Positions 1 through 64,000 of a DNA stretch of 64,000 nt are shown here, piece by piece. Positions within the stretch are counted from its first letter, which is position 1. Each line of letters opens with the position of its first letter. The notes below the pieces were generated by a model. That model had not been told where the DNA came from, searched no databases, and saw nothing but the letters and a program-made list of their open reading frames with translations. The stretch is taken from positions 12,642 through 76,641 of the forward strand of contig JBEBBG010000015.1 in NCBI GenBank assembly GCA_041158505.1, read 5' to 3'. This DNA comes from Candidatus Parcubacteria bacterium (GTDB taxonomy: Bacteria; Patescibacteriota; Minisyncoccia; Phycocordibacterales; JAACPR01). The position numbers and the translations under genes are program-made.

Positions 1-170
1 ACAGCATTGCGCAGCGATTCACCAATAGGGGCAACGTCTCCCGTGAGAGGACCAATAAAGCCAACCTTAATTGGTCCAGTTTCGCTTGGGCCACTTTTTT
101 GAAAGACAGCAAATACTACGAGAACAACGACGCCTACGAGAGCTGTGATCCATTTCTTTGAATTACTCAT
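1..170 (-). CDS. ABC-transporter periplasmic substrate-binding protein (Leu/Ile/Val-binding type), N-terminal fragment; gene continues beyond window start
   Basis: Reverse-strand ATG at 168-170. Translation MSNSKKWITALVGVVVLVVFAVFQKSGPSETGPIKVGFIGPLTGDVAPIGESLRNA: signal/TM anchor followed by the IKVGxIGPLTG motif typical of LivJ-like binding proteins. Confidence 0.5.
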   Translation of the reverse strand, partial: MSNSKKWITALVGVVVLVVFAVFQKSGPSETGPIKVGFIGPLTGDVAPIGESLRNA

Positions 171-255
171 TACGGTTTTAGTTATGCATGGCTAAATATT
201 TAGTTGCAATAGTACGATTCTGGGCTGATTTTGTAAAATCCGCTTAGCTTACACA

Positions 256-290
256 CAAAAAGGCCGGCCCTTCGGGCCGGCCTTTTGTGT
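256..290 (-). terminator. Rho-independent terminator downstream of rpsT
   Basis: Hairpin ggccggccc-ttcg-gggccggcc flanked by an A-tract (plus strand) and T-tract; the minus-strand transcript ends in a U-run. Confidence 0.7.
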
Positions 291-307
291 TTTGAACGAA
301 ACGTTCG

Positions 308-580
308 TTACTTCGCTGCCTTTGCGCGCTTGATTGAAGCTGCGAGGCGTGACTTTCGTCGAGATGCGGTGTTCTTGGTAATGGTGTTCATCTTTGCAGC
401 CTTGTCGATTGCCTTGTATGCAGCTGCAAGCTGCTTCTCTGCTCCAGCAAAATCCTTTGCTGCAACAAGCTTCTCAACATCTTTGGTTGCTGCCTGAGCC
501 TTTCGGGTTCGGCGGATATTGAAGACACGCTTTTTGTCGGCGTTTCGTACGGCTTTCTTTGCTCCTTTTGTGATCGGCAT
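308..580 (-). CDS. rpsT: 30S ribosomal protein S20
   Basis: ATG at 580 gives MPITKGAKKAVRNADKKRVFNIRRTRKAQ..., a classic S20 N-terminus. The track ORF 308..664 carries a spurious 28-aa N-extension. Confidence 0.85.
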   Translation of the reverse strand: MPITKGAKKAVRNADKKRVFNIRRTRKAQAATKDVEKLVAAKDFAGAEKQLAAAYKAIDKAAKMNTITKNTASRRKSRLAASIKRAKAAK

Positions 581-670
581 AGTGCGGATACTGTACCAAA
601 GAAGCCCAAAAAAGCAAGGTCTCTGGAGCCGCGACAAAACCAGCGCCCTTGCAAAGAAAAACACCCCCGC

Positions 671-958
671 TCACGCGTTGGGGTGTTTGGGTGCACGGAA
701 TCGCTCTTCGCCGGGAAAAACCGGCGGATGGGTTTGGATGGGGCCAGTTTGATGGCCCCCACGAAGCGAACGCCGGGGTTCTACCCTGGCCGAGTGAATG
801 CGGCCATCCGGCACATTCGACGGCAGGATTTCTCCCACATTATCCTCTTCATCCCCCAACGCAAGACTTCGGTTCAGCTGGCGCTCGTGTCGAACGCTTG
901 CCAAAAAGCCGAAGATTGCGAGTGCGAGTCCGTACGCGAAATTGAAAACGTTGCGCAT
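671..958 (-). CDS. hypothetical small membrane protein (TM helix plus Pro/Arg-rich tail)
   Basis: ATG at 958-956 is preceded by GGAGGAGG (reverse complement of 960-970). N-terminus MRNVFNFAYGLALAIFGFLASV is hydrophobic. GC-rich, and both strands are open here, so uncertain. Confidence 0.3.
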   Translation of the reverse strand: MRNVFNFAYGLALAIFGFLASVRHERQLNRSLALGDEEDNVGEILPSNVPDGRIHSARVEPRRSLRGGHQTGPIQTHPPVFPGEERFRAPKHPNA

Positions 959-1042
959 ACTCCTCCTCCCTGTGAGCATACGTCACCTATAGAAAACGTC
1001 AATATGCCTTGAGAACGCCTCCTCGTGTATGATGGAACACAT

Positions 1043-1603
1043 ATGATTGCAAAGCTTCGCGGCACCGTTGATGAAGTTGGCGTCTCATCGCTTATCCTTG
1101 ATGTATCAGGGGTTGGCTACCTCGTCTTTGCACCCGGCAACGTGCTTGCCCACGTGCGCACCGGACAGGCAATCACCCTGTTCACCCACCACGCTATCCG
1201 CGAGCAATCATCAGACCTTTATGGATTCCTCGGGCAGGACGAGCTCTCATTCTTTGAGTTACTCCTCACCGTCTCGGGTATTGGTCCCAAATCAGCACTG
1301 GCAATTCTAAACACCGCACCGATTGAAACACTTCGTGAAGGTATTCAATCTGGTGACGCATCACACCTCACCAAAGTTGGAGGTATTGGCAAAAAGAGCG
1401 CAGAAAAGATTGTTGTTGAGCTCAAAGACAAGCTTGGTGGCTTTACCTACACAGGAGGAACAACTACAGGAAGCGGTGACGCAATTGAAGCGCTGACCGC
1501 CCTTGGCTACTCACTTGCAGAAGCTCGTGATGCAATTAAGCTAGTAGATAAAGACTTGTCGACCGAAGACATGGTCAAGCAAGCCCTTAAAACCTTACTG
1601 TAA
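1043..1603 (+). CDS. ruvA: Holliday junction DNA helicase subunit RuvA
   Basis: MIAKLRGTVDEVGVSSLILDVSGVGYLV...HHAIREQSSDLYGF...LLTVSGIGPKSALAIL is a RuvA OB-domain plus HhH signature. ATG at 1043 inside the track ORF 1025..1603. Confidence 0.85.
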   Translation: MIAKLRGTVDEVGVSSLILDVSGVGYLVFAPGNVLAHVRTGQAITLFTHHAIREQSSDLYGFLGQDELSFFELLLTVSGIGPKSALAILNTAPIETLREGIQSGDASHLTKVGGIGKKSAEKIVVELKDKLGGFTYTGGTTTGSGDAIEALTALGYSLAEARDAIKLVDKDLSTEDMVKQALKTLL

Positions 1604-1607
1604 TCCC

Positions 1608-2867
1608 ATGCTCGAAACACTACTGCGAACTACGCAAAAAATCATTCCAAAGAAGCTCTACCGTGCAGGGCAACCTTTGTATCACTGGTTACTAGCTCTT
1701 GCGGGCGCTGTTCGATACGGCTTTCCGTCGCGACATATCAAAATCGTTGGCATCACAGGAACCAAAGGAAAAACAACAACGAGTGAGCTTGTCGCCGCAG
1801 TCCTTCGAGCCGCGGGACACAAGGTTGCGCTTGCAAATGGTATTCACTTTGTCATTGGTGACACCGAAGAGCGAAACACCTACAAAATGTCGATGCCAGG
1901 ACGTTTCTTTGTACAGCGTTTTATCAAGCGAGCGGTTGATGCAAAGTGCGACTGGCTCGTGCTCGAAATGACATCAGAAGGCGCAAAGCAATTTCGCCAC
2001 AAATGGATCTTCCTTGATGCGTTTATCTTTACCAACATTGCACCAGAGCACATTGAATCACACGGTTCATACGAAAAGTACCAAGAAGCAAAGCTTGCGC
2101 TCGCCGCTTCACTCAAAAAAAACACCAAAGAAACATACCTTATCGCCAACCGCGATGACGAGCTTACACCGCGATTCCTCGCAATTGGGGCCGCACATAA
2201 TCACACCTTCTCGCTTGATGACGTTCGCCCATTTAAAGCAGACCACGGTATTGAGTTGCGTGTTGGTGGCAGCACGGTGTACTCAAAGCTTCACGGCGAG
2301 TTTAATGTAAAGAACATTTTAGCTGCACTCACCTTTGGAAACGCGCTTGGCATTTCTACCGCGGCACTTAAAGAAGGCATTGAATCTGTTGAGCGAGTTC
2401 CTGGACGGACCGAGCAAGTTATCGCAACACCATTTGAGGTCTACGTTGATTACGCACACACCCCAGACTCACTTCGAGCACTCTACAGCTCATTCCCCAA
2501 CCAAAAGAAAATTTGCGTCCTTGGTAACACAGGAGGCGGACGAGACACCTGGAAACGACCAGACATGGCGGAGATTGCAGACGAATACTGCGACCACATT
2601 ATTCTCACAGACGAGGATCCTTATGATGAGGACCCAGACGCAATCATTGCGCAAATGCGCGTTGCCATTGCCGACACGCCTTGCGACGTCATTATGGATC
2701 GACGTAGTGCAATTAACACGGCACTTCGTCATGCACAAAAGGGCGATGTCGTCCTTGTTACCGGAAAAGGTACTGATCCATTCATCATGCGAGCAAACGG
2801 CACGCGTGAACCATGGTCAGATGCAGACGTCGTCCGCGAGGAGTTTGCGTCAATTCACACCGTGTAG
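1608..2867 (+). CDS. Mur ligase family protein (MurE/MurF-like C-terminal motifs, short N-terminus)
   Basis: P-loop GITGTKGKTTT near residue 48; DYAHTPDSLRALY and GNTGGGRDTWKRPDM are Mur ligase central/C-terminal motifs. It lacks the long N-terminal domain of canonical MurE, so the exact specificity is unresolved. Confidence 0.65.
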   Translation: MLETLLRTTQKIIPKKLYRAGQPLYHWLLALAGAVRYGFPSRHIKIVGITGTKGKTTTSELVAAVLRAAGHKVALANGIHFVIGDTEERNTYKMSMPGRFFVQRFIKRAVDAKCDWLVLEMTSEGAKQFRHKWIFLDAFIFTNIAPEHIESHGSYEKYQEAKLALAASLKKNTKETYLIANRDDELTPRFLAIGAAHNHTFSLDDVRPFKADHGIELRVGGSTVYSKLHGEFNVKNILAALTFGNALGISTAALKEGIESVERVPGRTEQVIATPFEVYVDYAHTPDSLRALYSSFPNQKKICVLGNTGGGRDTWKRPDMAEIADEYCDHIILTDEDPYDEDPDAIIAQMRVAIADTPCDVIMDRRSAINTALRHAQKGDVVLVTGKGTDPFIMRANGTREPWSDADVVREEFASIHTV

Positions 2868-2878
2868 CATCGCTACGA

Positions 2879-3910
2879 CTACTCCTTAGTAGTAAGGAAT
2901 GTTTGCAGGGCGCGCACGGTTTGTTCTGCCATCGCCGCAAACGTTTGCGAACGACTCTTTCCCGCAATCTCAGGTTCATAAATAAAACCATACTCAACAA
3001 GCACGGCGGCTGGTTGCAGCGTATTAAAAGCCCCAGTGGCAATTAACTCTTTGCTTTCGATGATGCCGGCACCTTCTGCAGGTAGCGTTGATGGTGTCTG
3101 GACTGTAGCGAGCGCCTGATGCAGGTGCCGCGCGAGCCGAAGGCTCGCGCGGCCATTTGAATACTGCAAAGACGGTGTGTACACCGCAAACCCCTCATAC
3201 TTCCCCGGCTTCTTTGCAGGTCGACCAGGATAATCATTAAAGTGCACATGTAACACAATGTCGAACTGCTGCTCATTTGCAAACAAGTTGATACCGTACA
3301 ACGTGCGCACCACAGGGGCAGCCGCGTCGTTGTGTTCTACGTTTTTATCACTTGTAATATCAAGCACAGGCTCAAGCACCGTTGTCAGCAGTTTATGCTC
3401 TTCTATAAATGCCTCGATTACCTCCTCCTCAGCATCGAGGAATGTTTCCAATGCTGGCACAAACCCCTCGTCAGTTGCGGCAAGCACAACAGTAAAACCC
3501 TCATCGGCGGCAAGTTCGTTTGCAATACGTGCCGCGAGCTCTCGAGTAAGATCAACCTCTCGAAGCATTTTGTACTGTGCACCCACATAGATGTCATCAT
3601 GACCAGGCACCACTAAAACCCTGACTGGCCCCTGCGCTGCCTCAGCACGAACCACGCCAATCACCGAAGCAAACTGCCCCACTTCGCGTGCCTCTGTAAA
3701 TAAAAAACCACTTTCCTGACGTGCTTGCCTGTATCGCACTTGGAGTGCTTCTGTATCCACCGTCTCACGAAAGTAACCACTCTCCTGCAAAGCGTGCGCC
3801 ACCGGAGTCACTGGCACGGCCTCTGGCAGCATATCACTTGGTGTTTGTGACGCCCACGCAGCAGCAAGCACAAGCAAAAGTCCCCAGACGACAAACACAT
3901 CAAATCGCAT
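2879..3910 (-). CDS. N-acetylmuramoyl-L-alanine amidase (Amidase_3 family), secreted
   Basis: True start is MRFDVFVVWGLLLVLAAAWA (signal peptide; ATG at 3910). VLVVPGHDDIYVGA...DLTRELAARI, VLHVHFND...GFAVYTP and AAVLVEYGFI match Amidase_3 blocks. The track ORF is N-extended to 4075. Confidence 0.65.
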   Translation of the reverse strand: MRFDVFVVWGLLLVLAAAWASQTPSDMLPEAVPVTPVAHALQESGYFRETVDTEALQVRYRQARQESGFLFTEAREVGQFASVIGVVRAEAAQGPVRVLVVPGHDDIYVGAQYKMLREVDLTRELAARIANELAADEGFTVVLAATDEGFVPALETFLDAEEEVIEAFIEEHKLLTTVLEPVLDITSDKNVEHNDAAAPVVRTLYGINLFANEQQFDIVLHVHFNDYPGRPAKKPGKYEGFAVYTPSLQYSNGRASLRLARHLHQALATVQTPSTLPAEGAGIIESKELIATGAFNTLQPAAVLVEYGFIYEPEIAGKSRSQTFAAMAEQTVRALQTFLTTKE

Positions 3911-3975
3911 GTCATATTCTATCGCGTGAAGTCGCCCTTGCACCAACCTCAAATGCCTCGTATGCTCAAAAAACC

Positions 3976-4920
3976 ATGCCTGAGCTTCCAGAAGTACACA
4001 CGACCGCGACCGAGCTTCGAAAGCTCGTTGTTGGAAAGACAATCGCTGACGTATGGGGTGGCTACAACTCACCACACTACTACGGCAAAGAACAGGTTAA
4101 AGATCCAGTGTATTTCAAAACCTTTAAAAAAGAGGTTATTGGAACAACCATTACCGACACGGGGCGCGTTGGTAAAAACGTGCTCATACACCTCAATACT
4201 GGCAAGACAATTCTTGTACACATGAAAATGACCGGCCACCTCCTCTACGGTGTGTACACATACAGCACGAAGCAAGCGACATGGTTTGCGACAGAGGAAG
4301 GGCCGCTTCGAGATGATCCGTGGAATGGATTTATTCGACTTGTCTTCTCGTTTAGTGATGGCACACACCTCGCACTTTCAGATTTACGGAAGTTCGCAAA
4401 AGTCACCCTCCTCAGCACAAACGAGTTAGAAACACATCCCGACCTTGCAGTACTTGGCCCCGACCCACTTGAGCAAACATTTTCATACAAAATCTTTTCT
4501 GAACGCCTAAAGCAGCGACCGCGCACACCAGTCAAGCAAGCACTGATGGATCAAACGCTCATCGCTGGTGTCGGCAACATTTACTCAGACGAAGCGCTTT
4601 GGCTTGCGGGCATCAATCCACACACACCGGTCGCAGCGCTTTCTCCAGCAGAAATGAAAAAGCTATTTACCGCTGTTCAAAACATTCTAAAAACAGGTAT
4701 TGATTTTCGTGGCGACTCTACATCTGACTACCGAACCCCAAATGGCCTCCCGGGCGCCTTTCAGCACGAGCACCAGGTGTACCGACGCACAAAAAAACCA
4801 TGCACCAAGAAAAGTTGCACCGGCACCATCAATCGGTCAGTCATCGGCGGACGAAGCGCGCACTACTGCCCCACCTGCCAACCATCCGTCACAAAAAGAA
4901 AAACTCGCAAACGTAACTAA
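3976..4920 (+). CDS. mutM: formamidopyrimidine-DNA glycosylase
   Basis: ATG at 3976 gives MPELPEVHTTATELRKLVVGKTI (Fpg N-terminal Pro2/Glu3 catalytic motif). C-terminal zinc finger CPTCQ. The track ORF starts upstream at 3721. Confidence 0.85.
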   Translation: MPELPEVHTTATELRKLVVGKTIADVWGGYNSPHYYGKEQVKDPVYFKTFKKEVIGTTITDTGRVGKNVLIHLNTGKTILVHMKMTGHLLYGVYTYSTKQATWFATEEGPLRDDPWNGFIRLVFSFSDGTHLALSDLRKFAKVTLLSTNELETHPDLAVLGPDPLEQTFSYKIFSERLKQRPRTPVKQALMDQTLIAGVGNIYSDEALWLAGINPHTPVAALSPAEMKKLFTAVQNILKTGIDFRGDSTSDYRTPNGLPGAFQHEHQVYRRTKKPCTKKSCTGTINRSVIGGRSAHYCPTCQPSVTKRKTRKRN

Positions 4921-4954
4921 GCGAGTATTGTGGAGCGTTCGAGCGCATGCTGCC

Positions 4955-5557
4955 TTATGGATCATCTGGATCGATAATCAAATCAGCATCACCTCTTTCA
5001 ACATCTGGTAGGCCATCCCCGAAAAGTGGTGACGGATAGAAAATGCGAGAACCTGTTGGTATACAACCAGACGGTCGCGAGACAGGTTCTGCATCAAGCA
5101 CCCAGCCTTCATTGTGATTGCTTCCGGTAAACACAATACTCACAATCACATCCTTACCAAACCGGTCAGGGATGTAGAAAATGTTTGACATGAGGGCTGT
5201 CCGCAGCAACGGGCCAATCGTGCTACCAAACACTCCGTGCATCTGAAGCAGCCTGAAAATGATTTCTGCAGAAAGTCGTGCCAGCTCAATACCGCCGATC
5301 TTGGCAAGCATGTCTCGATGTGACACAAGGCTGTTTATACGAATAGACATCACACGGACCGGCTTCCAGGAACGACAAATAACTCCAGGGTCATGAGTCA
5401 CATGACGCATAAACGCATCAGTCATGCGCACAATAGGCAGTGACGCTCGAGGATCATCCTTGAGGACAAATCTGCGAGCAGCACAGAAGGGACGTTGCAA
5501 TGGTTGCAAGTCAAACGTGGAACGCTCAAGCACAAAAGGATCTTTTTTCTTTGCCAT
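4955..5557 (-). CDS. hypothetical protein
   Basis: Clean 200-aa ORF convergent with mutM; no motif I can assign confidently (weak xPSPL-like element near the C-terminus only). Confidence 0.5.
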   Translation of the reverse strand: MAKKKDPFVLERSTFDLQPLQRPFCAARRFVLKDDPRASLPIVRMTDAFMRHVTHDPGVICRSWKPVRVMSIRINSLVSHRDMLAKIGGIELARLSAEIIFRLLQMHGVFGSTIGPLLRTALMSNIFYIPDRFGKDVIVSIVFTGSNHNEGWVLDAEPVSRPSGCIPTGSRIFYPSPLFGDGLPDVERGDADLIIDPDDP

Positions 5558-5601
5558 ACATTAAGACAAGAGTGATTTCCTTGACGCTACCGCGCCACCC
5601 A

Positions 5602-6081
5602 CTACCTGTCAAATAAACGAAAAAGTGCGATTCCGGTGGCAACAGAAACATTTAGGGATTCTTTCATCCCGCGCATTGGAATCTCAATCACCGTATCCGC
5701 ACGCACAAGCGCTTCCTTAGAAACACCTTCCACCTCATTACCAACGATGAGCACAACGCGCTCGTTGGGGACAATATATTTATAGTCCACTGAATCAGTA
5801 GTCTGCTCAAGCGCAAGCAGCTGAAACCCATCTGCACGCAGTGTCTCAAGGATCGGCACAATCTCTGGAACCGATTTCCATACCACTCGCTGCTCGGCGC
5901 CAAGCGCACTCTTCACCACATCTTTCTGCGGCCTTCCAAAACGATCAATCGGCGCAGGTGTATATCCAACCAAGATAATCGTATCAATACCAATCGCGTC
6001 AGCAGTCCGAAACATCGCCCCGACGTTTTGAGCGCTACGAATATTTTCCAAAATAAGGATTTTTTGCGTATTTAGGGTCAT
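5602..6081 (-). CDS. SpoU/TrmH-family RNA 2'-O-methyltransferase (TrmL-like)
   Basis: 159 aa; SAQNVGAMFRTADAIGID...LVGNEVEGVS...IPMRGMKESLNVSVATGIALF are the three SPOUT motifs. Confidence 0.75.
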   Translation of the reverse strand: MTLNTQKILILENIRSAQNVGAMFRTADAIGIDTIILVGYTPAPIDRFGRPQKDVVKSALGAEQRVVWKSVPEIVPILETLRADGFQLLALEQTTDSVDYKYIVPNERVVLIVGNEVEGVSKEALVRADTVIEIPMRGMKESLNVSVATGIALFRLFDR

Positions 6082-6114
6082 TGGGTATAGTATGGCAGCT
6101 ATACTACACAGATT

Positions 6115-6519
6115 ATGGTAAATGTCTTCCCAACACTACTTTCATTTAGTGCTTTCGCCCCACTCCTGCTGCGGGCGTCTCTTGGTATAACTCTGATTGT
6201 CTTTGCACTACAGATGATGAAGAGTAAGCGCATCGGCATGACCGCGTACTTTGAGGCAAATGGCTACCCCGTAGCGGCTGTCCTTCCATTCCTCCTTGGC
6301 CTTATCTCCTTCTTGTCTGGTCTCTTTCTTATTTTTGGTTTCTTTACACAAGTTGCCGCACTCACAACGTTCTACGTGTTCCTCAACATGATGTACATTG
6401 AGCGCCGAGATGAGAAACTCTTTACGTTCACGCAGCCCGCATACCTACTGCTTCTCATCATCGCCACATCGCTTCTCTTTAGTGGTGCTGGCGCCTGGTC
6501 CCTCGACCTCGCCGTGTAG
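6115..6519 (+). CDS. DoxX-family membrane protein
   Basis: 134 aa with four hydrophobic segments; size and topology fit DoxX. Confidence 0.55.
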   Translation: MVNVFPTLLSFSAFAPLLLRASLGITLIVFALQMMKSKRIGMTAYFEANGYPVAAVLPFLLGLISFLSGLFLIFGFFTQVAALTTFYVFLNMMYIERRDEKLFTFTQPAYLLLLIIATSLLFSGAGAWSLDLAV

Positions 6520-6567
6520 CGCTAGCATTTCTGAGCGAAAAATTGTACTCTAGACCACACACCATAT

Positions 6568-6640
6568 CCGCCCATAGCTCAGTCGGTAGAGCAGCAGCCT
6601 TTTAAGCTGACGGTCGCAGGTTCGATCCCTGCTGGGCGGA
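6568..6640 (+). tRNA. tRNA-Lys (anticodon TTT)
   Basis: Acceptor stem ccgccca/tgggcgg, D-arm agctcagtcggtagagc, anticodon loop cuUUUaa, T-arm gcaggttcgatccctgc. Confidence 0.85.
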
Positions 6641-6668
6641 CAAGAACATACAACGTTTCGAAAGGTTT

Positions 6669-7379
6669 TTATATAGCAAGAAGCAACCGTTCGAGCGCAA
6701 TAGAAAAATCGTGCGTACCACGACGTGCCTCGTGCGACACCTCAATGAGTGCGCGCGACAGGTGTAGAAGCTCTGTTTCGGTGTAGTTTTTTGCGAACCG
6801 TTTTGCCTTTCCAAAAGGAAACGTTTTCATTCCTGCGTCATCTGCGTCTTTTGCCCGAACGGCGAGCAGCATACTCTTCACCTGCCAAAAGAGAACACCG
6901 TGGATTTCTTCAACCGCGGCATTACTGAGCGCATCAATGTACCCAACCCACAACCGCTTCTTGTCTCGTTCACCAAGTGCATCTGCAAGTGGAAAGAGGT
7001 TGTACTCGACTTTTTGTTTTTCAGACGCACCTTTACACTCCTGCACCTTTGCAGCGTGCTTTTCTATTTTTTTAAGATCAGCAGCAGTTACAGACGCCTC
7101 AACCCAAATAAATACATTAGGAGATTCGGCGAGCTCTTTGAGCGCCCCAAGCACCATGCTCGAAACATCATCTCGATCAAACACACGCCGAAGCTCCACG
7201 ATGTACCGCTCAGAAAAAAGACCTTGCCCACCAACGAATTCCTGAAACTCAGCATCGCTCCAGTGATCGCTATCAAGCTTAAATCGAGCAGCGTTTGGTT
7301 GGCGCGACAGAAGTGCGTCGACGGTTAGTCGCGCCTTGGCAACCGCTTTTGTCATGTCGCCGTAAATAAAGTAGAGCAT
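6669..7379 (-). CDS. holA: DNA polymerase III delta subunit-like (HolA-like, short form)
   Basis: MLYFIYGD... N-terminus and LFWQVKSMLLAV-type helical region resemble delta; 236 aa is short versus canonical HolA. Confidence 0.45.
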   Translation of the reverse strand: MLYFIYGDMTKAVAKARLTVDALLSRQPNAARFKLDSDHWSDAEFQEFVGGQGLFSERYIVELRRVFDRDDVSSMVLGALKELAESPNVFIWVEASVTAADLKKIEKHAAKVQECKGASEKQKVEYNLFPLADALGERDKKRLWVGYIDALSNAAVEEIHGVLFWQVKSMLLAVRAKDADDAGMKTFPFGKAKRFAKNYTETELLHLSRALIEVSHEARRGTHDFSIALERLLLAI

Positions 7380-7397
7380 ACCTACAGTATATCGTTT

Positions 7398-9776
7398 CTA
7401 TAATCGTTTGAGCTCACCCCAACTCGTCCCCGCCGCTGCCTCAACCACCAGCGGCACACCATGTCCCCACTCACTCGGAAGCACTCCTTCCATAATTACT
7501 TTGAGTTTTGGCACCACCTCGAGCACCTTGCTCTCCGTAACTTCAAACACAAGTTCATCATGCACCTGAAGCAGCAGCTGTACGTCTTTAGAAAGTTGTT
7601 CCTCTTTCAGAAATGCTGCAACCCGCACCATCGCAAGCTTAATAATGTCTGCTTCTGCTCCTTGAATCGGCGCGTTAATTGCCATACGCTCAGCCTGTGC
7701 CCGAATAAAGGGTAGTGATGACTGGATACCCTCAAAGTATCGGCGCCGCCCAAACATGGTGGTTACGTACCCCTGACGCGCAGCAAGCTTTTTTGTGTCG
7801 TCGAGGTACGCCGCGAGTTTAGTGAACGTATTGAAGTACTCATCATAAAACTGCTGCGCCTCCTTACGATCGGTTTTCAAATTTTTCTGCAGTGCAGAGA
7901 CACCCATGCCGTAGAGAATGCCGAAATTGATTGTCTTTGCCTTGGTGCGCATCGCCTTGGTAACCTCGTCGACAGGAACCTTAAAGACGAATGATGCAAC
8001 ACTCGAGTGAATATCATTCCCGTTCGTAAATGACTCAATCAACTTAGGATCACGCGACAGCATTGCCGCAATGCGTAGCTCAACCTGCGAGTAATCAATG
8101 GCAAGCAGCCGCTTCCCTTTTGGTGCCACAAATGCATTTCGAATTCGACGCCCAAGCTCAGTCTTTGTTGGAATATTTTGAATATTTGGATCATGTGATG
8201 CCATACGGCCCGTGGTGCTGCCCGCCTGCAAAAAGGTTGTGTGCAAACGACCATCCTTCCCGAGCTGCTCTGGTAACTTGTCGATGTACGTACCGAGGAG
8301 TTTTGCGAGCTCACGATACTGCATAATCTTTTCGGCAATTGGATGCACGTCGACAAGCTTTTCGAGCACATCTTCTTTGGTTGAGTATGCGCCCGCAGAA
8401 GTCTTTCGCATGCCCGCATACTTGAGCCCCATCTTTGTAAATAAAACTTCAGCGAGTTGCTTTGGAGAATTAACGTTAAACTCCTCGCCTGCAAGCGCAA
8501 AAATTTCTTTCTCAAGCTTCTTAAGCTCAGCTGTGTACTCTTTTGAAAGAGCTTTGAGCACCTTTGTATCAACGGCAATACCGACCTCGTGCATTTTCTC
8601 AAGCACGGGGATGAGCGGCTTTTCAATATCTTCATACACCATCGTAAGACCTTGTTGCTCAATATCTTTGAGGACACGTTCTTTTGCTATGCTCCACGAC
8701 TCCGTCTTTGCACCATGAAGCACGTCTTGTACCGTTGGGTTTGTTGCAGATGAGTTGAGCAACCAAAACGCAAGTGCAATTTCCTTTTGCTCCCGAGGAT
8801 CAATAGCCGCCTGCGACAAAGCTTCTTCTTTACTCGTTTCACCATCGCCAAAAAGTGTGTGCACTCGTTCGATAAGCGAACGAAACTCAAGCTCCCGAAA
8901 GAGCGCCGTCATGCTCGTCAGCGGTGGTGCCTCAAACCATGATGTATTGGGAACTTCAATCGTAACAGGCGCATCTCGCCGAATCGTTGCAAGCATCTTA
9001 CTAAATGCTGCCTCTTCGCGGTGCTCCTCAAGAAGCGTGATGATGCGTGGTGTAATGCCTGCGATTTTCAAACGCTCATCGCTCGCATCAACTGCTTCGT
9101 AGAGCGCCTCGATGGTGCCAAACGTTGCAAGGAGTGTCGTGGCAGTTTTTTCACCAATGCCCGGCACGCCGATGATGTTGTCTGACGGATCGCCGCGAAG
9201 TCCTTTGAAGTCGACAAGTTGTGCCGGCGAAAAACCAAAGCGCTCGCGGACCGCATCCTCATCGTAGGTGACCGTATCTTTAATTCCCTTCCGAAGAGTG
9301 AAGACACGTACCTGCGTGCCGAGCACGAGCTGCATCGTGTCCATGTCGCCCGACGCGATGATAATTTCGTACGAAGGATTTGCCGCGAGCTGCGTCACTG
9401 CCGTACCAATAATGTCGTCAGCTTCAAATCCTTCCGCTTCGTAAATCGGAATATTGAATGCTTTAAAGACATCACGTGCCCGGTTGAGCTGCTTACTCAA
9501 GTTTTCATCGAGGGCTTTTCGTCCTGATTTGTAGTCGGCATACGCTTCGTGTCGATACGTTGGTTTCGGCAAATCAAATGCTGCAACCATAAAATCTGGT
9601 TTGAACTGATTAATGATCGACATCAGCATCGTCGAGAGACCGTAGAGCGCGCCCGTTGGTTCACCTGTCGACGAGGTAAAGTCCGGCAACGCGTGGTATG
9701 CACGATGAATAATCGCGTGTGCATCAAAGAGCACAATTTTTTTATTACTGTGTTTAGGTTGTGCTGGCATAGGCAA
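7398..9776 (-). CDS. polA: DNA polymerase I (5'-3' exonuclease plus polymerase domains)
   Basis: N-terminal FEN-like region (GLRGDPSDNIIGVPGIGEKTA); polymerase motifs RRRYFEGIQSS, NAPIQGAEADIIK, LLLQVHDELVFEV. Confidence 0.9.
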   Translation of the reverse strand: MPMPAQPKHSNKKIVLFDAHAIIHRAYHALPDFTSSTGEPTGALYGLSTMLMSIINQFKPDFMVAAFDLPKPTYRHEAYADYKSGRKALDENLSKQLNRARDVFKAFNIPIYEAEGFEADDIIGTAVTQLAANPSYEIIIASGDMDTMQLVLGTQVRVFTLRKGIKDTVTYDEDAVRERFGFSPAQLVDFKGLRGDPSDNIIGVPGIGEKTATTLLATFGTIEALYEAVDASDERLKIAGITPRIITLLEEHREEAAFSKMLATIRRDAPVTIEVPNTSWFEAPPLTSMTALFRELEFRSLIERVHTLFGDGETSKEEALSQAAIDPREQKEIALAFWLLNSSATNPTVQDVLHGAKTESWSIAKERVLKDIEQQGLTMVYEDIEKPLIPVLEKMHEVGIAVDTKVLKALSKEYTAELKKLEKEIFALAGEEFNVNSPKQLAEVLFTKMGLKYAGMRKTSAGAYSTKEDVLEKLVDVHPIAEKIMQYRELAKLLGTYIDKLPEQLGKDGRLHTTFLQAGSTTGRMASHDPNIQNIPTKTELGRRIRNAFVAPKGKRLLAIDYSQVELRIAAMLSRDPKLIESFTNGNDIHSSVASFVFKVPVDEVTKAMRTKAKTINFGILYGMGVSALQKNLKTDRKEAQQFYDEYFNTFTKLAAYLDDTKKLAARQGYVTTMFGRRRYFEGIQSSLPFIRAQAERMAINAPIQGAEADIIKLAMVRVAAFLKEEQLSKDVQLLLQVHDELVFEVTESKVLEVVPKLKVIMEGVLPSEWGHGVPLVVEAAAGTSWGELKRL

Positions 9777-10203
9777 TGGTTACATCACGCGCATCTTGTG
9801 GCGCGTCATCAGGAACAGAAAGAGAAATGGTTGTTTTGTTCTGTGGAAGCGCATCGGCAATGTGCTCAGGCCACTCAATAAGCATGAGGTTTGTCGTATC
9901 TGCAAGTAGCTCGTCGAATCGCAGCGGCGCAAGCTCATCGAGTGATTCAATGCGATACGCATCAATGTGCACAAGCTGTGCAAAGCGCTGCCCCGCAAGC
10001 GGATACTGCTTCATGAGCACAAACGTGGGACTCGTGACTGATTCGGTGACACCGAGTGTCTGCGCAAACTGTTGTGACAGCGTTGTCTTGCCCGCACCCA
10101 CATTTCCAGAAAGTGCCACGACATGCGCGCCACCAGAAAGTGGTGAGAGGTTTGAAACGATATCTGCCGCCAATTGCCGCATGCCGTCGAGTGAAATCTG
10201 CAT
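9754..10203 (-). CDS. tsaE: tRNA threonylcarbamoyladenosine biosynthesis ATPase TsaE
   Basis: 149 aa, P-loop GNVGAGKTTL, TsaE/YjeE size and motif order; overlaps the polA start by 23 nt. Confidence 0.8.
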   Translation of the reverse strand: MQISLDGMRQLAADIVSNLSPLSGGAHVVALSGNVGAGKTTLSQQFAQTLGVTESVTSPTFVLMKQYPLAGQRFAQLVHIDAYRIESLDELAPLRFDELLADTTNLMLIEWPEHIADALPQNKTTISLSVPDDAPQDARDVTIAYASTT

Positions 10204-10261
10204 GTAGTAAGCATAGCAAACGCACGAGTGACGCGGCAGTAGACAAGGATAAAAGAAAAGG

Positions 10262-10298
10262 GCCGGTCGAAATGAAGCAGAGCTTCATTTCGACCGGC
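10262..10298 (-). terminator. Rho-independent terminator (16-bp perfect stem) downstream of the Pro-rich gene
   Basis: gccggtcgaaatgaag / cttcatttcgaccggc with loop cagag; the minus-strand RNA is followed by CCUUUUCUUUU. Confidence 0.75.
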
Positions 10299-10321
10299 GT
10301 TCCTCGTGTTGTGAAGGCAGC

Positions 10322-11013
10322 CTAGTTGCCCCACCCTGGCCCTTGAGCCCACCAAACGGTGTAGTACCCGTTTGGGTGTACCGAGCCCGAAGGGTGACGC
10401 ATCGGATACCCCTGGGTCGACGCCATCATCGGCGGTCCCGAGGGACGCGGTGCCGGACGACGGTGCTGCTGCGGCGGTGGCGACTGGCGGCGATACTGCG
10501 GTGGTGCGATCCGGCTGGGAGCCGGAGACCCTCCGCCGTTCACGTAGACAGGTGGTCCGACACGCATGCCGGGAGGCAGCTCACGGACAAATTGCCCGTT
10601 GGGCAGACGGTAGCCCAGCAGTTGCGGATTGGGGCACGGTGGTTCCATCGGCATAGACACACGTCTGCAGTGCGGATCGCCAGGCGTACAGGACGACGTG
10701 CGTCCACCGCCGGTGAAGCGACCATCACGCGAGGCAAGCCCCGCCATGGTCGGCGCCGCGACCACCGTGGTGCGATTGACCACGGTGGTGTTGTGGTTGT
10801 GTTGGCTCCGGTCCACGTTCACGTGGTTGCCGTTACCGTTCACGACGACGTTGACGTCGCCATTGTTGCCACGGTTCGACTGACGGGTCGAGGTCTTCTT
10901 GACCTTCTTGTTCGAGCTGTTGCCCGAGAAGAGGTTCAAAAGACCAGCTTCCACCGGGGCGGGGGCCGCGATGGCAGCGGCGAGGACAAAAACGAGAGGA
11001 ATGAGTTTTTTCA
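10322..11013 (-). CDS. secreted low-complexity Pro/Gly/Asn/Arg-rich protein
   Basis: ATG at 11013 gives MKKLIPLVFVLAAAIAAPAPVEA signal peptide, then NGNGNHVNV... and a PPxxRxxP-rich tail ending YYTVWWAQGPGWGN. The region is about 65% GC; the opposite strand is also open (track ORF 10343..11026) and is treated as a shadow ORF. Confidence 0.5.
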
Positions 11014-11149
11014 TGGAGTGGGATAGATCTATTGGGTTTGCTTTCCAATCAATCGGAGAAGCATTTGCCAGAATATTAACACAAAAACAGTGTTTGTCAA
11101 TACAAACAAACCACAATCCCCCATTCTCCCAAAATCCCAAACACACCGC

Positions 11150-12934
11150 ATGCTACAATACAGACCAATGATGCAACGTTTTGCAGATGAAGAATTACGC
11201 GACGAGCGGCTGGCCGAGCTGCACCGCAAGGAAGAAGAGCAACTCGCGCAGATTTTGGCGGAAAAGTACCAAATTCCGTACGCGGATCTAACACGCCTCA
11301 CTATCGACACCGACGGTCTTCGTATTATTCCCGAAGAGGATGCGCGCAAAGCAAAGCTTGCAATCTTTGACCTCATCGGCCAGCGCGTACGCGTTGCCCT
11401 TCTTGCACCCGGTCGCGAGGACACCCAGTCGATTCTCAAAGACCTCGAGACTCGCGGCTACATCATTGAGCCATTCATGGTTTCAACGCAGAGCTTGGAA
11501 CGCGCATGGGAACGCTACAAAGAAATCTCATTTGCAAGCGTCACCAAAGAAGGAACCCTCGACATCTCGAGCCAAGACATCGAGACATTCATCAATCAGG
11601 TGCACAAAATTGATGACGTAAAATCCCTCATCGAAGAGGTGATGCAAATGAAAAAAAGCTTCCGTATTTCTCGGATTGTAGAAATTGTGATGGCAAGCTC
11701 AATTGCGCTCGGTGCGTCAGACATTCACGTAGAACCAGAAGAAGAATTCATTCGGCTTCGATTCCGTCTCGACGGCGTGCTTGTAGAAATTACCTCATTT
11801 GATCTGGACACCTACAACCTCCTCCTCTCCCGCATCAAACTGCTCTCGGGCATGAAGTTGAATATTAAAGAAAATGCACAGGACGGACGCTTTAGTGTAA
11901 AGATTGGCGAACGCGATATTGAAATTCGTTCATCAACGCTTCCGGGTAACTACGGTGAATCAATCGTTATGCGCCTTCTTGATCCAACCTCAATTCAAGT
12001 AAAGATTCAGGACCTTGGTGTGCCAGACAAGCTCATGAAAGTGTTCCTCGAGAATCTCGCGAAGCCAAACGGCATGATCCTCAACACTGGTCCAACCGGT
12101 TCGGGTAAAACCACCACCCTCTATGCGTTCATGCGCTTAAAGAAAACCCCTGAAATTAAAATCATCACCATCGAAGATCCGATTGAGTACCACCTTGAAG
12201 GTATTGTGCAAACACAAGTTGATGCAAAGAAAGGATACGACTTCGCTTCAGGACTTAAGCGATCACTTCGCCAAGACCCAGACGTCATTATGGTTGGTGA
12301 GATCCGAGACCTTGAAACCGCTGAGACAGCGATTCATGCTGCACTCACCGGTCACCTCGTGTTTTCAACACTGCACACCAACAACGCAGCCGGTACGTTT
12401 ACCCGCCTCATTGACCTTGGTATCAACCCAAAGATTCTGACATCAGCAATCAGTATGGCGATCGCACAACGTCTCGTGCGACGCCTCTGCCCACACTGCA
12501 AAAAACCACAACGCATGGCCGGCAGCACACTCACCACCATGAAAAATGTATACGACAGCATTAAAGAACCCGAGGTTCCATGGTCAGAAACAATGTTTGT
12601 ACCAGGCGGTTGCCCCGAGTGTAATAACACTGGCTACAAGGGACGAGTTGGTGTCTTTGAGGCCGTGCTTTCAGATCAGCACGTTGAACAAGCGCTTGAA
12701 ATGAACCCAAGCGAACGTGAAATTAAGCAAGCAGCAGAACCACAGGGTATTATGGATATGGCGCAAGACGGTGTAACCAAGATTCTTAAGGGAACAACAT
12801 CGCTTGAAGAACTTGAGCGCGTCGTCGACATCAGTTCACGCAGTGGTATTGGTGATGCACCAGATGGCTGGGGCAACGATCCCGCAAAAGCTGCGGCAAA
12901 AAACGCAATTGACATCAGCAGTATTGCAGAGTAG
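11150..12934 (+). CDS. pilB: type IV pilus assembly ATPase PilB (GspE family)
   Basis: Walker A LNTGPTGSGKTTTL; HLVFSTLHTNNAAGTFTRLIDLGI; tetracysteine CPHC...CPECNNTGYKGRVGVFE. ATG at 11150 (MLQYRPMMQRF); 11168 is an alternative start. Confidence 0.85.
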   Translation: MLQYRPMMQRFADEELRDERLAELHRKEEEQLAQILAEKYQIPYADLTRLTIDTDGLRIIPEEDARKAKLAIFDLIGQRVRVALLAPGREDTQSILKDLETRGYIIEPFMVSTQSLERAWERYKEISFASVTKEGTLDISSQDIETFINQVHKIDDVKSLIEEVMQMKKSFRISRIVEIVMASSIALGASDIHVEPEEEFIRLRFRLDGVLVEITSFDLDTYNLLLSRIKLLSGMKLNIKENAQDGRFSVKIGERDIEIRSSTLPGNYGESIVMRLLDPTSIQVKIQDLGVPDKLMKVFLENLAKPNGMILNTGPTGSGKTTTLYAFMRLKKTPEIKIITIEDPIEYHLEGIVQTQVDAKKGYDFASGLKRSLRQDPDVIMVGEIRDLETAETAIHAALTGHLVFSTLHTNNAAGTFTRLIDLGINPKILTSAISMAIAQRLVRRLCPHCKKPQRMAGSTLTTMKNVYDSIKEPEVPWSETMFVPGGCPECNNTGYKGRVGVFEAVLSDQHVEQALEMNPSEREIKQAAEPQGIMDMAQDGVTKILKGTTSLEELERVVDISSRSGIGDAPDGWGNDPAKAAAKNAIDISSIAE

Positions 12935-13046
12935 CAGAACAAACGAGCGTTACATAATAAAAAAAAGTAACTGCCTAGTTGTGTATCTACTAAAAGTCGC
13001 TATAGTGGCTCTCAAGTAGTGTCGTTGTTCAGCAAGAAATAAAAAA

Positions 13047-13205
13047 TTTGAAACGGTAGATCTCTAAGCGAGCCATCGAACCGTGCCAATGGTAGACAAA
13101 TAGTTAAGGATAGCCCCAGCAATCACGCGAAAGCGTGAAACCAGGAGCGTCCTTGATTACGTGCCTATAGACAATGTCTATCGCTTAGAGATCTACCGTT
13201 TCAAA
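13047..13205. repeat. 25-bp perfect inverted repeat (tttgaaacggtagatctctaagcga / revcomp) enclosing a 109-bp core with a GNRA hairpin
   Basis: Arms at 13047-13071 and 13181-13205 read directly. The core contains cacgc-gaaa-gcgtg and tagaca-a-tgtcta hairpins. Confidence 0.6.
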
Positions 13206-13251
13206 TATCGCACCCATCGTCCAGTCGTTTACGGCGGTAGGTTGTGCTAGA

Positions 13252-14298
13252 ATGATACCATATCCAAACACTATGTCAACCCCCCAGGAAACAACGGGCC
13301 AAAACAGCACCGGAGAGGCAACCTTCCTCGATCGCGAGCTGCGCCCTGCAACCTGGGACGAATACGTCGGACAGGGGCCAATTAAAGCCAATTTACAAGT
13401 ACTTCTTGAGGCAGCAGCGGGTCGTGGTCACCCCCCAGAACATATTTTATTTTATGGACCACCAGGTCTTGGAAAGACGACGCTGGCGTACCTTATCGCA
13501 AAACACATTGGTGCGCAAATAAAAATCACCTCAGGACCATCAATTGAGAAAGTTGGCGATCTCGCATCACTCCTCACCAACCTAAACACTGGTGATATTC
13601 TCTTTATTGACGAAATTCACCGTCTTAATCGCTCAATTGAGGAAGTTCTCTACCCCGCAATGGAATCCGGCGTGCTCGACATCATTATTGGAAAAGGTCC
13701 GTCTGCACGAACCATCCAGCTTGAACTTCCATCATTCACACTGATTGCTGCAACAACACGCATTGCAATGCTCTCTGCCCCACTACGATCACGATTCTCT
13801 GGCGGCACACACCGTCTTGAATTTTATAGCAACGACGACATCGTCACCATTCTCAAGCGCTCTGCTCGTATTCTTGGCATTGCGCTTGATGATGAAGCCG
13901 CACTTGAAATTGCAAAGCGCTCACGCCACACACCGCGAACAGCAAATTTTCTCCTCAAGCGTTGCCGAGACCTTGCACAGGTACGGGGCACGGCGCTCAA
14001 TCGAGACAGCGTGATTGAAACACTGCACATGCTCGATATTGATGAAAAAGGCCTCACAAAAGCAGACCGGGACCTGCTCTCAATTCTCGTTACCAAATTC
14101 AACGGCGGCCCTGTAGGAGTAAACACGCTCGCGACCGCAATGCACGAAGAATCAGCAACGGTGGAAGAATTTCATGAACCGTACCTCATTCAGCTCGGCC
14201 TTCTCGAACGCACACCCCGCGGCCGCATAGCAACACCTGCTACATACGAACATCTCGGGCTCGATACACCTACACATATTCAAGAAAAGTTACTGTAA
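13252..14298 (+). CDS. ruvB: Holliday junction DNA helicase RuvB
   Basis: GPPGLGKTTLAYLIA Walker A, ILFIDEIHRL Walker B, winged-helix C-terminus. An extended -10 TGcTAGAAT abuts the ATG at 13252, so the in-frame ATG at 13273 (MSTPQ) may be the real start. Confidence 0.9.
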   Translation: MIPYPNTMSTPQETTGQNSTGEATFLDRELRPATWDEYVGQGPIKANLQVLLEAAAGRGHPPEHILFYGPPGLGKTTLAYLIAKHIGAQIKITSGPSIEKVGDLASLLTNLNTGDILFIDEIHRLNRSIEEVLYPAMESGVLDIIIGKGPSARTIQLELPSFTLIAATTRIAMLSAPLRSRFSGGTHRLEFYSNDDIVTILKRSARILGIALDDEAALEIAKRSRHTPRTANFLLKRCRDLAQVRGTALNRDSVIETLHMLDIDEKGLTKADRDLLSILVTKFNGGPVGVNTLATAMHEESATVEEFHEPYLIQLGLLERTPRGRIATPATYEHLGLDTPTHIQEKLL

Positions 14299-14351
14299 CC
14301 TTCGCATGCTAGCTTTTTTCAAGCAAAAAAGTTTGGTATGCTCAAAAAACT

Positions 14352-14882
14352 ATGTCAGGACATAATAAATGGTCAAAAATTAAACGAAAGAAGGGTGCGG
14401 AAGACGCTCGAAAGAGTCAGATTTTTTCTCGATACTCAAAGCTCATCACTAACGAATCAAAGAAATGTAACGGCGATGTTCGTTCTCCAGGGCTCGCGAC
14501 AGTGATTGAAGCGGCAAAGAAAGAGAATATGACCAAGGATGCAATCGATCGTGCAGTAAAGAAAGGAACAGACAAAGATACTGCGTCACTCGAATCAGTT
14601 ACCTACGAAGCATACGGTCCAGGCGGTGTTGCAATCATCATCGATGCACTCACCGACAACAAAAACCGGACAGGACCTGAGATTCGACATATTTTTACTA
14701 AAGCAGGTCTTGAGCTCGCAACACCAGGCGCTGCGCAATGGGCATTCACCCGCCAAAACAACGAGTGGATTCCAAATACCACCACCGAAATTTCAGAAGA
14801 AGATCAGGAAAAACTAGGAGACCTCTTTGAAAAGCTCGATGAGCACGAGGATGTACAGGGCGTATTCACCAACGCCGCGTAG
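14352..14882 (+). CDS. yebC: YebC/PmpR-family transcriptional regulatory protein (short form)
   Basis: MSGHNKWSKIKRKKGAEDARKSQIFSR is the hallmark YebC N-terminus. Confidence 0.8.
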   Translation: MSGHNKWSKIKRKKGAEDARKSQIFSRYSKLITNESKKCNGDVRSPGLATVIEAAKKENMTKDAIDRAVKKGTDKDTASLESVTYEAYGPGGVAIIIDALTDNKNRTGPEIRHIFTKAGLELATPGAAQWAFTRQNNEWIPNTTTEISEEDQEKLGDLFEKLDEHEDVQGVFTNAA

Positions 14883-14905
14883 TGTTGTTGGTGTACAATA
14901 CACCC

Positions 14906-15397
14906 ATGATTGTGCTTGGAGTAGACCCCGGATACGAACGGCTTGGTATCGCCATTCTTCGCAAAGATGCAGGAGATAGACGAGAGACACTCCTCTACTC
15001 AACGTGTTTTCGTACAAGCCCGAAAGACGCACATGCACTACGGCTTGCCCAGATTTTACAGCATATTATGCATATTATCGAGGTACACAAGCCAGACGTA
15101 TTGGCCATAGAAACCTTATTTTTCAGTAAAAACACCACAACGGCACTTAAGGTTGCAGAAGCTCGCGGTACGGTGATTGCGGCCTGTGCAGGTAAAGGGC
15201 TCCAGGTACTTGAATTTTCTCCACAAGATATTAAAATCGCTGTCACCGGAAATGGTTCGAGCGATAAAACGCAGGTCATGAAAATGATCCCCCTGCTCAT
15301 CGCCATGCCGGAGCAGAAGAAACTCGACGACGAGTACGATGCAATTGCAGCAGGACTTACCTGCTTTGCGATGAGCAAAAATATCCACACACGGTAG
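14906..15397 (+). CDS. ruvC: crossover junction endodeoxyribonuclease RuvC
   Basis: MIVLGVDPGYERLGIAIL (catalytic Asp in the GxDPG motif)...DVLAIETLFF...DAIAAGLTC; ATG at 14906 inside the track ORF 14882..15397. Confidence 0.8.
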   Translation: MIVLGVDPGYERLGIAILRKDAGDRRETLLYSTCFRTSPKDAHALRLAQILQHIMHIIEVHKPDVLAIETLFFSKNTTTALKVAEARGTVIAACAGKGLQVLEFSPQDIKIAVTGNGSSDKTQVMKMIPLLIAMPEQKKLDDEYDAIAAGLTCFAMSKNIHTR

Positions 15398-15452
15398 TGT
15401 TGTCAGATATTGTAGGTATGTTACAAAGTGCAGGTATAACTAAGTAAGTATT

Positions 15453-15605
15453 ATGTCACCAGACGAATTTGACCGAGACGAGATGCTCAACGAAGAAGAT
15501 GAACTTCCTGTAGACCTTGATGATGAGGAGCTAGATTTTGACGGCGAGGATCTCGAGGACGAAGTGGAAGACTCATTCGACGACGAAGAGGGGGAGGCAT
15601 TTTAA
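15453..15605 (+). CDS. hypothetical 50-aa hyperacidic protein (below the ORF-track length cutoff)
   Basis: ATG at 15453; translation MSPDEFDRDEMLNEEDELPVDLDDEELDFDGEDLEDEVEDSFDDEEGEAF has 27 of 50 residues Asp/Glu; TAA at 15603-15605 is followed by a strong terminator. Weak SD. Confidence 0.35.
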   Translation: MSPDEFDRDEMLNEEDELPVDLDDEELDFDGEDLEDEVEDSFDDEEGEAF

Positions 15606-15633
15606 CCCAATTCGCACGTACCGCGTGCATCAC

Positions 15634-15672
15634 GAAAAAGCGGCCGAGGCAAAGCCTCGGCCGCTTTTTCTT
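15634..15672. terminator. bidirectional Rho-independent terminator between the acidic ORF and tyrS
   Basis: gaaaaa-agcggccgaggc-aaa-gcctcggccgct-ttttc; A-tract and T-tract flank both sides. Confidence 0.75.
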
Positions 15673-15696
15673 TACTCCCTTTACCCTCCCCGCAGA

Positions 15697-16908
15697 CTAC
15701 TTAATCTGAATCTTCACAAACCGCTTCTTACCAACTCGATACACTCCCGCGGTTACAGTTGCAGCAATATCAACAACCTTATCTCCATCCACAACAGTAA
15801 TGGCGCCCTCTTTTACCAAACGCTTAAAATCAGTCTTTGATGAAACAACCTGCTCATCAACCAATACATCACAGAGCATTGTTCCAACAGAAGCAGTAAT
15901 AACTGGCACATCTTCTGGTACGCCGCCTTTTGTAAAGGCCTGCTCAAAGTTTGCCTCTGCTGCCACCGCCGCAGCAGCACCATGGTACAAGGTCACAATC
16001 TCTCGCGCCAACCTCATCTTGCTCTCTTTTGGATTTTCACCGCCAGCAATCTTTTGCTCAATTATCGCAAGCTCCGCAAGCGACACATCGGTGCACAACT
16101 TAAAGTATTTTCCAATCAGTTCGTCTCGTACGGCCATTGTTTTCCCGTACATATCGTTTGGTGTATCAGTAATCGCAATCACATTACCCCAACTCGAAGA
16201 CATTTTGCGACCATCAGTACCCTCAAGCATTTCAACGGTTAGCACATCTTGCTCAGGCTTTCCAAAATGCTTCTGAATTGCGCGTCCTGCCTTTACATTA
16301 AACAACTGATCGAACCCGCCAAGTTCAACATCTGCGTTAACGACCACAGAATCGTACCCCTGCATAATCGGGTACAGGAATTCTCGAAGTGAAACTTCGT
16401 CACCCCGATCCAGTCGCTCTTTAAAGTTTCGGCGCGCAGTCATTTGTGATACCGAAAAGCTCTCTGCTAGTTGTGCGACCTCTTTAAACGAAAGCTTTGC
16501 AAGCCAGGTACTGTTGTAGTGAAACTCTGCCTGTGACAAATCAATGATTTTACCAACCTGCTCCTTGTACGATGTAAGGTTGCGCGTGATGTCCGCCTCG
16601 GTAAGCATTGGTCGCTTCTCAAGTTTATCTGACGGATCCCCAATGAGTGCAGTGAAGTCTCCAACAATAAACACGGCCTTATGGCCCAATTTCTGGAAAT
16701 CACGCAGCTTACGAAGCACCGAAGCCCTCCCCAGGTGAATATGCGCAGATGTTGGGTCAACACCAAGCTTTACGCGCAACTGCTTACCCGATCGAAGCTT
16801 TTGTTCGAGTGAAGCGCGAACAAACGTGTCTTCGACACCACGCGTAAGAATCTCGGTAATCTGCCGCTCATCAGTACTTACTACTGGCGCTTTTTTCAAA
16901 CCAAACAT
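15697..16908 (-). CDS. tyrS: tyrosine--tRNA ligase
   Basis: HIGH-class motif region (DPTSAHIHLG), KMSSS (KMSKS variant), C-terminal S4-like domain. Confidence 0.9.
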   Translation of the reverse strand: MFGLKKAPVVSTDERQITEILTRGVEDTFVRASLEQKLRSGKQLRVKLGVDPTSAHIHLGRASVLRKLRDFQKLGHKAVFIVGDFTALIGDPSDKLEKRPMLTEADITRNLTSYKEQVGKIIDLSQAEFHYNSTWLAKLSFKEVAQLAESFSVSQMTARRNFKERLDRGDEVSLREFLYPIMQGYDSVVVNADVELGGFDQLFNVKAGRAIQKHFGKPEQDVLTVEMLEGTDGRKMSSSWGNVIAITDTPNDMYGKTMAVRDELIGKYFKLCTDVSLAELAIIEQKIAGGENPKESKMRLAREIVTLYHGAAAAVAAEANFEQAFTKGGVPEDVPVITASVGTMLCDVLVDEQVVSSKTDFKRLVKEGAITVVDGDKVVDIAATVTAGVYRVGKKRFVKIQIK

Positions 16909-16973
16909 GCCGAGATTGTAGCACGGATGGCTGTTTTCGTCCTTTTATTGTATAGTCTGCACACCATACACAC

Positions 16974-19460
16974 ATGAAACGCTGGCAAACGTTGTATAAT
17001 GCAATACTAAGCTACCTTGATTACGCACTTGAGCGCGTAGACCGTTTCGTTGCTTGGGGTGGCGAGCACACAGAACGCATGATTTCTCTCCTAAAAAAGC
17101 AGGGCCTAAAGAAGCTTATTGCGATTGCCGTTATTGTTCTCTTTCTTTGTGCTGGTGGTTTCATGCTCTGGGTGGCAACCTTTGAACTCCCCACCCTCGA
17201 CAACTTTGACGAGCGCCGCATTGCTCAATCAACAAAAATCTACGACCGAACAGGTGATGTCATTTTGTTTGATGTGCACGGCGAGGTAACTCGAACGGTG
17301 GTTCGACTTGATCAGATTGCCGACCACGTAAAATGGGCAACTATCGCAATTGAAGATGCAAATTTTTACAACCACGGCGGCATTGAACCAAAAGCAATCC
17401 TGCGAGCGATTCTCGTGAACCTTAAAAACGGTGATTTGCTTGGCGGACAAGGTGGTTCAACCATTACCCAGCAGGTTATTAAAAATGCGCTCCTCACTAC
17501 CGACAAAAAAATCTCTCGAAAAGTAAAAGAGTGGGTGCTTGCGCCACGACTCGAAAACCTCCTTACAAAGGACCAGATTCTTGAAGTCTACCTCAACGAA
17601 GTACCATACGGTGGTACCGTATACGGCGTACAGGAGGCGTCTCGACGGTTTTTTGGTAAAGATGCAAAAGATCTCACCCTTGCTGAATCAGCCTACCTTG
17701 CTGCCCTTCCCCAAGCACCAAGCCGCTACTCTCCATACGGAAACAACTTAGACCTTCTCGAAGCCCGAAAGAACCGCGTCCTCGACGAAATGGTAAAAAA
17801 TGACTTCATCACTGAAGAAGAGCGTGATACGGCAAAAGCAGAGCAAGTAACCTTCCAAAAACCAGAAAACTTTGGCATCAAGGCACCTCACTTTGTTTTT
17901 TGGATTAGAGAGCAGCTTGAAGAAAAATATGGAACCGAAGCAGTAGAGGCGGGTGGTCTCAAAGTTGTTACCACACTCGATTGGAAGCTACAGGAAGCGT
18001 CTGAAGAAATTGTAAAGCGGTACGCGCTACAAAACGCGACCCAGTTTAACGCAGAAAATGCCGCAGCAGTTATCATCGATCCAGCAACCGGCCAGGTCTT
18101 AACAATGGTTGGCTCTCGAGATTACTTTGATGAAGAAATTGATGGGAACTTCAATATTGCAACAGCTGAGCGTCAGCCAGGTTCGGCGTTCAAACCATTT
18201 GTATACGCAGAGGCTTTCAATAAAGGATACCGACCAGAAACCGTTGTCTTTGACGTCCCAACAGAATTCTCTGCAACTTGTAGCATTGGCGGCGACTGTT
18301 ACAGTCCACAAAATTACGACAACGTTTTTCGTGGACCAATGACACTGCGCGACGCCCTCGCACAATCAGTAAACATCCCAGCAGTAAAAGCGCTCTACCT
18401 TGCAGGTCTGCGAGACTCTCTTGAGCTCGCACGCAGCATGGGTATCTCAACACTCACCAACGTGAATCAGTATGGACTAACACTCGTGCTCGGAGGTGGA
18501 GAGGTTCGCCCACTCGACATGGCTGCGGCGTACAGTGTTTTTGCAACTGAAGGAGTAAAGCACCCAACCACCGGCATCCTCCGTGTTGAAGACAAAGACG
18601 GTGAGGTTCTCGAGGAATACAAAGAGGAATCTGAACGTGTTCTCCCAGAGCAAACCGCCCGACTCATCTCAGACGTACTGTCAGACAACGCTGCCCGAAC
18701 ACCAGCGTTTGGTTCAAGCTCATACCTCAACATCCCAGGTGCCGCAGTAGCCGTAAAAACAGGTACCACAAACGATTACCGTGACGCATGGATTGTGGGA
18801 TATACCCCAACCGTATCAGTTGCCTCATGGGCAGGAAACAACAATAACGAATCGATGGAGAAAAAGGTTGCCGGCTTTATCGTCGCACCGATGTGGAACG
18901 AGATCATGAGAAAAGCAATTGAGCTCTACCCAGCAAACGGTTTCACCCCACCAGCACCAATGGCAGAGGACACCAAACCTGCGATTGCCGGTTTTTGGAA
19001 TACTCCATCTGGAGTTCACTCAATTCTTCATTGGGTAGACCGAAGCAATCCTCTCGGCGGCATTCCTTCAAACCCATCAAGCGATCCACAGTACCAACTC
19101 TGGGAAGCAGGTGTGCAAGCATGGGTTGGTGGTCAGGGTATTCCAGGTTTTGGAGAAGACGTTGATGAAGACGGCAACCCTCGCATATCGTTCGAAATCA
19201 CAAACCCAGGAAACGGAGATTCTTTCGTTGGGAACACAACCATTTACGTTGCAGCAGTTATGCGCGGAGGCCAAATTGCGAACGGCGAAGTATTCATTAA
19301 CGACAACCGCGCAGGTTCACTCGATACCACCTCTGGTTCATTCTCGTTTGTTCCAAACGACACCGAAGGAATTCGTCGAAACAACAACGAGTTGCGCGTA
19401 GTTGTAACAGATACAACAGGAAAAACCCACGAAGATTCTGTTCGGTTTGGAGTTCGATAA
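16974..19460 (+). CDS. mrcA: class A penicillin-binding protein (PBP1A; transglycosylase plus transpeptidase) with C-terminal extension
   Basis: N-terminal TM, GT51 motifs EDANFYNHGGIEP / GGSTITQQVIKN, transpeptidase region, about 150-aa C-terminal tail. Confidence 0.85.
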   Translation: MKRWQTLYNAILSYLDYALERVDRFVAWGGEHTERMISLLKKQGLKKLIAIAVIVLFLCAGGFMLWVATFELPTLDNFDERRIAQSTKIYDRTGDVILFDVHGEVTRTVVRLDQIADHVKWATIAIEDANFYNHGGIEPKAILRAILVNLKNGDLLGGQGGSTITQQVIKNALLTTDKKISRKVKEWVLAPRLENLLTKDQILEVYLNEVPYGGTVYGVQEASRRFFGKDAKDLTLAESAYLAALPQAPSRYSPYGNNLDLLEARKNRVLDEMVKNDFITEEERDTAKAEQVTFQKPENFGIKAPHFVFWIREQLEEKYGTEAVEAGGLKVVTTLDWKLQEASEEIVKRYALQNATQFNAENAAAVIIDPATGQVLTMVGSRDYFDEEIDGNFNIATAERQPGSAFKPFVYAEAFNKGYRPETVVFDVPTEFSATCSIGGDCYSPQNYDNVFRGPMTLRDALAQSVNIPAVKALYLAGLRDSLELARSMGISTLTNVNQYGLTLVLGGGEVRPLDMAAAYSVFATEGVKHPTTGILRVEDKDGEVLEEYKEESERVLPEQTARLISDVLSDNAARTPAFGSSSYLNIPGAAVAVKTGTTNDYRDAWIVGYTPTVSVASWAGNNNNESMEKKVAGFIVAPMWNEIMRKAIELYPANGFTPPAPMAEDTKPAIAGFWNTPSGVHSILHWVDRSNPLGGIPSNPSSDPQYQLWEAGVQAWVGGQGIPGFGEDVDEDGNPRISFEITNPGNGDSFVGNTTIYVAAVMRGGQIANGEVFINDNRAGSLDTTSGSFSFVPNDTEGIRRNNNELRVVVTDTTGKTHEDSVRFGVR

Positions 19461-19464
19461 AACC

Positions 19465-19704
19465 CTAGAGCACCCGCAAAATCTCCGCGAATCGCTCCTC
19501 AATCTCTTTGCGACGTATAAAAATTTCAGCCTTTGCACTACCACTAACACGAACGCGCAAAACCCCGTTCTCTATAGAAATTTCTTTTTCACCAACAGTA
19601 ACTCCGCAAACATCTTCAATTGCCTGCCGAACACTCTTTGACAGTTCACGCTCTTTAAGCCCAAAATGTTCGAACTTCCTTAGGTAAACTTCAATGCTCT
19701 GCAT
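19465..19704 (-). CDS. DUF721/DciA-like small protein
   Basis: 79 aa immediately downstream of dnaN (a common DUF721 position); the GVLRVRVSGSAKAEIF-like segment resembles DUF721. Weak. Confidence 0.35.
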   Translation of the reverse strand: MQSIEVYLRKFEHFGLKERELSKSVRQAIEDVCGVTVGEKEISIENGVLRVRVSGSAKAEIFIRRKEIEERFAEILRVL

Positions 19705-19706
19705 TA

Positions 19707-20807
19707 CTACTTATTGAGCGGCATTACGAGGTACAAGAATGTTGGGTCGTTCACCCCACGAATAACAACTGGTTTGGTACGACCATTAAACATCAAAACA
19801 ATACTGTCTGAGTTAATAGAACCAAACGCATCGCTCACGTACTTGTGATTAAAACTAATCTCCACGGCCTCTCCGCGCAGTGTTGCATCGACAACATTTC
19901 TGTTCTCACCCTTGTCGACATTTTTCGACGTGAGCTCAAAAACACCGTCATCCGGTCGAATAGACACAGTGACCTGATTAAAGCTGTCTGAGAAGAGATT
20001 TGAGAGTTTTAGGGCCTGTACAAGATCCTGTTTGAGCACCGTAACCTCTGTCGTGTTGTCTTTTGGAATAATCTGCTGATAGTCAGGAAAGTTTCCGTCC
20101 ACAATCCTGGTCATAAGGTACACTCCGTCGTGAACAAATGCCACCTGACCACTCTCGAAACGAACCTCGATGTCTGCCTGTACATCATCAAAAACTCGAA
20201 TGATTTCAGCGACGTTTCGATGAGGAATAAGGACACTTTCGAACTGGTCAACCTCCCTCGCTTCAATTCGCTTCTCAGCAAGTCGAAACGAGTCCGTAGC
20301 AACAAACATCAGGTTTCCATCCTTTGGGTATAAGTACACACTCGAAAGCTCTGGTTTCATACTTGAAACCGAAGCACTGTACCAAACCGACTTGAGACCA
20401 TGGATGAGCATTGGGGCAGATATTTTGCAGGTATGCACATTCTCAAGTTGTGGGATTGTTGGAAAATCTTCGTGAGAAAGAGCTTTGATTGTTGTTTCGT
20501 TGTGGCTTGAGGTAATAGTGAGGTTTTGATTTTGAACCTCAAGCGTGATGGTTTCGTGATCAGAAACGTTTGACAGAAATTGAACAAAAAGACCACCAGG
20601 AACCGCAACGACTCCTTCCCGTTCTACCTTTACGGGTACAGACGCTTCAAGACCTAGATCAAGGTTTGTCGCCTTAATATGAAGCTTTGAACCTTTCGCC
20701 TCTAGTAGTACACATGCCAACACTGGCAACGTGGCGTTTTTGCTCGTGATACGATCCGCCTTACTTACCATCGACTGCACTTTTTCCTTCGAGCAAACAA
20801 TCTTCAT
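19707..20807 (-). CDS. dnaN: DNA polymerase III beta sliding clamp
   Basis: 366 aa; MKIVCSKEKV...LPVLACVLLEAKGSKLHIKATNLDLG is a beta-clamp N-terminus; three-domain length. Confidence 0.9.
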   Translation of the reverse strand: MKIVCSKEKVQSMVSKADRITSKNATLPVLACVLLEAKGSKLHIKATNLDLGLEASVPVKVEREGVVAVPGGLFVQFLSNVSDHETITLEVQNQNLTITSSHNETTIKALSHEDFPTIPQLENVHTCKISAPMLIHGLKSVWYSASVSSMKPELSSVYLYPKDGNLMFVATDSFRLAEKRIEAREVDQFESVLIPHRNVAEIIRVFDDVQADIEVRFESGQVAFVHDGVYLMTRIVDGNFPDYQQIIPKDNTTEVTVLKQDLVQALKLSNLFSDSFNQVTVSIRPDDGVFELTSKNVDKGENRNVVDATLRGEAVEISFNHKYVSDAFGSINSDSIVLMFNGRTKPVVIRGVNDPTFLYLVMPLNK

Positions 20808-21077
20808 ACCTGTTGATAATTAATCTTTTAAACCCAACTACTGTCTCTATTAGGACTGTGGATATGTGTATAACCTGCGGATAGTGTTATTTTACAAGCT
20901 TATTTTGTCCCCACCGAACTGCGTTTGTGTGGGGATAGTTTTGAACTTGTTTGGGATAACGAGCAGTATCCTCTAGCTTACCTACATTTATCCAGTTCTC
21001 AAGCAACCGATTTCCCCTAGTAATCCACAAATATCCCCAATACTTTGCCCTAAAATCAACAACTTATCCACATCTTA
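20808..21077. promoter_or_regulatory. DnaA-box cluster in the dnaA-dnaN spacer (oriC candidate / dnaN promoter region)
   Basis: Perfect TTATCCACA at 21064-21072; 1-mismatch boxes TGTGGATAT at 20857-20865 and TAATCCACA at 21021-21029; weaker boxes at 20876, 20951 and 20988. Confidence 0.55.
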
Positions 21078-22436
21078 TTAGAGCATTGCCCTAATCTGAT
21101 TAAGCTGCTGGTTGAGAAGCTGGTCGTTTTTGAGGTCGTTTTTCATCTTTTCACAAGAGTGAATAACGGTTGTGTGGTCCCTTCCCCCAAGCTTCTCTCC
21201 AATTGTTGGGTATGAGGTATTGAAATCCTCACGGAGGATGTACATGGTTATTTGTCGTGGTCGAACTACCTCCTTTCGGCGTGTTTTGTCGCAAATGTCG
21301 TCTGGGTTAATGTTGTAGAAGTCTGCAACGATTTTAATGAGGTCTTTAATTGAGACCATTTTCTTTGGTTTTGCACTGTTTTTAATGAGGTCTTTAACAT
21401 CATTAAGGTTTAGTTCACGGTTTTTAAGCTGGGATTGGCACGCGATAGAGTTAATAACGCCCTCAAGCTCACGGATGTTTCCTTCAATGCTCGTTGCTAG
21501 GTACTCAAGGATGTCGTTTGAAAGAACGATGTTATTTTGAGCCATTTTTGCATTTAAAATCGCGATACGAGACTCTGTGTCTGGTTTTGGAATGTCCACG
21601 ATCATACCCTGGTTGAAGCGTGACTTAAGCCTGTCTTCAAGGCCTGGAATGTATGACGGGTGCTTATCTGAAGAGAAAACAATCTGCTTGTTGTTGTCGT
21701 AGAGGGTGTTGAAAAGGTGGAAGAGCTCTTCTTGGGTTTTATCTTTATCTGAAAGAAACTGGATATCATCCATGATTAAAACGTCGTATTTTCGGTACTT
21801 TTCTTTAAATGCGAGCCCTTTGTTTTGTTGAATAGCGGCAATGTACTCAGAGGTAAATTTCTCTGAGGTTAGATAAAAAACCTTTTTTGATCGATCTTGC
21901 TCTTTGATTTTATTACCAATTGCTTGAATGAGGTGTGTTTTGCCGTGACCGGTGCTTCCGTATATGAAAAGTGGGTTGTATACGATTCCTGGCTGCTTAA
22001 TGATCGCCTGTGCGGCAGCGTGTGCAAGTTCGTTGAAAGAGCCAATAATAAAGGTTTCAAAGGTGTACCGAGGGTTGAGGTTGTCGTCCTTGTTGATGTA
22101 GTAGTCTGACAAAGGAAGCTCTCCCCCATCACGATTTTCTCGTTTGATTGGTTTTGGTTTCTGGTTGCGCGCCTTCTCGATGTTTGCAACAACAAATTCA
22201 ACAGCTCGAATGTCGTCGGTTTGATCGCGAAGTGTTTTAAGGATGGTTTTACCGTATTTGTTGAAAAGCCAGTCTTTTACAAAGGTGTTTGGAACACCAA
22301 CAATTGCTACACCATCATCAATTTTGACTACAAAAGTGTCTTTAAACCAGGTTGCAAAGTTTGCTTTAGATACAGTTACCTCAATAGATGCGAGTGCATT
22401 CTCCCAAAGTGTTTTGCTGTCTAAGGTAACTGACAT
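21078..22436 (-). CDS. dnaA: chromosomal replication initiator DnaA
   Basis: AAA+ GSTGHGKTHLIQAIGN and a C-terminal DnaA-box-binding domain; probable start MSVTLDSKTLWENAL (ATG at 22436). The track ORF extends to 22481. Confidence 0.9.
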   Translation of the reverse strand: MSVTLDSKTLWENALASIEVTVSKANFATWFKDTFVVKIDDGVAIVGVPNTFVKDWLFNKYGKTILKTLRDQTDDIRAVEFVVANIEKARNQKPKPIKRENRDGGELPLSDYYINKDDNLNPRYTFETFIIGSFNELAHAAAQAIIKQPGIVYNPLFIYGSTGHGKTHLIQAIGNKIKEQDRSKKVFYLTSEKFTSEYIAAIQQNKGLAFKEKYRKYDVLIMDDIQFLSDKDKTQEELFHLFNTLYDNNKQIVFSSDKHPSYIPGLEDRLKSRFNQGMIVDIPKPDTESRIAILNAKMAQNNIVLSNDILEYLATSIEGNIRELEGVINSIACQSQLKNRELNLNDVKDLIKNSAKPKKMVSIKDLIKIVADFYNINPDDICDKTRRKEVVRPRQITMYILREDFNTSYPTIGEKLGGRDHTTVIHSCEKMKNDLKNDQLLNQQLNQIRAML

Positions 22437-22549
22437 ACGTTGCAACGGTAAACGTGTGCCTATTATATACTCGAGCGCCAACTGGGAAACTTGTTAAAAA
22501 AACTAGTTTATGTTAAAACGATGTTCACGAGACGAAATAAGTAACGCAT

Positions 22550-22705
22550 ATGTCTGTAACATACAAACCAAAGCGACGAAAGCGAGCAAAGACCCACGGG
22601 TTCTTGGTTCGCTCACGAACCCCAGGAGGAAAGCGAGTACTCGCTCGACGCCGACAAAAGGGGCGAGCAAAGCTCACCGTGTCTCGAAAACGAGCGTCAT
22701 AATAA
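22550..22705 (+). CDS. rpmH: 50S ribosomal protein L34 (below the ORF-track length cutoff)
   Basis: ATG at 22550; [50 protein letters not shown] (51 aa) is a textbook L34 sequence; TAA at 22703-22705. Confidence 0.85.
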
Positions 22706-22706
22706 A

Positions 22707-22745
22707 GGCAAAAACCGCGCTTGGCGCGGTTTTTGCCTTTTTCTT
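22707..22745 (+). terminator. Rho-independent terminator/attenuator between rpmH and rnpA
   Basis: ggcaaaaaccgcgc-ttg-gcgcggtttttgcc followed by tttttctt. Confidence 0.7.
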
Positions 22746-22757
22746 AACTCCACCACT

Positions 22758-23099
22758 ATGCTGAGAAAGAAAGACAGACTCACCACAGAATCTTTTACTG
22801 CTGTTATTGCATCAGGAAAAACATATAGGGTTCCCACGGGCTATCTTAAAGTTATTCCTGGGGATGTATCAGCTTTTGCAATCGCTGTACCTAAAAAGGT
22901 GGTAAAGTCGGCAGTTCGAAGACATCTCATAAAACGACGCGTTTTTAGTGCGTTGCGACCCATTGCTGGTCAGTTCCCTGTGGGACACTATGTGTTTTTT
23001 GTAACTTCAGAGAGTGCTGCTTTTTCGGTCGATGCTTTTACAGAGATGCTGACAGAACTTGCAAAAACGGTTGCCACAAGCCTCCAAAGTCGCCTATAA
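22758..23099 (+). CDS. rnpA: ribonuclease P protein component
   Basis: 113 aa basic protein (LRKKDRL...FAIAVPKKVVKSAVRRHLIKRRV) in the conserved rpmH-rnpA-yidC position. Confidence 0.8.
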   Translation: MLRKKDRLTTESFTAVIASGKTYRVPTGYLKVIPGDVSAFAIAVPKKVVKSAVRRHLIKRRVFSALRPIAGQFPVGHYVFFVTSESAAFSVDAFTEMLTELAKTVATSLQSRL

Positions 23100-23111
23100 T
23101 GGCAAGACGCC

Positions 23112-23870
23112 ATGAAAGAACTCTTCAACACTATTTTCTTTGAACCTCTCTACAATGCGCTTATTGGGCTCATTGACATTATTCCTGGTGGCGACGTTGG
23201 CTTTGCGGTTATTGTTCTTACCATTCTCGTTAAGTTGATTCTCTTTCCCCTCTCAAAAACATCTGTCCGTACACAGCTTAAAATGCGCCAACTCCAGAAG
23301 CCGCTCGAGGAAATTAAAGAAAAATACAAAGATAATCGTGAGGCCATGGGTCGCGCGATGCTTGATTTGTATAAGGAGCACAAGCTCAACCCTTTTTCTG
23401 GTTTTCTTCTCATTTTGATTCAGATTCCCGTTGTGCTCGCCCTCTACTGGGTAATTCTTAAAGGAGGACTGCCGGTTATTAATGAAACTATTCTCTACTC
23501 TTTCATTCCAAAACCAGAGACGATCAACATGCTCTTCTTGGGAATTTTTCATATTGCTGAAGCAAAAAGCGTCGTGCTTGCGGTACTCGCTGCCCTTACA
23601 CAACACTTGCAAGCCCGCTTCTCATTCCCTAAACCTGAACCTCGCAAAGAGGGGGTAACCCCAACGTTTCAAGATGAGATGATGCGTGGCATGAGCGTCC
23701 AGGTAAAGTGGGTTCTTCCTGTTTTTGTTTTCTTTATTTCATTCGGACTCGCCTCAGTGGTGGCACTCTACTGGACTGTCTCAAACCTATTCATGATTGG
23801 TCAGGAGTTGTATATCCGACGGACAATTAAGAAGCCTGCAGAAGAAGAGTCGCAAGCAGTGAATGCATAA
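23112..23870 (+). CDS. yidC: membrane protein insertase YidC (short Oxa1-type)
   Basis: 252 aa, five TM segments, conserved LxxFPL and PFSGFLLILIQIPV helix; conserved synteny after rnpA. Confidence 0.85.
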   Translation: MKELFNTIFFEPLYNALIGLIDIIPGGDVGFAVIVLTILVKLILFPLSKTSVRTQLKMRQLQKPLEEIKEKYKDNREAMGRAMLDLYKEHKLNPFSGFLLILIQIPVVLALYWVILKGGLPVINETILYSFIPKPETINMLFLGIFHIAEAKSVVLAVLAALTQHLQARFSFPKPEPRKEGVTPTFQDEMMRGMSVQVKWVLPVFVFFISFGLASVVALYWTVSNLFMIGQELYIRRTIKKPAEEESQAVNA

Positions 23871-23880
23871 GACCCCCTCC

Positions 23881-25200
23881 CTACCTCGTGCCGCGCGCCT
23901 TGGTGATGTCGACACTCCAGAGTGTTAGATCCTTTTTATTTACAAAGAGAATAAACTCATCACGAGGGCTGACCGTGATTTTGGTGATGTCGAAGCTTTG
24001 TGGAACCTCTTCTTTGTTGATAAGGAGGGCTTCGTATGATTCGTCTTTCAAGTTGACCTTCCAAAGGTTGTCGGCAAACGTGCTTACCCCTTGGTACCAC
24101 GTTTCTGGGTACGCGACGCGCTCCGGTTGATCTGTTGCCCCACAAAAGACTACGTCGGCACTTGTTTGGCTAAAGGTACATTTTTCAGGAAGTGTTTTAA
24201 TACCGAGCCGCTTTGATTGTCCGTTCGTTATGTTGTATGCGTAGAGCTCCAAATCGTTGCTACGTGCAATTGAATACAGCATCCAGGTCTTTCCTGGGTT
24301 TGTGAGTGTTGTGAGCCCTGGTGTGTCTCCAAGGAGCTTCTGGAGGCTCTGGTTGGCACCAATGAGGTAGGCAAAGCCGTTTTCACGAGAATCTGCCTTT
24401 GTTGTGATGATACGGTCAGTGTTGTTTACCTGCTGCACAATCCACTGTGTAAAAGGAGATTCATGCAAAATACGCTTTGCTTGGTCTTTGAGGTCGGCCG
24501 CGATAATAGTGCTGCCCCCTGCACTGTTCTCAAGTACGTAGCTGATGTTTGTTGCCCCAATATCTGCAGACACAACGTTGCGTGGAAGGTATACCCCTTC
24601 AAGTGAGTAGCCGTCCGCAATAATTTGGAAGGTGTCTGGCGATGTCGTGCTCTTGCTTGTTACTTTACCAATGAGTGTTTCAACGGTTTCTTCATCTTCT
24701 GCAACATACTGGACGAGCGCGTGTGTTCCGTCTGGACTAAATTTTGTGTACGAGACCTTAGGGATGGTGGTGTTAGAAAGACGTGTCTGTGTTAATGAGT
24801 TTTCTCGGGCCTCGTAGAGGTGGCCGGTTGCTCGTTCAATGTATCGAAAGGTTGTGATGGTAAACGCCCGGCTTTCCTCAACACCCTCATCAGAGATGTA
24901 TGTTTCAGAAGATCCTGTTGGGCGTTCAAACGCTACCGCACCAGCTACAGGGACTTGCGATAGTTGTCGAACACGGGGAATGCTCGCTGTTCCTGGTTGC
25001 TGTGTTGTGCTGTTTGGAGTCAGCTCCCCTTCTGCGCCGATGCCATTATTAATATCTACTGGGAAAAAGGATTCACTCCGACCGCTGTCGGTATATGTGC
25101 TTTGTGGCGCATCACCCCGGAAGAAAAAGAGCCATAGTAAAAAACCAATAAAGGCAGCAACAATAACAAAGAGAGACCAACCTAAAATACGTTTTACCAT
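23881..25200 (-). CDS. membrane-anchored beta-propeller (TolB/PD40-like) protein; last gene of the T4SS-like operon
   Basis: N-terminal TM (WSLFVIVAAFIGFLLWLFFF), repeated FSPDGT / LYSIA-type beta-propeller strands. Confidence 0.45.
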   Translation of the reverse strand: MVKRILGWSLFVIVAAFIGFLLWLFFFRGDAPQSTYTDSGRSESFFPVDINNGIGAEGELTPNSTTQQPGTASIPRVRQLSQVPVAGAVAFERPTGSSETYISDEGVEESRAFTITTFRYIERATGHLYEARENSLTQTRLSNTTIPKVSYTKFSPDGTHALVQYVAEDEETVETLIGKVTSKSTTSPDTFQIIADGYSLEGVYLPRNVVSADIGATNISYVLENSAGGSTIIAADLKDQAKRILHESPFTQWIVQQVNNTDRIITTKADSRENGFAYLIGANQSLQKLLGDTPGLTTLTNPGKTWMLYSIARSNDLELYAYNITNGQSKRLGIKTLPEKCTFSQTSADVVFCGATDQPERVAYPETWYQGVSTFADNLWKVNLKDESYEALLINKEEVPQSFDITKITVSPRDEFILFVNKKDLTLWSVDITKARGTR

Positions 25201-25239
25201 ATGGAGTTATTATACCTTTAAAAAAAGTATGTGAGCGGA

Positions 25240-25953
25240 TTAACGAACAGGTCCGATTGGAATACTTCCAAATGGAAGGAGTTCAAGCTGCAGGTTGCCC
25301 GTCGCCCCGCTTGTAAGTTCGAGTTCTCTTCCAACGGCTTCTGAGATGAGGAGCTCGTCATCGGTGCTGCGGTGATCGATTTCTGCGACGACTGATCGCC
25401 CTGTGTTTTTATTTGTAATTCGAACAACCTGTGAGGCAAGGTAGCGATTAGCGATACCTGTATCTGCTATTTCTGGGAAGTTTGCAATACGTGCGCTCGT
25501 GCTGTCTGGGTAAGCGATAAAGTATTCTGCCGCTGGAATCCGGTCACGTACCAATTTGCCGCTTACAAGCCCGACTTCATCATACCCGTGCATTCCTCGG
25601 CTATCTCCTTGTGTGTATGCAACACGCTCCCCTGCTAGATTTGTTGCAAAGTAGTACTGGTTAGAGCCTTCTGTTGCTGCCAAGGTGAGGTCTCCTGTTG
25701 CCGCCGGGTTTTTAATCAAGGCGTACTCGGTTCCTCGCTCAAGTAGTGTCCTAATATCTGATGGGCCACCATAGTAACGAACGGTAATACCGCCAGCCAC
25801 CGTTGGTGTCTCTACAACTTCGCTAAATGCCTCACGTTGCTCCACAAAAGGCTCTGGGGCCGGCGTGGCGTCTCTTAGAAGCATATAGCCGATTGCAGCT
25901 AATCCACCAATGATGCCGGCAATACTTGCGATTATCCAGAAACGTTCATTCAT
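25240..25953 (-). CDS. RlpA-like double-psi beta-barrel protein, membrane anchored (putative lytic transglycosylase)
   Basis: N-terminal TM; VRITNKNTGRSVVAEIDHRS...DDELLISEAVGREL matches the RlpA DPBB core (VxVTNxxNGRSVVVRVNDRGP...IDLSxAA). Confidence 0.5.
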   Translation of the reverse strand: MNERFWIIASIAGIIGGLAAIGYMLLRDATPAPEPFVEQREAFSEVVETPTVAGGITVRYYGGPSDIRTLLERGTEYALIKNPAATGDLTLAATEGSNQYYFATNLAGERVAYTQGDSRGMHGYDEVGLVSGKLVRDRIPAAEYFIAYPDSTSARIANFPEIADTGIANRYLASQVVRITNKNTGRSVVAEIDHRSTDDELLISEAVGRELELTSGATGNLQLELLPFGSIPIGPVR

Positions 25954-25956
25954 ACG

Positions 25957-26394
25957 CTAAAAACCAAGGTCCACAATGAAATCTCCAGGACCTCCCGTTC
26001 CCAAGATGAGGTTGAGGACATAAATACAAACAAGGGCTATAGCGAGACCGCCAAGTGCTGCTGTAATTCTGTCTTTTCCTTCTGATTTACCAAACAACGA
26101 CTCGGTTCCCATATATTGAACTCCTCCAACTACAAGCATGATGACCGCAAGAATAATGGTAATACTGACAAGCCATTTGAAAAGCTGAGCCAGCATCTGT
26201 GGCAGCGAACCCCCAAAGTTGACACCGCTAATTGACTGGTACCCACCTCCCCCTTGAATGTTCTGTTGCTCAGGGCTGACAGGCGCTTCTTGTGCATGAA
26301 GCACCGCAACTCCTTGCACAAAGAGCAATGATGCAACACAAAACGCGGTCACTCCTTTTTTAAAATACGGTAACATTGCCTGTTTGAAGTTCAT
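25957..26394 (-). CDS. VirB2/TrbC-like pilin candidate
   Basis: 145 aa: about 33-aa signal peptide (cleavage after HAQ/EA), then two hydrophobic helices (LFKWLVSITIILAVIMLVVGGV and ITAALGGLAIALVCIYVLNLIL) separated by a short loop: T4SS pilin architecture. Confidence 0.45.
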   Translation of the reverse strand: MNFKQAMLPYFKKGVTAFCVASLLFVQGVAVLHAQEAPVSPEQQNIQGGGGYQSISGVNFGGSLPQMLAQLFKWLVSITIILAVIMLVVGGVQYMGTESLFGKSEGKDRITAALGGLAIALVCIYVLNLILGTGGPGDFIVDLGF

Positions 26395-27412
26395 TTTCTA
26401 GGGTTTCATCTCCAACAACATCTAGTGCAAAGTTAATCTTAGCATCTTGTAAGATGTTACTCAGGTGGTTGGTCCCCACATTAATTCTTGAAATACCACT
26501 TTTCGCCTTTCCTCTGTTTGTAAAGGTGAGCTTCGATCCAAGCGTTGGTAGATCAATTGGTTTTTCATTCTCTGTCCAGGAATACTCGATTGAGGCATCA
26601 TCACGGGATGATGCAGAAAAGAAGTAAGGAATAGCTACTAAACCAACCTCCTCCCTGTCAAAACGGAATCGTGAAGTAATTGCTCGTTCAAAAAGGTTTC
26701 CAAAAAGAGGGTTGCTCTCATACACGAGCACGGAAGTGTTTTTTGGTGTGACTTCGATTCTTTTCTGTGCTTGCACGCCCCCATTTACCGTCTCCACCAC
26801 TACAGTTACAAAGAAAGGGGTTGGAGCAAGGTTTCCAACAAAACTAATTGTATCTTTTCCAACACCTGATGCTTGCTGAAGTACTTGCCCATTTTTTTCC
26901 CATGTGTAGACAAGTTCTTTTGAAGAGATTTTTGTCCCACCCGTACGGATGTCTGGAATTGCCGCAATTGTCACAAGGGATTGTGGTGTGAAAAGAGACC
27001 TTCCTTTATAGAGCGGGGGTGTATAGGTGTCTGCTTCAACAAGCAAATCAACTGCCCCTGGAGTAAGGGTTATGCTGTCTTCATATGTTTTTCCATTTGA
27101 ACCAACAACACGAACTGAAACTGTTTGTGTTTGCCCAACTGCTGGTGTTGAAAAAATGAAAGTTCGAAGACCCAGCCCTGACGAGGTCTGACCGTCGCTC
27201 GTGTTCCAGGTTATGGTCGAGCGCCCAAGATCGATTGCGTAATTTTCTACTGTTGCTGTCACACTACTGTTTGCTGAGGGGATGCTTGGGCTTAGGGTGG
27301 TTGAAAGAGATCCGGTAAAAATATCTGGAGCAATTTGAGCTTTTGCGGCAGGTACGCCGAGTAAGAACAAAAACGCCAGTATGATCAAATAAAAAGCGGC
27401 GCGCTTAAACAT
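26360..27412 (-). CDS. secreted protein of unknown function (T4SS-like cluster)
   Basis: ATG at 27412 gives MFKRAAFYLIILAFLFLLGVPAAKA signal peptide; Ser/Thr-rich, beta-rich mature part. The track ORF is N-extended to 27448. Confidence 0.5.
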   Translation of the reverse strand: MFKRAAFYLIILAFLFLLGVPAAKAQIAPDIFTGSLSTTLSPSIPSANSSVTATVENYAIDLGRSTITWNTSDGQTSSGLGLRTFIFSTPAVGQTQTVSVRVVGSNGKTYEDSITLTPGAVDLLVEADTYTPPLYKGRSLFTPQSLVTIAAIPDIRTGGTKISSKELVYTWEKNGQVLQQASGVGKDTISFVGNLAPTPFFVTVVVETVNGGVQAQKRIEVTPKNTSVLVYESNPLFGNLFERAITSRFRFDREEVGLVAIPYFFSASSRDDASIEYSWTENEKPIDLPTLGSKLTFTNRGKAKSGISRINVGTNHLSNILQDAKINFALDVVGDETLENELQTGNVTVF

Positions 27413-27482
27413 ACATCCATTGTAGCAGAGATAAAAGCGTGGTCTCAACTAGTTTGCACGCAGGGTGTTCGTGTTTTCAAAA

Positions 27483-28049
27483 CTAGGCAGCTGTTCTGCT
27501 AGAAACGTACGCATCAATGTTTTGATTAAGTCTTGCAACTTTTTTCGGAACAAACCTTTGAACCTCATCCAAAATAAACCAGAAAGCCTTTACTACTTTT
27601 GTGTGGTGATAGTGAACAGAGAGAATCAAAAACGTGTTGGCGGTGATGACGTCGTTAAAAGGGATGGCATCACTGATTGCAAAAAGTACAAGCATGAGCA
27701 TTATTTTTCGAAGGATAATCTTCTGAGTTATCCTGCTTATCGTGCCGCTTTCTTTTCCAAAAAACCAGAAAAAATTTATAACCCAAGTTAGTATTTTAAA
27801 AATCCAGTAAACAACAACACCAACACCTGTTAACGAAAGAAGGGACGCCGCTATAGAGAGGGTGTCAAAAATTGCATTTATTAAAACAATAAGTGTTGGG
27901 AATGGTGGTAGCTTTGGACGGTTTTCTAGAAGTTGAATAGACGCATCCCGATCAATATCAGTCGCAAATGTTTCTTTAAAGCGCCCCTGAAACTCTCTAA
28001 GGTGACGTTGGCTAGAACGAGCGTGGCGCACTATATTTCCGTCAGGCAT
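27483..28049 (-). CDS. polytopic membrane protein (T4SS-like cluster)
   Basis: Three to four TM segments (TLIVLINAIFDTLSIAASLL, VVVYWIFKILTWVINFFWFF, IMLMLVLFAI). ATG at 28049 (MPDGNIV); the track start at 28064 is GTG. Confidence 0.45.
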   Translation of the reverse strand: MPDGNIVRHARSSQRHLREFQGRFKETFATDIDRDASIQLLENRPKLPPFPTLIVLINAIFDTLSIAASLLSLTGVGVVVYWIFKILTWVINFFWFFGKESGTISRITQKIILRKIMLMLVLFAISDAIPFNDVITANTFLILSVHYHHTKVVKAFWFILDEVQRFVPKKVARLNQNIDAYVSSRTAA

Positions 28050-28053
28050 ACCC

Positions 28054-29925
28054 CTATCGTACACCCTTAATCTCTAGTCCACCACGAAGAGCTTCTGGAT
28101 TTGCCATACCACCAGATGCGCGGAGTTCTTCTTTTGCACGCTTAATTTGCAGCACCTGTGATGGGTCTGAGGTGATGATCTGGTCTTCAGTGTATGAGGC
28201 GATAATTTTAATCGCAATGTGCTTGATGCCAGCAAAGAAGATTCCCTCTCCCACTCCAGACTCAAGGAGAAGATACTTCTCTTCCTCGGTGAGGTTAAAG
28301 GTTTGCTGAATCATATCGATTGCAGTCGGTGATTGTTTCAAGAGGAGCTGGATTGATGAGTTGGTGATGATCGGCATACCGTATGGCGATCGAAGGAAGT
28401 CCTCAACGTCTTGGGTAATGGTAGACATACCGAGATAGTATTTTCGTCCTCGTTTTGCAAGCCCAAAGAGGAACGACGCGGTGTCGTCTGATTTCATCAT
28501 CCACCACGCCTCATCGATTACGAGCAGTCGCTTTTTGAGCTCTTTGCGCACAGCATTCCAAATGAAGTGCGTCACAAGGTACATTGCAACCGGCTTAAGT
28601 TCATCTTCCATGTCTCGAAGCGAGAACACGATGAAGCGCTTGTTTACGTCGATGTTTGTTGGTTTGTTGATGAAACCTGCCCAGGTACCACGTGTGTACT
28701 TTGAAAGCTTTTGAGCCATACTCTCCCCTCCCTCCATGCCGGAGAGCACATACTCGAAGTCAGAAAGAAGTGGTGGTTCAATATTTGAGAAATCACTTTC
28801 GGGAGTAATGTCTTTAAGCGCGTACGTTTCAGAAATCGCGCGATCAACGAGCGCATCTTCCTCAGGGGTGAGTCCACCAAGCATGAGTCGGAAAAGACCA
28901 ACAAGGTTCACAATATTTGATCGGAGCACGTCACCTGCAGATTCATCTGGTGTTGGTGGTGCAAGGTCAAACGGGTTGATGTGGTGATCTGAAGTAAGAG
29001 AAATATTGAAGTAGCGCCCGCCTGTTGCTTCCGCAAGGAATTCATATTCACGTTCCGGGTCGATTACAATGACGTCGGTGTCGAGCATCAGGGTGCGCAA
29101 GATCTCGAGCTTTGATGCGTACGATTTACCAGAACCAGCCTTTGCAAAGGTAACTGAGTTGTAGTTTTCAAGACTGAATCGGTCAAAGAGGACGAGCGAG
29201 TTGTTGTGTCGGTTAATACCAAAGAGAATTCCCTTATCCGAGGTAAGGTCAAACGAGATGAATGGAAAGAGGCTCGAGAGTGGTGCTGAGTTGAGCTTTG
29301 AATGCACGCCGAGAAGATCTTGCCCTGTTGGAATAACGGTCTTAAATGCCTCCTCCTGCTGGAAGAGTGCAGGCTTTACGTACACCAACTTTGCTTCGAG
29401 AATCGACTTTACCTCAGAATCGAACTTGTCGAGCTCATCTTTGTTGTCCGCATAGATGCTGATATAGAGACCAACATCAAAGATTTTCTCTTGTGCCTGC
29501 TGGAGGTTGTCACGGAGAATTTCAAGGTCTTGGTATGCGGTGTCGAGTACAGGATCGCGTACAAGCCCCTTCTCTTCTCGGGTGTGAATCTGGCTCTGCA
29601 CTTCGGCTACTTTCTTTTTAAATTGTCGAAGGATGGTTGCGGTATCGATTGGGTGCACAAAAATCGATACATCAAATACTTTGTCGAGGTTGATGATTGG
29701 TGCAAACCACGAGTCTGAAAGGAAGCGTGGGTACGAGATAACGAAGAACGTGCGCACCATTTTGTCACCAAGGTTGATGTCACGAGGGCTCATCTTGAGC
29801 GCTGAAGGCGCAATCACGTCTTGTAGCTCAAGCACGCCCGCCTCGTAAATTTCTTGTGGAAGAAATGACGTAATGTCAGGTGTTTTTGGAGCTTCCTTTT
29901 TCTTTAGAAAATCAAAGAGGGCCAT
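28054..29925 (-). CDS. T4SS ATPase VirB4/TrbE/PrgJ family, ATPase portion
   Basis: VirB4 N-region RTFFVISYP...FVHPID; Walker A FAKAGSGKSYA; Walker B LLVIDEAWWM; C-terminal TrbE-type domain. Starts at an ATG one codon after the in-frame TAG that ends the upstream ORF. Confidence 0.8.
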   Translation of the reverse strand: MALFDFLKKKEAPKTPDITSFLPQEIYEAGVLELQDVIAPSALKMSPRDINLGDKMVRTFFVISYPRFLSDSWFAPIINLDKVFDVSIFVHPIDTATILRQFKKKVAEVQSQIHTREEKGLVRDPVLDTAYQDLEILRDNLQQAQEKIFDVGLYISIYADNKDELDKFDSEVKSILEAKLVYVKPALFQQEEAFKTVIPTGQDLLGVHSKLNSAPLSSLFPFISFDLTSDKGILFGINRHNNSLVLFDRFSLENYNSVTFAKAGSGKSYASKLEILRTLMLDTDVIVIDPEREYEFLAEATGGRYFNISLTSDHHINPFDLAPPTPDESAGDVLRSNIVNLVGLFRLMLGGLTPEEDALVDRAISETYALKDITPESDFSNIEPPLLSDFEYVLSGMEGGESMAQKLSKYTRGTWAGFINKPTNIDVNKRFIVFSLRDMEDELKPVAMYLVTHFIWNAVRKELKKRLLVIDEAWWMMKSDDTASFLFGLAKRGRKYYLGMSTITQDVEDFLRSPYGMPIITNSSIQLLLKQSPTAIDMIQQTFNLTEEEKYLLLESGVGEGIFFAGIKHIAIKIIASYTEDQIITSDPSQVLQIKRAKEELRASGGMANPEALRGGLEIKGVR

Positions 29926-29928
29926 ATG

Positions 29929-30570
29929 CTAATTGTGTGGTAATGGTTTCTCAACATCACCTGGATTAAAGAGTCGGTAAAAGATTTCAATCACCTCTTC
30001 GGTGCCAAGTTGCACTGCGCGAATACCGCTGCGGACGATTCCAGACCGCACAACGGCGATACGCTGTTCAAGCTGGCTGCGTGCTTCCTCAAAATCTTCA
30101 GTCTTCATGTTTGCGTCTTTTTTGCCACCAAACGGATTGCTTACCTTTTTGCCGCGAACATCAATCGTTGGTGGTGTGTACGGAACTGTAATGTAAAAGG
30201 TCTTGGTCATAATGTTGGTGCGCTCAGTAAACGCTTGGATGAATCCAATGTACTCTTTGATTTGCACGCGCATGAGGTCGTTAATTTGCTCTCGCTCGCG
30301 AGCTTCAAGCATTGCTACGTATGGACGAATGTCGAGACGTCTCGACTGGATGAAGATTTGAACCGAGAAATTGAGCGAGTTGAGAAACTGTTGGAATTGG
30401 AAAATGATTGCACTCTGCTCCTCTTCTGATTTGAGCGCAAAGTTGATTGAAGAGGTCATGAGGATTGCGCGCATTGAACCATCCTTGAGCACAAGAATAC
30501 CGTCACGCACTTCACGCACGGGGACAAAGTCCTGTGTTGTTTTTGAGTTTGCTGCTGCCATATCGTGCAT
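29929..30570 (-). CDS. VirB4-family N-terminal domain protein; same frame as the ATPase ORF, separated by a single TAG
   Basis: VPVREVRDGILVLKDGSMRAILMTSSINFALKSEEEQSAIIFQFQQFLNS matches the conserved N-terminus of Gram-positive VirB4-like ATPases; frame continuity with 28054..29925 checked by coordinates. Confidence 0.5.
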   Translation of the reverse strand: MHDMAAANSKTTQDFVPVREVRDGILVLKDGSMRAILMTSSINFALKSEEEQSAIIFQFQQFLNSLNFSVQIFIQSRRLDIRPYVAMLEAREREQINDLMRVQIKEYIGFIQAFTERTNIMTKTFYITVPYTPPTIDVRGKKVSNPFGGKKDANMKTEDFEEARSQLEQRIAVVRSGIVRSGIRAVQLGTEEVIEIFYRLFNPGDVEKPLPHN

Positions 30571-30605
30571 TCATTATACACGACTGTACGAAACGAAAAC
30601 GTGGG

Positions 30606-31043
30606 TTACTGACGTGTGCGCGGATCAACGTCCTGGAGTGTTTGCAACGTCTCGTGAATATCGAGTCCCCACGATAAATCTTTGAGCTTACTGTTTGTTA
30701 CTTTTGGCACCTCTTGCGTAACGTACTGAATGACTTCGGCCGCTTTCTTCTCAGGTGTTTTTTCCCGTTTTTTCCAGAGGTATAACTTTGGTGAAAAGAT
30801 GAAACGAAACGCTGTTTCGAGGACCACAACAAGCGGCCGATTGTTTACTTGGTAAAAGGCAAAGCCAAAAAAGAGGAGTACTACTGGTAAGCCAATGACA
30901 ATTGCTAGAACCTTGGGCATGGTAGTCCAAAAGATGAAGGCGAACGCCAACCCCGCAGCCGAGTACAGGAACTGTTTAAGGGTGAGTGGTCCAAAAATCT
31001 TATCTTCTACTTCAAGGAATTGTGGTACTTGGTATTTTGCCAT
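30606..31043 (-). CDS. PrgI-family (VirB3-like) small membrane protein
   Basis: MAKYQVPQFLEVEDKIFGPLTLKQFLYSAAG then two TM helices: the PrgI-family signature (VPxDLxxEDKIFGxLTLRQ) and the canonical position immediately upstream of VirB4. Confidence 0.6.
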   Translation of the reverse strand: MAKYQVPQFLEVEDKIFGPLTLKQFLYSAAGLAFAFIFWTTMPKVLAIVIGLPVVLLFFGFAFYQVNNRPLVVVLETAFRFIFSPKLYLWKKREKTPEKKAAEVIQYVTQEVPKVTNSKLKDLSWGLDIHETLQTLQDVDPRTRQ

Positions 31044-31055
31044 AGGGGTACGTAT

Positions 31056-31910
31056 TTAGGCGATTGGCTCTCGGTATGGGTCTGTTGAGCCGTATGTTCG
31101 AGTTGTTGGCGTGGCTGGTGATGCTTCACCACTAACTGTACTCTCTGATGTTTCAAGTTCTAGACGGTTCTTTGCGGCGGTAACTGGCTGACCAAGCTTT
31201 GCTGCAACAATTGGATCAAGGTGTTTTGGTACAAACTGCTTAACTGCGGCAAGAGGCGGCGCTGGTTGCGTTTTTACTATAGGAGCAGGGCTCATCTGGG
31301 GAGCGGTTTTTGGAGTTGTTGGTAGGGTGATTACTTTCTCGATATGTGCTGGTACGGCAGTGTGAGGAGCTGGTGTTCCCGCAAGGAGTATCGGTTTGCT
31401 CTGTGGAATTGGCTTACCCTGGAAGAGCGCAACCGGAGAAACATCTAACTTTTTTGTTGAATAGCGAGCGGTACTTCCCTTTGATGGCAAGGTGACCTCG
31501 TTGTCTTCTTTGACTGCGGCTGCAATATCATCATCAGCCTTTGTGAGCTCGTTTGAAACACGCTCAACATCGTCGATGGTGTCATGAGATTCTGTAATGC
31601 CAACTAGTTTTTCACGAATGTTTCCAAAAATGTCGCGCTCGATATCGGCCGCGATTGCTGCGGCTTGTTCATCTGATACCCGTGCACCCTCTTTGGCGTT
31701 CTCAACAAAGGCATCCGGATCCTCCATGCCAAGCATGGTGACAAAGATGAGGCTCTCAAGTGCTGCCCCTTGATCGATGTGTAGCTGGTACTTCTCGACG
31801 ATGTTTCGAACTTTCTCTTGCCAGTTTGAATTAAGCACAATATCCTGCACTACTGGCGGAAGTGTGTTGAACTGTTCTTTAATGAGGTTTTCTGTTTCTT
31901 GCGAGATCAT
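31056..31910 (-). CDS. hypothetical protein with Pro-rich C-terminal half (T4SS-like cluster)
   Basis: 284 aa, no TM; acidic helical N-domain, then a PxxP-rich spacer. Confidence 0.45.
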   Translation of the reverse strand: MISQETENLIKEQFNTLPPVVQDIVLNSNWQEKVRNIVEKYQLHIDQGAALESLIFVTMLGMEDPDAFVENAKEGARVSDEQAAAIAADIERDIFGNIREKLVGITESHDTIDDVERVSNELTKADDDIAAAVKEDNEVTLPSKGSTARYSTKKLDVSPVALFQGKPIPQSKPILLAGTPAPHTAVPAHIEKVITLPTTPKTAPQMSPAPIVKTQPAPPLAAVKQFVPKHLDPIVAAKLGQPVTAAKNRLELETSESTVSGEASPATPTTRTYGSTDPYREPIA

Positions 31911-31913
31911 AGG

Positions 31914-33980
31914 CTATTCTTCTTTTTTATCACCCTTCGCGGCTTTAAGTGCTTTTATGATGTCGTATTTAACATCACGTTCTGCTTTAGCGAGTTCCTT
32001 TGCAATCGTTTTACCAGCAGCTGTTCGAGCAGGCTGCACCCATTTTAACTTACCAGCACCGCTTCGATTAAGCTGATCCCTATAGGTTTCAATGTAAACA
32101 TTCTTACTCTTATTGTATTTCTCTTTTGCTTCTCGAACGTCTTTCTTGGCAGTAGCGATTGATGCTTTTGAAGCATTAGTATCAATGAGGGTTTGGAGAG
32201 TTGCTTCCTTTGCATCAAGGTCTGCTTTATTTGGCTTAACAATATCATTACTGTCTGATACTTGCCCGATTGCTTCTGCTGCAAAGTTTGTAATTTTTTC
32301 TCGATTACTCTTAATGCTCGATGCATATCCTCCCTTACCCCCTGCAGCTCCAAATGCTTTATCCCCTACACCGGTTGCACTTGCGACTCCGGTAAATGTT
32401 TTTGAATTTCGAGCATCAAATGAGGCGCTGCCAATTCCTCGAGTTGTTTGAAGAGCAAATGCACCAATACGAGATTTTGCAGCCCACTCTTTAAATCCAT
32501 CTTTATCGGCAGCCCAGTTTGCAACGCGTCCAGGGAATTGTCTTCCAGCAAAAGCTGCGGTTCCAATAGCTGCACCACCAACTTTTGATGTAATGTTGCC
32601 GCTAAGTTTTGCAAGCGCTTTGTTTCCCATTGAGTGCATTTGTTTTGCTGCATAGAGGGCTCCAAGAAAGAGGCCAATAACGATACTGTATCGAACTAAA
32701 GGACTTGCTGCTGATGCAACCATTTTTACTATTGTTGATTGGACGCCCGCACTTGCCGCCGAAAAACCAACCTGAATACCAGAGGGGCTTGAAGTTTTTA
32801 CTATATCGAGTATTCCCTCTCCTCCGCTTCCTCCCATAAGCTTAAAGGCGATGAGTAGAAATAGTAGAAAAACAGGCAATGAAAAAGCATTTCCTATGAG
32901 TGAATCCCACCACTCCTGCGACATTTTTTTTGTCATTGGAAAGGCTTTTCCTACAAAACCAATTGGAGACAGAATAAGTAGAAAAACAATGATGAGGGTT
33001 CTCGCAATCAACATGAAAGCCCCAATAAACATCACAATCGCAAGTATGATGACGACCGCAATGGTCATTACAACACCAACACTTACCTGTATGAGTTGAT
33101 CAGTCGCACCGCTGTAGGTACTTTCATTGTTGCCAACTAATCCTGCACTATCCTTGCTTATTTTTAAGGCGTCTGTCTTTTCTAGTATAAAAGAACTTAC
33201 ACTTCTATCTCCAAGAACATTTTCAATGCTCTTCATGACAGAAAGAGCAAATTGGTTTGAGACGTCAACGATGACAGCCGCAAAAAAGAAGCTAAAGTTT
33301 ACGAGTAGGGCGGCAATAATGACATTTTTGAGAGCCTTTTTTGCTTCGCCGCTCTCTGTTTGTAAAATAAGGTTAATAGCGACGTAGAGTAAGATAAAGA
33401 CAAAACCAATGTTTACTAAGTCTCTAAAGATTTTCCATGCTTCATCTACAGACGCTCGAACGTTGCCACCCTCAGCAACCATAGAACTTAGACCGTAGGT
33501 ACTGATATTGATTGCTGTGTCGAGAAAAAAACCAGCAATGTAGAGTGTTAGTGATGCAACCCAGGTAATTGCAACTCCTATAGCACTAATTCCTGTCGTA
33601 AGACCTTTTAAAACAGTGGCAACTGTTTTCTCTAAACCAGATTTTTTAACTGTTTCAACAGCCGCTGCCCCGTCGTTAAATGCGTTTACCGGGTTTAGAC
33701 CTCGACCAAGTGCGTTAAAGAAGCCTTGGGCGCCCTCTTGCCCACTAATGGCCTTATTGTAGGACGCATTTTTGTCTAAACCGTTTAAACGAGATTGTAT
33801 GTAGTCGTCAACTAGTGCGCTGCGCAAGCTTGGCGGAATATTTGCTTCTCCAAAAATTTGCTGGGCTTCTTGTGCGTAGTTTTGATTTTGGGCATTTGCC
33901 GTGCTCGGTGCGTTAACAAAAAAAAGTCCAAGTAATACAGTACACAAAAAAATATGTTGTAAAACTCGACGCGCTCTCAT
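31914..33980 (-). CDS. large polytopic membrane protein, VirB6/TrbL/PrgH-like candidate
   Basis: 688 aa: signal peptide, periplasmic N-domain, at least six TM helices in the central region, Lys-rich cytoplasmic tail. Assignment is by architecture and context, not sequence motif. Confidence 0.45.
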   Translation of the reverse strand: MRARRVLQHIFLCTVLLGLFFVNAPSTANAQNQNYAQEAQQIFGEANIPPSLRSALVDDYIQSRLNGLDKNASYNKAISGQEGAQGFFNALGRGLNPVNAFNDGAAAVETVKKSGLEKTVATVLKGLTTGISAIGVAITWVASLTLYIAGFFLDTAINISTYGLSSMVAEGGNVRASVDEAWKIFRDLVNIGFVFILLYVAINLILQTESGEAKKALKNVIIAALLVNFSFFFAAVIVDVSNQFALSVMKSIENVLGDRSVSSFILEKTDALKISKDSAGLVGNNESTYSGATDQLIQVSVGVVMTIAVVIILAIVMFIGAFMLIARTLIIVFLLILSPIGFVGKAFPMTKKMSQEWWDSLIGNAFSLPVFLLFLLIAFKLMGGSGGEGILDIVKTSSPSGIQVGFSAASAGVQSTIVKMVASAASPLVRYSIVIGLFLGALYAAKQMHSMGNKALAKLSGNITSKVGGAAIGTAAFAGRQFPGRVANWAADKDGFKEWAAKSRIGAFALQTTRGIGSASFDARNSKTFTGVASATGVGDKAFGAAGGKGGYASSIKSNREKITNFAAEAIGQVSDSNDIVKPNKADLDAKEATLQTLIDTNASKASIATAKKDVREAKEKYNKSKNVYIETYRDQLNRSGAGKLKWVQPARTAAGKTIAKELAKAERDVKYDIIKALKAAKGDKKEE

Positions 33981-34041
33981 TACATTCTAGTATAGCAGTA
34001 GAAGATGTATTGACACACCCTATCTGTGAATACATCTTCTC

Positions 34042-35577
34042 CTATGTTCTGTCCCCTAGTATGCTAGATTGCTTTGAAGAATTAGGAAGAAGCTTTGACG
34101 GCGGCTTTGTTAGTTGTTCTTGAAGAGCATCCAAAAGCTCCTCACCCTTCTCGTCGATATTTACGAGGCGTTGCTCTGCTAATCCTATTCGGTTTTCTGA
34201 AACCATTTTGATAAAGCTGCCCGGAATCTCAACGTCCCCGGTGTCTTGATCTTTTTTGCTCAAATATCCGTCGTTCATCTCGTACTCAGCTAGTTGCAGG
34301 TTAATACTGTTTGCTTGAATAGTTTCAATTTCTGCTTGTGCAGATAAGAAGCGGAGTAAATCACTGTTGACTGGATTAAGCCGAACAGCCAGTGTGTCCC
34401 AAGGATTTTTGCTCTCTTGCTCCTGTTGCTTTTGCTGTTCATGAATAGGTACACCATATTCGCTGGCCATGAGATTTTCTACGACGGTGTCACCTTGGCT
34501 GCCTTGTTGAGATTTTTTATATTCATCAATAAAAGACTCGAAATGCATTTGGGATAGATCACTGAGTGCCTGAGGGAGATTTTGAACAAATGCAGGGTTA
34601 CCACCAAAAGCTGTGGTGATGTAATTCCCTGAGCTCTCCACAACCGCGGCGGCCATCGCATCAGCAACACAGTTATCTGCAGCGTCGTATGATTTACTAC
34701 TTCCTCCTGGTTCCCCCGCGTCTTTACGCACAAGTTCCCACACGTACGCGTTAATGGTGAGGGTGTCGACGGGGACAGCATATTCCCCTGTTGCTTGAGA
34801 TGTGTTGCTTGATAAGCCACTTCCTTCCCCTCCTCCAATACCACTGGTGGTTTCTTTGTTACACTCAGTTGTTGCTTCTGTAAGGCTTGTGGGTTTGCCG
34901 TCGCCATCCGCATCACCGGTTGCACGAATAATGTCGCCACCCTGCTCCGGCTTCTCTGGTTCGTTTATAGGAACTTCATTTGGTTCAAATTCCTGAGATT
35001 GACCAGCGTTTCCAAGAGGGCTGCCTCCCGAATTTCCTCCAAGTAAATTCTGGACTGCCTGCGGTACACCCCCCTGTCCTCCTTGCTGTCCTCCGCCAAG
35101 CAGGTTCCCTAACGGGTTATTCCCTCCTCCGGGTAGTTGTGGCAATTGTGGCAACTGCGGCGTACTTCCTCCTTGGTTACCAAGGTTAGGAAGATTCACA
35201 TCTGCTTTTACATCTACTTCACAGGTTGCTTCTGCGCGCTCCCCGTTTGAAACAACGATAACGGTTGCCTTTTTTGTGCCGTAGCTACCGTAGCTGGTAG
35301 TGACCTGGGGCTTATCAACTGTTGTAATATTTACGCCACGCCACCGATACGCAATTTTACTTTCTGTACCTCGAACAGTTGCTCGCCAGATTACTGGCTC
35401 ATCACGTCCAACCTCTGCTTTTGAGGGAGCACAGGTTACTTTAAGCGTCGTTGCTTGAGCGTACCCAAGGTGTGGCAACAGCTGCACAACAAGTAGACCA
35501 CCGAGAATGGTAACAACTAACCCGCTTAAAACGAGCGGCTTGTATAGGATTTTTGTTGTTTTTAGAAATCGTTCCAT
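34042..35577 (-). CDS. membrane-anchored protein with Gly/Gln/Pro-rich low-complexity linker (T4SS-like cluster)
   Basis: N-terminal TM, PQLPQLPQLPGGGNNPLGNLLGGGQQGGQGG repeat tract, globular C-terminal domain. Confidence 0.45.
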   Translation of the reverse strand: MERFLKTTKILYKPLVLSGLVVTILGGLLVVQLLPHLGYAQATTLKVTCAPSKAEVGRDEPVIWRATVRGTESKIAYRWRGVNITTVDKPQVTTSYGSYGTKKATVIVVSNGERAEATCEVDVKADVNLPNLGNQGGSTPQLPQLPQLPGGGNNPLGNLLGGGQQGGQGGVPQAVQNLLGGNSGGSPLGNAGQSQEFEPNEVPINEPEKPEQGGDIIRATGDADGDGKPTSLTEATTECNKETTSGIGGGEGSGLSSNTSQATGEYAVPVDTLTINAYVWELVRKDAGEPGGSSKSYDAADNCVADAMAAAVVESSGNYITTAFGGNPAFVQNLPQALSDLSQMHFESFIDEYKKSQQGSQGDTVVENLMASEYGVPIHEQQKQQEQESKNPWDTLAVRLNPVNSDLLRFLSAQAEIETIQANSINLQLAEYEMNDGYLSKKDQDTGDVEIPGSFIKMVSENRIGLAEQRLVNIDEKGEELLDALQEQLTKPPSKLLPNSSKQSSILGDRT

Positions 35578-36527
35578 ACGTTTCCAAGTTCGTTACTATC
35601 AAAAAGTATACCATTCGATTTGAAGTATAGAGCGAGAGATTTCAGGTGTTCACGTTGTGTGGTTGGAAGCGCGTCGTAGTTTTGTTGTGCAAGGAGGCTG
35701 TAAACAGGATCGTTGCCTGTAAGGAGGAGCTTTGGAAGGTATACAGAGGCGCGGTATAAGTTATTAGTAAAATCAAGATGTGCCGCTACTGCTCCGTCTG
35801 GTACGGGCATCATTGAAAGCTCTTCGGCAAAGCTTTGGTAGTAAGCTTTAAGTGTGTTGACGTAGTCCTCGGGGGTGGTGTTTTTTGAAACCGAAGCAAG
35901 AGCAATTGTGTAACGAGTGTAGGTTCCAGCAAACGCGTTGCCATACTGGCGAACCTTTTCTGTATCGGCGTCACTAACTGTTTGGAGCTCAAAAACAGAG
36001 TATTTGTCAGGAATACTCACCTCTTCGCGGGCCTCCGCCGCAATCTGAGCCGTAAGAGCCGGAATTGTGTCATCTGTCATTTTTCCAGACTGCTTTAAAA
36101 GCAAGTAGTTTGAAATGAGCTTTGAGCTAACGATTTCAGAGAGGCTGCCGGGATTATAAAACAGAGAAGGTGTTGAGCTGCTTGTTGCAAACAGCATGTC
36201 GTCTGGTCCTGGGGTGAGCGGATCTCTGCCGCCGCGTGCTTCTGTCCCATCGAGCGCACCATCGCCGTCAGTGTCGGGGTTATTGCTGTCTGTGCCGCGC
36301 ACGGTTTCCTCCCAATCAAAGAGCCCATCATTGTCGGCGTCTGGGGCAACAAGGGTGTTGTTTGGAAAGATAGTTTCAGCTGTAAGCTCTACTGCTGGTG
36401 TCTCTGGTGCTGATGCTCGTTTTTCCGCGATGGCGTTTTTAATTTGATCAACAGCAATAATCCCTAGGGTAATCACGGCAACGGTTCCAACAATCATGAT
36501 TCGATTTTGATTCGCGCTTCGTGCCAT
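35562..36527 (-). CDS. membrane-anchored protein with thrombospondin-type-3-like Ca-binding Asp repeats; first gene of the T4SS-like operon
   Basis: N-terminal TM; DADNDGLFDWEETVRGTDSNNPDTDGDGALDGTE fits DxDxDGxxDxxE calcium-binding repeats. ATG at 36527. Confidence 0.5.
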   Translation of the reverse strand: MARSANQNRIMIVGTVAVITLGIIAVDQIKNAIAEKRASAPETPAVELTAETIFPNNTLVAPDADNDGLFDWEETVRGTDSNNPDTDGDGALDGTEARGGRDPLTPGPDDMLFATSSSTPSLFYNPGSLSEIVSSKLISNYLLLKQSGKMTDDTIPALTAQIAAEAREEVSIPDKYSVFELQTVSDADTEKVRQYGNAFAGTYTRYTIALASVSKNTTPEDYVNTLKAYYQSFAEELSMMPVPDGAVAAHLDFTNNLYRASVYLPKLLLTGNDPVYSLLAQQNYDALPTTQREHLKSLALYFKSNGILFDSNELGNVWNDF

Positions 36528-36534
36528 ACGTCAC

Positions 36535-36566
36535 CACAGTATACCAAACGTGCGTGGTATACTGTG
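36535..36566. promoter_or_regulatory. divergent promoter with 11-bp inverted repeat carrying two opposed TATACT -10 hexamers
   Basis: cacagtatacc (36535-36545) and ggtatactgtg (36556-36566) around a 10-bp spacer; the -10 hexamers lie 4-8 bp from the ATGs at 36527 (minus) and 36571 (plus), implying near-leaderless divergent transcripts. Confidence 0.45.
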
Positions 36567-36570
36567 CAGA

Positions 36571-37020
36571 ATGATAAAACATGTTGCACAGATTAGTGTT
36601 GGATGTTGCCTTCTCTTTATACTCGCTGTGTCTGGAGTCCCTTTTACAAAGGTTTCGGCTCAGTCAACGGGTAGTACTCCTGTGATTGCACGAGGCTCGA
36701 CGCATATTGGTGATCCATTTGGTGGTCTCATTCAAAAGAAAAAGCCTTGCACGTGCTCATTTAATGAAATGCTTTACGTTAATGATACGGTGACCAAGCA
36801 ACAGCTTCGTATCTTAAACACTCCTGGTATTTCGCGTCCGTATGCGCACTACGTAACCCAAGAGCGAAAGCAGATTCTGGGTACATACACGCCCGGGGCA
36901 GGTATTTGTTTGCAAATTTCTGCGTCTGGCTGTGAGCCTGATCGTGAGGGTTGGCACGGTGAAATCAATTCAGGACCAGGTTTTGGTGTCAGTATGATGC
37001 CAGGAGGCTCTCCTTTCTAG
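36571..37020 (+). CDS. small secreted Cys-containing protein, divergent from the T4SS-like operon
   Basis: ATG at 36571 gives MIKHVAQISVGCCLLFILAVSGVPFTKVSA signal peptide; the mature part of about 120 aa has 4 Cys. Confidence 0.45.
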   Translation: MIKHVAQISVGCCLLFILAVSGVPFTKVSAQSTGSTPVIARGSTHIGDPFGGLIQKKKPCTCSFNEMLYVNDTVTKQQLRILNTPGISRPYAHYVTQERKQILGTYTPGAGICLQISASGCEPDREGWHGEINSGPGFGVSMMPGGSPF

Positions 37021-37031
37021 TTTTGTAGAAC

Positions 37032-37817
37032 CTACGCGCTCGCTAGGCAAAACCAGTCTGCCACACTGAGCGTTTCTGCTCGCCGTTCTGGTGCAATACC
37101 GCAGTTTGTAAGTTTTTCTGCTGCAATTACCCCTTTAAGGTTGCTGCCAAGGTGTTTTCGTTTGTGCGCAAAGCCGGCTTTTACAACGCTAAAGAAAACT
37201 GTTTCTGATATGTGCGCTGTATCAAAGGCGTGTGTTGTCACATGTGCGATATGCAAGATTGCAGAATCAACCTTTGGTGCAGGGGTAAATGAACCGCGCT
37301 TCACCGTTTCTATGTATGAAGGGGTTCCATACGCCTTGACCGCAACTGAGAGAATGCTCTCTTTCCCATCTCTTGCAACGATTCGTTCAGCAACTTCTTT
37401 TTGTACCAAAACGGTTGCGTGGGCTGGCCTTGGTGTCGTTCCTAAGTATCGCTCAAGCAGTGCTCCGGTGATGTAGTAAGGAATATTTGCTACGAGCGTA
37501 TAGGTTGTAGCCTTCGCGCGTTTCAAGAGCGCTCCAACATCAATGGTGAGTGCGTCGCCTTCAATCAGGAGGAGTTTGCCCGATGCGATTTCGTTAGCAA
37601 AGAGTGCCTCCAGTGGTTCAATGAGTTCCCGGTCTTTTTCAACAGCAATAACCGTTGCACCAGTGGCAAGGAGTTTTTTTGTTAGGGCACCTCGCCCAGG
37701 ACCAATCTCAAGAACAACATCGCCAGCGACAACGTGGGCGGCAGTGCACATACGGAGGAGTGCCCCCTCTGAGTTGAGAAAGTTTTGTCCAAGTGATTTT
37801 TTTGCTTTACCAAACAT
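37032..37817 (-). CDS. rsmA: 16S rRNA (adenine1518/1519-N6)-dimethyltransferase
   Basis: KSLGQNFL start, VLEIGPGRGALT SAM motif, NIPYYIT: KsgA family hallmarks. Confidence 0.85.
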   Translation of the reverse strand: MFGKAKKSLGQNFLNSEGALLRMCTAAHVVAGDVVLEIGPGRGALTKKLLATGATVIAVEKDRELIEPLEALFANEIASGKLLLIEGDALTIDVGALLKRAKATTYTLVANIPYYITGALLERYLGTTPRPAHATVLVQKEVAERIVARDGKESILSVAVKAYGTPSYIETVKRGSFTPAPKVDSAILHIAHVTTHAFDTAHISETVFFSVVKAGFAHKRKHLGSNLKGVIAAEKLTNCGIAPERRAETLSVADWFCLASA

Positions 37818-37845
37818 AGTGGGTAAGAAGTTTTTGGTGAGGTGT

Positions 37846-39792
37846 CTACCAGTCTATGAAAATGCTTCGTGCTTGGGCTGCCGCATCGGTTGGCTTGTCT
37901 TCTATATTTTCAAGCAAGTGATCATCGATATCGTGAATAAACTCGGAAGACGTGTTGACCTGCTGTGCTCCAAAAATAGTACGAATACCTGCATACGACA
38001 AGTAGACCTTTTTTCGAGCACGTGTCAGAGCAACGTAAAAGAGTCGACGTTCTTCCTCCCCATCTTCGCGTTTTTCATTTGGTCGGTCATGTGGAAAGAG
38101 TCCTTGCTCGAGACCAGTGATAAACACGTAATCAAACTCAAGGCCTTTTGATGCGTGCACCGTCATAAGTTTTGTGCCACCGTTGTCTGTTTCGAGTTCG
38201 TCTTGATCTGTTGCAAGCGCTGCGTCTTCAAGGAGCTTCTCGATTCCCGTTGGTGCTTCGAGGGCATCGTACTTTTGCGCAAGCGTTGCAAGTTCGCGAA
38301 CGTTTTCGAGGCGCTCAAGTCCCTCTTCCCCTCCTTGCTTAAAGCTGTGTGATAAACCAGAAACTGTAAGGACTGTTTTAATAACTTCACTCGTTGGTTG
38401 CGTCTCAGCTGCGCGCCGGATGTCGTTTAGTATTCTTCTGAAAGAAGTCACGTTATCTGCAGCTTTACCGGTGAGCTCATGCTCGTTCCCTTCGAGCACT
38501 TTGAGCATGGTTACTTTTCCAATACCACGCGTCGGTGTATTAATGATACGACTAACGCTCGAAGTATCTTTTGGGTTGAGTGCTGCTTGTATATATGCGA
38601 GGACATCTTTAACTTCACGTCGGTCAAAGAACCGTGTGCCGAGCACCTGGTACGTAAGCTTGCGGTGGAGGAATGACTCTTCGAGTACACGTGACTGAAA
38701 GTTTGCGCGGTAGAGTACGGCGATTTCATTTGGCGCTATGCCACTTCGAACGAGCTCGTCTACGGTTTCGGTTACAAAACGCGCTTCATCCCCTTCGTCA
38801 AACGCGGTGTAGAGTCCAATTTTTTCACCAGCATCATTATCGGTAAAAAGATTTTTCTCTCGGCGCATCATGTTTTTTTTGATGACTGTGTTTGCCGCTT
38901 CCAGGATGTTGCCGCTTGAACGGTAATTTTGTTCAAGAGTAATCATTGCCGCATTTGGAAAATCTTTTTCGAATCCTAGAATGTTGCGAATGGTTGCGCC
39001 GCGCCAGGTATAAATATTTTGATCGATATCTCCAACGACACAGATGTTGTGGCGATCACCTACGATGCATTTTGCAATTCGGTACTGCACTTCATTTGTG
39101 TCTTGGTACTCGTCGATGTGCACAAACTTCCATCGGTCTTGGTAGTATGCTCGTGTGTTAGCGTCTCGTTCAAGCAAGAGGGCGGTTTCAAGCAGAAGAT
39201 CATCAAAATCAAGCACACCCTCTTCGCGCATCGCCTTGTCGTACTTTGCCCAGACACGCGCGGCCACTTCGGGAACGTGTTGGTACCCCACTTTTGCTTC
39301 GTACTCTGGTTGCGTTACCATGCTTCCCTTTTCTCGTGAGATGATACCCAAAATAGTGCGCGGCTCAATTTGTTTTGGGTCCTCGCCAATTTCCTGCATG
39401 ATTCGCTTTACGAGTGATACAGAATCTGATCGGTCATAAATTTTAAAGTGTCGAGGTAATCCAACTTGTGCGGCATTGTCGCGAAGAATTCTGACACCAA
39501 GCGCGTGAAAGGTTGATACAAAAGGTTTCCCAAGATCATTAATGGGCCGATTGAGCTCGGGATCGTTGGCGAGGAGGTGTAGCACACGCTCACGCATCTC
39601 CTTTGCCGCTTTATTGGTAAAGGTGATGGCAAGAATTTCCTCTGGAGGAGTTCCTGTCTTGACTAAGTTTAATATGCGATGTGTAAGTGTTTTTGTTTTA
39701 CCTGCTCCGGCGCCAGCAAGAATGAGGAGTGGACCATGAGTGTGTACTGCAGCTTCTCGTTGGGCCTTATTTAAGCTGCTCAGATGTTCCAT
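37846..39792 (-). CDS. pcrA: ATP-dependent DNA helicase PcrA/UvrD
   Basis: LNKAQREAA...LILAGAGAGKTKTLTHR Walker A; later SF1 helicase motifs; 648 aa. Confidence 0.9.
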   Translation of the reverse strand: MEHLSSLNKAQREAAVHTHGPLLILAGAGAGKTKTLTHRILNLVKTGTPPEEILAITFTNKAAKEMRERVLHLLANDPELNRPINDLGKPFVSTFHALGVRILRDNAAQVGLPRHFKIYDRSDSVSLVKRIMQEIGEDPKQIEPRTILGIISREKGSMVTQPEYEAKVGYQHVPEVAARVWAKYDKAMREEGVLDFDDLLLETALLLERDANTRAYYQDRWKFVHIDEYQDTNEVQYRIAKCIVGDRHNICVVGDIDQNIYTWRGATIRNILGFEKDFPNAAMITLEQNYRSSGNILEAANTVIKKNMMRREKNLFTDNDAGEKIGLYTAFDEGDEARFVTETVDELVRSGIAPNEIAVLYRANFQSRVLEESFLHRKLTYQVLGTRFFDRREVKDVLAYIQAALNPKDTSSVSRIINTPTRGIGKVTMLKVLEGNEHELTGKAADNVTSFRRILNDIRRAAETQPTSEVIKTVLTVSGLSHSFKQGGEEGLERLENVRELATLAQKYDALEAPTGIEKLLEDAALATDQDELETDNGGTKLMTVHASKGLEFDYVFITGLEQGLFPHDRPNEKREDGEEERRLFYVALTRARKKVYLSYAGIRTIFGAQQVNTSSEFIHDIDDHLLENIEDKPTDAAAQARSIFIDW

Positions 39793-40001
39793 GTGCGCCC
39801 CATAGTACCATACCTCCTTTCGATGAAGGAAATTATGTGTAAAAACAGAATGTGTGAGTCAATTGACAGGTTTTATTGCTCTTGTACCATTCTATGTATC
39901 CCCTTTTAAAGCGGGCGCCGGCAAACGATTGAGTTACGGAATGCGGCGAAAACTGGCTTATTACCTCAGAAAATCAAGATCTCGAACCCTCATCCACGTG
40001 G

Positions 40002-41066
40002 ATGAACGTTCAGAAAACAGTACGAGCAGTGTGTGTGCGATGTTTCCGGTCGCTACGGGCACTACCCCTGCTCCTCGCAATTCCGGTGTTTGCTAACGCG
40101 GGCATTTTCTCTATCGGAGCTTTGTGGAGCATGTCAGACGCAACGGTCTCTTCGGAAGACGTTGTTGTCCAGAATTCCCAGACTATGCCAGTGCTCAAGG
40201 CGGCAACCAATAACGACCCAAATCCTGCTAAGGGTGGTGGAGATATTGTTGTTATTGACGATGTTGCGCTCAAGGCGGCTTCAACCGTTACCGGTGATGC
40301 GGTGAGTGTATACCGACCAAAGTCAGACCAGATTAGCGTGTACGAGGTTCGTGATGGCGACACCCTCTCACAGATTGCTGAGATGTTCCACGTAACACCA
40401 AATACCATTCGGTGGGCGAACAATTTTGAAGGGGCCATCCACCCAGGTCAAACACTTGTTATTCTTCCCGTCACTGGCGTAAAGCACACGATCAAGACTG
40501 GTGGTACCGTGCAGGACCTTGCCGATATGTATAAAGCAGATGCTCGTGAAATTGCTCTCTTTAACGGTATTTCTGTAGATGCAAAACTCACCGCAGGTAT
40601 GGAAGTTATTGTCCCAAACGGCGAAATGCACGTTGAGGAGCCAAAAAAGAAGAAAACAGGCAGCAAATCTTCAAGTGGTGTGGCAAGCAGTGGCGCTGGT
40701 GCGGGAAGTGTTTCAACGTCGGGATACTTCGTGCACCCTGCTCCAGGTGGTGTAAAGACACAGGGTATTCACGGATACAACGCGGTTGATATTGGTGCGC
40801 CGATTGGTACAACCATTCGAGCTGCTGCTGGGGGGCAAGTAATTATTGCTCGTGGTGGAGGTGGTTGGAATGGTGGGTACGGAAACTATGTCGTTATCAA
40901 GCATGATAACGGTACGCAAACACTCTATGCGCACATGAACAGTATCGATGTTGATCAGGGGGCGTGGCTTTCACAGGGTGAAACAATTGGTTCAGTTGGT
41001 AACACCGGACGATCAACCGGCCCTCATCTTCACTTTGAGGTTCGTGGAGGAAAGAACCCATTCTAG
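40002..41066 (+). CDS. LysM-domain M23-family peptidoglycan endopeptidase
   Basis: LysM (VRDGDTLSQIAEMFHVTPNTIRWAN) plus M23 (HGYNAVDIGAPIGTTIRAAAGGQV...YAHMNS...GNTGRSTGPHLHFEV). Confidence 0.8.
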   Translation: MNVQKTVRAVCVRCFRSLRALPLLLAIPVFANAGIFSIGALWSMSDATVSSEDVVVQNSQTMPVLKAATNNDPNPAKGGGDIVVIDDVALKAASTVTGDAVSVYRPKSDQISVYEVRDGDTLSQIAEMFHVTPNTIRWANNFEGAIHPGQTLVILPVTGVKHTIKTGGTVQDLADMYKADAREIALFNGISVDAKLTAGMEVIVPNGEMHVEEPKKKKTGSKSSSGVASSGAGAGSVSTSGYFVHPAPGGVKTQGIHGYNAVDIGAPIGTTIRAAAGGQVIIARGGGGWNGGYGNYVVIKHDNGTQTLYAHMNSIDVDQGAWLSQGETIGSVGNTGRSTGPHLHFEVRGGKNPF

Positions 41067-41084
41067 TTTTGTGTACTTCTCTAT

Positions 41085-42659
41085 CTAGACGCTTTTACGG
41101 TACTGGAGTGCTTCCAAGATATCGGGCAAGGTAATTGCCGAACGATGCTCTAAATCTGCGATTGTTCGCGCGATACGTAGAATCTTGTGTGTGCTGCGTG
41201 CAGATACGTTGAGTCTCTGTAGTGCCTGAATAAACATGGTGTGTATCTCGGGTTCGAGTGTGGTGTGAGTTGATAATGCTTTACCGTGCAACCGTGCATT
41301 CGGAACGCCTTGTCGTTGTAATGCATGCTGCCGTGCCGCTGCAATAATCTCATGTGCACCACCTGTCTCTATTTGTCTTTCATGTGTTGCTGGTTCCAGG
41401 AGTGTTTGGTGTGGAACGTCTTCCATCGATACCCACACATCAATGCGATCGATAATTGGGCCAGATAGTTTTGTTTTGTAGCGCAGTATGTGTGCAGCGG
41501 TGCAGGTGCATGGTTTTTGTGGATGGCCAAGGTAGCCACAAGGGCACGGGTTAAGTGTCGCAATGAGCATTGATGACGCTGGGTATGTTACCGATCCGTT
41601 TGCTCGTGCGAGTGTTATGCAGCCATCTTCAAGTGGTTGGCGGAGCGCTTCTATGGTTTCTCGATCAAACTCTGGAAATTCATCAAGCAGGAGCACACCA
41701 TGATGTGCAAGTGTTAATTCTCCAGGCCGAAGCCATGCCCCGCCCCCAATGATTGCAGCAGCAGAGCTGCTATGGTGTGGTGCTCGAAACGGCCGTTGCG
41801 TCGTTGGTTCTCCCTGCAGAATTCCTGCTGCTGAGTGAATGGTGTGTACAACAAATGCTTCAGCTTCGGTTAGTGGTGGTAGTAGTTCTCGAATTGCGCG
41901 GGCCAGTAGCGTTTTTCCTGTTCCAGGAGGTCCACAGAGTGCAATGTTGTGTTCACCAGCGGCTGCAATCATGGCCGCTCTTTTTGCGGCATGCTGTCCA
42001 CGTATTGCAGAAAGTTCCCGGTCGCTACTTGGGAGTGAGGCTAGCATTGTCTTTTTGAATTGAACAACTTGTTTATCTGAGCTTTCTTCTGCTAGCGGTT
42101 TACATCCTTTGAGGTGTCGTATGAGTGCGCTGAGTGTGGGTACGCCGTATACAATAACTCCATCAACAACCGCTGCTTCCTGAGCATTTTCAAGAGGTAC
42201 GTACAGGTGTGTTATACCTGATTCTTTTGCACGCTGCGCAATGGGCAGTGTCCCACGAACCCCTCGCACCATACCGTTAAGTGAGAGTTCGCCCACAAAG
42301 AGTGAACGCGGGTACTGTATTTGTACGGTTTCTGAGGCAAGTAAATACCCAACCGCAATCGCAAGATCAAACAATGGTCCGTGCTTTCTCGTGTGAGCTG
42401 GCGCAAGTGACACAGTGACACGCTCATTCTTTTGCTTTGGTGGTTGTACCCCTGCGTGTTTAAGTGCCGCGGATACTCGTTCACGTGATTCATCGACCGC
42501 TTTATCTCCCAACCCAATAATTGTAAAAGAGTATAAACCGTTTGCTATATCAACTTCTACATCAACCAGTGACGCCTGAATTCCTACCACGTGTGCACTC
42601 TGAACCTTTGCGAAACTCACCCTGTTGTTATACACGCAGGACTCTAAAGAAACGCTCAA
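41085..42659 (-). CDS. comM: YifB/ComM-family Mg-chelatase-like AAA+ ATPase
   Basis: Lon-like N-domain, GPPGTGKTLLARAI Walker A, ChlI-type C-terminus; 524 aa. Confidence 0.85.
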   Translation of the reverse strand: MSVSLESCVYNNRVSFAKVQSAHVVGIQASLVDVEVDIANGLYSFTIIGLGDKAVDESRERVSAALKHAGVQPPKQKNERVTVSLAPAHTRKHGPLFDLAIAVGYLLASETVQIQYPRSLFVGELSLNGMVRGVRGTLPIAQRAKESGITHLYVPLENAQEAAVVDGVIVYGVPTLSALIRHLKGCKPLAEESSDKQVVQFKKTMLASLPSSDRELSAIRGQHAAKRAAMIAAAGEHNIALCGPPGTGKTLLARAIRELLPPLTEAEAFVVHTIHSAAGILQGEPTTQRPFRAPHHSSSAAAIIGGGAWLRPGELTLAHHGVLLLDEFPEFDRETIEALRQPLEDGCITLARANGSVTYPASSMLIATLNPCPCGYLGHPQKPCTCTAAHILRYKTKLSGPIIDRIDVWVSMEDVPHQTLLEPATHERQIETGGAHEIIAAARQHALQRQGVPNARLHGKALSTHTTLEPEIHTMFIQALQRLNVSARSTHKILRIARTIADLEHRSAITLPDILEALQYRKSV

Positions 42660-42719
42660 AAATAGCTGAAATTACACCCTGTACTATACCCGCGACTCAG
42701 GTATGATGGGTAAACCTAT

Positions 42720-43970
42720 ATGGAACAGCTTAAAGGGCGACTGTATACTCTCCTGCGCTGGAGCGAGCGATATACAAAGACAGATATGGTCTACCTCACC
42801 ACAACTGGGTGGTGGGTTAATCTGGGTAATGTGGTCATCTCGGCATTCGCACTTTTACTCTATGTTGTGTTTGCTCGCGTACTCCCTCCCGAGGTGTACG
42901 GTACGTACCAGTACATTCTCTCTGGCGGTGCACTTCTAGGTGCGCTCACGCTTACAGGAATGAACAGCGCAATTGCGCGCGCGGTTGCACGTGGCCACGA
43001 CCAAACAATCTACACGGCCGCGCGCGCCCAACTCCGATTCGGCTTCGTGCCAGTGCTTGTTGGTCTTGCCGTAGCGGGCTACTACTTTGTGCGCGGCAAT
43101 GCGACACTTGGCACAAGCTTTGCCGTCATTGCAATACTGACCCCTTTGATCAGCATCTTTGGCTCATACGCCGCGTTTCTGCAGGGAAAGAAAGACTTCA
43201 AGCGCAGTTTCACCTACGGCATGTTTTGGAACATTTCTTACTACATTGGCCTTTTGCTTGCTGCGTGGTTTTCTCCAAAAGTCGTGCCGCTTGTCCTCGT
43301 TTGTTTTGGTGTGCAGGCAGCCGCACAGGGCTTCGTTTATTTTCGGGCCCTCAAACACTACAAACCGCAAGAGCCGGCAGATCCAGAATCAATCAAGTAC
43401 GGCAATCACTTAAGTGTCATGAATTTTGGCACCGCGGTTGCTACACAAATCGACACGGTTGTCAGTTTTCACCTTCTTGGTCCAGCAGCCGTTGCGGTCT
43501 ACAGCTTTGCGACAGCAATCCCCGAGCGCCTCGCAAGCTTCTTTAAATTCTTGCCGGCAGCAGCACTCCCAAAGTTCTCAAATAAAACCCCAGAAGAGAT
43601 GCGACACGCGTTTGGTTTTCGCATTGTACTTGCCATTCTCGGAATGGCGGCAGTTGCGGCTCTCTATGCACTTTTTGCACCACTGGCATTTCACATCCTC
43701 TTTCCCGCGTATGCGCACGCCGTTCCCTACTCCCAGGTGTATGCACTTGTTTTGATTGCTTCAATTTCTGGCCTCTTTACCAGCGCGCTCATTGCACAGC
43801 GAAACGTAAAAGAATTGTACGTATACACGGCAGCAACTCCGATTGCACAGGTGCTGCTACAGGTTGCCGGTGCCTTTTTCTATGGCCTGTGGGGTCTCAT
43901 CATCGCTCGCATTGTCAGCCAGTTGGTAAGCGCCGTTGTTGCGTTTCTACTACTCACAAACAAGCGTTAA
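42720..43970 (+). CDS. polysaccharide biosynthesis/export flippase (MOP superfamily, Wzx-like)
   Basis: 416 aa, about 12 TM segments, typical Wzx length and topology. Confidence 0.65.
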   Translation: MEQLKGRLYTLLRWSERYTKTDMVYLTTTGWWVNLGNVVISAFALLLYVVFARVLPPEVYGTYQYILSGGALLGALTLTGMNSAIARAVARGHDQTIYTAARAQLRFGFVPVLVGLAVAGYYFVRGNATLGTSFAVIAILTPLISIFGSYAAFLQGKKDFKRSFTYGMFWNISYYIGLLLAAWFSPKVVPLVLVCFGVQAAAQGFVYFRALKHYKPQEPADPESIKYGNHLSVMNFGTAVATQIDTVVSFHLLGPAAVAVYSFATAIPERLASFFKFLPAAALPKFSNKTPEEMRHAFGFRIVLAILGMAAVAALYALFAPLAFHILFPAYAHAVPYSQVYALVLIASISGLFTSALIAQRNVKELYVYTAATPIAQVLLQVAGAFFYGLWGLIIARIVSQLVSAVVAFLLLTNKR

Positions 43971-44590
43971 GCTCGCAGTGTACCCTCCGCGATATCCCAA
44001 ATATGTGGTGTCCCAACTTTGGCACGAACTGATTCTTTGTGCATAAGAACAAGGTGCTTCTTAATCCGGTTCCACAAAAAGATACTGCGCCATGATCGGA
44101 TAATTGAAATAATGATGTGTGCATCAGGTGCTGCGTGTGCCACATACTTTGGAATAACTGTTGCAGGGTTAAGGTAGAAAAATACTTCATTGAAGACGAG
44201 GATATCAAATGTACCGAGTGTGTCTGGTGGCGTTGCGGCATCACCCACGATAAACGTGCCACTTGGTAAAAAAATTTGAGCCTGGGCAACAGCGATGTCA
44301 GAGATATCAATACCAACATACTTGATGCGGTGTGCATGTGGAGCCAGTAGTTTGGTGAGGCCTCCATTGCCACAACCAACATCGAGAACGCGCAAAACAC
44401 CTTCCGCTGGTAAGCTCTCAACGATAAGCGCTGCCTGGTGCTCGGTATTTGGTTGGTGGTGTGCGAGGCGATCCCAACTCCCTTTTTCAAATTGCCGATT
44501 CCACTGGTCCTTGTCTTGCAAGACGAGGAGGGGGTCTTGTCCGGTAATGATTTTTGCGACAAATCGCTTGATTGTTTTAAGTGACGCCAT
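43967..44590 (-). CDS. class I SAM-dependent methyltransferase
   Basis: VLDVGCGNGGLT motif I. The overlapping track ORF 43954..44619 is in another frame and rejected. Confidence 0.65.
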   Translation of the reverse strand: MASLKTIKRFVAKIITGQDPLLVLQDKDQWNRQFEKGSWDRLAHHQPNTEHQAALIVESLPAEGVLRVLDVGCGNGGLTKLLAPHAHRIKYVGIDISDIAVAQAQIFLPSGTFIVGDAATPPDTLGTFDILVFNEVFFYLNPATVIPKYVAHAAPDAHIIISIIRSWRSIFLWNRIKKHLVLMHKESVRAKVGTPHIWDIAEGTLRA

Positions 44591-44593
44591 ACG

Positions 44594-46198
44594 CTATAGC
44601 ATCGCGCGCAATCGATCAATTGTCCATCGGTGCAACGAAACCGCTCGCGTTAAACGCCACTTAAAGAGGCGTGGTGATGTAGTGCTATCAACTTGCACTC
44701 GCTTAAGACTAAACAGGTTGTCGCCAGGTTCAATTGTTCCCTCGGTAATCGCCCATGCTGCCGTGTACCCCGCTTGCTTTGTGGCAGATTCAACGCGCCT
44801 ATCACGTGCACCGTACGGATACGCGAGCATGGAAATATCGCGACCAAGTAATGCTTGCAGTTCGCGCTTTGCATCACTAAGCTCTGCAGCAAGCTCCTCG
44901 TCTTCACAAAGAGTGAGCGCGTGGTGTGTTTTCCCATGTGCCTCAAAGGTAAACGTTCCGGTTTGCTCTAGTGATTGCACCGCAGCCGCCGAGAGACGGG
45001 GTGTCTTTGCGGGATTTGTGTACGCGTCCATGTTGCTTGGAATAAATACTGTTGCTGTCATGTTGTGCTCCCGAAGCATTGGTAGGACTGTTTCTTCTAG
45101 ATCTGTGTACCCATCATCAAAGGTAATGGCAGTGACGTGTCCAGAAAGCGTTCGTTCTCCGCGGGCATACGCAACGATTTCTTCTAGCGGAACAACCTGC
45201 GTCTTTGCTTTAAGGTACTGCAGCTGCTGCTCAAACGCCTTTGGTGATACTGAAAGTTTTCCCCCGTCATCGTTAATTGCGTGGTACATAAGTACGGTGA
45301 CTTCTGGTCGTTTATCCCAAAGACGTGCTAGTGATCGTACTGCGTAGGCAGCTGCGTAAAGACCCGTTTTAAGGTTTTGTCGTACTACTCGCGCGTACTG
45401 ACGCGTCGCTTCTTTCATAAACATGAGCTGCGAGTAAAGCTTGTATGCTTCGTAGCGAATCGGTGTGAGCTTGTGCGGTGGGTTTGTGATACGAAGCCAG
45501 GCAAATTTAATAAGCTGCTTTGCAATGTTTCTTGCAGGCTCAATCGTCATGCGCTTGATGTACTCAAGCGCTGTGCGTGGCGGGCGTTCAGCGACCATGA
45601 TGCGAATACGGTGGTCTACTTTTTGTTTGTAAATCTTGAAATCCAGCTGAATGTCGAGCGGTACATGCCAGGCACCCGTTAGGGTTCCTTGTGGTAGTGC
45701 TGCCTCAAATGTAATGCGCTCGTGCACTTTTCTAGTGTAGCGGGCACCCGACTTCCGGTTAAAGAAACGGTGCTGGTAGTAGGTCTTAAATGATGCGTAC
45801 AACGTCTGTAGGTCTTCAGAGATGATTCGGTACGGTACGCGGTAAATGTAAACACCGTCTCCGTCGGTTTCAGTGACACGACGAATATCTGCAATGAGTT
45901 CTGGTGTAATAAGTTCGTCTGAATCAAGCGAAAGAAACCAGTCACATGCGGAGGCTTCAACCATACGATTTCGTTCAAGTGCAAAATCGTTGATTGGGTG
46001 TCCAGGATTACTCTGCGAGATAATGGTGCACCCGTATCTCTTGGCGATATCTAAGGTCGTGTCTGTGCTTCCGCCGTCGGCAATGAGTACTTCTTTGAAA
46101 TCTGTGAGACCCCGTAAGCAGCGCTCAAGGAAAGTCTCAGAGTTGTATGTCAGGATACCTACCGTACAAGGAATGGTGCCATTTCGCTGGGATGTCAT
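44594..46198 (-). CDS. bifunctional family-2 glycosyltransferase / polysaccharide deacetylase (NodB-like)
   Basis: N-terminal GT2 (CTVGILTYNSE...LIADGGSTDTT...DSDE); C-terminal NodB block (AITFDDGYTD...ATVFIP). Confidence 0.7.
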   Translation of the reverse strand: MTSQRNGTIPCTVGILTYNSETFLERCLRGLTDFKEVLIADGGSTDTTLDIAKRYGCTIISQSNPGHPINDFALERNRMVEASACDWFLSLDSDELITPELIADIRRVTETDGDGVYIYRVPYRIISEDLQTLYASFKTYYQHRFFNRKSGARYTRKVHERITFEAALPQGTLTGAWHVPLDIQLDFKIYKQKVDHRIRIMVAERPPRTALEYIKRMTIEPARNIAKQLIKFAWLRITNPPHKLTPIRYEAYKLYSQLMFMKEATRQYARVVRQNLKTGLYAAAYAVRSLARLWDKRPEVTVLMYHAINDDGGKLSVSPKAFEQQLQYLKAKTQVVPLEEIVAYARGERTLSGHVTAITFDDGYTDLEETVLPMLREHNMTATVFIPSNMDAYTNPAKTPRLSAAAVQSLEQTGTFTFEAHGKTHHALTLCEDEELAAELSDAKRELQALLGRDISMLAYPYGARDRRVESATKQAGYTAAWAITEGTIEPGDNLFSLKRVQVDSTTSPRLFKWRLTRAVSLHRWTIDRLRAML

Positions 46199-46821
46199 GA
46201 GAGGTGTGGTGTCAGTGCAGCAACAACTGCTGCATATACCTTATCCTTCGATGCTTCGCTGTCAATAACGATACTCGTTCCTGTAGAAAGATTCGGGCTA
46301 CTCAAGAATAGATTGAAATTATGTTCCATAATGGCTAACCGATCGCGAAACGCCGCCTCTCCATCTCGGGCCCGTACAATGTATGAGCGCCCAAGTAAGC
46401 GTTTTGTTCGTGTTTCCTCTCCAAGTTTGAAAAGAAAGAGCATATCTGGCTGCGCGGCCCCTCGCAGTGCGCGCTTCATATGCTCTGCTGTTTCTTTTGT
46501 TTCAAAAAACGACATCGCACTCTGGTAGTGGCCCTGATCAATGATTGCTCGTTTTACACCAGCTGCTTTTTGATACTTCGCATTTGGGTGCAAGACGAGG
46601 TTTGTGAACTTGTACCAGTATGATCGAGGGGCCGCCGTACGGAGTAGCGTTACGAGTAGCTGAAGGGTTTTGTATGGGTGCCGTAGCGTATACAGCACGT
46701 TTCTAAAAATAAGTTCAGACGCACTAGTTATTCGTATTGTTATGAACCCATACTCTTGCTCCAAGCGCTTGGCAACACTGGTCTTCCCCGCACCTGGCAT
46801 GCCGCAGAGCTCAATAATCAT
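46195..46821 (-). CDS. P-loop NTPase/kinase-like protein
   Basis: MIIELCGMPGAGKTSVAKRL Walker A at the N-terminus; 208 aa. Confidence 0.5.
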   Translation of the reverse strand: MIIELCGMPGAGKTSVAKRLEQEYGFITIRITSASELIFRNVLYTLRHPYKTLQLLVTLLRTAAPRSYWYKFTNLVLHPNAKYQKAAGVKRAIIDQGHYQSAMSFFETKETAEHMKRALRGAAQPDMLFLFKLGEETRTKRLLGRSYIVRARDGEAAFRDRLAIMEHNFNLFLSSPNLSTGTSIVIDSEASKDKVYAAVVAALTPHLS

Positions 46822-46826
46822 ACAAA

Positions 46827-47567
46827 CTAGGCCTTTACAAAGGTAACGCCGTACGACTCGGTAAAGAATTGAGTGATTGGATTGAATGGCATTGTTCTAA
46901 ACAGCGCGCATGCAAGCTTGTCTGCTGTGGCAGATTTAAGGAGTGGAACACTACAGGTCACCGCATGTGCCCGTACATTTATAAAACCGGCATCGCGTAG
47001 TGCTTGCACAAATACCTTTGGTTGGATTTGGTTTTGGTGAAGCTTTGAAGGCGTGTAACCGCGCAATTTGTGTTCAATTGTTTTTGGTGTTTTGGTAATA
47101 ACACAACCAGTGCCGTGTTTGCGGAGTGCGCGGTATATTTTTTCTGCCGTTGCTTTTGGATTTCCGATGTATTCAACTGCTCGGCTCGAAAAGAAGCAGT
47201 CTGCTTCTTCATCTGCGATTGGTGCGCTCAAAAATTCTCCTTCTCGCGTTTCGACGAGCGCTTCGGTCGGAAGGGCACTTGTTGCTTTGCGTAACATTTC
47301 TGCAGCAATATCAGTCAGGATAAAGCGTGCTCGCGGATTTGCGGTGTAGAGTATGCTTGTCCAGGTGCCTGGTCCCGGTCCAAGCTCGAGTATTGTCTGT
47401 GCTCGGGCGACACGTGGCAGTGCGTACTGCTCAATAAAACGTTTTGTATCTGCATACTGCTGCTTCGTGCGTGCGTGTTGCATCCACCGACGATTTTCGT
47501 AGGTTCCCGCATCGGCATCTTGTGCAACACGGTTGAAATGCTCCTTTGTCGATTCTAACTCCCCCAT
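46827..47567 (-). CDS. class I SAM-dependent methyltransferase
   Basis: ILELGPGPGTWT motif I; 246 aa. Confidence 0.65.
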   Translation of the reverse strand: MGELESTKEHFNRVAQDADAGTYENRRWMQHARTKQQYADTKRFIEQYALPRVARAQTILELGPGPGTWTSILYTANPRARFILTDIAAEMLRKATSALPTEALVETREGEFLSAPIADEEADCFFSSRAVEYIGNPKATAEKIYRALRKHGTGCVITKTPKTIEHKLRGYTPSKLHQNQIQPKVFVQALRDAGFINVRAHAVTCSVPLLKSATADKLACALFRTMPFNPITQFFTESYGVTFVKA

Positions 47568-47588
47568 AGTGTCTGTATCTGTTACGTA

Positions 47589-47957
47589 TTACCGGTCGTT
47601 TATGTGTGCAACACAGGTTCGTGCTGCTGGGTTTGCTTCTAGCCGTTCGTGCTCGATGGCGTCTCCGCTCACTTCACAGGTACCGTACGTGCCCTGTTCA
47701 ATTTTTGCCAATGCATCTCGTACATCAATAAGTTGCGCCTCAAGTTGCTTTAGTACTGCCGCATTTGTTTCGTATGCTTCAATTGTATCTGCGAAATCAT
47801 TAAGATCTGTTGAGCGATCTTGCGTGTCGGTTGGCACTGCTTCCCAATCGTTTGGATTATCTGGGTTAATACGGCCAATAGTTTGAAGCTCCCCGAGTAG
47901 CTTCTGCTCCTCTGCCTCAAGGCGGCTCTTAAATGATGCGAGTGTTGCTGTATCCAT
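47589..47957 (-). CDS. DksA/TraR-family protein with degenerate (2-Cys) zinc finger
   Basis: ...ALAKIEQGTYGTCEVSGDAIEHERLEANPAARTCVAH: TraR/DksA C-terminal finger retaining only two of four Cys. Probable ATG at 47957 (MDTATLASF). Confidence 0.55.
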   Translation of the reverse strand: MDTATLASFKSRLEAEEQKLLGELQTIGRINPDNPNDWEAVPTDTQDRSTDLNDFADTIEAYETNAAVLKQLEAQLIDVRDALAKIEQGTYGTCEVSGDAIEHERLEANPAARTCVAHINDR

Positions 47958-47976
47958 GTCTGCAGTATAGCAGATA

Positions 47977-49008
47977 CTACAGCACAAGTTTAGCGCTTCG
48001 TAGTCGCTTCTTTACCTCCTGTAGTGTTTGTGGTTTGGTGCCAAAATATACGTACTCCTCATCAATAAAGGTGTAGAAGAAGATAACGTTGCCAGTACTG
48101 TCTTTAATGACTCGAGCATCACTATTTGCAATGACCTGATCAGAAAAGAGGCCTGCGGTAGTGCGCTGTGGAAGCGTTGGGGTCGCCTCTGTAGATGATG
48201 TGCTACTGGTTTCCTGTGTGTTGATTACCGTTGGTTGTGGCTGGTTAATTGGCTTGAGAACTGGAAAGAGGGGCTCGAGGTCTTTTGCCATATTTGCCTC
48301 CCAGTTAAAAAGCGTTGCAAAGACGGTATCGAAGGTGTTGATTTTAAACATCAAGAAAGTCTCGTTGGCAGCAGTTGCGTGCACTCCGAGGAAAAAGATG
48401 TCATCAATAGCCCGCCCAAATGAGCTGTCGATTCGAGCACGAACCAGCGCGAGCAATGCTTCACTTGTGTATGGAACTCCAACAATTGTTTGCACATTTC
48501 CTCCTGCGCTGCCGACCTCCTCTCGTATAATGCTTATTTGCTGAATAGATCCGCGCGGCATTGGACTCTTGAGTACTTGGTCAAGCTTAATGAGCGTATT
48601 TTGTGAGAGTTGTGCCGCAGCAACATCAATCACACCATCAGCTGGAAAGAATCGCTCCGCAGCTTGTGATTTTGGAGGTGGTGTATTTCCGTCATCTCGA
48701 GACAGGAAGGCAAACCCAAGGGTGAGTAATCCGAGGGTAAGGAGTACACCGGCTCCAGCAAGGAGAAACTTGTTCTTTGGTGTCTTAAGAGAGGTTTGTG
48801 CCTCTTCGTGCTGTGCGACGTCGCGCCGGCGTTCTTCTGCCATGAGCATTGAAGCTGTTGATACACTCTGTGATCGAATCGCTTCTTTTACCGCGTCTTG
48901 GTATGTAGTAACGCGACTAAGTACCACTTCTCCATCACTGTCTGGTGGAAGATCTGGCACGGTGTTTATTGGCGCGTCTGGTTGTGGTGTCGGTACAGGT
49001 TCTGTCAT
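47977..49008 (-). CDS. bitopic membrane protein (cytoplasmic N-domain, one TM, extracytoplasmic domain)
   Basis: TM FLLAGAGVLLTLGLLTLGFAFL around residue 90; unknown domains either side. Confidence 0.5.
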   Translation of the reverse strand: MTEPVPTPQPDAPINTVPDLPPDSDGEVVLSRVTTYQDAVKEAIRSQSVSTASMLMAEERRRDVAQHEEAQTSLKTPKNKFLLAGAGVLLTLGLLTLGFAFLSRDDGNTPPPKSQAAERFFPADGVIDVAAAQLSQNTLIKLDQVLKSPMPRGSIQQISIIREEVGSAGGNVQTIVGVPYTSEALLALVRARIDSSFGRAIDDIFFLGVHATAANETFLMFKINTFDTVFATLFNWEANMAKDLEPLFPVLKPINQPQPTVINTQETSSTSSTEATPTLPQRTTAGLFSDQVIANSDARVIKDSTGNVIFFYTFIDEEYVYFGTKPQTLQEVKKRLRSAKLVL

Positions 49009-49028
49009 ACCGACATTGTAGCAGAAAG

Positions 49029-49568
49029 TTACTTGTTGCTACGTCGAATTACCCGCAATCGGTCAAAGATGAGATGTTGCTTTGGGTCTTCGCCAAGGTC
49101 TATAAAGTCATCTGCTGCTTCAATGAGTTTGCTCGAGGTTGATTTCCCGAATGCAACTACTTCAACCTGACACCCGTGCGCAAGCTGTAAGTGCTCAACG
49201 AGCGGTACAAAATCACCGTCTCCTGAAACAAGAATGACGCTATCAAGCTTGGTTGCCATTGAAACAGCATCAATCGCAATACCAACGTCCCAGTCTGCCT
49301 TTTTTGCTCCACCTGCAAAAACTTGCAAGTCCTTTGTGCGTGTTTCAATCCCCGACTTAACGAGCGCTTCAAAAAAGCTGGTTTCATCACCTGCTTCTGA
49401 ACTAATAACGTATGCGATACAACGGACGAGCTGACGACCAGCAAGTGCGGTCTGTACTACCTTTCCAAAATTTACCTTTGCGTGATGTAGGTTCTTGGCG
49501 CTGTGGTACAGGTTTTGTGTGTCGATAAAAATACCGACGCGTTGATCTTTATGTTTAATGACTGACAT
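49029..49568 (-). CDS. NYN-domain (LabA/DUF88-like) protein
   Basis: RVGIFIDTQNLYHS...VILVSGDGDFVPLVEHL: NYN/PIN-like acidic residues. Confidence 0.6.
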   Translation of the reverse strand: MSVIKHKDQRVGIFIDTQNLYHSAKNLHHAKVNFGKVVQTALAGRQLVRCIAYVISSEAGDETSFFEALVKSGIETRTKDLQVFAGGAKKADWDVGIAIDAVSMATKLDSVILVSGDGDFVPLVEHLQLAHGCQVEVVAFGKSTSSKLIEAADDFIDLGEDPKQHLIFDRLRVIRRSNK

Positions 49569-49641
49569 ATAAATAATTGGTTAGTGCCACATCTGTGTGT
49601 GGTTCGTATAAAAACATCTTTATGCTAGCACGAAACGAAAA

Positions 49642-49668
49642 GGCCGCGGGGGCGCTGCCCCCGCGGCC
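49642..49668 (-). terminator. Rho-independent terminator downstream of rpsO
   Basis: ggccgcggggg-cgctg-cccccgcggcc; the minus-strand RNA is followed by UUUUCGUUUCG. Confidence 0.75.
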
Positions 49669-49681
49669 TTCCCTCTCATAA

Positions 49682-49954
49682 TTACATTCGGCTTTTCAAA
49701 CCAAGTTTCTTGATGAGCTTCTTGTATCGGTCAGGATTTTTTCGCTCCAAGTAGTTGAGGTGCGCCTGTCGATCAGAAACCATGCCAAGCAAACCACGGC
49801 GTGAGTGATTATCCTTTGGATTTTTCTTCAAATGCTTTGCAAGTTCATCAATCTTCTTGGTGAGGATTGCTGCCTGCGCATCTGCAGAACCAGTGTCAGT
49901 ATCGTGAACACGGGTTTCCTTAATCACATTCTCTTTCTGTCGCTTCGTTAGCAT
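49682..49954 (-). CDS. rpsO: 30S ribosomal protein S15
   Basis: ATG at 49954 gives MLTKRQKENVIKETRVHDTDTGSADAQAAILTKKIDELAKHLKKNPKDNHSRRGLLGMVSDRQAHLNYL: S15. The track ORF is N-extended. Confidence 0.85.
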   Translation of the reverse strand: MLTKRQKENVIKETRVHDTDTGSADAQAAILTKKIDELAKHLKKNPKDNHSRRGLLGMVSDRQAHLNYLERKNPDRYKKLIKKLGLKSRM

Positions 49955-50072
49955 GGGGCTATTATAACACGCCCGATAGAAAATGCAAGCCATCTCAACC
50001 TTATTTTACTTGCCGTATAAAGAAAATCTTGGGGGTCCGGGGGCCACCAAGAAGGGCAGAAAACGTCTCCGA

Positions 50073-50996
50073 TCACGTTGCGGGGCAGAGCTTCAGTAGT
50101 CGAACTGAGATCAGCTTGTAGCTGAGAACACCCAGTCCGGCACCAATCAAGCCACCGCTAAGGATAAGCAGGACATAGCCCGCTGTTGTCGTGCCGTTTC
50201 CGCCGAGCCAGAAGGCAATGAGACCACCAATTGTGCCGTCGAGAGCGCAGAGTACCCGCTCGCGGCAGTGGATCTGCTTGAAAAGGTACCAGGTGAACCG
50301 GAAAAGTCCGACTCCGAGCACTCTGGGGAAATCCCAGAAGATAGCACGTGGTGTTCTGTAGAGCACGATCAATGCCCCGTACACCATCCACCGGTAGGCG
50401 TTTCCGTAGCCAAGCTTCTCTTCGGAGTAGCCCTCTTTGAGCAGCTGCTCCCGATGTTGCAGTTCTTGCCAATCCGGGGGCGATCCGTCTTCTATGCCGT
50501 ACAGTCTTGCGGGAGGCCACCAGTATTTTTTCTGATGATTGCTACCAATCCACGCCAAAACAACAAATGGTAGCGACAGGACTCCAGTTAGGATCACGAA
50601 GATGCAGAATGCTTTTGCCGCCTGTATCTTCTGAGAGATACCTTCTTCTGCAAGTCCTAGAAACTGAGTAAACATGTTGTTTACCACTTCAAGAACCGCG
50701 AGTGCAAGTACTGCACCTGCGTACATGAAGGGATGTTTCCGGCAGAAGTAGCGGACCACACCCCTGAAGAATACGACAATGCTGTTGATCACGGCCATGG
50801 GAGCTCGTATGCCCGCAAAATGGAGCGCACGCGGAACGATTGTGAGTGCCTGACGGCTCTCGTAACCGAAGTACCCGCCAGCGATGCCGGCGAGGGTGGC
50901 GAGCCACAGGAACTGTGGTGCGACAGAGGCTGCAACAGCAGCGCACAGGGCGCCGCCGATGAAGCATGCAAGGGTGATCTGATAGATCGTTTTCAT
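50073..50996 (-). CDS. polytopic membrane protein of unknown function (GC-rich gene)
   Basis: 307 aa, multiple TM helices, Trp/Tyr-rich loops; noticeably higher GC than its neighbours. Confidence 0.5.
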   Translation of the reverse strand: MKTIYQITLACFIGGALCAAVAASVAPQFLWLATLAGIAGGYFGYESRQALTIVPRALHFAGIRAPMAVINSIVVFFRGVVRYFCRKHPFMYAGAVLALAVLEVVNNMFTQFLGLAEEGISQKIQAAKAFCIFVILTGVLSLPFVVLAWIGSNHQKKYWWPPARLYGIEDGSPPDWQELQHREQLLKEGYSEEKLGYGNAYRWMVYGALIVLYRTPRAIFWDFPRVLGVGLFRFTWYLFKQIHCRERVLCALDGTIGGLIAFWLGGNGTTTAGYVLLILSGGLIGAGLGVLSYKLISVRLLKLCPAT

Positions 50997-51119
50997 TGAT
51001 TTTGTAGGGTGTGGTGAACGGTTGGGTTCGTTTTTAAATTACAGTAAAATAATGATTTTGTCAATTAATTTCGATGTGAGATTTAGGACTGTCTCTGTGC
51101 TATAATATTGTGCGACACT

Positions 51120-52046
51120 ATGGCAGCCAATCAAATTCAGGATTTAAAGCAGCAATTTCTTGAGTATATTGAAATTGAGCGTGGTCGCAGCCTCAAAACC
51201 GTTGAAAACTACGACCGGTACCTAACCCGCTTCCTTGGTCACATAAAAGCAACAAAACCTGCCGATATTACCGAGCAGGCCGTCAGGGAGTTCCGTTTGT
51301 GGCTCAACCGCCAGCCGGGCACAAAGGACACCATGAAGCGTCGGACCCAAAACTACTACCTCATTGCATTGCGCTCATTCCTTAAATTCTTGGCGAAACG
51401 CGGTGTTACCTCCCTGCCACCAGAGCGCATTGAGCTTGCAAAGACAGAAGCGCGCGAGCTCGACCTGATTTCAACAGATGAGCTGCTCAGGCTTTTGAAC
51501 GCTCCAGACACCACCACTCTTCGCGGCCTTCGCGATAAGGCGATGCTTGAACTTTTCTTTTCTACTGGTCTTCGTGTCTCGGAACTTGCGTCACTCCCCC
51601 GAGATCTTGATATTGAGCGTGATGAATTCTCGATTCGCGGTAAGGGAGACAAGGTTCGCGTGGTGTTTGTGTCTGATGAAGCACGACAAGCGGTGAAGGC
51701 GTACCTCGCAAAGCGTGATGATATGGACGATGCGCTGTTTGCACAGGTGCCAAGTAAGGCGGGTAAAAATGTGCTCGCAAAGCGCGGTTCACTTCGCATC
51801 ACACCACGTTCAATTGAGCGTATTGTGCGCCACTACGCCACGAAGTCCGGTATTTCAAAGAAGGTAACGCCACACGTTATTCGGCACAGCTTTGCAACAG
51901 ACCTGCTCTCAAATGGTGCTGATTTGCGTTCAGTGCAAGCGCTCCTTGGTCATGCAAATATCACAACTACGCAAGTCTACACACACGTTACTGACAAGCA
52001 TTTGCGCGACATTCACAAGAATTTCCACGGCAAGCGCCGCAAATAG
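51120..52046 (+). CDS. tyrosine recombinase XerC/XerD type
   Basis: Catalytic-domain motifs HVIRHSFATDLL...LLGHANITTTQVYTHV; ATG at 51120 preceded by an extended -10 TGcTATAAT at 51098-51106. Confidence 0.8.
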   Translation: MAANQIQDLKQQFLEYIEIERGRSLKTVENYDRYLTRFLGHIKATKPADITEQAVREFRLWLNRQPGTKDTMKRRTQNYYLIALRSFLKFLAKRGVTSLPPERIELAKTEARELDLISTDELLRLLNAPDTTTLRGLRDKAMLELFFSTGLRVSELASLPRDLDIERDEFSIRGKGDKVRVVFVSDEARQAVKAYLAKRDDMDDALFAQVPSKAGKNVLAKRGSLRITPRSIERIVRHYATKSGISKKVTPHVIRHSFATDLLSNGADLRSVQALLGHANITTTQVYTHVTDKHLRDIHKNFHGKRRK

Positions 52047-52067
52047 TTGTTAAAAGTAAAAGTGAGA

Positions 52068-52103
52068 ACGCCGCCGACCTTGGAAGGGTCGGCGGCGTTT
52101 TTA
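52068..52103 (+). terminator. Rho-independent terminator after the xer gene
   Basis: acgccgccgacc-ttggaagg-gtcggcggcgt-ttttaaa. Confidence 0.7.
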
Positions 52104-52132
52104 AAGCTTGTCAGGGCGGGTTTTGGGGTTTT

Positions 52133-52651
52133 TCAGCTGCCGAGGGCAACTTGCTTTCCGTCTGGTGCAGATTCCTTGGCTTCTTTGATAGAGCTAAGTG
52201 ATCCATCCATAAGGGCGGCGAGTCGTCCTCGCGGTCTCGTCCGGTATTGCTCCAAGACGTTGATGGGGGCGCTGGTTGGCCTATCACTTTCGCTTTTTGG
52301 CTTGAGTGCTTCGCGCTTCCCCCTCATTTCTGCTGGCGTCACGGAGTCTCCTTTACAGGCGACACAGACCAGAATCGTCAGAGGCGATTCCATGTCGATG
52401 TGCCCAATGAAGGCTCCGTTTGTACTGAATGCCCGATCGGTGAGCATTTTTTTCATCTGCTCGAAACTTCCGTCGTTGCCGAACGTCAGTCTCAGACATT
52501 GGCACTTCCGAGAGCTCGGGTCTCTCTTCTGTGCTGAGTTGATGGTAGCGATTGCTGCGACGATTTTCGCCGTAGCTGTTTCCACCGTTTCGGTCTGAAT
52601 TTCGTGTTGTGCGGGTGCCCCATTGGGGGCGGGATCGTCAGTCAATTTCAT
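52133..52651 (-). CDS. hypothetical protein with two Cys pairs (CQC...CVAC)
   Basis: ATG at 52651 preceded by a perfect SD (ttGGAGGaaagaaaATG on the minus strand); 172 aa; GC-rich. Confidence 0.55.
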   Translation of the reverse strand: MKLTDDPAPNGAPAQHEIQTETVETATAKIVAAIATINSAQKRDPSSRKCQCLRLTFGNDGSFEQMKKMLTDRAFSTNGAFIGHIDMESPLTILVCVACKGDSVTPAEMRGKREALKPKSESDRPTSAPINVLEQYRTRPRGRLAALMDGSLSSIKEAKESAPDGKQVALGS

Positions 52652-52769
52652 TTTCTTTCCTCCAATTCAATTACGTTGTGCCCTGACAAAGAGCTCTCGA
52701 AGCTACTGTACCCGTTGGGCTTTAAAAAAGCAAGAAAGCGTGGTGGAGTTTTGTGCTATGCTATCTGCC

Positions 52770-53537
52770 ATGAAGCTTATCTCATGGAACGTGAACGGCA
52801 TTCGAGCATGGTCAAAAAAAGAGCAGACGCTCGATTGGGTGCTACGCCAAAAACCAGACTTCTTTTGTCTTCAGGAAACAAAAGCAGAACCATCACAACT
52901 TGCTCAGCACATAACGGAGATTCCCGGCTACACCGCCTTCTTTGAGTACTCAAAAGAGCGAAAGGGGTACAGCGGTGTCGCAATCTACACAAAACATGAG
53001 CCTGATCGCGTCGATGAGGGCCTTGGGGTACCACGTCTTGATACGCAAGGGCGCTTCCTTGCACTCTTTTTTGATAAGCTGGTGGTTATCAACTGCTACT
53101 TCCCCAACGGCGGTATGGGTGGTGATGCGTTCACGTATAAGCTCGATTACTACGAAGCCTTCCTGAAGTACATCACAAAGCTTAAAAAGGCCGGCTACAG
53201 CATTATTTTTGCTGGAGATGTGAATGTGGCGCACCACGAGATAGATATCGCACGTCCGAAGGAAAACAAAGATAGCATCGGCTTCTTGCCCGTTGAGCGA
53301 GATTGGCTCACGTGTGTCGAACAGGCTGGGTTTGTGGATACGTGGCGTAGCAAGCATCCTGAAACGGTTCGGTATAGTTGGTGGGACATGAAGACGCGCG
53401 CACGCGAACGAAACGTTGGGTGGCGCATTGATTATATCTTTGTGTCAGACGATTTGGTGCCGAGTATTAAGAAGGTTGATATACACAATGACGTGTATGG
53501 CAGCGATCACTGCCCTGTCTCGCTTGAGATGAAGTAA
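52770..53537 (+). CDS. xth: exodeoxyribonuclease III (AP endonuclease)
   Basis: MKLISWNVNGIRA...FFCLQETKA...YSWWD...SDHCPVSLE: ExoIII/EEP family hallmarks. Confidence 0.85.
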   Translation: MKLISWNVNGIRAWSKKEQTLDWVLRQKPDFFCLQETKAEPSQLAQHITEIPGYTAFFEYSKERKGYSGVAIYTKHEPDRVDEGLGVPRLDTQGRFLALFFDKLVVINCYFPNGGMGGDAFTYKLDYYEAFLKYITKLKKAGYSIIFAGDVNVAHHEIDIARPKENKDSIGFLPVERDWLTCVEQAGFVDTWRSKHPETVRYSWWDMKTRARERNVGWRIDYIFVSDDLVPSIKKVDIHNDVYGSDHCPVSLEMK

Positions 53538-53556
53538 ATGTAAGAGTACTTCTCAA

Positions 53557-55797
53557 TTATTTACCGAGCAGCTGGTTCATGAGCGACATGGTCTTTGGAC
53601 CAACCGCACCGACGTTTTCAAGTGCGTGCTCACGCTGGAATGCCTTCACTGCAGCGCGTGTAATGCTGCCGAAGTATCCGGTGATCTCTTCGTTAAAGAG
53701 TCCTGCTCGCTTGAGTGCTGCTTGTACACGTGACACGTCATCTCCTGCCGCACCCTGTGCAACGGTCTGCGTAATCTCACCTACTGGAACCGCGCTCGCG
53801 ATGGTGATTTTTTTTGTTTCAAATGCAGATTTATTAAATGCGATAGTGCTTGGGTATCCTGCTGCTCGGGCAATTTGTGTCGCATTCTTCACTTGAAGTG
53901 CCTCAAGCGTAATGCCATATTGTCCACCTTCACCTTGTCCTTCTGGATTAAGCTCTATCTGTACTGTGAACCGAACAGAGCCCCTTCCTGAATCAACCTT
54001 CCAATGCTCTGTTGGACTATGTTGTGCTGCTTGGACCTTGTTTACAGGTGTTCCGTCTGAATACGCTGCATCTACAATAAAACCGCTTTGTGTGCCCCAA
54101 AAAGCCCCATTCTTGCCATTAATGCTGTAGGAAATACCGTTTGCGGCAGATGTCCCGCCGTTCGGCAACACCTCACCAACACTATTTGGAATGTACAACG
54201 TTTCTGTTACATCAAGGTCAAACTCAATTGTGTAAACTCCTTTCTGATCATCGTTTCCCGTGGTTTCAATTTGAGTCGACATACTTACTGGTGTAATCAG
54301 TGCTAGGAGTGAATTCAAAAGCGGGTTAACTGTAAAGTAGTCAGAATGAGCACAAAGAGGTTTAAACGGAACTTCTGGGCTTGGTGTATTGTCATCACAC
54401 AATGTTATGCGGTACTGCCCTGCCTGTTGTGGTGCCAAAAGAGTTCCTCGCTCAGCCGCACGCTCAAAGGTTGACTGTCCAATGTTTCCATAATCAACCT
54501 TGATCCCTGTGGTAGATGGATACAAACTAGCAGTAATTTTATTCGGTACGTTAAGGCTTGTTCCCGTGAAGGTGAATGGGACATCACTTCCTGGTGTAAG
54601 CGTCGAACGGCCTCTGTATGTAACACTGAGAGCTTGAGCCTCGCGGCCTACAATGTTGACATTATCACTTCGATGGCCAAAAGGGCTTCGACAATAAAGA
54701 TGCGCAAGCGTGTACAAACCATCGTTTCGACCATCGATAGGCATTTGTGCGGTCACGGTTTTTGTCCCCGTAACCCCCACATTTTCTACTTCAATTTCAT
54801 TACCAGCATTATCATAAATGTATAACGTACAAGAAACGTCCGTTTCTCGCTGGCCTAGTGCAGATGCACTCCACATGAGCTCCACATTAGTCGCCTGACT
54901 AATTTTGTAGTTGTTTTCATCATCACCAGGTCGAAGGTTTACTTTGAATGTATCCTTTGAAAGGATTTCAAAGGGTTTATCACTTCGATCTGTCGCTCCT
55001 GTTTTTGTGTCTACAATTCTAATGTAGTAGCCACTTCCAGGTTCCGGCATTACTGCCTGGCCACCAACCTCAATGTCTCCGTACCATCGAATTGAACCTT
55101 TCTGTGACTCAATCACCTTGCCAATAGTTTGAAACGAACTACCACTTTTCTTTTCAAGGTACGCAACCATACCATCTCGGTGTGGCTCTGGTGTCCAGGT
55201 GATAATATTTTCACTACTAGACATCCATCGCTCACCACCATTTGGTGTAAGGAGCTTGAGTTTTGCTTGTGGGCCCGCGGGCGTGCTGGTTGGCGTTGTG
55301 CCATTACCACCGGTGCTGGTATTTCCTCCAGTGTTCGTTGTTGGCTCTGGCGCAGTAACCTTCGGCGCAACATATCGAAGTGTTGCTCGATCAGTCGCCT
55401 TTCGTCCGAGCTTGTCTGTTACCTGGTACACAAACCCAAGCACACATCCTTCTCGTGCCTTCGGAGCATCTCCAAGCTTGAAGTTTCCTGCAGCCGTTTT
55501 TCCCTGTCCCCATACTTGTCCATCCTTGATACCGCCACAGAGTGCTGGGTTGTTCACCTTAAGTGTGGTCTCAAAAGTTGCACCAGTTCCTGTACCTCGC
55601 CACACAATTGCAGGAACCGCTTCTCCTGTTGTTGCTGTGTGGTTCTGTTGTCCACCAATCGTGATTGATGCAGTTGGTGCCTTAACGACACCTGCACCAC
55701 CACGTTGTGCACTTGCTGCCGTTGGCGCAATTGTTGTGGTGATGAATGCTGTGAGGACGAGGAGGCTGATGAGTGAACGGGTGCTGATGGTTTGCAT
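53557..55797 (-). CDS. large secreted surface protein with C-terminal peptidoglycan-binding (PG_binding_1-like) domain
   Basis: ATG at 55797 gives MQTISTRSLISLLVLTAFITTTIAPTAASA signal peptide; Thr/Gly-rich linkers; C-terminal AGDDVSRVQAALKRAGLF...GYFGSITRAAVKAFQ. The track ORF is N-extended to 55938. Confidence 0.6.
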   Translation of the reverse strand: MQTISTRSLISLLVLTAFITTTIAPTAASAQRGGAGVVKAPTASITIGGQQNHTATTGEAVPAIVWRGTGTGATFETTLKVNNPALCGGIKDGQVWGQGKTAAGNFKLGDAPKAREGCVLGFVYQVTDKLGRKATDRATLRYVAPKVTAPEPTTNTGGNTSTGGNGTTPTSTPAGPQAKLKLLTPNGGERWMSSSENIITWTPEPHRDGMVAYLEKKSGSSFQTIGKVIESQKGSIRWYGDIEVGGQAVMPEPGSGYYIRIVDTKTGATDRSDKPFEILSKDTFKVNLRPGDDENNYKISQATNVELMWSASALGQRETDVSCTLYIYDNAGNEIEVENVGVTGTKTVTAQMPIDGRNDGLYTLAHLYCRSPFGHRSDNVNIVGREAQALSVTYRGRSTLTPGSDVPFTFTGTSLNVPNKITASLYPSTTGIKVDYGNIGQSTFERAAERGTLLAPQQAGQYRITLCDDNTPSPEVPFKPLCAHSDYFTVNPLLNSLLALITPVSMSTQIETTGNDDQKGVYTIEFDLDVTETLYIPNSVGEVLPNGGTSAANGISYSINGKNGAFWGTQSGFIVDAAYSDGTPVNKVQAAQHSPTEHWKVDSGRGSVRFTVQIELNPEGQGEGGQYGITLEALQVKNATQIARAAGYPSTIAFNKSAFETKKITIASAVPVGEITQTVAQGAAGDDVSRVQAALKRAGLFNEEITGYFGSITRAAVKAFQREHALENVGAVGPKTMSLMNQLLGK

Positions 55798-55848
55798 GGT
55801 AAACGGAATGTGCTTTAGGGTAATGCATTTAGTGTAACAGGATTTGTA

Positions 55849-55918
55849 AACGTAAAGGACATTCAGCAAACACAACTGTGGATAAAGGACAGTTATCCAC
55901 ATGGTATGTCCTTTACAC
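55849..55918. promoter_or_regulatory. nested palindrome carrying two perfect inverted DnaA boxes upstream of the surface-protein gene
   Basis: cGTAAAGGACAT...TGTGGATAA(55877-55885)aggacagTTATCCACA(55893-55901)tggtATGTCCTTTACac; a further GTAAAGGACA copy at about 56190. Confidence 0.55.
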
Positions 55919-56200
55919 ATTTTCAAACGAGCATACAATAGGATATGAGGTCGTTCTTCATAAGCACCTTCAAAAATTTTTCGTAAGTGTCTTTTGACTA
56001 CTTACCACCCTTGCATGTCCCGGACTTTTCCGGATTTACACGAAGCGTAGGTGTGGTTCCCAGGCAAAAAACACTTAAAACCGCCTGGATTACAATAAAA
56101 AACAAAAACTCCTCTCGTCTCAACGAGGCAAGCTTCTCCCCAAAGCACGCCTCACTAACTCAATCTGGGCGGTTCTTTCTTTAAAAAAGTAAAGGACAAG

Positions 56201-56230
56201 CAAAAAACCACGCAATTGCGTGGTTTTTTG
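56201..56230 (-). terminator. Rho-independent terminator downstream of cca
   Basis: caaaaaaccacgc-aatt-gcgtggttttttg. Confidence 0.7.
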
Positions 56231-56256
56231 CTTGTAGAACATCTCTCTGTCGTACG

Positions 56257-57729
56257 TTACTCTACGTGATGCTTCTTACGTAGCTGCTTTACTTCCTTTT
56301 CATCTTCGAGAGAAAGCTTTTCTTTCCCTTGTTTTCCAAGTCTTTCAAGATCTTCAAATGGTAGCTGGTTTAGCTCTAGTGCCCGTTTTTCAAGGTACTT
56401 CTCTGTATTTCGCTCTGGTTCTTCAAGGATTTCATCAAAAAGCGTGTACAGTATATGTCCAATCTTTGGTCCCTTATCAACTCCCATGTTCATAAGATCT
56501 GTCCCGTCGATTTTTAACATGGTCACAGAAAGCGGTGCCCGAAGCGCTTCTTCAATCATAGATTGATACTTTCTGAAGCGGTATGGCTCTTCTTTTGGTC
56601 GTCCCGTACCAATTCGGTCGCATTTCCTAAGGTTTACAAGGTCCCAGATATTATCTTCTCCCACTTTTGCAATGATGCGCCGGACAGCAGAAAGTGTGAT
56701 TTGCTCAGGATCAGCAAAAAACATGTGCCAACGCACAAGCGTGGTTACTTTTTGAATGGTTTCACGTGAAAAACGTAGATTTTCCAGAGTTTCACGTGTA
56801 ACTCGCGCACCCACCACTTCGTGGCCAAAGAAAGTTGCCTTTTTCCCTACCATTCTCTTTGTGTGAGGTTTTGCAACGTCATGAAACAGTACAGCAAGGC
56901 GTAGCTCTAAATCGTACCCCTTATCGGCGGCGTGCTGTAAAGCTCGTAGAGAATGTTCAAAAACATCGTATTTGTGAGCCTGTGTTTCTTGTGAAACACC
57001 GACCATACCCTCAAGAGCTTCAGAAACATGACGAAGCAGGCCAAGCCTTTGCATCATTACAAGTCCGAGCATTGGGTTATCAGACATAATAAGCTTTACA
57101 AACTCCTCCCTAATCCTTTCACGTGAAACGTTCCCCAGTAGGTCCCCCATTTCTTCAATCGCCTTTGCGGTATCTGATTCAATAAAGAAACCAAGCTCAG
57201 CGCTAAATCGAACGGCGCGCATAATTCGAAGGGCATCTTCTTCAAAGCGTTCCTGTGGATTTCCTACAGTACGTAGTTTTTTGGCCACCAAATCATCCTG
57301 TCCTTTATAAGGATCAACAATCTGTCCTTTAGAAAGTGCGATGGCATTTACTGTAAAATCACGTCGAGACAGATCGTCCCCTATCTTTTTGCTAAAGGTC
57401 ACCGAGTCCGGATGACGATTATCTGAGTACTTTGATTCAAGCCGGTATGGGGTAACCTCTACAATCTTCATTCGTTCATCATCGCTGCGCGTCTTTACCC
57501 CCACTGTTCCGAAGGTGTTTTCGTAGAAAGAATCAGGAAAAATCTCCTGGATTTCTTCAGGGGTAGCATTTGTTGTGGCGTCCCAATCTTTTGGTTCTCG
57601 GCCCAAAATCAGGTCCCGGACACAGCCTCCTACGAGGTACGCCTCGAAACCAGCGGCCTCAAGCCCCTCAAGCACTTCCCCAACTGGCTTTGGTATGTCA
57701 TACTTGCCTTGCTTCATACGTACCGCCAT
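56257..57729 (-). CDS. cca: CCA-adding tRNA nucleotidyltransferase with HD domain
   Basis: GGCVRDLILGREPKDWD head-domain motif; HD motif (LFHDVAKP); 490 aa. Confidence 0.85.
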   Translation of the reverse strand: MAVRMKQGKYDIPKPVGEVLEGLEAAGFEAYLVGGCVRDLILGREPKDWDATTNATPEEIQEIFPDSFYENTFGTVGVKTRSDDERMKIVEVTPYRLESKYSDNRHPDSVTFSKKIGDDLSRRDFTVNAIALSKGQIVDPYKGQDDLVAKKLRTVGNPQERFEEDALRIMRAVRFSAELGFFIESDTAKAIEEMGDLLGNVSRERIREEFVKLIMSDNPMLGLVMMQRLGLLRHVSEALEGMVGVSQETQAHKYDVFEHSLRALQHAADKGYDLELRLAVLFHDVAKPHTKRMVGKKATFFGHEVVGARVTRETLENLRFSRETIQKVTTLVRWHMFFADPEQITLSAVRRIIAKVGEDNIWDLVNLRKCDRIGTGRPKEEPYRFRKYQSMIEEALRAPLSVTMLKIDGTDLMNMGVDKGPKIGHILYTLFDEILEEPERNTEKYLEKRALELNQLPFEDLERLGKQGKEKLSLEDEKEVKQLRKKHHVE

Positions 57730-57777
57730 TGTAGCAGCATGTAGATATTTTGCGACTTTGGCGTATACTGAGCAAAC

Positions 57778-57852
57778 GCTCTCGTGGTGAAATGGATATC
57801 ACAGCGGTCTTCGGAACCGTCGTTGGGGGTTCGAATCCCTCCGAGAGCACCA
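57778..57852 (+). tRNA. tRNA-Arg (anticodon TCG), CCA encoded
   Basis: Acceptor gctctcg/cgagagc, D-stem gtga/tcac, anticodon loop cuUCGga, T-arm ggggttcgaatccct, 3' ACCA; TATACT -10 at 57766. Confidence 0.8.
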
Positions 57853-57855
57853 AGT

Positions 57856-58110
57856 ATGGCAAAGAAAAAGTTCGTTTGTACCAATATCGTTTGCAAGAAT
57901 CCAAATCTTAACCTTATTCTAAGCCTTATTGCTGTTGTTTGGTTGTGGCGAGGTATTTGGGGGCTTACTGACGCAGTCGTTTTTGCTTCTACCCCGTTTG
58001 ATCTCGAGCACTTACTCGGGTATGGCGTCCCAATCCTCATTGGTATTGCGTACCTATACTTCAACGATTACTCAATTTCAGAGCTCACCCACGGGACTCC
58101 AAACGATTAA
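57856..58110 (+). CDS. hypothetical small membrane protein
   Basis: ATG at 57856 right after the tRNA; MAKKKFVCTNIVC... then two hydrophobic helices; followed by a weak hairpin (58112-58134). The track ORF 57784..58110 overlaps the tRNA and is N-extended. Confidence 0.4.
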   Translation: MAKKKFVCTNIVCKNPNLNLILSLIAVVWLWRGIWGLTDAVVFASTPFDLEHLLGYGVPILIGIAYLYFNDYSISELTHGTPND

Positions 58111-58190
58111 AAAATCCCCCTTGTAGGGGGATTTGGGCGTTGTCCTGATTGCGTATTTAAAGAAAAGCTATATAATTCCTCAGACCACAC

Positions 58191-58261
58191 GCGGGTATAG
58201 TTTAGTGGTAGAACGAGTCCTTGCCAAGGATTAGATGGGAGTTCGATTCTCCCTATCCGCA
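58191..58261 (+). tRNA. tRNA-Gly (anticodon GCC)
   Basis: Acceptor gcgggta/tatccgc, anticodon loop uuGCCaa, T-arm gggagttcgattctccc; TATAAT -10 at 58173-58178. Confidence 0.8.
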
Positions 58262-58384
58262 CCGATACATTATTGTAGTGCCTTAACCATCAGTCGAGCT
58301 GCGTAGCAAACAAGTCCTTAAAGAAAAAGACATAGCACGTATTGGTCAGCAAGGTTGCTGTAAGGCAAATCGAAAATGTCCTAG

Positions 58385-58447
58385 TAATCCCCATATTTTT
58401 CAATAAAATTGTGGAAAACTGTGGATAACTCTGGGGATATGTGTATA
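58385..58447. promoter_or_regulatory. dense DnaA-box cluster followed by an AT-rich tract (alternative oriC or DnaA-titration site)
   Basis: Perfect TGTGGATAA at 58421-58429; 1-mismatch boxes TGTGGAAAA (58410-58418) and TGTGTATAA (58439-58447); weaker boxes at 58386 and 58432; then about 200 bp that looks AT-rich by eye. Confidence 0.5.
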
Positions 58448-58563
58448 AAAGACAGCATTTTTAGACAGTTTTCAAGGCCACTTTTCCTTTAAAAATGGCT
58501 TTGTTGAGCTCTATTTTACTTTTTTAAGACATTGTTTTACAAAATAGCCTTATTTTAGTATAT

Positions 58564-58658
58564 GTTTCACGTGAAACACTACTTGTTTTCATAAAATAAG
58601 CACTTTTTCTTTAATAAAGTTTCATGTGTAACGGTATATGATCGTTTCACTTGAAAAC
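58564..58658. promoter_or_regulatory. three tandem GTTTCACGTGAAAC-type palindromic operator-like sites upstream of the yraN-like gene
   Basis: Perfect 14-bp palindrome gtttcacgtgaaac at 58564-58577; variants gtttcatgtgtaac (58619-58632) and gtttcacttgaaaac (58643-58657). Confidence 0.5.
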
Positions 58659-59040
58659 AAGAAAGGATATTGGGAATTACGGAGAACAAGAAGCTGTTGA
58701 TTTTTTAGAGAAAAGGGGCTTTAAAGTGCTAAAAAGAAACTACAGACTCTTCTTTGGAGAAATCGACATTATAGCTGAGCGGGCTGGGGTTATTCACTTT
58801 GTGGAGGTAAAAACCGTTTCACAAGAAACATTTTCACGCGGAATCAAGCCCGAAGATCATGTTACACGTGAAAAGATAAGCAGAATTATGAAGGTTGCAG
58901 AGTTTTTTCTGGCAAACAGTAATCTTTTTAACAGAAAAACCCAGATTGACGTGGTCTCGATTGTTAAACCTCAAGATGTGTTACACATGAAACCGGTTAT
59001 ATATCTGTTTGAGCACGTTACTCGAGACCGTCTATCCTAG
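58651..59040 (+). CDS. YraN-family (UPF0102) PD-(D/E)xK endonuclease
   Basis: GEQEAVDFLEKRGFKVLKRNYRLFFGEIDIIAERAGVIHFVEVK matches the YraN core (GE.AE...L...G..IL.RN.R...GEIDLIA....LVFVEVK); TTG start at 58651. Confidence 0.7.
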   Translation: MKTRKDIGNYGEQEAVDFLEKRGFKVLKRNYRLFFGEIDIIAERAGVIHFVEVKTVSQETFSRGIKPEDHVTREKISRIMKVAEFFLANSNLFNRKTQIDVVSIVKPQDVLHMKPVIYLFEHVTRDRLS

Positions 59041-59173
59041 ACGATGGGGAATTCTAGTGCTACTATGACGCTACACCACAAGGTTATATATAGTCATTTT
59101 TCTCTATATACGTGCTGTGTCGGTGTACCCATATTCACCCGTGTGCCGTTTACACGGGGTGTAAAGAATGAAA

Positions 59174-59246
59174 CGGGGCGTGGTGTAACGGCTAACATGC
59201 TCGGTTTGGGACCGAGTGACTCCGGGTTCGAATCCCGGCGCCCCGA
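59174..59246 (+). tRNA. tRNA-Pro (anticodon TGG)
   Basis: Acceptor cggggcg/cgccccg, anticodon loop uuUGGga, T-arm ccgggttcgaatcccgg. Confidence 0.8.
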
Positions 59247-59253
59247 CTACAAT

Positions 59254-60126
59254 ATGAAACTGGTAACGCATGAAGGAAGCTTCCATCTTGACGACCTCTT
59301 TGCTGTTGCGACTATTACGCTCCTCTATCCAGATATTGAGATTGTACGGACAAGAGACGCAAGCAAGTTTGGGGACGCTGATTTTGTTGTAGATGTTGGG
59401 GATATTTGTGATCCTGCGACAAACCGATTTGATCATCACCAGCATGGTGGGGCAGGAGTTCGTGAGAACGGTGTGCCATACGCGAGTTTTGGTCTGGTCT
59501 GGAAAAAGTACGGCAAAATGGTGTCTGGGGAAGAGCGAATCGCTGATTTGGTAGATAAAAAGATGGTGCAGCCGATTGATGCAGCTGATAACGGCTTCAA
59601 TATGTACCGGGAAACAAAACCTGGCCTTTCACCTTACTTGCTCGACAACGCATTCAAGGCGCTGACGCCAACGTGGCGAGATCCAGAGACGGTTGATGAT
59701 ACGTTTGCCAATTTGCTTCCACTGGCACAAGAGATTTTGCGTCGAGAGATTAAGAAGGCCCAGTATTTCTTTGAGGACACGGAAATTGTGAAGGAGGCGT
59801 ACCGTGTTGCTGAGGATAAGCGAATTATTGTCCTTGAGCATCCAATGGCGTGGAAATCGGTGATTTCGAGGAAGCGTGAGCCAGTATATGTGATTCATCC
59901 AAATCAGATGACTGGGGAGTGGATTGTGGCATGTGTACGAAAGTCTCCACAGTCACACGAAAACCGAAAGCTGCTACCAAAGGCGTGGGCAGGGAAGCGT
60001 GGTAAGGAGTTAGAGCAAGCAACTGGTGTGCAGGGCGCTGAAGCTTGCCACAATAAGCGCTTCATTGCGACAGCCTGGACACGTGAGGCCGCGATTAAGC
60101 TGGCACAGTTGGCGCTGCAGGCGTAA
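59254..60126 (+). CDS. MYG1/UPF0160-family metal-dependent hydrolase (paralog 1, canonical)
   Basis: ATG at 59254; LVTHEGSFHLDDLFAVATITLLYPDIEIVRTRD...VVDVGDICDPATNRFDHHQHG reproduces the MYG1 N-terminal metal-site motifs. The track ORF 59044..60126 reads through tRNA-Pro and is N-extended. Confidence 0.75.
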   Translation: MKLVTHEGSFHLDDLFAVATITLLYPDIEIVRTRDASKFGDADFVVDVGDICDPATNRFDHHQHGGAGVRENGVPYASFGLVWKKYGKMVSGEERIADLVDKKMVQPIDAADNGFNMYRETKPGLSPYLLDNAFKALTPTWRDPETVDDTFANLLPLAQEILRREIKKAQYFFEDTEIVKEAYRVAEDKRIIVLEHPMAWKSVISRKREPVYVIHPNQMTGEWIVACVRKSPQSHENRKLLPKAWAGKRGKELEQATGVQGAEACHNKRFIATAWTREAAIKLAQLALQA

Positions 60127-60251
60127 AAACTGCAACACCTGCGTTGGGGGGGTATTTCTTCTGGGTGCTAGTGTGGTTTGACTTTTTTATTTTTTGTTGT
60201 ATTCTTGCAACCAAACAGAAAGGGCCGTTACAACAAAACGGCTTTCGGAAC

Positions 60252-61268
60252 ATGACACAAACAAAAAAAGATCCCCGAAAGGTTCGGTGGACTTTGGTAC
60301 ATCCGAGCTTTCACTTCGATGAAGCTTTGGCGGTGTACATTCTCACTCTTTTTGGGAAGGTGCTTTTCCCGGGTATCGAAGAGGCGAGAATTGTCTTCAA
60401 GCTGCGCGATATCGAGGGAATCACCCCCGAGCAGATGAGGTGGAGTGCGGATCGCTTGCTTAACGAGCTTGGTGTGCTTTGCGTCGGCTGTCTTGGTGAG
60501 CGTGGTGCCCTCTTTGATGAGCACGGTGAAAAGCGTGCTGACGGCAAAGCTGCCTGCATGCTTGTCGCCGAGTATCTCGGAGTTGCCAAGCAACACGAAA
60601 TTCGGGATTTGCTCTGCTTTGTTGATCAGTTTGACCGGCAAGGTCATGCTCGCGAGCGTGCTGTGCTCAGAAAGGTCGACCGGTATTCTGTCGGCTTGAC
60701 GGAGTATGATATCCGCGCGCTGCTGCGCAATCAACATCGCAACGGCAGAGACGACGTGTATCTGATGCAGTGGATGCAGAGTGTGATTGATGCCTTTGTT
60801 GAGCGAACGCGCCGATTGATCAAATTGCACGGACTTGTCAAAGGGTGCAACAAAAAGCGCTCGGTCACTGGCGATGGCACGGAGATTCAAGTCTGGCTCA
60901 TTGAGACGGATGAGCACGATGCCCCCACGGTTGCACAGCAACATGGTGCGGGGGTTGTTATCGTCCGGCGCCCGACTGGTCACGCTGTTGTGGTCAACAA
61001 GAGCAAGCGAGCAGATATGTGTGCGGTTGCTCGAGAACTTCGTCAACGTGAAGCAGATGCACAAGGGTGGAGTGTTGTTGAGGGTGATACTCTCGATGGA
61101 GAACACTCTGCTTCGGTTCCCAATTGGGATTTTAACCCAACGATGGGGCACATCTTCAATACTGACGAGCAGAAGGTGTACGACGTGGTGCCGACGGCAC
61201 TCTCCGACGAAGAACTGCTGGACATGGTTGCTGGTCACCTTCGAATTCTCGAGAAGACCAGCCTTTGA
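60252..61268 (+). CDS. divergent MYG1-like protein (paralog 2)
   Basis: ATG at 60252; WTLVHPSFHFDEALAVYILTLFGKVLFPGIEEARIVF...VGCLGERGALFDEHGE parallels the MYG1 motif order; the gene looks noticeably GC-rich by eye. Confidence 0.55.
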   Translation: MTQTKKDPRKVRWTLVHPSFHFDEALAVYILTLFGKVLFPGIEEARIVFKLRDIEGITPEQMRWSADRLLNELGVLCVGCLGERGALFDEHGEKRADGKAACMLVAEYLGVAKQHEIRDLLCFVDQFDRQGHARERAVLRKVDRYSVGLTEYDIRALLRNQHRNGRDDVYLMQWMQSVIDAFVERTRRLIKLHGLVKGCNKKRSVTGDGTEIQVWLIETDEHDAPTVAQQHGAGVVIVRRPTGHAVVVNKSKRADMCAVARELRQREADAQGWSVVEGDTLDGEHSASVPNWDFNPTMGHIFNTDEQKVYDVVPTALSDEELLDMVAGHLRILEKTSL

Positions 61269-61339
61269 GGTTTTGGTTTTTGCCGAAACCGTTTTCTTTT
61301 AAGGTTTAGATGGGGTTTTTATGGGTCTAGTTAGGTAAG

Positions 61340-61368
61340 TTGATTTTTATATAATTATGTGTTATAAT
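61340..61368 (+). promoter_or_regulatory. near-consensus sigma70-type promoter (TTGATT-17-TATAAT with TGn) for the GC-rich OB-fold gene
   Basis: -35 ttgatt at 61340-61345, 17-bp spacer, tgtTATAAT at 61360-61368; GGAGG SD at 61416-61420, 8 nt before the ATG at 61429. Confidence 0.55.
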
Positions 61369-61428
61369 AAAAAAAGAGGGTAAGCAAGACGCGAGCCCGA
61401 ACCTAGTCTCAATCAGGAGGTACTAAAA

Positions 61429-62373
61429 ATGAGCAAGCGCTCTTTGAAATCGCAAAGGGGTCGCCAAAATGGCGGCCAAAACAATCAACCAAACCGAACC
61501 ACCAACACGGAGACTCTCGTCCCCTTCAAGGGAATTGAGGTCTACGTCGAGGCGCGAGGCCGTTCAATCGGCTTCGAGCAGACGGGAGAAAAGAGAAAGC
61601 TTCAGTACGGAGTCCTTCCGGACTTTGGCCACGAGCAAATCAAGCTTGTCGCCCGAATCGACCCCGAATGCGCCGCCCTCAAGGCGGGACGACTGGTCGT
61701 CTTCAACCGCCGCCAGGACCAACGTCTTGATGTGCACATGTCCAGTGCCAACAAGAGCGGACAGATTGTGCACCGCCAAGCGGTGCGTATCTCTCGCTCG
61801 AATGGTGGAACGAAGGTGTCGGTGGACCACACCACCAACAACATCTACGTTGCCTTCCTCAGCTCGGCTGGGGTCTGGATCAAAGCAGTCACGCTGGTTC
61901 GGCAGTCTGGCACGTTCTACGTGCTGATGCAGGACCAGTACACCGTCGAATCGTTCTTGAACGATGACGGCAACGTCACCCTTCCTGGCTTTTTCAGGAT
62001 TCACGGTGGGCTGCCCGACTTCGCTCGGTTGCCTGTTGTCCGCGACTTCTTCGGGGGTCTCGCCGCAGAAGAAAGAGCTACCCTTGAGCATGAGAGGAAG
62101 TATGTCCCCACAGACTACCACTTCTCCGACCTTGGGGAGAACGAACTCTACGTCAAGTTGTGGACCTTACGCCGTAACAACGGCGTTGGAATCCTCAAAG
62201 ATGGAACCCAGGTGCGGCTCTTCTGGGCAGACATTCGGGGTGAAGGTCCGCATGCATTGCGGACGGGACAGCGAGTGCGTTTCGAGCGGCTGGACAGGAT
62301 CTCGGATGAAGCCCGTGCCGCTGCGGGAACGCAGCTGTATTACGATGCTCGTGGCCTCACGGTCATCGAGTAA
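61429..62373 (+). CDS. GC-rich protein with basic N-terminal tail and C-terminal cold-shock/OB-fold-like domain
   Basis: N-terminus MSKRSLKSQRGRQNGGQNNQPNRTTN; C-terminal NGVGILKDGTQVRLFWADIRGEGPHALRTGQRVRFERLD resembles the CSD pattern GFGFI..DG..VFVH.S.I...G...L.EGQ.V.FE; the gene looks distinctly GC-richer than its neighbours. Confidence 0.55.
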   Translation: MSKRSLKSQRGRQNGGQNNQPNRTTNTETLVPFKGIEVYVEARGRSIGFEQTGEKRKLQYGVLPDFGHEQIKLVARIDPECAALKAGRLVVFNRRQDQRLDVHMSSANKSGQIVHRQAVRISRSNGGTKVSVDHTTNNIYVAFLSSAGVWIKAVTLVRQSGTFYVLMQDQYTVESFLNDDGNVTLPGFFRIHGGLPDFARLPVVRDFFGGLAAEERATLEHERKYVPTDYHFSDLGENELYVKLWTLRRNNGVGILKDGTQVRLFWADIRGEGPHALRTGQRVRFERLDRISDEARAAAGTQLYYDARGLTVIE

Positions 62374-62402
62374 ACCGGTTGATTGCCAAAACCTTGCGAA
62401 TT

Positions 62403-62441
62403 CCGCCCCCGAGTTTCGGCTCGTGGGGCGGTGTTTCTTTT
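62403..62441 (+). terminator. Rho-independent terminator after the OB-fold gene
   Basis: ccgcccc-(gagtttcggctcg)-tggggcgg then tgtttcttttt. Confidence 0.7.
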
Positions 62442-62471
62442 TAGGAGGAGAAAAAAAGTTGCGATACAATA

Positions 62472-63446
62472 TTGGGTATGCCAATCACCTCAATTCTCCT
62501 ACCAACACGTCCACAAGTAGATACGCTCGTTGGACTTTTTTTGCTTAAACAGTTTGGTGAGGCGCAGTATCCAGGTATTAAAGATGCGACTGTAATTTTT
62601 AACCAGCAGGACTTAGAATCAAAAGATTGGGTAGCACATGAAACAGAAGGACGTTTGCTTGTTGATATGGGAGGCGGACCACTCGATCACCACGTGCAGG
62701 GTGAGCAGGTTTGTTTGTCGCAAATCGTCGCGAAGCTTTTAGGGCAAGAGAAAAACAAAGCAATTACTAAGCTTGTAGAGCTTGCGCGTCGAGATGATGT
62801 AGATGGGCAAGGAACGCTTTCAGAAGATGCAATTGATCGAGCATTTGGTATGAGTGGTCTCGTCGTTTCCCTTAATCGTGTGTACCATGATCAGCCAAAC
62901 AAGGTGTACGAGTTAGTGACGCCACTGATTGAAGCTCATTACAAAGAACAGGTAAAACGCACAGAAGAACTGCCTAAACTTTTTAATACATTGCTTGCAT
63001 CTGGTGCCGCTCAAAAAGCAACTGCAACACATCGAGGCAAAAAAGTTCAGATTGCGTTGTACTCATCTGATGAACCAAGCCTTGCGAGTTACTTACGCTC
63101 ATTTGCGGGTGGGAATTTTGATGTTCTGATTCAATGTAAAGAAAGTGGACACGTAAACATTCTGACGCACACAAATAGGCGTCCAGATTTGCGCTCGCTT
63201 GCAGTTATAATTCGAAAAGCAGAGCTCATGCTTTCAGGAGGGGGAGACGGCATTAGTGCAGAACAGCTTGCCGCACCTGGGCGACTTGATACGGTGCCGC
63301 AGTGGTACTTTGATCTAGCCACCAATTCACTTCAAAATGGTGGTGTTACGCCTGGAAAAATTCCGAAAACCGCTATTCCTAAAGAAAAATTACTTAATTT
63401 AGTGAAAATTGGACTCGAGGAAAGTATGTGGAAGCCCGTTTCGTAG
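62472..63446 (+). CDS. divergent MYG1-like protein (paralog 3; N-terminal His/Asp-Glu motif lost)
   Basis: TTG at 62472 (ATG at 62478); LLKQFGEAQYPGIKDATVIF and LLVDMGGGPLDHHVQGE align with paralog 2 FGKVLFPGIEEARIVF / LGERGALFDEHGE, but the HPSFHFDE block is replaced by LPTRPQVDT. Confidence 0.5.
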   Translation: MGMPITSILLPTRPQVDTLVGLFLLKQFGEAQYPGIKDATVIFNQQDLESKDWVAHETEGRLLVDMGGGPLDHHVQGEQVCLSQIVAKLLGQEKNKAITKLVELARRDDVDGQGTLSEDAIDRAFGMSGLVVSLNRVYHDQPNKVYELVTPLIEAHYKEQVKRTEELPKLFNTLLASGAAQKATATHRGKKVQIALYSSDEPSLASYLRSFAGGNFDVLIQCKESGHVNILTHTNRRPDLRSLAVIIRKAELMLSGGGDGISAEQLAAPGRLDTVPQWYFDLATNSLQNGGVTPGKIPKTAIPKEKLLNLVKIGLEESMWKPVS

Positions 63447-63471
63447 TATTTCTTTTTGCTATACTTACCCT

Positions 63472-63858
63472 GTGGAAACAAAACGATTTACACGTGTGGT
63501 AGAGCACTTTACCTGTGAGCACTGTGGTGCTGCAAATGATGGTAATGGGTACACAAATCACTGCCACCAGTGTCTGTGGTCTAAACACGTGGACATCAAT
63601 CCTGGTGATAGAGCCGCAACCTGTGGTGGCCTTATGAAGCCAACGGCAATTGAAAACACCAGTGGCGAGTACGTCCTGACGCACACCTGTGAGCGTTGCA
63701 AGCATCAAAAACGAAACAAAGTTGCAGCAAATGATAACTTTGACACTGTTGTGTCACTCGCGGTGTCACTCGCGGATGATTACGCTACAGGTTCCGTAAC
63801 AAGAGCTCCGTTAGGCGCGGCGCAGCAGATGACGCAAACGATGCAGCCTGCGATGTAA
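63472..63858 (+). CDS. RNHCP-domain-like zinc-ribbon protein
   Basis: FTCEHCGAANDGNGYTNHCHQCLWSKHVDINPGDRAATCGGLMKP...HTCERCKH: Cys pairs and a NHC(H/P)xCLWSxHVD block recalled from the RNHCP domain. No ATG; GTG at 63472 is in frame with the track ORF 63409 (TTG). Confidence 0.45.
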   Translation: METKRFTRVVEHFTCEHCGAANDGNGYTNHCHQCLWSKHVDINPGDRAATCGGLMKPTAIENTSGEYVLTHTCERCKHQKRNKVAANDNFDTVVSLAVSLADDYATGSVTRAPLGAAQQMTQTMQPAM

Positions 63859-64000
63859 GGTCGCCACCTAGTATTTCTTTTAGTGTTTTGCCCGTTGCAT
63901 CTTTAATATCTCGGTTGATGTAGTCGAGGGTGAGGGCGTTGATGACGTACCCGCCTGGAGTGCTGCCGGTATTTGTGGTGGCAATGATACCAATGAGCTT
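63796..64000 (-). CDS. C-terminal fragment of an unidentified minus-strand gene running off the window end
   Basis: Open reverse frame from 64000 down to a TAG at about 63796 (…KLIGIIATTNTGSTPGGYVINALTLDYINRDIKDATGKTLKEILGGDLT…); it would overlap the RNHCP ORF 3' end by about 60 nt. Confidence 0.25.

What the first reader, a model, noticed from the sequence alone, without database searches (positions are those of the whole stretch)
13047..13205. 159-bp element bounded by 25-bp perfect inverted repeats with an internal GNRA hairpin (MITE or structured RNA)
The arms tttgaaacggtagatctctaagcga / tcgcttagagatctaccgtttcaaa are perfect. The 109-bp core contains cacgc-GAAA-gcgtg (a GNRA tetraloop hairpin) and tagaca-a-tgtcta. 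It sits in a 317-bp gap between pilB and ruvB in an otherwise tightly packed genome. A 25-bp perfect stem is unusual for a terminator and fits a miniature inverted-repeat element or a small structured RNA.
Basis: seen in the sequence. Interest (0 to 1): 0.55.

Follow-up and report, generated by a model that had tools for sequence, protein, structure and literature searches.

The report
Conserved structured small RNA gene beside ruvB
The inverted repeat is the closing stem of a previously undescribed structured small RNA gene on the minus strand, kept at one fixed spot next to the DNA-repair gene ruvB in over a hundred Parcubacteria (candidate phyla radiation) genomes; it is not a mobile element, and its function is unknown.

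Summary
The perfect inverted repeat is 26 nt (13046-13071 / 13181-13206) with 109 nt between the arms.

The MITE reading is refuted. The element is single copy. A context-free metagenome pattern search found homologues only between a pilB-like ATPase gene and ruvB, and none in viral, phage or plasmid collections.

- In 100 distinct homologues, 93.4% of cells pair and 36 of 40 pairs show compensatory changes.
- G.U outnumbers A.C 305:95 in the minus sense.
- A near-consensus sigma-70 promoter (perfect TTGACA in 102 of 119, TG-extended -10 in 90%) lies upstream on the minus strand.
- A U-tract or a separate terminator lies downstream.

The fold is a 24-35 bp closing stem (P1), a small optional hairpin (P2), a long irregular arm with a conserved AGGAC/UAUCCU motif (P3) and a 3' hairpin (P4).

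No Rfam 15 family matches, even at E<=10, and I found no literature on it. The promoter's -35 hexamer overlaps the ruvB start codon in most genomes.

Function is unknown. The most likely role is a stable protein-binding RNA acting in trans, possibly coupled to ruvB expression through promoter overlap.

The parts
13252..13279 (-). Sigma-70-type promoter of the RNA: -35 TTGACA (13279-13274), 16-nt spacer, TG-extended -10 TGgTATCAT (13260-13252). The predicted start of transcription is near 13245.
   Evidence: 11 of 12 consensus matches, with TG; 102 of 119 distinct relatives have a perfect TTGACA, 90% have TG, and the spacer is 16-18 nt in the same sense. The reverse-complement control scores 7.6 against 10.4.
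13207..13245 (-). Predicted 5' leader of the RNA. It is antisense to the region just upstream of ruvB.
   Evidence: Inferred from the promoter position. Leader length varies between relatives, about 3-100 nt. It is about 78% identical to L188, whereas the element itself is 97% identical.
13181..13206 (-). P1 closing helix, 5' strand of the RNA.
   Evidence: 24 modelled pairs, 23 of them with compensatory changes, 94.6% of cells paired.
13168..13180 (-). P2, a small 5' hairpin (UAGAC-AUU-GUCUA). Its sequence is variable and it is absent in some relatives.
   Evidence: In 92 of 100 relatives this region is at least 9 nt; its mean folding energy is -5.0 against -1.3 kcal/mol when shuffled, and UUCG and GCAA are the commonest loops.
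13093..13167 (-). P3, a long irregular arm. It has a weakly paired lower part, the conserved AAGGACG (13148-13154) opposite UAUCCUU (13106-13112), a frequent U.G wobble, and a variable apical hairpin (13123-13138).
   Evidence: 8 of 11 modelled pairs are compensatory, and U.G is the commonest pair at one position (68 of 100); the lower 14 positions are 56% paired against 31-51% (mean about 40%) when slid; the differences from L188 are compensatory or C-to-U opposite G.
13073..13092 (-). P4, the 3' hairpin (CCAUUGG-CACGGU-UCGAUGG). Most relatives have CUUUU...AAAAG here, preceded by a conserved UUA linker.
   Evidence: (5 of 5 pairs compensatory).
13046..13071 (-). P1 closing helix, 3' strand of the RNA.
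13036..13045 (-). U-tract (UUUUUAUUU) directly after P1. It is the probable intrinsic termination point.
   Evidence: 50% of relatives have a run of at least 4 T within 30 nt after P1, against 26% in the antisense control. Others carry a separate hairpin plus T-run further downstream.
13273..14298 (+). ruvB (context). Its start codon, ATGTCAA, is the reverse complement of the RNA promoter's -35 (TTGACAT).
   Evidence: The ATGTCAA overlap occurs in 96 of 120 distinct loci and opens a full-length RuvB ORF in 83.
11090..12934 (+). pilB-like T2SSE ATPase gene (context), convergent with the RNA.

Best explanation
The element is a single-copy gene for a structured small RNA of about 165-210 nt, encoded on the minus strand. 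It founds a previously undescribed family spread through the Parcubacteria group of Patescibacteria.

Shown or read directly from sequence:
- It is transcribed from a near-consensus sigma-70 promoter (13279-13252, minus strand) whose -35 hexamer overlaps the ruvB start codon.
- It runs leftwards and ends at the U-tract after the 26-bp helix.
- It folds into a rod-like molecule: a long closing helix P1, a three- or four-way junction carrying the short hairpins P2 and P4, and a long irregular arm P3. P3 carries a conserved asymmetric internal loop (AGGAC / UAUCCU) and a conserved U.G wobble.

Inferred:
- It acts in trans as a stable protein-binding RNA (scaffold or decoy). P1 seals and protects the ends.
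- The P3 loop, the U.G wobble and the UUA linker are the likely recognition surface.
- The RNA promoter and the ruvB start and promoter region physically overlap, so firing of the strong RNA promoter probably limits or is coupled to ruvB transcription.

My confidence is above 0.9 for 'conserved structured RNA gene on the minus strand, not mobile'. It is about 0.5 for the protein-binding mode acting in trans.
For: Homologues lie just upstream of ruvB in the 17 closest of the 80 species-representative ruvB loci fetched, plus six more distant Patescibacteria-type loci (L020, L021, L039, L040, L041, L064), and in no clearly non-Patescibacteria locus.

A context-free pattern scan of metagenomes returned 120 loci. 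About 110 carry the RNA, always divergent from ruvB and convergent with pilB wherever flanks exist.

Covariation on 100 distinct sequences: 93.4% of cells paired against 35-50% when slid, 36 of 40 pairs compensatory, 0 of 500 shuffles reached the observed values.

Strand: G.U to A.C is 305:95 overall and 173:29 in P3. U.G is the majority pair at one P3 position. UUCG loops appear in this sense. The promoter is conserved in this sense only. T-runs or terminators lie downstream.

Purifying selection: the element is 156 of 161 identical to L188 while the flanks are 65-80% identical, and the differences are compensatory.

No gene is called in the gap on independent contigs.
Against: There is no expression data, so the transcript ends are predictions. 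Only half of the relatives have a T-run near P1. No protein partner is identified. A 26-bp perfect duplex is an expected RNase III substrate, so the mature form may differ from the primary transcript. The strict synteny could mean the function is local (regulation of ruvB or pilB) rather than in trans. The alignment used for pair counts was fitted to the model, which inflates pairing percentages somewhat.
Confidence: 0.6

Rival explanations
1. It is the lineage's 6S-type RNA. In that case the rod-shaped RNA would bind the sigma-70 RNA polymerase holoenzyme as a promoter mimic and regulate transcription globally.
For: The size (about 170-190 nt), the paired 5' and 3' ends in a long closing stem, an apical stem-loop, a hairpin on the 3' side of the central region, and the strong housekeeping promoter all resemble 6S. 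From my own knowledge, 6S is sequence-variable and often escapes covariance models in new phyla. I found no paper that mentions both 6S RNA and the candidate phyla radiation.
Against: There is no Rfam 6S hit even at E<=10 on a 221-nt search space. The centre is a three- or four-way junction with almost no unpaired nucleotides, not a large open bubble. Relatives lacking P2 have essentially no single-stranded 5' central strand. The lower part of P3 is partly paired.
Confidence: 0.12
2. Its main job is local. The strong divergent promoter, and/or the RNA as a cis-antisense transcript, controls ruvB (overlapping promoters, 5' overlap) or the 3' end of pilB. The folded body would serve mainly as a stable terminator or insulator.
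For: The -35 hexamer overlaps the ruvB start codon in 96 of 120 loci. Linkage to ruvB persists even where pilB is replaced by another gene (L020, L039). A possible + strand promoter at 12980-13007 is conserved in L188 and could send transcripts through the element.
Against: A terminator or insulator does not need a conserved 110-nt multi-helix core with sequence-conserved loops and covarying P3 and P4. No + strand promoter is conserved family-wide. The predicted overlap with the ruvB transcript is short.
Confidence: 0.15
3. P1 is an RNase III processing stem. The functional molecule would be the core of about 110-130 nt released after cleavage, as with rRNA precursors. This is compatible with the best explanation.
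For: P1 is 24-35 bp and nearly perfect (about 91% Watson-Crick and 4% G.U). Leader length is variable. Some relatives have a separate downstream terminator, which implies 3' trimming.
Against: The inner half of P1 is the most sequence-conserved part of the RNA within the main clade, which is unexpected for a stem that is discarded. The core matches no rRNA or other Rfam family.
Confidence: 0.2
4. It is a miniature inverted-repeat transposable element or another mobile or viral DNA element.
For: The perfect terminal inverted repeats, the small size and the lack of an ORF.
Against: It is single copy in 64 kb. It sits at the same syntenic site in every homologue found without using gene context. 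It is absent from viral contigs, phages and plasmids. The arms covary as an RNA helix across lineages.
Confidence: 0.01
5. It is a + strand element: a 5'-UTR riboswitch or attenuator of ruvB, or the terminator of pilB.
For: It lies between pilB and ruvB on their coding strand, and the + strand also folds stably.
Against: G.U pairs in the minus sense become A.C mismatches on the + strand, including a position that is U.G in 68% of sequences. There is no T-run after the hairpin on the + strand, and the terminator scan found none. No + strand promoter is conserved.
Confidence: 0.04

Closest known systems
Lineage-specific orphan structured sRNAs found by comparative genomics (for example Bacteroidales-1, Chlorobi-1, Acido-Lenti-1, raiA motif RNA)
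   Same: It is a stand-alone gene with its own promoter and terminator, a covarying multi-helix structure, restriction to one bacterial lineage, and unknown function.
   Different: There is no sequence or structure match to any of them (Rfam 15). It has an unusually long near-perfect closing helix, strict synteny, and a promoter interlocked with the ruvB start codon.
6S RNA (ssrS)
   Same: The length, the rod shape with paired termini, the apical stem-loop, the 3' central hairpin, the strong sigma-70 promoter and the high conservation.
   Different: It has no open central bubble but a junction with side hairpins. There is no covariance-model hit. The closing stem is nearly perfect rather than bulged.
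Y RNAs / adenovirus VA RNA-type protein-binding RNAs (terminal stem, central domain, apical stem)
   Same: The overall architecture of a long terminal stem plus a central junction plus an apical arm, which suggests a protein-binding scaffold or decoy.
   Different: No Ro60 (Rsr) or other known partner gene is adjacent. The conserved Ro-binding helix is absent. There is no Rfam hit, and the host lineage is bacterial Parcubacteria.
Intrinsic terminator
   Same: In this window P1 is followed directly by a U-tract on the transcribed strand.
   Different: The hairpin 'loop' is a conserved, covarying 109-nt multi-helix domain. Half of the relatives lack a U-tract next to P1.

Membership tests
MITE / mobile element | Multiple dispersed copies per genome at non-homologous sites | tested here: not met
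   There is one copy in the window. All of the roughly 110 context-free metagenomic homologues lie at the pilB/ruvB site.
MITE / mobile element | Terminal inverted repeats flanked by target-site duplications, and related to a transposon | tested here: not met
   The repeat finder reported no direct repeat flanking the arms. The arms covary like an RNA helix. There are no matches in phage, plasmid or viral collections.
6S RNA | About 150-200 nt with the 5' and 3' ends paired in a long closing stem, plus a terminal stem-loop | tested here: met
6S RNA | A large, mostly unpaired central bubble that mimics an open promoter | tested here: not met
   The consensus is a three- or four-way junction. 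In the window there are 0-1 unpaired nucleotides at the junction. The lower part of P3 is partly paired.
6S RNA | Match to the Rfam 6S covariance models | tested here: not met
   No hit at E<=10 in the window or in relatives.
6S RNA | Binds the sigma-70 RNA polymerase holoenzyme and templates product RNAs | not testable with these tools
   This needs biochemistry or small-RNA sequencing.
SRP RNA (4.5S) | Domain IV hairpin with a GNRA loop and the conserved symmetric and asymmetric loops (AGCA motif) | tested here: not met
   The P3 apical loop is variable (UUUC, UUCG and others) and there is no AGCA motif. There is no Rfam SRP hit.
Bacterial Y RNA | An adjacent or co-occurring Ro60/Rsr gene, a conserved Ro-binding helix and a tRNA-like module | tested here: not met
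   The neighbours are pilB and ruvB in all loci. No T-loop motif is conserved in P4. There is no Rfam hit. Genome-wide presence of Rsr was not tested.
Riboswitch / cis-regulatory leader | Lies in the 5' UTR of a downstream gene on the same strand | tested here: not met
   In the RNA's sense the next gene (pilB) is convergent. On the + strand the structure is disfavoured.
Conserved structured ncRNA (generic) | Statistically supported compensatory base-pair changes across diverged homologues | tested here: met
   36 of 40 pairs are compensatory, 0 of 500 shuffles reached the observed values, and the slid controls pair at 35-50% against 93.4%.

The most novel reading that the evidence does not exclude
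This is a new class of housekeeping ribonucleoprotein RNA specific to Parcubacteria, and its biology is tied to RuvB. Its promoter is built into the ruvB start codon. Its perfect four-way junction, with two long duplex arms, could mimic a Holliday junction or otherwise engage the RuvAB machinery, or another partner not yet known to use an RNA. It would not be a diverged 6S, SRP or Y RNA.
Probability: 0.3. Interest if true: 0.8.

Novelty: new variant of a known kind. Interest (0 to 1): 0.62.

Why it matters
Patescibacteria make up a large share of bacterial diversity. They have tiny, tightly packed genomes and almost no experimentally characterised non-coding RNAs.

This RNA has a strong promoter and is retained at one locus across many candidate phyla of the Parcubacteria group. 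It is 97% identical between species whose proteins are about 85% identical. Such an RNA is very likely to do something important.

This work defines the family: a covariance model, the structure, the strand, the promoter and the synteny. That makes the question testable in metatranscriptomes and in the few cultured representatives. It also gives annotators a way to label a gap that is otherwise left unannotated.

The interlocking of the RNA promoter with the ruvB start codon is an unusual and compact regulatory arrangement in its own right.

Tried and rejected
- Rfam 15 scans of the window (gathering and E<=10), of seven relatives, and of the element alone in two genomes gave nothing on the element. 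The only nearby hits were a spurious partial IS605-orfB-II hit on the + strand (E 0.47-6.5) and a weak CRISPR-DR26 hit (E 5.2) at the 3' edge.
- tRNA/tmRNA scan: nothing at the locus.
- Seven literature searches (Patescibacteria, Parcubacteria, Paceibacteria or CPR with structured RNA, 6S, SRP, ncRNA or small RNA; ruvB with RNA motif) and one paper read found no description.
- SRP RNA, 5S rRNA, RNase P and Y RNA were considered by eye and rejected for lack of their defining motifs and of covariance-model hits. Loose resemblances (AGGACGUCCUGG to RNase P CR-I; the P1 ends to the E. coli 6S ends) come from memory and are probably chance.
- I asked whether the RNA might replace a missing RuvA. 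This is rejected: ruvA is present at 1025-1603.
- A + strand promoter between pilB and the element is not conserved family-wide.
- L033 (Buchananbacteria) has no structured RNA upstream of ruvB. L018, L046 and L074 gave no model hit there. So the RNA is not universal in Patescibacteria, or it lies elsewhere in those lineages.

Full report
**Observation**

The window carries a perfect 26-nt inverted repeat, 13046-13071 and 13181-13206, with 109 nt between the arms. The arm sequence occurs nowhere else in the 64 kb even with three mismatches, and no shuffle produced a match. Both strands fold far better than shuffled controls. The flanking genes are a PilB-type T2SSE ATPase (11090-12934) and RuvB. 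RuvB's true start is ATG 13273. The nearest relative has no ATG at 13252, and independent gene calls on other contigs give a 341-aa RuvB from this ATG.

**Relatives**

RuvB placed the organism in Patescibacteria. The best species-representative genomes are 64-70% identical and are labelled Zambryskibacteria, Nomurabacteria, Ryanbacteria, Kaiserbacteria, Minisyncoccia and similar. NCBI taxonomy puts one of the more distant hosts, Candidatus Moraniibacteriota (L039), in the Parcubacteria group of the Patescibacteria group; that the others belong there too rests on my own knowledge.

Every close relative has a 16-35 nt inverted repeat with a spacer of 77-129 nt just upstream of ruvB. The inner stem sequence is conserved in the main clade (AAUCUCUAAGCAAU / AUUGCUUAGAGAUU). 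It is replaced by other mutually complementary sequences in more distant lineages (L003, L012, L020, L039, L040, L041, L064, L021).

A covariance model built from 16 sequences found the element in the 17 closest loci and more weakly in L020, L039, L040 and L041. It found nothing among the Clostridia, Chloroflexi and other ruvB loci at E<0.01. With filters off it also found full-length matches in L064 and L021.

**Not mobile**

I scanned metagenomes with a pattern that uses only the stem sequence: ATCTCTAAGC, then 100-130 nt, then GCTTAGAGAT.

- About 110 of them carry a full-length model or HMM match.
- In every one with enough flanking DNA, ruvB lies upstream on the opposite strand and the pilB-like gene lies downstream and convergent. 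There was no exception.
- In L020 and L039 the pilB neighbour is replaced by a TPR protein gene, but the ruvB linkage remains.
- The same pattern finds nothing in IMG/VR viral contigs.
- The element has no blastn match in phage or plasmid collections.

The MITE reading is therefore rejected.

**It is an RNA, read from the minus strand**

On 100 distinct sequences aligned to the model:

- 93.4% of cells form standard pairs, against 35-50% when partners are slid by 1-3 columns.
- 36 of 40 pairs show changes on both sides.
- None of 500 shuffles reaches the observed values.

Evidence for the minus strand:

- In the minus-strand sense, G.U outnumbers A.C 305 to 95, and 173 to 29 in P3.
- At one P3 position, U.G is the commonest pair (68 of 100).
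- Several P2 and P3 loops are UUCG in this sense.
- Upstream in this sense, 102 of 119 distinct loci have a perfect TTGACA, a spacer of 16-18 nt and a -10 hexamer. The -10 is preceded by TG in 90% of loci. The mean score is 10.4, against 7.6 for the reverse-complement control. In the window this promoter is TTGACA-16-TGgTATCAT at 13279-13252.
- Downstream, the window has UUUUUAUUU directly after P1. Half of the relatives have a T-run within 30 nt (26% in the antisense control). Others show a separate hairpin plus T-run.

Caveats: the alignment is fitted to the model, and no expression data were available.

**Structure (RNA sense)**

- P1 is a closing helix of 24-35 bp (13206-13181 with 13071-13046).
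- P2 is a small variable hairpin (13180-13168). It is absent in L012, L014, L016 and L017.
- P3 is a long arm (13167-13093). Its lower 14 positions are only partly paired (56% against a mean of about 40% in slid controls). It also has a conserved AGGA/UCCU helix next to a C/UA asymmetric loop, a conserved U.G wobble and a variable apical hairpin.
- A UUA linker follows P3.
- P4 is a 3' hairpin (13092-13073).
- In the window the junction has almost no unpaired nucleotides.
- Distant variants (L040, L041, L064) add a fifth hairpin.

**Selection**

Against L188 (RuvB 85% and PilB 88% identical), the element is 156 of 161 identical. The adjacent intergenic and coding DNA is about 65-80% identical. 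The five differences lie in P3 and are either a U-A to C-G double change or C-to-U changes opposite G.

**Interlocked promoter**

TTGACAT on the minus strand is ATGTCAA on the + strand, which is the RuvB start (Met-Ser). This heptamer lies within 200 nt of the RNA in 96 of 120 distinct loci. It opens a full-length RuvB ORF in 83 of them. The rest of the RuvB N-terminus is variable.

The ruvB promoter and 5' UTR must therefore sit inside the RNA's promoter and leader region. Mutual occlusion or coupling of the two promoters is a reasonable inference, but it is untested.

**Comparison with known families**

No Rfam 15 family matches the element. This holds at gathering thresholds, at E<=10 over 2.5 kb, over seven relatives, and over the element alone.

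- SRP RNA: the domain IV motif is absent.
- 5S rRNA, RNase P and Y RNA: their defining motifs are absent.
- 6S RNA: the size and rod shape fit, but the defining open central bubble is missing.
- Literature: seven searches gave no description.

I therefore treat it as a new family of stand-alone structured sRNA. The closest in kind are lineage-specific orphan sRNAs and rod-shaped protein-binding RNAs.

**Mechanism**

Shown or read directly from sequence: the conserved promoter, the covarying fold, the strand, the single syntenic copy and the purifying selection.

Inferred: a stable RNA acting in trans that binds a protein through the conserved P3 loop, the wobble and the linker, with P1 protecting the ends. 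A local effect on ruvB through promoter overlap is a possible secondary role.

Rivals:
- a 6S-like polymerase binder;
- a primarily local antisense or occlusion regulator;
- an RNase III-processed precursor (compatible with the main model);
- a + strand leader or terminator;
- a MITE.

**Verdict**

The family is undescribed and widespread in Parcubacteria, and its function is unknown.

Noticed in passing
window 13273-13279 (and 96 of 120 related loci): The RuvB start codon and second codon (ATGTCAA) are the reverse complement of the -35 hexamer plus one base (TTGACAT) of the divergent sRNA promoter. The RuvB N-terminus is consequently Met-Ser in nearly all relatives, while the following residues vary.
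   Followed up: yes
window 1025-1603 (+): ruvA (RuvA_N, HHH_5 and RuvA_C domains) lies 12 kb from ruvB rather than directly upstream as in the usual ruvAB operon. ruvB is instead followed by a yebC-family gene (14352-14882) and ruvC (14882-15397).
   Followed up: partly
window 12980-13007 (+): A promoter-like TTGTGT-16-TATAGT lies between pilB and the element. Both hexamers and the spacing are conserved in L188 although the spacer sequence has diverged. It could drive + strand transcription through the element towards ruvB. It is not conserved across the family.
   Followed up: partly
window about 18000-20000: Cumulative GC skew reaches its minimum here. The predominant coding strand switches from + to - near 19.5 kb, and the AT skew changes sign too. 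This may be a replication landmark.
   Followed up: no
L021:2305-2484 (-): A MAG contig labelled 'uncultured Bdellovibrionales' carries the same RNA architecture just upstream of ruvB. Either the label is wrong or the family reaches beyond Patescibacteria.
   Followed up: partly
L020:7942-8016: A long palindromic hairpin gives weak hits on both strands to a microRNA model (mir-2363, E about 0.002). It is probably just another strong hairpin or terminator in a relative.
   Followed up: no
window 49029-49568 (-): A 179-aa NYN-domain protein (a predicted RNA nuclease fold). Several neighbouring ORFs of 180-220 aa have no Pfam match: 4955-5557, 27483-28064, 29929-30570 and 52047-52598.
   Followed up: no
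window 10322-11146 (-) / 10343-11026 (+): Two long overlapping ORFs on opposite strands lie just upstream of pilB, and neither has a Pfam match. It is unclear which of them, if either, is a gene.
   Followed up: no

Follow-up and report, generated by a model that had tools for sequence, protein, structure and literature searches.

The 270-bp spacer between dnaA and dnaN (positions 20808-21077) is very probably the chromosomal replication origin of the genome studied here, a compact single-part oriC that would work like the incC/BUS origin of Bacillus subtilis. The window in which it lies, i.e. the whole stretch of DNA that was analysed, comprises 64 kb. The spacer had been singled out as an oriC candidate in a sequence-only reading, and this proposal is strengthened by the cluster of DnaA boxes within it, by a module of BUS type, by conserved synteny in 40 relatives and by a switch of strand skew inside the window. 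From these features we infer the binding of DnaA, the exact unwinding site and the firing of the origin. Our full-text literature search found no experimental work on origins of Patescibacteria (candidate phyla radiation), only the mention of a "putative origin" near dnaA in a paper that had already described a T4SS-like gene cluster beside dnaA/dnaN/rpmH/rnpA/ksgA in Paceibacteria (PMC12102498).

According to the ORF map and Pfam, the candidate origin occupies the entire intergenic spacer, which has 39% GC and is bounded by the stop of dnaA (21078) and by the start of dnaN (20807), both genes being encoded on the minus strand. The product of dnaN (19707..20807; 366 aa) displays the N-terminal, central and C-terminal DNA_pol3_beta domains of the DNA polymerase III beta clamp, while that of dnaA (21078..22436) possesses the Pfam domains DnaA_N, Bac_DnaA and Bac_DnaA_C. 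The mechanical open reading frame of dnaA reaches a TTG at 22481, and the ATG at 22436 is presumably the start, since the resulting 452-aa product matches an independent gene call on a near-identical metagenome contig from JGI. Indeed, this contig differs from the window by 1 mismatch in 20.5 kb, and the spacer sequence is thus reproduced on an independently catalogued metagenome contig. Upstream of dnaA, and divergent from it, lie rpmH (ribosomal protein L34; 22550..22702, plus strand; recognised by its translation and, on the JGI contig, by Pfam Ribosomal_L34), rnpA and a short yidC, and the ORF map, Pfam and the translations confirmed the gene positions given earlier, which had placed the cluster between dnaA and dnaN near rpmH-rnpA-yidC. 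The closest relatives of the DnaA protein, which are 81-58% identical, all come from metagenome-assembled Patescibacteria (labelled Paceibacterota, Taylorbacteria, Parcubacteria and similar), and the window genome belongs to an ultrasmall, uncultivated and Paceibacteria-like member of the Patescibacteria. Other contents of the spacer were considered as well. A 47-aa open reading frame (20887-21030, minus strand) was rejected as a gene owing to large gaps and the lack of a conserved frame in comparison with the four closest relatives, and a non-coding RNA was rejected after an Rfam scan at E<=1 gave no match. Repeats beyond the DnaA boxes amount to short box-derived matches, with no 13-mer repeat family in the spacer.

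The density of DnaA boxes sets this spacer apart from the rest of the window. It contains 12 boxes with up to two mismatches (one perfect, four with one mismatch and seven with two), where about 0.7-1.2 are expected. Other 270-bp windows of the 64 kb hold on average 0.71 such boxes and at most 6, and for boxes with up to one mismatch, of which the spacer has 5, the corresponding values are 0.054 and 3. The Poisson probabilities of these counts are 4e-9 (<=1 mismatch) and 2e-11 (<=2 mismatches), and the spacer is the top-scoring 270-bp window for DnaA boxes in the whole 64 kb. DnaA-dependent origins are recognised by at least three close boxes well above background, and such a cluster is present here. 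As the sequence-only reading had stated, the perfect box TTATCCACA is found on the plus strand at 21064-21072 and several weaker boxes share the 270 bp with it, the full scan giving seven with two mismatches. That reading had also named two single-mismatch boxes, at 20857 and 21021; both are there, and its tally has to be extended by two more at 20865 and 20811 (minus strand), which it did not list.

The boxes of the spacer are arranged in two opposed, helically phased arrays. The dnaA-proximal array begins with the perfect box, 5 bp from the dnaA stop, and continues with ATATCCCCA (21031-21039), the one-mismatch box TAATCCACA (21021-21029), TTATCCAGT (20988-20996) and TTACCTACA (20978-20986). 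All five lie on the plus strand and are oriented towards dnaA, with start-to-start distances of 33, 10, 33 and 10 bp, and in an alignment the perfect box and its GTTGTT flank are kept in the four closest relatives. The dnaN-proximal array, on the minus strand and pointing towards dnaN, comprises the weak boxes TTATCCCAA (20951-20959), CTATCCCCA (20930-20938) and CTATCCGCA (20876-20884), and ends in a tandem pair of one-mismatch boxes, TTATACACA (20865-20873) followed by ATATCCACA (20857-20865). A further one-mismatch box on the minus strand, TTATCAACA (20811-20819), falls within an AT-rich stretch and overlaps the ribosome-binding region of dnaN. Inside the dnaN-proximal array a two-mismatch match in the opposite orientation, TTGTCCCCA (20905-20913, plus strand), may be due to chance. 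With a helical period of 10.5 bp the phasing amounts to R=0.89 (p=0.004) in the dnaA-proximal and R=0.69 (p=0.05) in the dnaN-proximal array. A second box cluster upstream of dnaA, as in B. subtilis, was sought and is absent: the 113-bp spacer between dnaA and rpmH (22437-22549) has no box with up to two mismatches. In the relatives, the 300 bp upstream of dnaA contain on average about one box with up to one mismatch.

The basal unwinding system (BUS) has been defined in B. subtilis (PMC8287927, PMC6669920). Its features, for which we follow Richardson 2019 and Pelliciari 2021 as given in PMC8287927, are a box with up to two mismatches, usually in a co-oriented tandem pair, and at least three consecutive 3'-NAN-5' trios no more than 16 bp from the box, ideally with a 3'-GAT-5' adjacent to it. 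In the window the tandem co-oriented pair TTATACACA/ATATCCACA (20857..20873, minus strand) forms a 17-mer, TTATACACATATCCACA, in which the boxes are offset by 8 bp; both have one mismatch and face the trios. We propose this pair as a candidate BUS box pair, which by analogy would be the equivalent of DnaA-box 6/7 of B. subtilis. It is followed by GAC (20854-20856) and a trio-like array, which were recognised by reading the sequence and together span 20836..20856 on the plus strand. Read from dnaA to dnaN, the pair is succeeded by GTC, by CTA ATA GAG ACA GTA GTT, by the AT-rich TTTAAAAGATTAATTATCAACA and by the ATG of dnaN; on the plus strand (20836-20853), in the direction away from the boxes, the trios read 3'-GAT TAT CTC TGT CAT CAA-5'. 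Trios 1, 2, 5 and 6 have the central A, and trios 3 and 4 (CTC, TGT) lack it. The array thus consists of CAG-GAT-TAT, a break (CTC, TGT) and CAT CAA; the box-proximal GAT is present, and a run of at least three NAN within 16 bp, the loose rule of the published program, is obtained only when the spacer triplet is counted. This imperfect run of trios is the main weakness of the origin anatomy. Directly before the ATG of dnaN, and right beyond the trios, lies the candidate DNA-unwinding element TGTTGATAATTAATCTTTTAAACCC (20811..20835), an AT-rich and easily melted sequence: of all 20-mers in the spacer, the least stable begins at 20812-20813, with a dG of -20.1 that corresponds to the 99.9th percentile of the window. 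The small extent of this AT-rich sequence, about 22 bp, is a point against the origin. As far as the sequence can tell, the order of box pair, short G/C spacer, trios of 3'-GAT-5' type and AT-rich DNA is the layout of the B. subtilis BUS. The rule by which boxes and trios were oriented is partly based on the sequences of the origins of B. subtilis and E. coli. Its remaining sources are the triplet strings of Clostridioides difficile (PMC7561715) and B. subtilis (PMC10201434) and the Treponema and Paceibacteria loci that were retrieved.

The same organisation is encountered throughout the relatives. In each of the 40 related loci that contain both genes, rpmH is divergent from dnaA and dnaN follows directly downstream, across a spacer of 181-272 bp. 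These 40 spacers have a mean of 2.6 boxes with up to one mismatch, as opposed to 0.086 per 270 bp of flanking DNA, and of 6.0 boxes with up to two mismatches, as opposed to 1.07. The orientation of the boxes is likewise divided, with 113 of 133 facing dnaA in the dnaA-side 40% of the spacer and 105 of 118 facing dnaN in the remainder, and the distances between boxes peak at 8, 11-12, 21-22, 32-33, 43-46 and 62-64 bp. A tandem pair with the same 8-bp offset, counted as recognisable at up to four summed mismatches, occurs in 28 of the 40 spacers. The consensus of these 28 relatives is TTATCCACA.TATCCACA-Gnn-CTA ATA RTA RTA ATA, continued by T/A-rich sequence and then dnaN. It holds five consecutive trios, and the central T of its triplets 1-5 is kept in 26, 25, 22, 23 and 22 of the 28 relatives, respectively; trios 3 and 4, which are broken in the window, therefore have their central base in 22-23 of them. 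An AT-rich tract is found at the same position as in the window. Spacer GC is higher in the window (39%) than in the four closest relatives (22-27%). Treponema loci from the same search show an equivalent module, and the pattern is therefore not produced by the alignment rule.

The DnaA protein itself appears suited to such a site. It possesses all four domains, and its best solved relative is the DnaA of B. subtilis in the BUS structure determined by cryo-EM (8btg), with an end-to-end alignment at E=9e-118. The domain IV motif RPRQ...GGRDHTTVIH aligns with the DnaA of B. subtilis and E. coli (8btg, 1j1v), and in domains and motif the protein is one able to read the canonical box. Residues of B. 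subtilis DnaA have been reported to hold the trio strand (PMC10721633). Four of them are identical in the window (I190, I193, K222 and E228) and the others have conservative replacements (R202 by K, E223 by D and N187 by S) at these positions of single-strand contact.

Strand composition changes at the same place. The cumulative GC skew of the 64-kb window reaches its minimum, which in the whole genome could in principle be a local one, at 21096, a distance of 19 bp from the spacer; AT skew changes sign at about 20.4 kb. The orientation of genes is very uneven in the window and was controlled for by a regression over single genes in which orientation and side were the factors; its best change point falls between the midpoints of dnaN and dnaA. 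Its side effects (+0.050 for GC, -0.062 for AT) are those of the usual G- and T-rich leading strand. Genes of the same strand differ across 20.9 kb in both GC3 and AT3 skew (p from 1.6e-4 to 1.7e-3): the median GC3 skew passes from -0.153 to +0.134 in minus-strand genes (p=1.6e-4) and from -0.248 to -0.016 in plus-strand genes (p=9e-4). GC3 skew is negative in 18 of the 19 genes to the left of the spacer and positive in 16 of the 18 at 21-40 kb (Fisher p=2e-7), and the sign flips exactly between dnaN (-0.07) and dnaA (+0.36). The 40 relatives show the same orientation-controlled shift around the spacer (p=3e-4 and 2e-11, values inflated by shared ancestry, as orthologous genes are not independent samples). 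The sequence-only reading had named a skew switch elsewhere as the finding that would speak against an origin here; within the 64 kb, the switch of origin polarity lies at the spacer. Most genomes of the candidate phyla radiation display an ordinary bidirectional skew (PMC7143001). Gene direction, by contrast, counts against the origin, in that only 28% of the coding bases on the right and 44% on the left are co-directional with outgoing forks, most genes right of the origin being head-on to replication. A recent inversion was considered as an explanation for the head-on gene block and rejected, the skew of the block already matching its present orientation.

Taken as an origin, the spacer would be expected to function in the following way. 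DnaA would bind the phased weaker boxes as well as the perfect one next to the stop of dnaA, and so form two opposed oligomers, of which the dnaN-facing one would end at the tandem pair TTATACACA/ATATCCACA (20857-20873). The pair would position ATP-DnaA in such a manner that its AAA+ domains could extend onto the adjacent plus strand with the trio-like triplets (20836-20853). The AT-rich stretch at 20811-20835 would then be stretched and opened, the helicase could be loaded there, and forks would leave both ways.

Several other explanations of the cluster have to be weighed against this reading. AT-rich DNA raises the background of TTATCCACA-like words, and 7 of the 12 matches carry two mismatches, which might suggest that box-like words simply accumulated by chance in an AT-rich spacer. 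This is hardly conceivable and effectively refuted, in view of 20,000 sequences simulated by a first-order Markov model with the composition of the spacer itself, not one of which matched either count (5 or 12); moreover, no other 270-bp window in the 64 kb comes close, and the same cluster recurs in the 40 relatives. It is also improbable that the boxes serve only the DnaA-dependent control of dnaN or of the dnaA-dnaN operon, i.e. autoregulation, with the origin located elsewhere outside the window. Regulation of its own operon is common for DnaA, the boxes are directly upstream of dnaN and one of them (20811-20819) overlaps its ribosome-binding region. In addition, a simple consensus scan gave no terminator-like site after dnaA and no sigma-70-like promoter or terminator in the spacer, a result that is uninformative in itself, with chance-level matches elsewhere in the scanned interval. 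Autoregulation alone would nevertheless leave unexplained why a tandem pair, a trio periodicity and an AT-rich module are found in 28 relatives, why there are two opposed arrays of helically phased boxes, and why GC3/AT3 skew changes sign exactly at the spacer in the window as well as in relatives. Regulatory and origin roles of the spacer are not mutually exclusive.

The functional origin could instead be sought at a second DnaA-box array, TTATACACA.TATCCCCA-GAG-TTATCCACA-G-TTTTCCACA (58410..58448, minus strand), together with the parS cluster beside it, in which case the dnaA-dnaN cluster would be a relic or regulatory. With tRNA-Gly on one side and a UPF0102 gene on the other, the array belongs to 387 bp of non-coding DNA with about 38% GC and consists of four head-to-tail boxes, one of them perfect. 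Among 80 metagenome loci with the adjacent gene for the CCA-adding enzyme, 46 share the array, in one and the same orientation throughout, with the consensus tgtCTTTtatccaCaTATCCaCAgag-TTATCCACA-GTTtt and fixed offsets of 8/9 and 12 bp. A perfect parS consensus, TGTTTCACGTGAAACA (58563..58578), stands at the centre of 8 parS-like sites (56758-58994); one perfect and seven near matches to TGTTNCACGTGAAACA thus fall within 2.2 kb, compared with 0.66 expected in 64 kb, and a perfect parS accompanies the array in 9 relatives. The ORFs of the window that were scanned include none with a ParB/ParA domain. Genes diverge here in orientation (almost all minus from 23.9 to 58 kb, all plus from 58.65 to 64 kb), the cumulative purine minimum is at 58652, and in all 28 testable relatives raw GC skew goes up across the array, a pattern that at first sight resembles an origin. 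The orientation-controlled GC3 skew of relatives also shifts significantly (p=8e-7 and 9e-5), but it does so from clearly negative to about zero, without a change of sign, and with the same orthologous genes in every locus, to which gene-specific composition may contribute. In the window itself, genes on one strand show no difference in third-position GC and AT skew across 58.4 kb (p=0.34 and 0.49), whereas they differ strongly across 20.9 kb, and the GC3 skew of 21-58 kb is positive on the plus strand, the wrong sign for DNA left of an origin. When the origin is set at 58.4 kb, an additive model leaves worse residuals (0.906 and 0.643, against 0.743 and 0.440). Nor do 40 aligned loci show a 3-nt trio periodicity or an AT-rich tract after the boxes, and in ParABS systems parS clusters usually lie tens of kb from oriC rather than within it. 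We therefore rejected the array as the real origin on its third-position skew, the lack of trios and AT-rich DNA and the worse model fit, and consider such a role highly improbable. We read it rather as a putative regulatory or segregation site, an origin-proximal DnaA-binding site coupled to the centromere. More tentatively, and with considerable doubt, one may imagine for this clade an origin region of two functional parts over about 30-37 kb, in which the dnaA-dnaN oriC is joined by the array beside parS as a dedicated DnaA-loading/titration site, through which initiation and ParB-mediated segregation would be coupled. In its extreme form, this two-part reading would make the array an occasional second initiation site, with which the weaker strand skew between 40 and 58 kb would fit.

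A single-part oriC in the dnaA-dnaN spacer can be compared with origins of other bacteria. The incC/BUS of B. subtilis has the same dnaA-dnaN position and the same succession of two co-oriented boxes, a short G/C spacer, triplets of 5'-CTA-3' type on the dnaA-sense strand (3'-GAT-5' on the bound strand), AT-rich DNA and dnaN. The 8-bp offset of the boxes presumably matches box 6/7 of B. subtilis as well. The triplet strands of B. subtilis, 5'-CTACTATTACTTCTACTA-3' (PMC10201434), and of C. difficile, 5'-CACCTACTACTATTACTACTATGA-3' (PMC7561715), have the same form and the same dnaA-sense-strand orientation as that of the window. Unlike the origin of B. subtilis, that of the window is single-part, without boxes upstream of dnaA, and very compact, the whole measuring only 270 bp; its upstream boxes are organised as an opposed, phased array, its trios 3 and 4 are broken, and in its clade the trios after the first are mostly TAT/CAT and not GAT. 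In C. difficile unwinding is predicted downstream of dnaA, at a run of trios preceded by boxes (PMC7561715), and this predicted location is shared by the bipartite origins of C. difficile and Helicobacter pylori (oriC1/oriC2) and the window. These origins, however, need or have a second box cluster upstream of dnaA, whereas the window does not, and the upstream cluster characteristic of the bipartite Firmicute/Helicobacter type is missing. The oriC of E. coli (gidA-mioC, with a 13-mer unwinding element, an IHF site and GATC clusters) is not situated beside dnaA, as the spacer is. On our reading of its published sequence, it has two opposed box arrays and a strong box by the unwinding element, where the strand that adjoins carries trio-like triplets. 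The spacer displays neither clustered GATC nor 13-mer repeats; its GATC count is 0, against 0.75 expected, and a control of Dam/SeqA type is accordingly not indicated for this origin. The spacer would thus seem to belong with the DnaA-dependent dnaA-dnaN origins of the B. subtilis incC/BUS kind, a well-supported assignment that makes it an ordinary origin and not a new kind of element.

For the array at 58.4 kb, the nearest known kinds are the DnaA-box clusters (DBCs) of B. subtilis and datA of E. coli. All are box clusters outside oriC, and DBCs, like the 58.4-kb array, are near it. The oriC-proximal DBCs of B. subtilis are reported to restrain initiation and to interact genetically with Spo0J/ParB (PMC3245932). 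The array differs in its rigid head-to-tail geometry of 3-4 boxes, its conserved flank (tGTCYT...GTTT) and a parS neighbour throughout the clade.

The present analysis provides a base-resolution model for one origin of the Patescibacteria, and a module of B. subtilis type that many among about 40 Paceibacteria-like genomes have kept. This conservation is in favour of the module being ancestral in bacteria. Besides, the origin coordinate is usable for skew-based assembly checks and for coverage-based estimates of growth rate on these metagenome-assembled genomes. One more group of boxes in the window, a perfect inverted pair (55877-55901), lies upstream of a gene that encodes a secreted peptidoglycan-binding protein, at a distance of 80-100 bp, and, from its position, looks like a promoter-region operator.

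Apart from the proposed origin in the dnaA-dnaN spacer (oriC, 20808-21077), a second array of DnaA boxes is located on the minus strand at 58410-58448 (the 58.4-kb array), between tRNA-Gly and a UPF0102 gene and within the non-coding stretch 58264-58650, and reads TTATACACA.TATCCCCA-GAG-TTATCCACA-G-TTTTCCACA. Among 80 related metagenome loci carrying the gene for the CCA-adding enzyme, 46 have kept the array upstream of this gene, with constant spacing and flanks (tGTCYT...GTTT). Neither DnaA-trio-like triplets, as present beside the box pair in oriC, nor an AT-rich element were found after the array.

The surroundings of this array are rich in parS-like palindromes, eight of which are distributed over 56758-58994 (0.66 expected in the window); the gene for the CCA-adding enzyme contains four of them and the UPF0102 gene three. 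One of the eight is the perfect site TGTTTCACGTGAAACA (58563-58578), and nine relatives likewise have a perfect parS adjoining the DnaA-box array. No gene for ParA or ParB was seen among the scanned ORFs of the window. Between 21 and 40 kb, the GC skew at third codon positions is clearly positive, with values of +0.17 to +0.21 per 8-kb bin, and over 40000-58000 it is nearly zero; in the relatives, it is likewise close to zero on the CCA side of the array and strong on the far side.

To the right of the proposed origin, only 28% of the coding bases are co-oriented with replication. In the 27-kb block 23881-50996, 25 of 28 genes lie on the minus strand, and the block is therefore head-on to forks from this origin. 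A recent inversion of the block is ruled out, because its skew agrees with the present orientation. The block includes ksgA, uvrD/pcrA, comM and a T4SS-like cluster with a pilin (25957-26394), a VirB4/TraG-like ATPase (28054-29925) and PrgI (30606-31043).

DnaA boxes also occur close to the starts of two genes. An inverted pair of perfect boxes (55877-55901; TGTGGATAA-N7-TTATCCACA), one of which shares the extended flank TGTCCTTTATCCACAGTT with the 58.4-kb array, is located 80-100 bp upstream of a minus-strand ATG at 55800, the start of a gene whose secreted product carries a PG_binding_1 domain, and may represent a promoter under DnaA control. A one-mismatch box, TTATCAACA (20811-20819), is separated by 3 bp from the dnaN ATG and lies within the AT-rich candidate unwinding element (20811-20835), covering the ribosome-binding region; in most relatives, this position is without a box.

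The sequence between rpmH and rnpA includes a GC-rich hairpin with a T run after it (AAAAACCGCGCTTGGCGCGGTTTTTGCC, 22709-22736), which is absent from the output of a consensus terminator scan and suggests that the rpmH transcript would be terminated apart from rnpA-yidC. The ORF 57714-58064, which overlaps tRNA-Arg on the opposite strand, is probably not a gene. The mechanical ORF 59044-60126 encloses tRNA-Pro (59174-59247) and its MYG1-family domain begins only at residue 72, so that its true start lies downstream of the tRNA.

Follow-up and report, generated by a model that had tools for sequence, protein, structure and literature searches.

A conserved twelve-gene T4SS-like operon beside dnaA in a Candidatus Parcubacteria genome

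Quinonero-Coronel et al. (2025, Microb Genom; PMC12102498) describe a Patescibacteria clade of MPF_FATA-derived T4SSs comprising TrsD, PrgI, VirB6 and VirB2-like pilins, without relaxase. The VirB4 clade of these bacteria is nested in MPF_FATA, with TrsD, PrgI, VirB6 and VirB2 encoded near virB4, and the T4SS neighbours in Paceibacteria are dnaA, dnaN, ksgA, rnpA and rpmH (PMC12102498). The Saccharibacteria version of the system is essential for epibiotic growth, according to Wang et al. (2023, Cell; PMC10633639). Both the T4SS and its pilins were found to be essential in Southlakia epibionticum, where a coupling protein or relaxase was not recognised (PMC10633639). The system itself, its missing relaxase and its position at the dnaA side have already been published in 2023-2025 (PMC10633639; PMC12102498; PMC12857230). 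The present analysis makes some small additions: a VirB4 more conserved than DnaA, a DPYRE tail on one of the operon proteins (g04), fusions between T4SS pilins and distant relatives of a DPBB-type protein (g11), and triple Ig-like repeats in a secreted protein (g09).

The window analyzed is a stretch of 64,000 nucleotides of contig JBEBBG010000015.1. It harbours twelve ORFs on the minus strand between 23881 and 36527 (g01 to g12, g01 being the first gene of the operon), with junctions from g01 to g12 of -16, 61, 3, 12, 35, 3, -11, 34, -35, 3 and 39 nt. A first-pass annotation of this DNA had indeed reported twelve genes on one strand spaced by 65 nt or less. It also let the operon stretch end at 37020 and placed the cluster ~4 kb from dnaA; however, 37020 is where a plus-strand ORF, the thirteenth, ends, and dnaA was measured to lie 1.4 kb beyond the end of the last operon gene. 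This thirteenth ORF (orf36550, 36550-37020), divergent from g01 and outside the twelve, encodes a small secreted Gly-rich protein with a signal-like TM segment at residues 12-30 and no match in Pfam. In 28 of 80 loci a homologue lies immediately upstream of g01 on the other strand, and orf36550 is possibly an operon-associated gene. These 80 loci, here and below, are the best 80 VirB4 loci, all from Patescibacteria/Paceibacteria MAGs. The proteins g03, g11 and g12 are 100% identical to RL150_593, RL150_585 and RL150_584 of a 'Candidatus Parcubacteria bacterium' MAG. The source MAG belongs to the class Paceibacteria. Nine of the twelve operon products carry a signal peptide or a TM anchor or are polytopic, in keeping with an envelope machine.

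The ATPase of this machine is g07 (28054-29925, minus strand), which carries the middle and C-terminal P-loop domains of VirB4. It matches the VirB4-like CD1110 family of NCBIfam (NF045971) over model positions 185-732 of 752 with 364.7 bits, against a curated cut-off of 325, and Pfam P-loop_TraG at 1.5e-24, with further matches to AAA_10 and DUF87. Its Walker A (GxGKS) and Walker B (DEAW) motifs are invariant among 34 sequences, and its identity to VirB4 of 80 other species (the best 80) amounts to 76-91%. Median pairwise identity is 79% for VirB4 compared to 60% for DnaA, 51% for UvrD and 49% for DnaN, a contrast with DnaA that is somewhat inflated because the loci were selected for VirB4 similarity. 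The sequence comparison suggests strong purifying selection on VirB4, as strong as on core replication genes. The N-terminal part of VirB4 is encoded separately by g06 (29929-30570, minus strand), a TrsD-like free-standing domain that matches the NCBIfam models of CD1110 VirB4 (positions 2-120, 4.9e-9), TrsD/TraD (1.7e-7) and VirB4_CagE (positions 6-172, 2.1e-7). It was found as a separate ORF in 78 of the 80 loci, usually 1-6 nt upstream of virB4, and fused to VirB4 in none. The small membrane protein g05 (30606-31043, minus strand; 78 of 80 loci) belongs to the PrgI/VirB3 family, scoring 41.3 bits (2.3e-10) against Pfam PrgI with a gathering score of 27.

Furthermore, g03 (31914-33980, minus strand) is an extended polytopic membrane protein of the VirB6/TrbL family, recognised by transitive homology and fold, with a TM core at about residues 120-450 and a hydrophilic helical C-terminal tail of ~230 amino acids. 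The sole pilin gene of the window is g10 (25957-26394, minus strand), whose VirB2-like product combines a signal peptide with two hydrophobic helices and exceeds the gathering score of Pfam T4SS_pilin PF18895 (1e-6; 29.1 versus 26.6 bits); 67 of 80 loci have a pilin. The assignments as VirB4, VirB4 N-domain ORF, PrgI/VirB3, VirB6 and VirB2-like pilin that had been proposed from the sequence were thus all borne out. The best plasmid matches of VirB4 are all from Bacillota or Actinomycetota, at 27-35% identity, and are annotated as CD1110 family. Very probably the operon descends from monoderm conjugation machinery (MPF_FATA, CD1110/CTn2-like) by loss of the DNA-processing half, relaxase and adjacent coupling protein, and by gain of a VirB2-like pilin.

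The VirB4, PrgI and VirB6 core and its gene order also agree with conjugative CD1110-type modules, and the window contains one tyrosine recombinase gene, as would be expected if the operon were part of an ICE or integrated plasmid with its relaxase and coupling protein beyond the window. However, nearly all of ~46 full-length loci from other species retain the order uvrD-ksgA-[g01..g12]-yidC-dnaA-dnaN, so the operon is inherited vertically as a core locus and is not a mobile element. The same site, between ksgA and yidC-dnaA, is occupied in dozens of Paceibacteria species, with a divergence that tracks the core genes. A compositional island is not apparent (GC 46.0% for the operon, 47.9% for the window), and no flanking repeats or tRNA were found at the operon borders. 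Neither a relaxase nor a T4CP was detected in the window, ~7 kb of left flank and ~4 kb of right flank, the scope within which a coupling protein is said to be missing here. The absence of a VirD4-type coupling ATPase and relaxase that had been noted for the window thus extends over ~11 kb of additional flank. Contrary to the first-pass annotation, which saw no integrase anywhere in the window, a gene of the Phage_integrase family is present at 51108-52046. It is Xer-like, with a SAM_1 N-domain, and is located 14.6 kb from the operon amid housekeeping genes; it corrects the earlier statement in detail but leaves the argument for a chromosomal, non-conjugative apparatus unaffected. Moreover, a nearby relaxase was reported for only 15 of 2,474 virB4 genes in PMC12102498. 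A conjugative element is consequently regarded as highly improbable and close to refuted.

Just upstream of PrgI, invariably so in the 68 of 80 loci that have it, lies g04 (31056-31910, minus strand), coding for a cytoplasmic protein devoid of TM segments, with a conserved helical N-domain of ~100 amino acids, a variable Pro-rich linker and a C-terminal D-P-Y-R-E motif; Pfam and the PDB gave no match. The residues D277, P278, Y279, R280 and E281 show no or almost no variation and end 2-4 residues from the C-terminus. In the six reading frames of the window DPYRE is found a single time, and in 59 of 60 loci it stands at the C-terminus; the tail is probably a tethered docking peptide or recognition signal. 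Directly upstream of VirB6, g02 (34042-35577, minus strand) encodes an N-terminally anchored protein (TM segment 15-33) with a G/Q-rich low-complexity run and a conserved Cys-containing C-terminal domain. Its family is found between g01 and VirB6 in 58 of 80 loci, and the window protein has no match in Pfam, NCBIfam or the PDB. An identity of g02 as VirB5/TrbJ was tested and is unsupported. The gene g08 (27483-28064, minus strand) overlaps the end of virB4 and encodes a small polytopic protein of ~3 TM segments with no family match. Its sequence is divergent, and a profile search recovered it in 38 of 80 loci, but most loci have in the same position a small ORF with 2-4 TM segments.

Several products have features of surface proteins. 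The bitopic membrane protein g01 (35562-36527, minus strand) has a single N-terminal TM segment and Asp-rich TSP3-type repeats (about residues 59-106), and its ~200 C-terminal amino acids make up a domain without a recognised fold; an orthologue is found in 56 of 80 loci, invariably as first operon gene. It matches Pfam TSP3_bac (8.9e-5) and the NCBIfam CglD/MtsD repeat regions, and its family profile (A6) hits lanmodulin, calmodulin and, at 4.6e-8, the Ca-binding part of the Bap biofilm protein (7c7u); these matches bear out its earlier description as a Ca-repeat protein. The secreted or anchored g09 (26360-27448, minus strand; 73 of 80 loci), which probably starts at the ATG at 27412, has an N-terminal signal/TM segment followed by three homologous Ig-like beta-sandwich repeats of ~100 amino acids. 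These match one another in hhalign with 95%, 83% and 96% probability; profile matches to known Ig-like domains, those of an antigen receptor and of T4 Hoc (0.0034), are weak. The last gene, g12 (23881-25200, minus strand; 64 of 80 loci by tblastn), encodes a protein with an N-terminal TM anchor, a disordered linker and an extracytoplasmic beta-propeller. Its AF2 model (pLDDT 85.7) shows a helix at 2-27, disorder at 32-71 and an all-beta region at 77-431, and Foldseek returned more than 1000 propeller matches at E <=0.001, the best being an oligogalacturonate lyase (2.9e-10); Pfam gave no match above threshold. With TolB at ranks 5, 6, 12 and 17, the proposed TolB-like propeller holds as a generic beta-propeller fold but not for TolB in particular.

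The membrane-anchored g11 (25240-25953, minus strand) had been described as an RlpA-like DPBB protein. Direct matches in Pfam or the PDB are absent and hhalign gives only 36%, but remote homology is indicated by bona fide DPBB_1 proteins (P0228, P0229) among the 22 matches of a profile search of 1.84 billion proteins. Two other matches, P0223 and P0230, are fusions of T4SS_pilin with a g11-like part carrying the DRGP...LDVS motif. With 16 close homologues only, and limited within the 80 loci to two (L001 and L002), g11 is a lineage-specific insertion; its divergent RlpA-type domain makes it a candidate peptidoglycan-remodelling factor.

From these parts a mechanism can be proposed. A hexameric VirB4 motor, made of two polypeptides (the TrsD-like N-domain and the ATPase), would dock at the membrane via PrgI/VirB3 and VirB6, an assembly modelled on the R388 and pKM101 structures for proteins whose homology is established here; a VirB8-like component was not identified in the locus. 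VirB2-like pilin subunits may then be pulled out of the membrane by VirB4 and VirB6 and assembled into a short pilus, or a conduit, that crosses the monoderm wall, with peptidoglycan opened locally by the DPBB protein (in this lineage) and/or an M23-LysM peptidase encoded near the operon. By their topology, g01, g02, g09 and g12 could form the extracellular, host-contacting part. The roles of g01, g02, g04, g08, g09 and g12 are guesses read from topology and fold. The machine would serve the host-dependent lifestyle, delivering effectors to or importing molecules from the host rather than transferring plasmids, a step for which conservation is seen here and essentiality in the Saccharibacteria homologue only.

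It could also be argued that VirB4 merely powers a VirB2 filament tethering the cell to its host, without substrate translocation. The pilin gene fits this, since monoderm conjugation systems lack a pilin (PMC12102498), as do the adhesin-like Ca-binding repeats, Ig-like repeats and propeller and the lack of an adjacent T4CP. Type IV pili, however, already serve adhesion and motility in Patescibacteria (PMC10633639), a PilB gene is present in the window, and an extremely conserved ATPase and a retained VirB6 are as much expected of a translocon as of an assembly motor. Adhesion as the only function is thus quite unlikely, and assembly and translocation are compatible with each other. DNA transport as such is compatible with the window data, because most Patescibacteria genomes encode homologues of VirD4-like T4CPs, though far away from virB4 (PMC12102498). 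A competence-type system like H. pylori ComB or archaeal Ced, importing host DNA or nucleotides that these bacteria cannot synthesise, might likewise do without a relaxase and adjacent T4CP, as ComB does. VirB4 partially matches the NCBIfam model of CedB (3.8e-9), comM lies 4.5 kb upstream, the window encodes a PilB-type ATPase, the T4SS has been named as a candidate route of nucleotide acquisition (PMC11665869), and co-location of T4SS with comF, recG and radA is reported for the class ABY1 (PMC12102498). The CedB match, on the other hand, covers a generic P-loop region only (residues 440-510) and remains far under the cut-off, and components specific for ComB or Ced were not found. DNA uptake is considered doubtful; it would be a variant of the preferred reading, a host-directed machine of conjugative descent, in direction and cargo, and not another machine.

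Compared to ComB and Ced, the operon is likewise T4SS-derived, relaxase-free and serving the cell's own physiology, but specific homologues are limited to the VirB4 P-loop. It differs from the MPF_T VirB/D4 systems of diderms (R388 Trw, Agrobacterium VirB) in lacking the VirB7/9/10 outer-membrane core, VirB11, VirB8 and a recognisable VirB5. The pGO1 Trs system also has a separate small ORF for the VirB4 N-terminus beside virB4; however, g06 scores 31 bits against a TrsD family cut-off of 200, and the remaining pGO1 set, including relaxase and T4CP, is absent here. The monoderm architecture without VirB7/9/10 is shared with the MPF_FATA CTn2/CD1110 systems (and with pCF10 Prg/Pcf), but these conjugative systems have a VirD4-type T4CP directly upstream and a relaxase, lack a pilin and reside on mobile elements, none of which applies here. 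The order on C. botulinum pCDC3875, VirD4-x-VirB6-PrgI-x-VirB4-x-hydrolase, is that of the operon minus VirD4, including the small ORF between VirB4 and the wall hydrolase, although VirB4 of the conjugative systems is unsplit and full-length (797 amino acids in pCDC3875) and VirB4 here is split. No mention of the g12 propeller, the g01 Ca-repeat protein or the DPYRE-tailed g04 was found in the available sections of PMC12102498 and PMC10633639. As described in the latter, Southlakia epibionticum SEML1_0004-0019 has a six-pilin array instead of a single pilin, an NTF2/VirB8-like protein not found here, and lysozyme and M15/M23 proteins instead of the DPBB protein. Both loci have VirB6 ... PrgI-TrsD-VirB4 in this order (SEML1_0013 ... 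0010-0009-0008 in Southlakia), and in both, genes for exported Ig-like proteins and for products of wall hydrolase type lie downstream of virB4 (PMC10633639). With the T4SS of the Patescibacteria clade the operon shares its chromosomal position adjoining dnaA/dnaN, ksgA, rnpA and rpmH without adjacent relaxase or T4CP, as well as VirB4, the free-standing TrsD-like ORF, PrgI/VirB3, VirB6 and the PF18895 pilin (PMC12102498; PMC10633639).

The twelve genes of the operon (g01 to g12) were found on the minus strand of the window, running from 36527 down to 23881. Their successive junctions measure -16, 61, 3, 12, 35, 3, -11, 34, -35, 3 and 39 nt, and thus stay within the 65 nt that the first-pass annotation had allowed for gaps and overlaps. 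The same annotation let the cluster end at 37020, a position that was found to belong to a thirteenth ORF, which lies on the plus strand (36550-37020) and is divergent from the first operon gene. Nine of the twelve operon products carry a signal peptide, a membrane anchor or several TM segments, and three are cytoplasmic. The GC content of the operon (46.0 %) is not an outlier compared to that of the window (47.9 %). The operon has a Paceibacteria-type context, with dnaN (19707-20807), dnaA (21078-22481), rpmH (22550-22702), rnpA (22758-23099), yidC (23112-23870) and ksgA (37032-37817) as neighbours. Counts in a promoter and terminator consensus scan of the region 22.4-40.1 kb equalled those in shuffled sequence, and Rfam and tRNA scans yielded only four tRNAs, none of them at the operon borders. 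The divergent ORF, here called orf36550, is located 22 nt from g01 and encodes a Gly-rich protein of 156 aa with a signal peptide, for which no domain match was obtained. In 28 of 80 related loci a homologue of this ORF occupies the equivalent position, again on the strand opposite to g01. On the plus strand, 3.5 kb upstream of the operon, a gene (40002-41066) encodes an M23 peptidase carrying two LysM domains; roughly one in three of the related loci have such a gene beside uvrD. The survey by Quinonero-Coronel et al. (2025; PMC12102498) includes M23/LysM proteins in the VirB1-like hydrolases that accompany virB4 in Paceibacteria.

The 270-nt dnaN-dnaA spacer harbours five clustered matches to the DnaA box (TTATCCACA, at most one mismatch) at 20811-21072, and the cumulative GC skew is lowest at 18-20 kb. 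The spacer is the probable oriC, and the operon would begin ~3 kb from it. As the operon extends 3-16 kb to the right of the probable oriC on the minus strand, its transcription would be head-on to the replication fork, like that of dnaA. Two further DnaA-box sequences, exact and inverted, were found at 55877-55901, flanking a gene on the minus strand (53557-55938) for a 793-aa protein whose only domain match is a C-terminal PG_binding_1 (peptidoglycan-binding) domain. Elsewhere the window encodes a PilB/GspE-type T2SSE ATPase with an MshEN domain, a type IV pilus motor (11090-12934, plus strand), and a ComM/Mg-chelatase-like competence protein (41085-42659, minus strand), consistent with a pilus- and competence-rich CPR gene set. 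The mechanical ORF 59044-60126 (plus strand) of the MYG1 family overlaps tRNA-Pro (59174-59247) with its first 68 codons. Its true start lies downstream, because the JGI gene call in near-identical contigs has 290 aa and the Pfam match starts at residue 72.

The core of the secretion machine was identified at the level of sequence families. The product of 28054-29925 (g07) matches P-loop_TraG, AAA_10 and DUF87 in Pfam, and the NCBIfam model 'VirB4-like conjugal transfer ATPase, CD1110 family' with 364.7 bits (cut-off 325), covering only positions 185-732 of the 752 of the model. The preceding ORF (g06, 29929-30570) aligns to positions 2-120 of the same CD1110 model (4.9e-9), and also matches TrsD/TraD (1.7e-7) and VirB4_CagE positions 6-172 in NCBIfam; a direct sequence search of g06 against solved structures returned noise only. 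Since g06 and g07 cover separate parts of one model, VirB4 is encoded here by two ORFs, one for the N-domain and one for the ATPase, as the first-pass annotation had proposed. This split is not a sequencing artefact, because the two ORFs are separate in 78 of the 80 related loci, never fused and mostly 1-6 nt apart. Both Walker motifs of VirB4, A (GxGKS) and B (DEAW), are invariant. The product of 30606-31043 (g05) was identified as PrgI (Pfam, 2.3e-10) and that of 25957-26394 (g10) as a T4SS_pilin, PF18895 (Pfam, 1e-6), both above the gathering score. The 688-aa polytopic protein g03 (31914-33980) gave no direct Pfam match. However, three of its homologues pass the TrbL/VirB6 gathering score, the protein itself matches a Mycoplasma ICE conjugal-transfer family (NCBIfam, 1.3e-7), and the best Foldseek match of its AF2 model (pLDDT 72.6, TM core above 85) is TrwI/VirB6 of R388 (prob 0.99). 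These data agree with the earlier VirB6-like call and identify g03 as an 'extended' VirB6 with a helical C-terminal tail of ~230 aa. Homology shows a VirB3-VirB4-VirB6 inner-membrane module with an intact ATPase site, accompanied by a VirB2-type pilin; the TrsD-like ORF, PrgI/VirB3, VirB6 and the VirB2-like pilin are all encoded within six genes of virB4.

No VirD4/T4CP or relaxase was detected by Pfam scan among all ORFs of at least 150 aa across the 64-kb window, as noted at first pass, and gene calls in contigs of near-identical strains revealed no conjugation genes in ~7 kb of left and ~4 kb of right flank. A mobile island just outside the window is thereby rejected for these ~11 kb, where genes for an ABC transporter, S20, a protease and an aminotransferase were found instead. 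The statement that the window lacks an integrase was incorrect, as a Xer-like tyrosine recombinase (Phage_integrase with a SAM_1 N-domain) is encoded at 51108-52046 (plus strand); this gene lies amid housekeeping genes and is not linked to the operon. The position next to oriC, which is conserved across species, and the absence of a GC anomaly and of a bordering tRNA or integrase speak against a mobile element. The products taken for VirB4 and PrgI both score above their cut-offs and neither a coupling protein nor a relaxase adjoins them on a mobile island; it is therefore very unlikely that the operon is a mobile element.

Three operon proteins are 100 % identical to RL150_584, RL150_585 and RL150_593 of a 'Candidatus Parcubacteria bacterium' MAG. 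A VirB4 scan with one genome per GTDB species identified at least 542 relatives. The best 80, which were analysed further, are all from MAGs of Patescibacteria (Taylor-, Kaiser-, Zambryski-, Campbell-, Nomurabacteria and others) and show 76-91 % identity. Both results place the genome in Patescibacteria/CPR. The order uvrD-ksgA-[g01 ... g12]-yidC (opposite strand)-dnaA-dnaN is kept in nearly all of the ~46 fully flanked loci. Iterative profiles recovered the accessory genes at conserved positions in 73 (g09), 68 (g04), 58 (g02), 56 (g01) and 38 (g08) of the 80 loci. When 34 genomes were compared all against all, the median identity was 79 % for VirB4, compared to 60 % for DnaA, 60 % for the TrsD-like protein, 51 % for UvrD, 49 % for PrgI, KsgA and DnaN, and 44 % for YidC. 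In these loci, selected by VirB4 similarity, VirB4 evolves slower than DnaA, DnaN, UvrD, KsgA and YidC of the same genomes. The machine is under very strong constraint, the contrast with the core genes being somewhat inflated because the loci were chosen by VirB4.

The accessory proteins are less uniform. The g01 protein (35562-36527) bears Ca-binding TSP3-type repeats, and its family profile matches the Bap Ca-binding region (4.6e-8) as well as lanmodulin and calmodulin, in line with the Ca-repeat assignment made at first. The g09 protein (26360-27448) consists of three homologous repeats of ~100 residues each (hhalign 95 %, 83 % and 96 %) with weak Ig-like matches, and g08 is a small polytopic protein whose position is kept, its sequence barely so. 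No recognisable domains were found in g02 and g04 with Pfam, NCBIfam and PDB, profile searches included. The g02 gene (34042-35577) is located directly upstream of the VirB6 gene. VirB5-type structures are searchable, since TraC and TrwJ are present in the PDB. A VirB5/TrbJ identity for g02 was hinted at solely by single family members (DUF4141, 1.3e-5; TrbJ, 0.017); its profile found no PDB sequence and hhalign against TrbJ of pTiC58 gave 0.15 % probability, and this identity was rejected for now.

For the g12 protein (23881-25200), a TM helix followed by a disordered linker and a beta-propeller is predicted with high confidence (AF2 pLDDT 85.7). The description 'TolB-like' is right only at the level of the fold, because TolB is among the fold matches together with hundreds of unrelated propellers, many of them equal or better, and no PD40 or TolB match above the Pfam threshold was found. 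TolB was taken as an N-terminal alpha/beta domain followed by a six-bladed PD40 propeller, a periplasmic partner of Pal/TolA. Only the propeller fold is shared by g12, whose N-terminus is an anchor with a linker, and g12 was rejected as TolB. To our knowledge, monoderms have no Tol-Pal system.

The first-pass annotation had described g11 (25240-25953) as an RlpA-like DPBB hydrolase. Direct searches gave no Pfam or PDB match, solved structures returning noise only, and hhalign reached a probability of only 36 %. The family is tiny, with 16 close homologues and, by profile search, 22 matches among 1.84 billion representatives. In this library, however, the profile reaches P0228 and P0229 (7.5e-7 and 6.6e-6), two distant relatives that are true DPBB_1 proteins by Pfam (1e-43 and 1e-40) and that align to g11 residues ~150-233. 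These matches lend remote support to a DPBB domain in g11. Two further relatives, P0223 and P0230 from other metagenomes, have the T4SS_pilin PF18895 fused to a g11-like DPBB-type domain with DRGP...LDVS, where g11 has a nearly invariant D193-H-R-S. Such fusions suggest a functional link between the pilin and a wall-remodelling-type domain encoded by the adjacent gene, g11. The g11 gene is lineage-specific, occurring in only two of the 80 loci (L001 and L002). Long pilin genes in other loci were considered as carriers of a g11-like C-terminal domain; this was rejected, as hmmsearch with the g11 profile matched only the same two loci.

The g04 family (31056-31910, minus strand) is cytoplasmic and always encoded directly upstream of PrgI. 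Its members combine a conserved N-domain with a Pro-rich linker of freely varying length and a C-terminal DPYRE. In 59 of 60 loci the tail D-P-Y-R-E-(P)-x-x is invariant, with the motif located 2-4 residues before the C-terminus, and the motif occurs once only in the six-frame translation of the window. The g04 profile has no matches in Pfam and PDB, and a literature search for the DPYRE motif gave nothing relevant and no description. The tail resembles a docking peptide on a tether, or a recognition/secretion signal.

The operon is the system reported by Quinonero-Coronel et al. (2025; PMC12102498). That survey detected VirB4 in 2,417 of 3,035 Patescibacteria genomes and placed most of it in a single clade within MPF_FATA, with TrsD as the most abundant associated component and PrgI/VirB3, VirB6 and VirB2-like pilins near virB4. 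It describes relaxases as almost absent and T4CP homologues as common, usually far from virB4, and gives dnaA, dnaN, rnpA, ksgA and rpmH as typical neighbours in Paceibacteria and Microgenomatia. In agreement with this clade, no relaxase was found near virB4 and no T4CP adjacent to it in the 64 kb and flanks studied here. In Southlakia epibionticum, Wang et al. (2023; PMC10633639) report that SEML1_0004-0019 is essential for epibiotic growth, by Tn-seq, and that this locus adjoins dnaA-dnaN-recF. Its order is VirB6, NTF2-like, large protein, PrgI, TrsD-like ORF and VirB4, followed by a peptidase/lysozyme and Ig-like exported proteins, in addition to six pilins; a recognisable coupling protein and relaxase are noted there as lacking. 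The initial reading as a chromosomal, non-conjugative T4SS was right, and already in the literature. The operon is real and was correctly read; it is an ordinary representative of a system that has been published, and its genome is among the more than two thousand that carry the Patescibacteria T4SS. The interest of this system lies in its being the only T4SS known as essential for its owner and in its monoderm-conjugation ancestry, despite which pilins are present, as in print since 2023-2025. The present locus adds a clean case from Paceibacteria that combines one pilin with a fully syntenic core of eleven genes and, among VirB4-selected loci, an ATPase that is slower-evolving than DnaA. Minor leads that seem new are the DPYRE-tailed g04, the pilin-DPBB fusions and orf36550. 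Together with the anchored propeller, g04 and the fusions offer experimental handles that could aid the study of substrate recognition without an adjacent coupling protein.

By analogy with solved T4SS structures, a VirB4 hexamer made from two polypeptides would dock on PrgI and VirB6, and would drive pilin extraction and polymerisation into a conduit through the wall. Peptidoglycan may be opened by the DPBB protein and/or the M23-LysM peptidase, and the outer part of the machine, in contact with the host, may consist of the anchored Ca-repeat, Ig-like and propeller proteins. Possible roles discussed for the system are effector delivery, an uptake conduit and nucleotide acquisition (PMC12857230 (2025 review); PMC11665869 (2024 perspective)). 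We consider it highly probable that the operon encodes a T4SS for host interaction and not for conjugation; within this function, it may serve effector export, import of host molecules or a pure pilus function. A more elaborate hypothesis, which we regard as improbable, is that the Paceibacteria version is a fixed eleven-gene set, half of it undescribed, in which g04 would act as the system's own adaptor in place of VirD4, its DPYRE on the Pro-rich tether docking onto the split VirB4/TrsD. Alternatively, g04 would be a conserved secreted substrate and DPYRE its signal. The same hypothesis would make the propeller, triple Ig-like and Ca-repeat proteins a wall-spanning, host-contacting module without counterpart in other T4SSs.

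A tblastn search of VirB4 against 72,556 plasmids gave best matches that are all monoderm and CD1110-annotated, with 27-35 % identity, from Streptomyces, Pontibacillus, Clostridium, Enterococcus and Bacillus. Such values, at most 35 % for plasmid VirB4s as opposed to 76-91 % for those of 80 Paceibacteria species, and the score above the CD1110 cut-off are consistent with a place of this VirB4 in the monophyletic Patescibacteria clade inside MPF_FATA. C. botulinum plasmid pCDC3875 carries VirD4(CD1115)-x-VirB6/TrbL-PrgI-x-VirB4(full length)-x-SLT hydrolase, and the window keeps this same order with VirB6-g04-PrgI-TrsD-VirB4-g08. The window locus departs from pCDC3875 in that it lacks VirD4, has a split VirB4 and an additional pilin, and differs in the downstream set. 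The MPF_FATA-type VirB4, PrgI and the VirB6-like partner are shared with conjugative MPF_FATA T4SSs, whereas the VirD4/TcpA-type coupling protein and relaxase are absent from the window and its ~11 kb of flank. Conjugative MPF_FATA systems, in turn, have no VirB2-type pilin and make contact by surface adhesins, while the operon described here encodes a PF18895 pilin.
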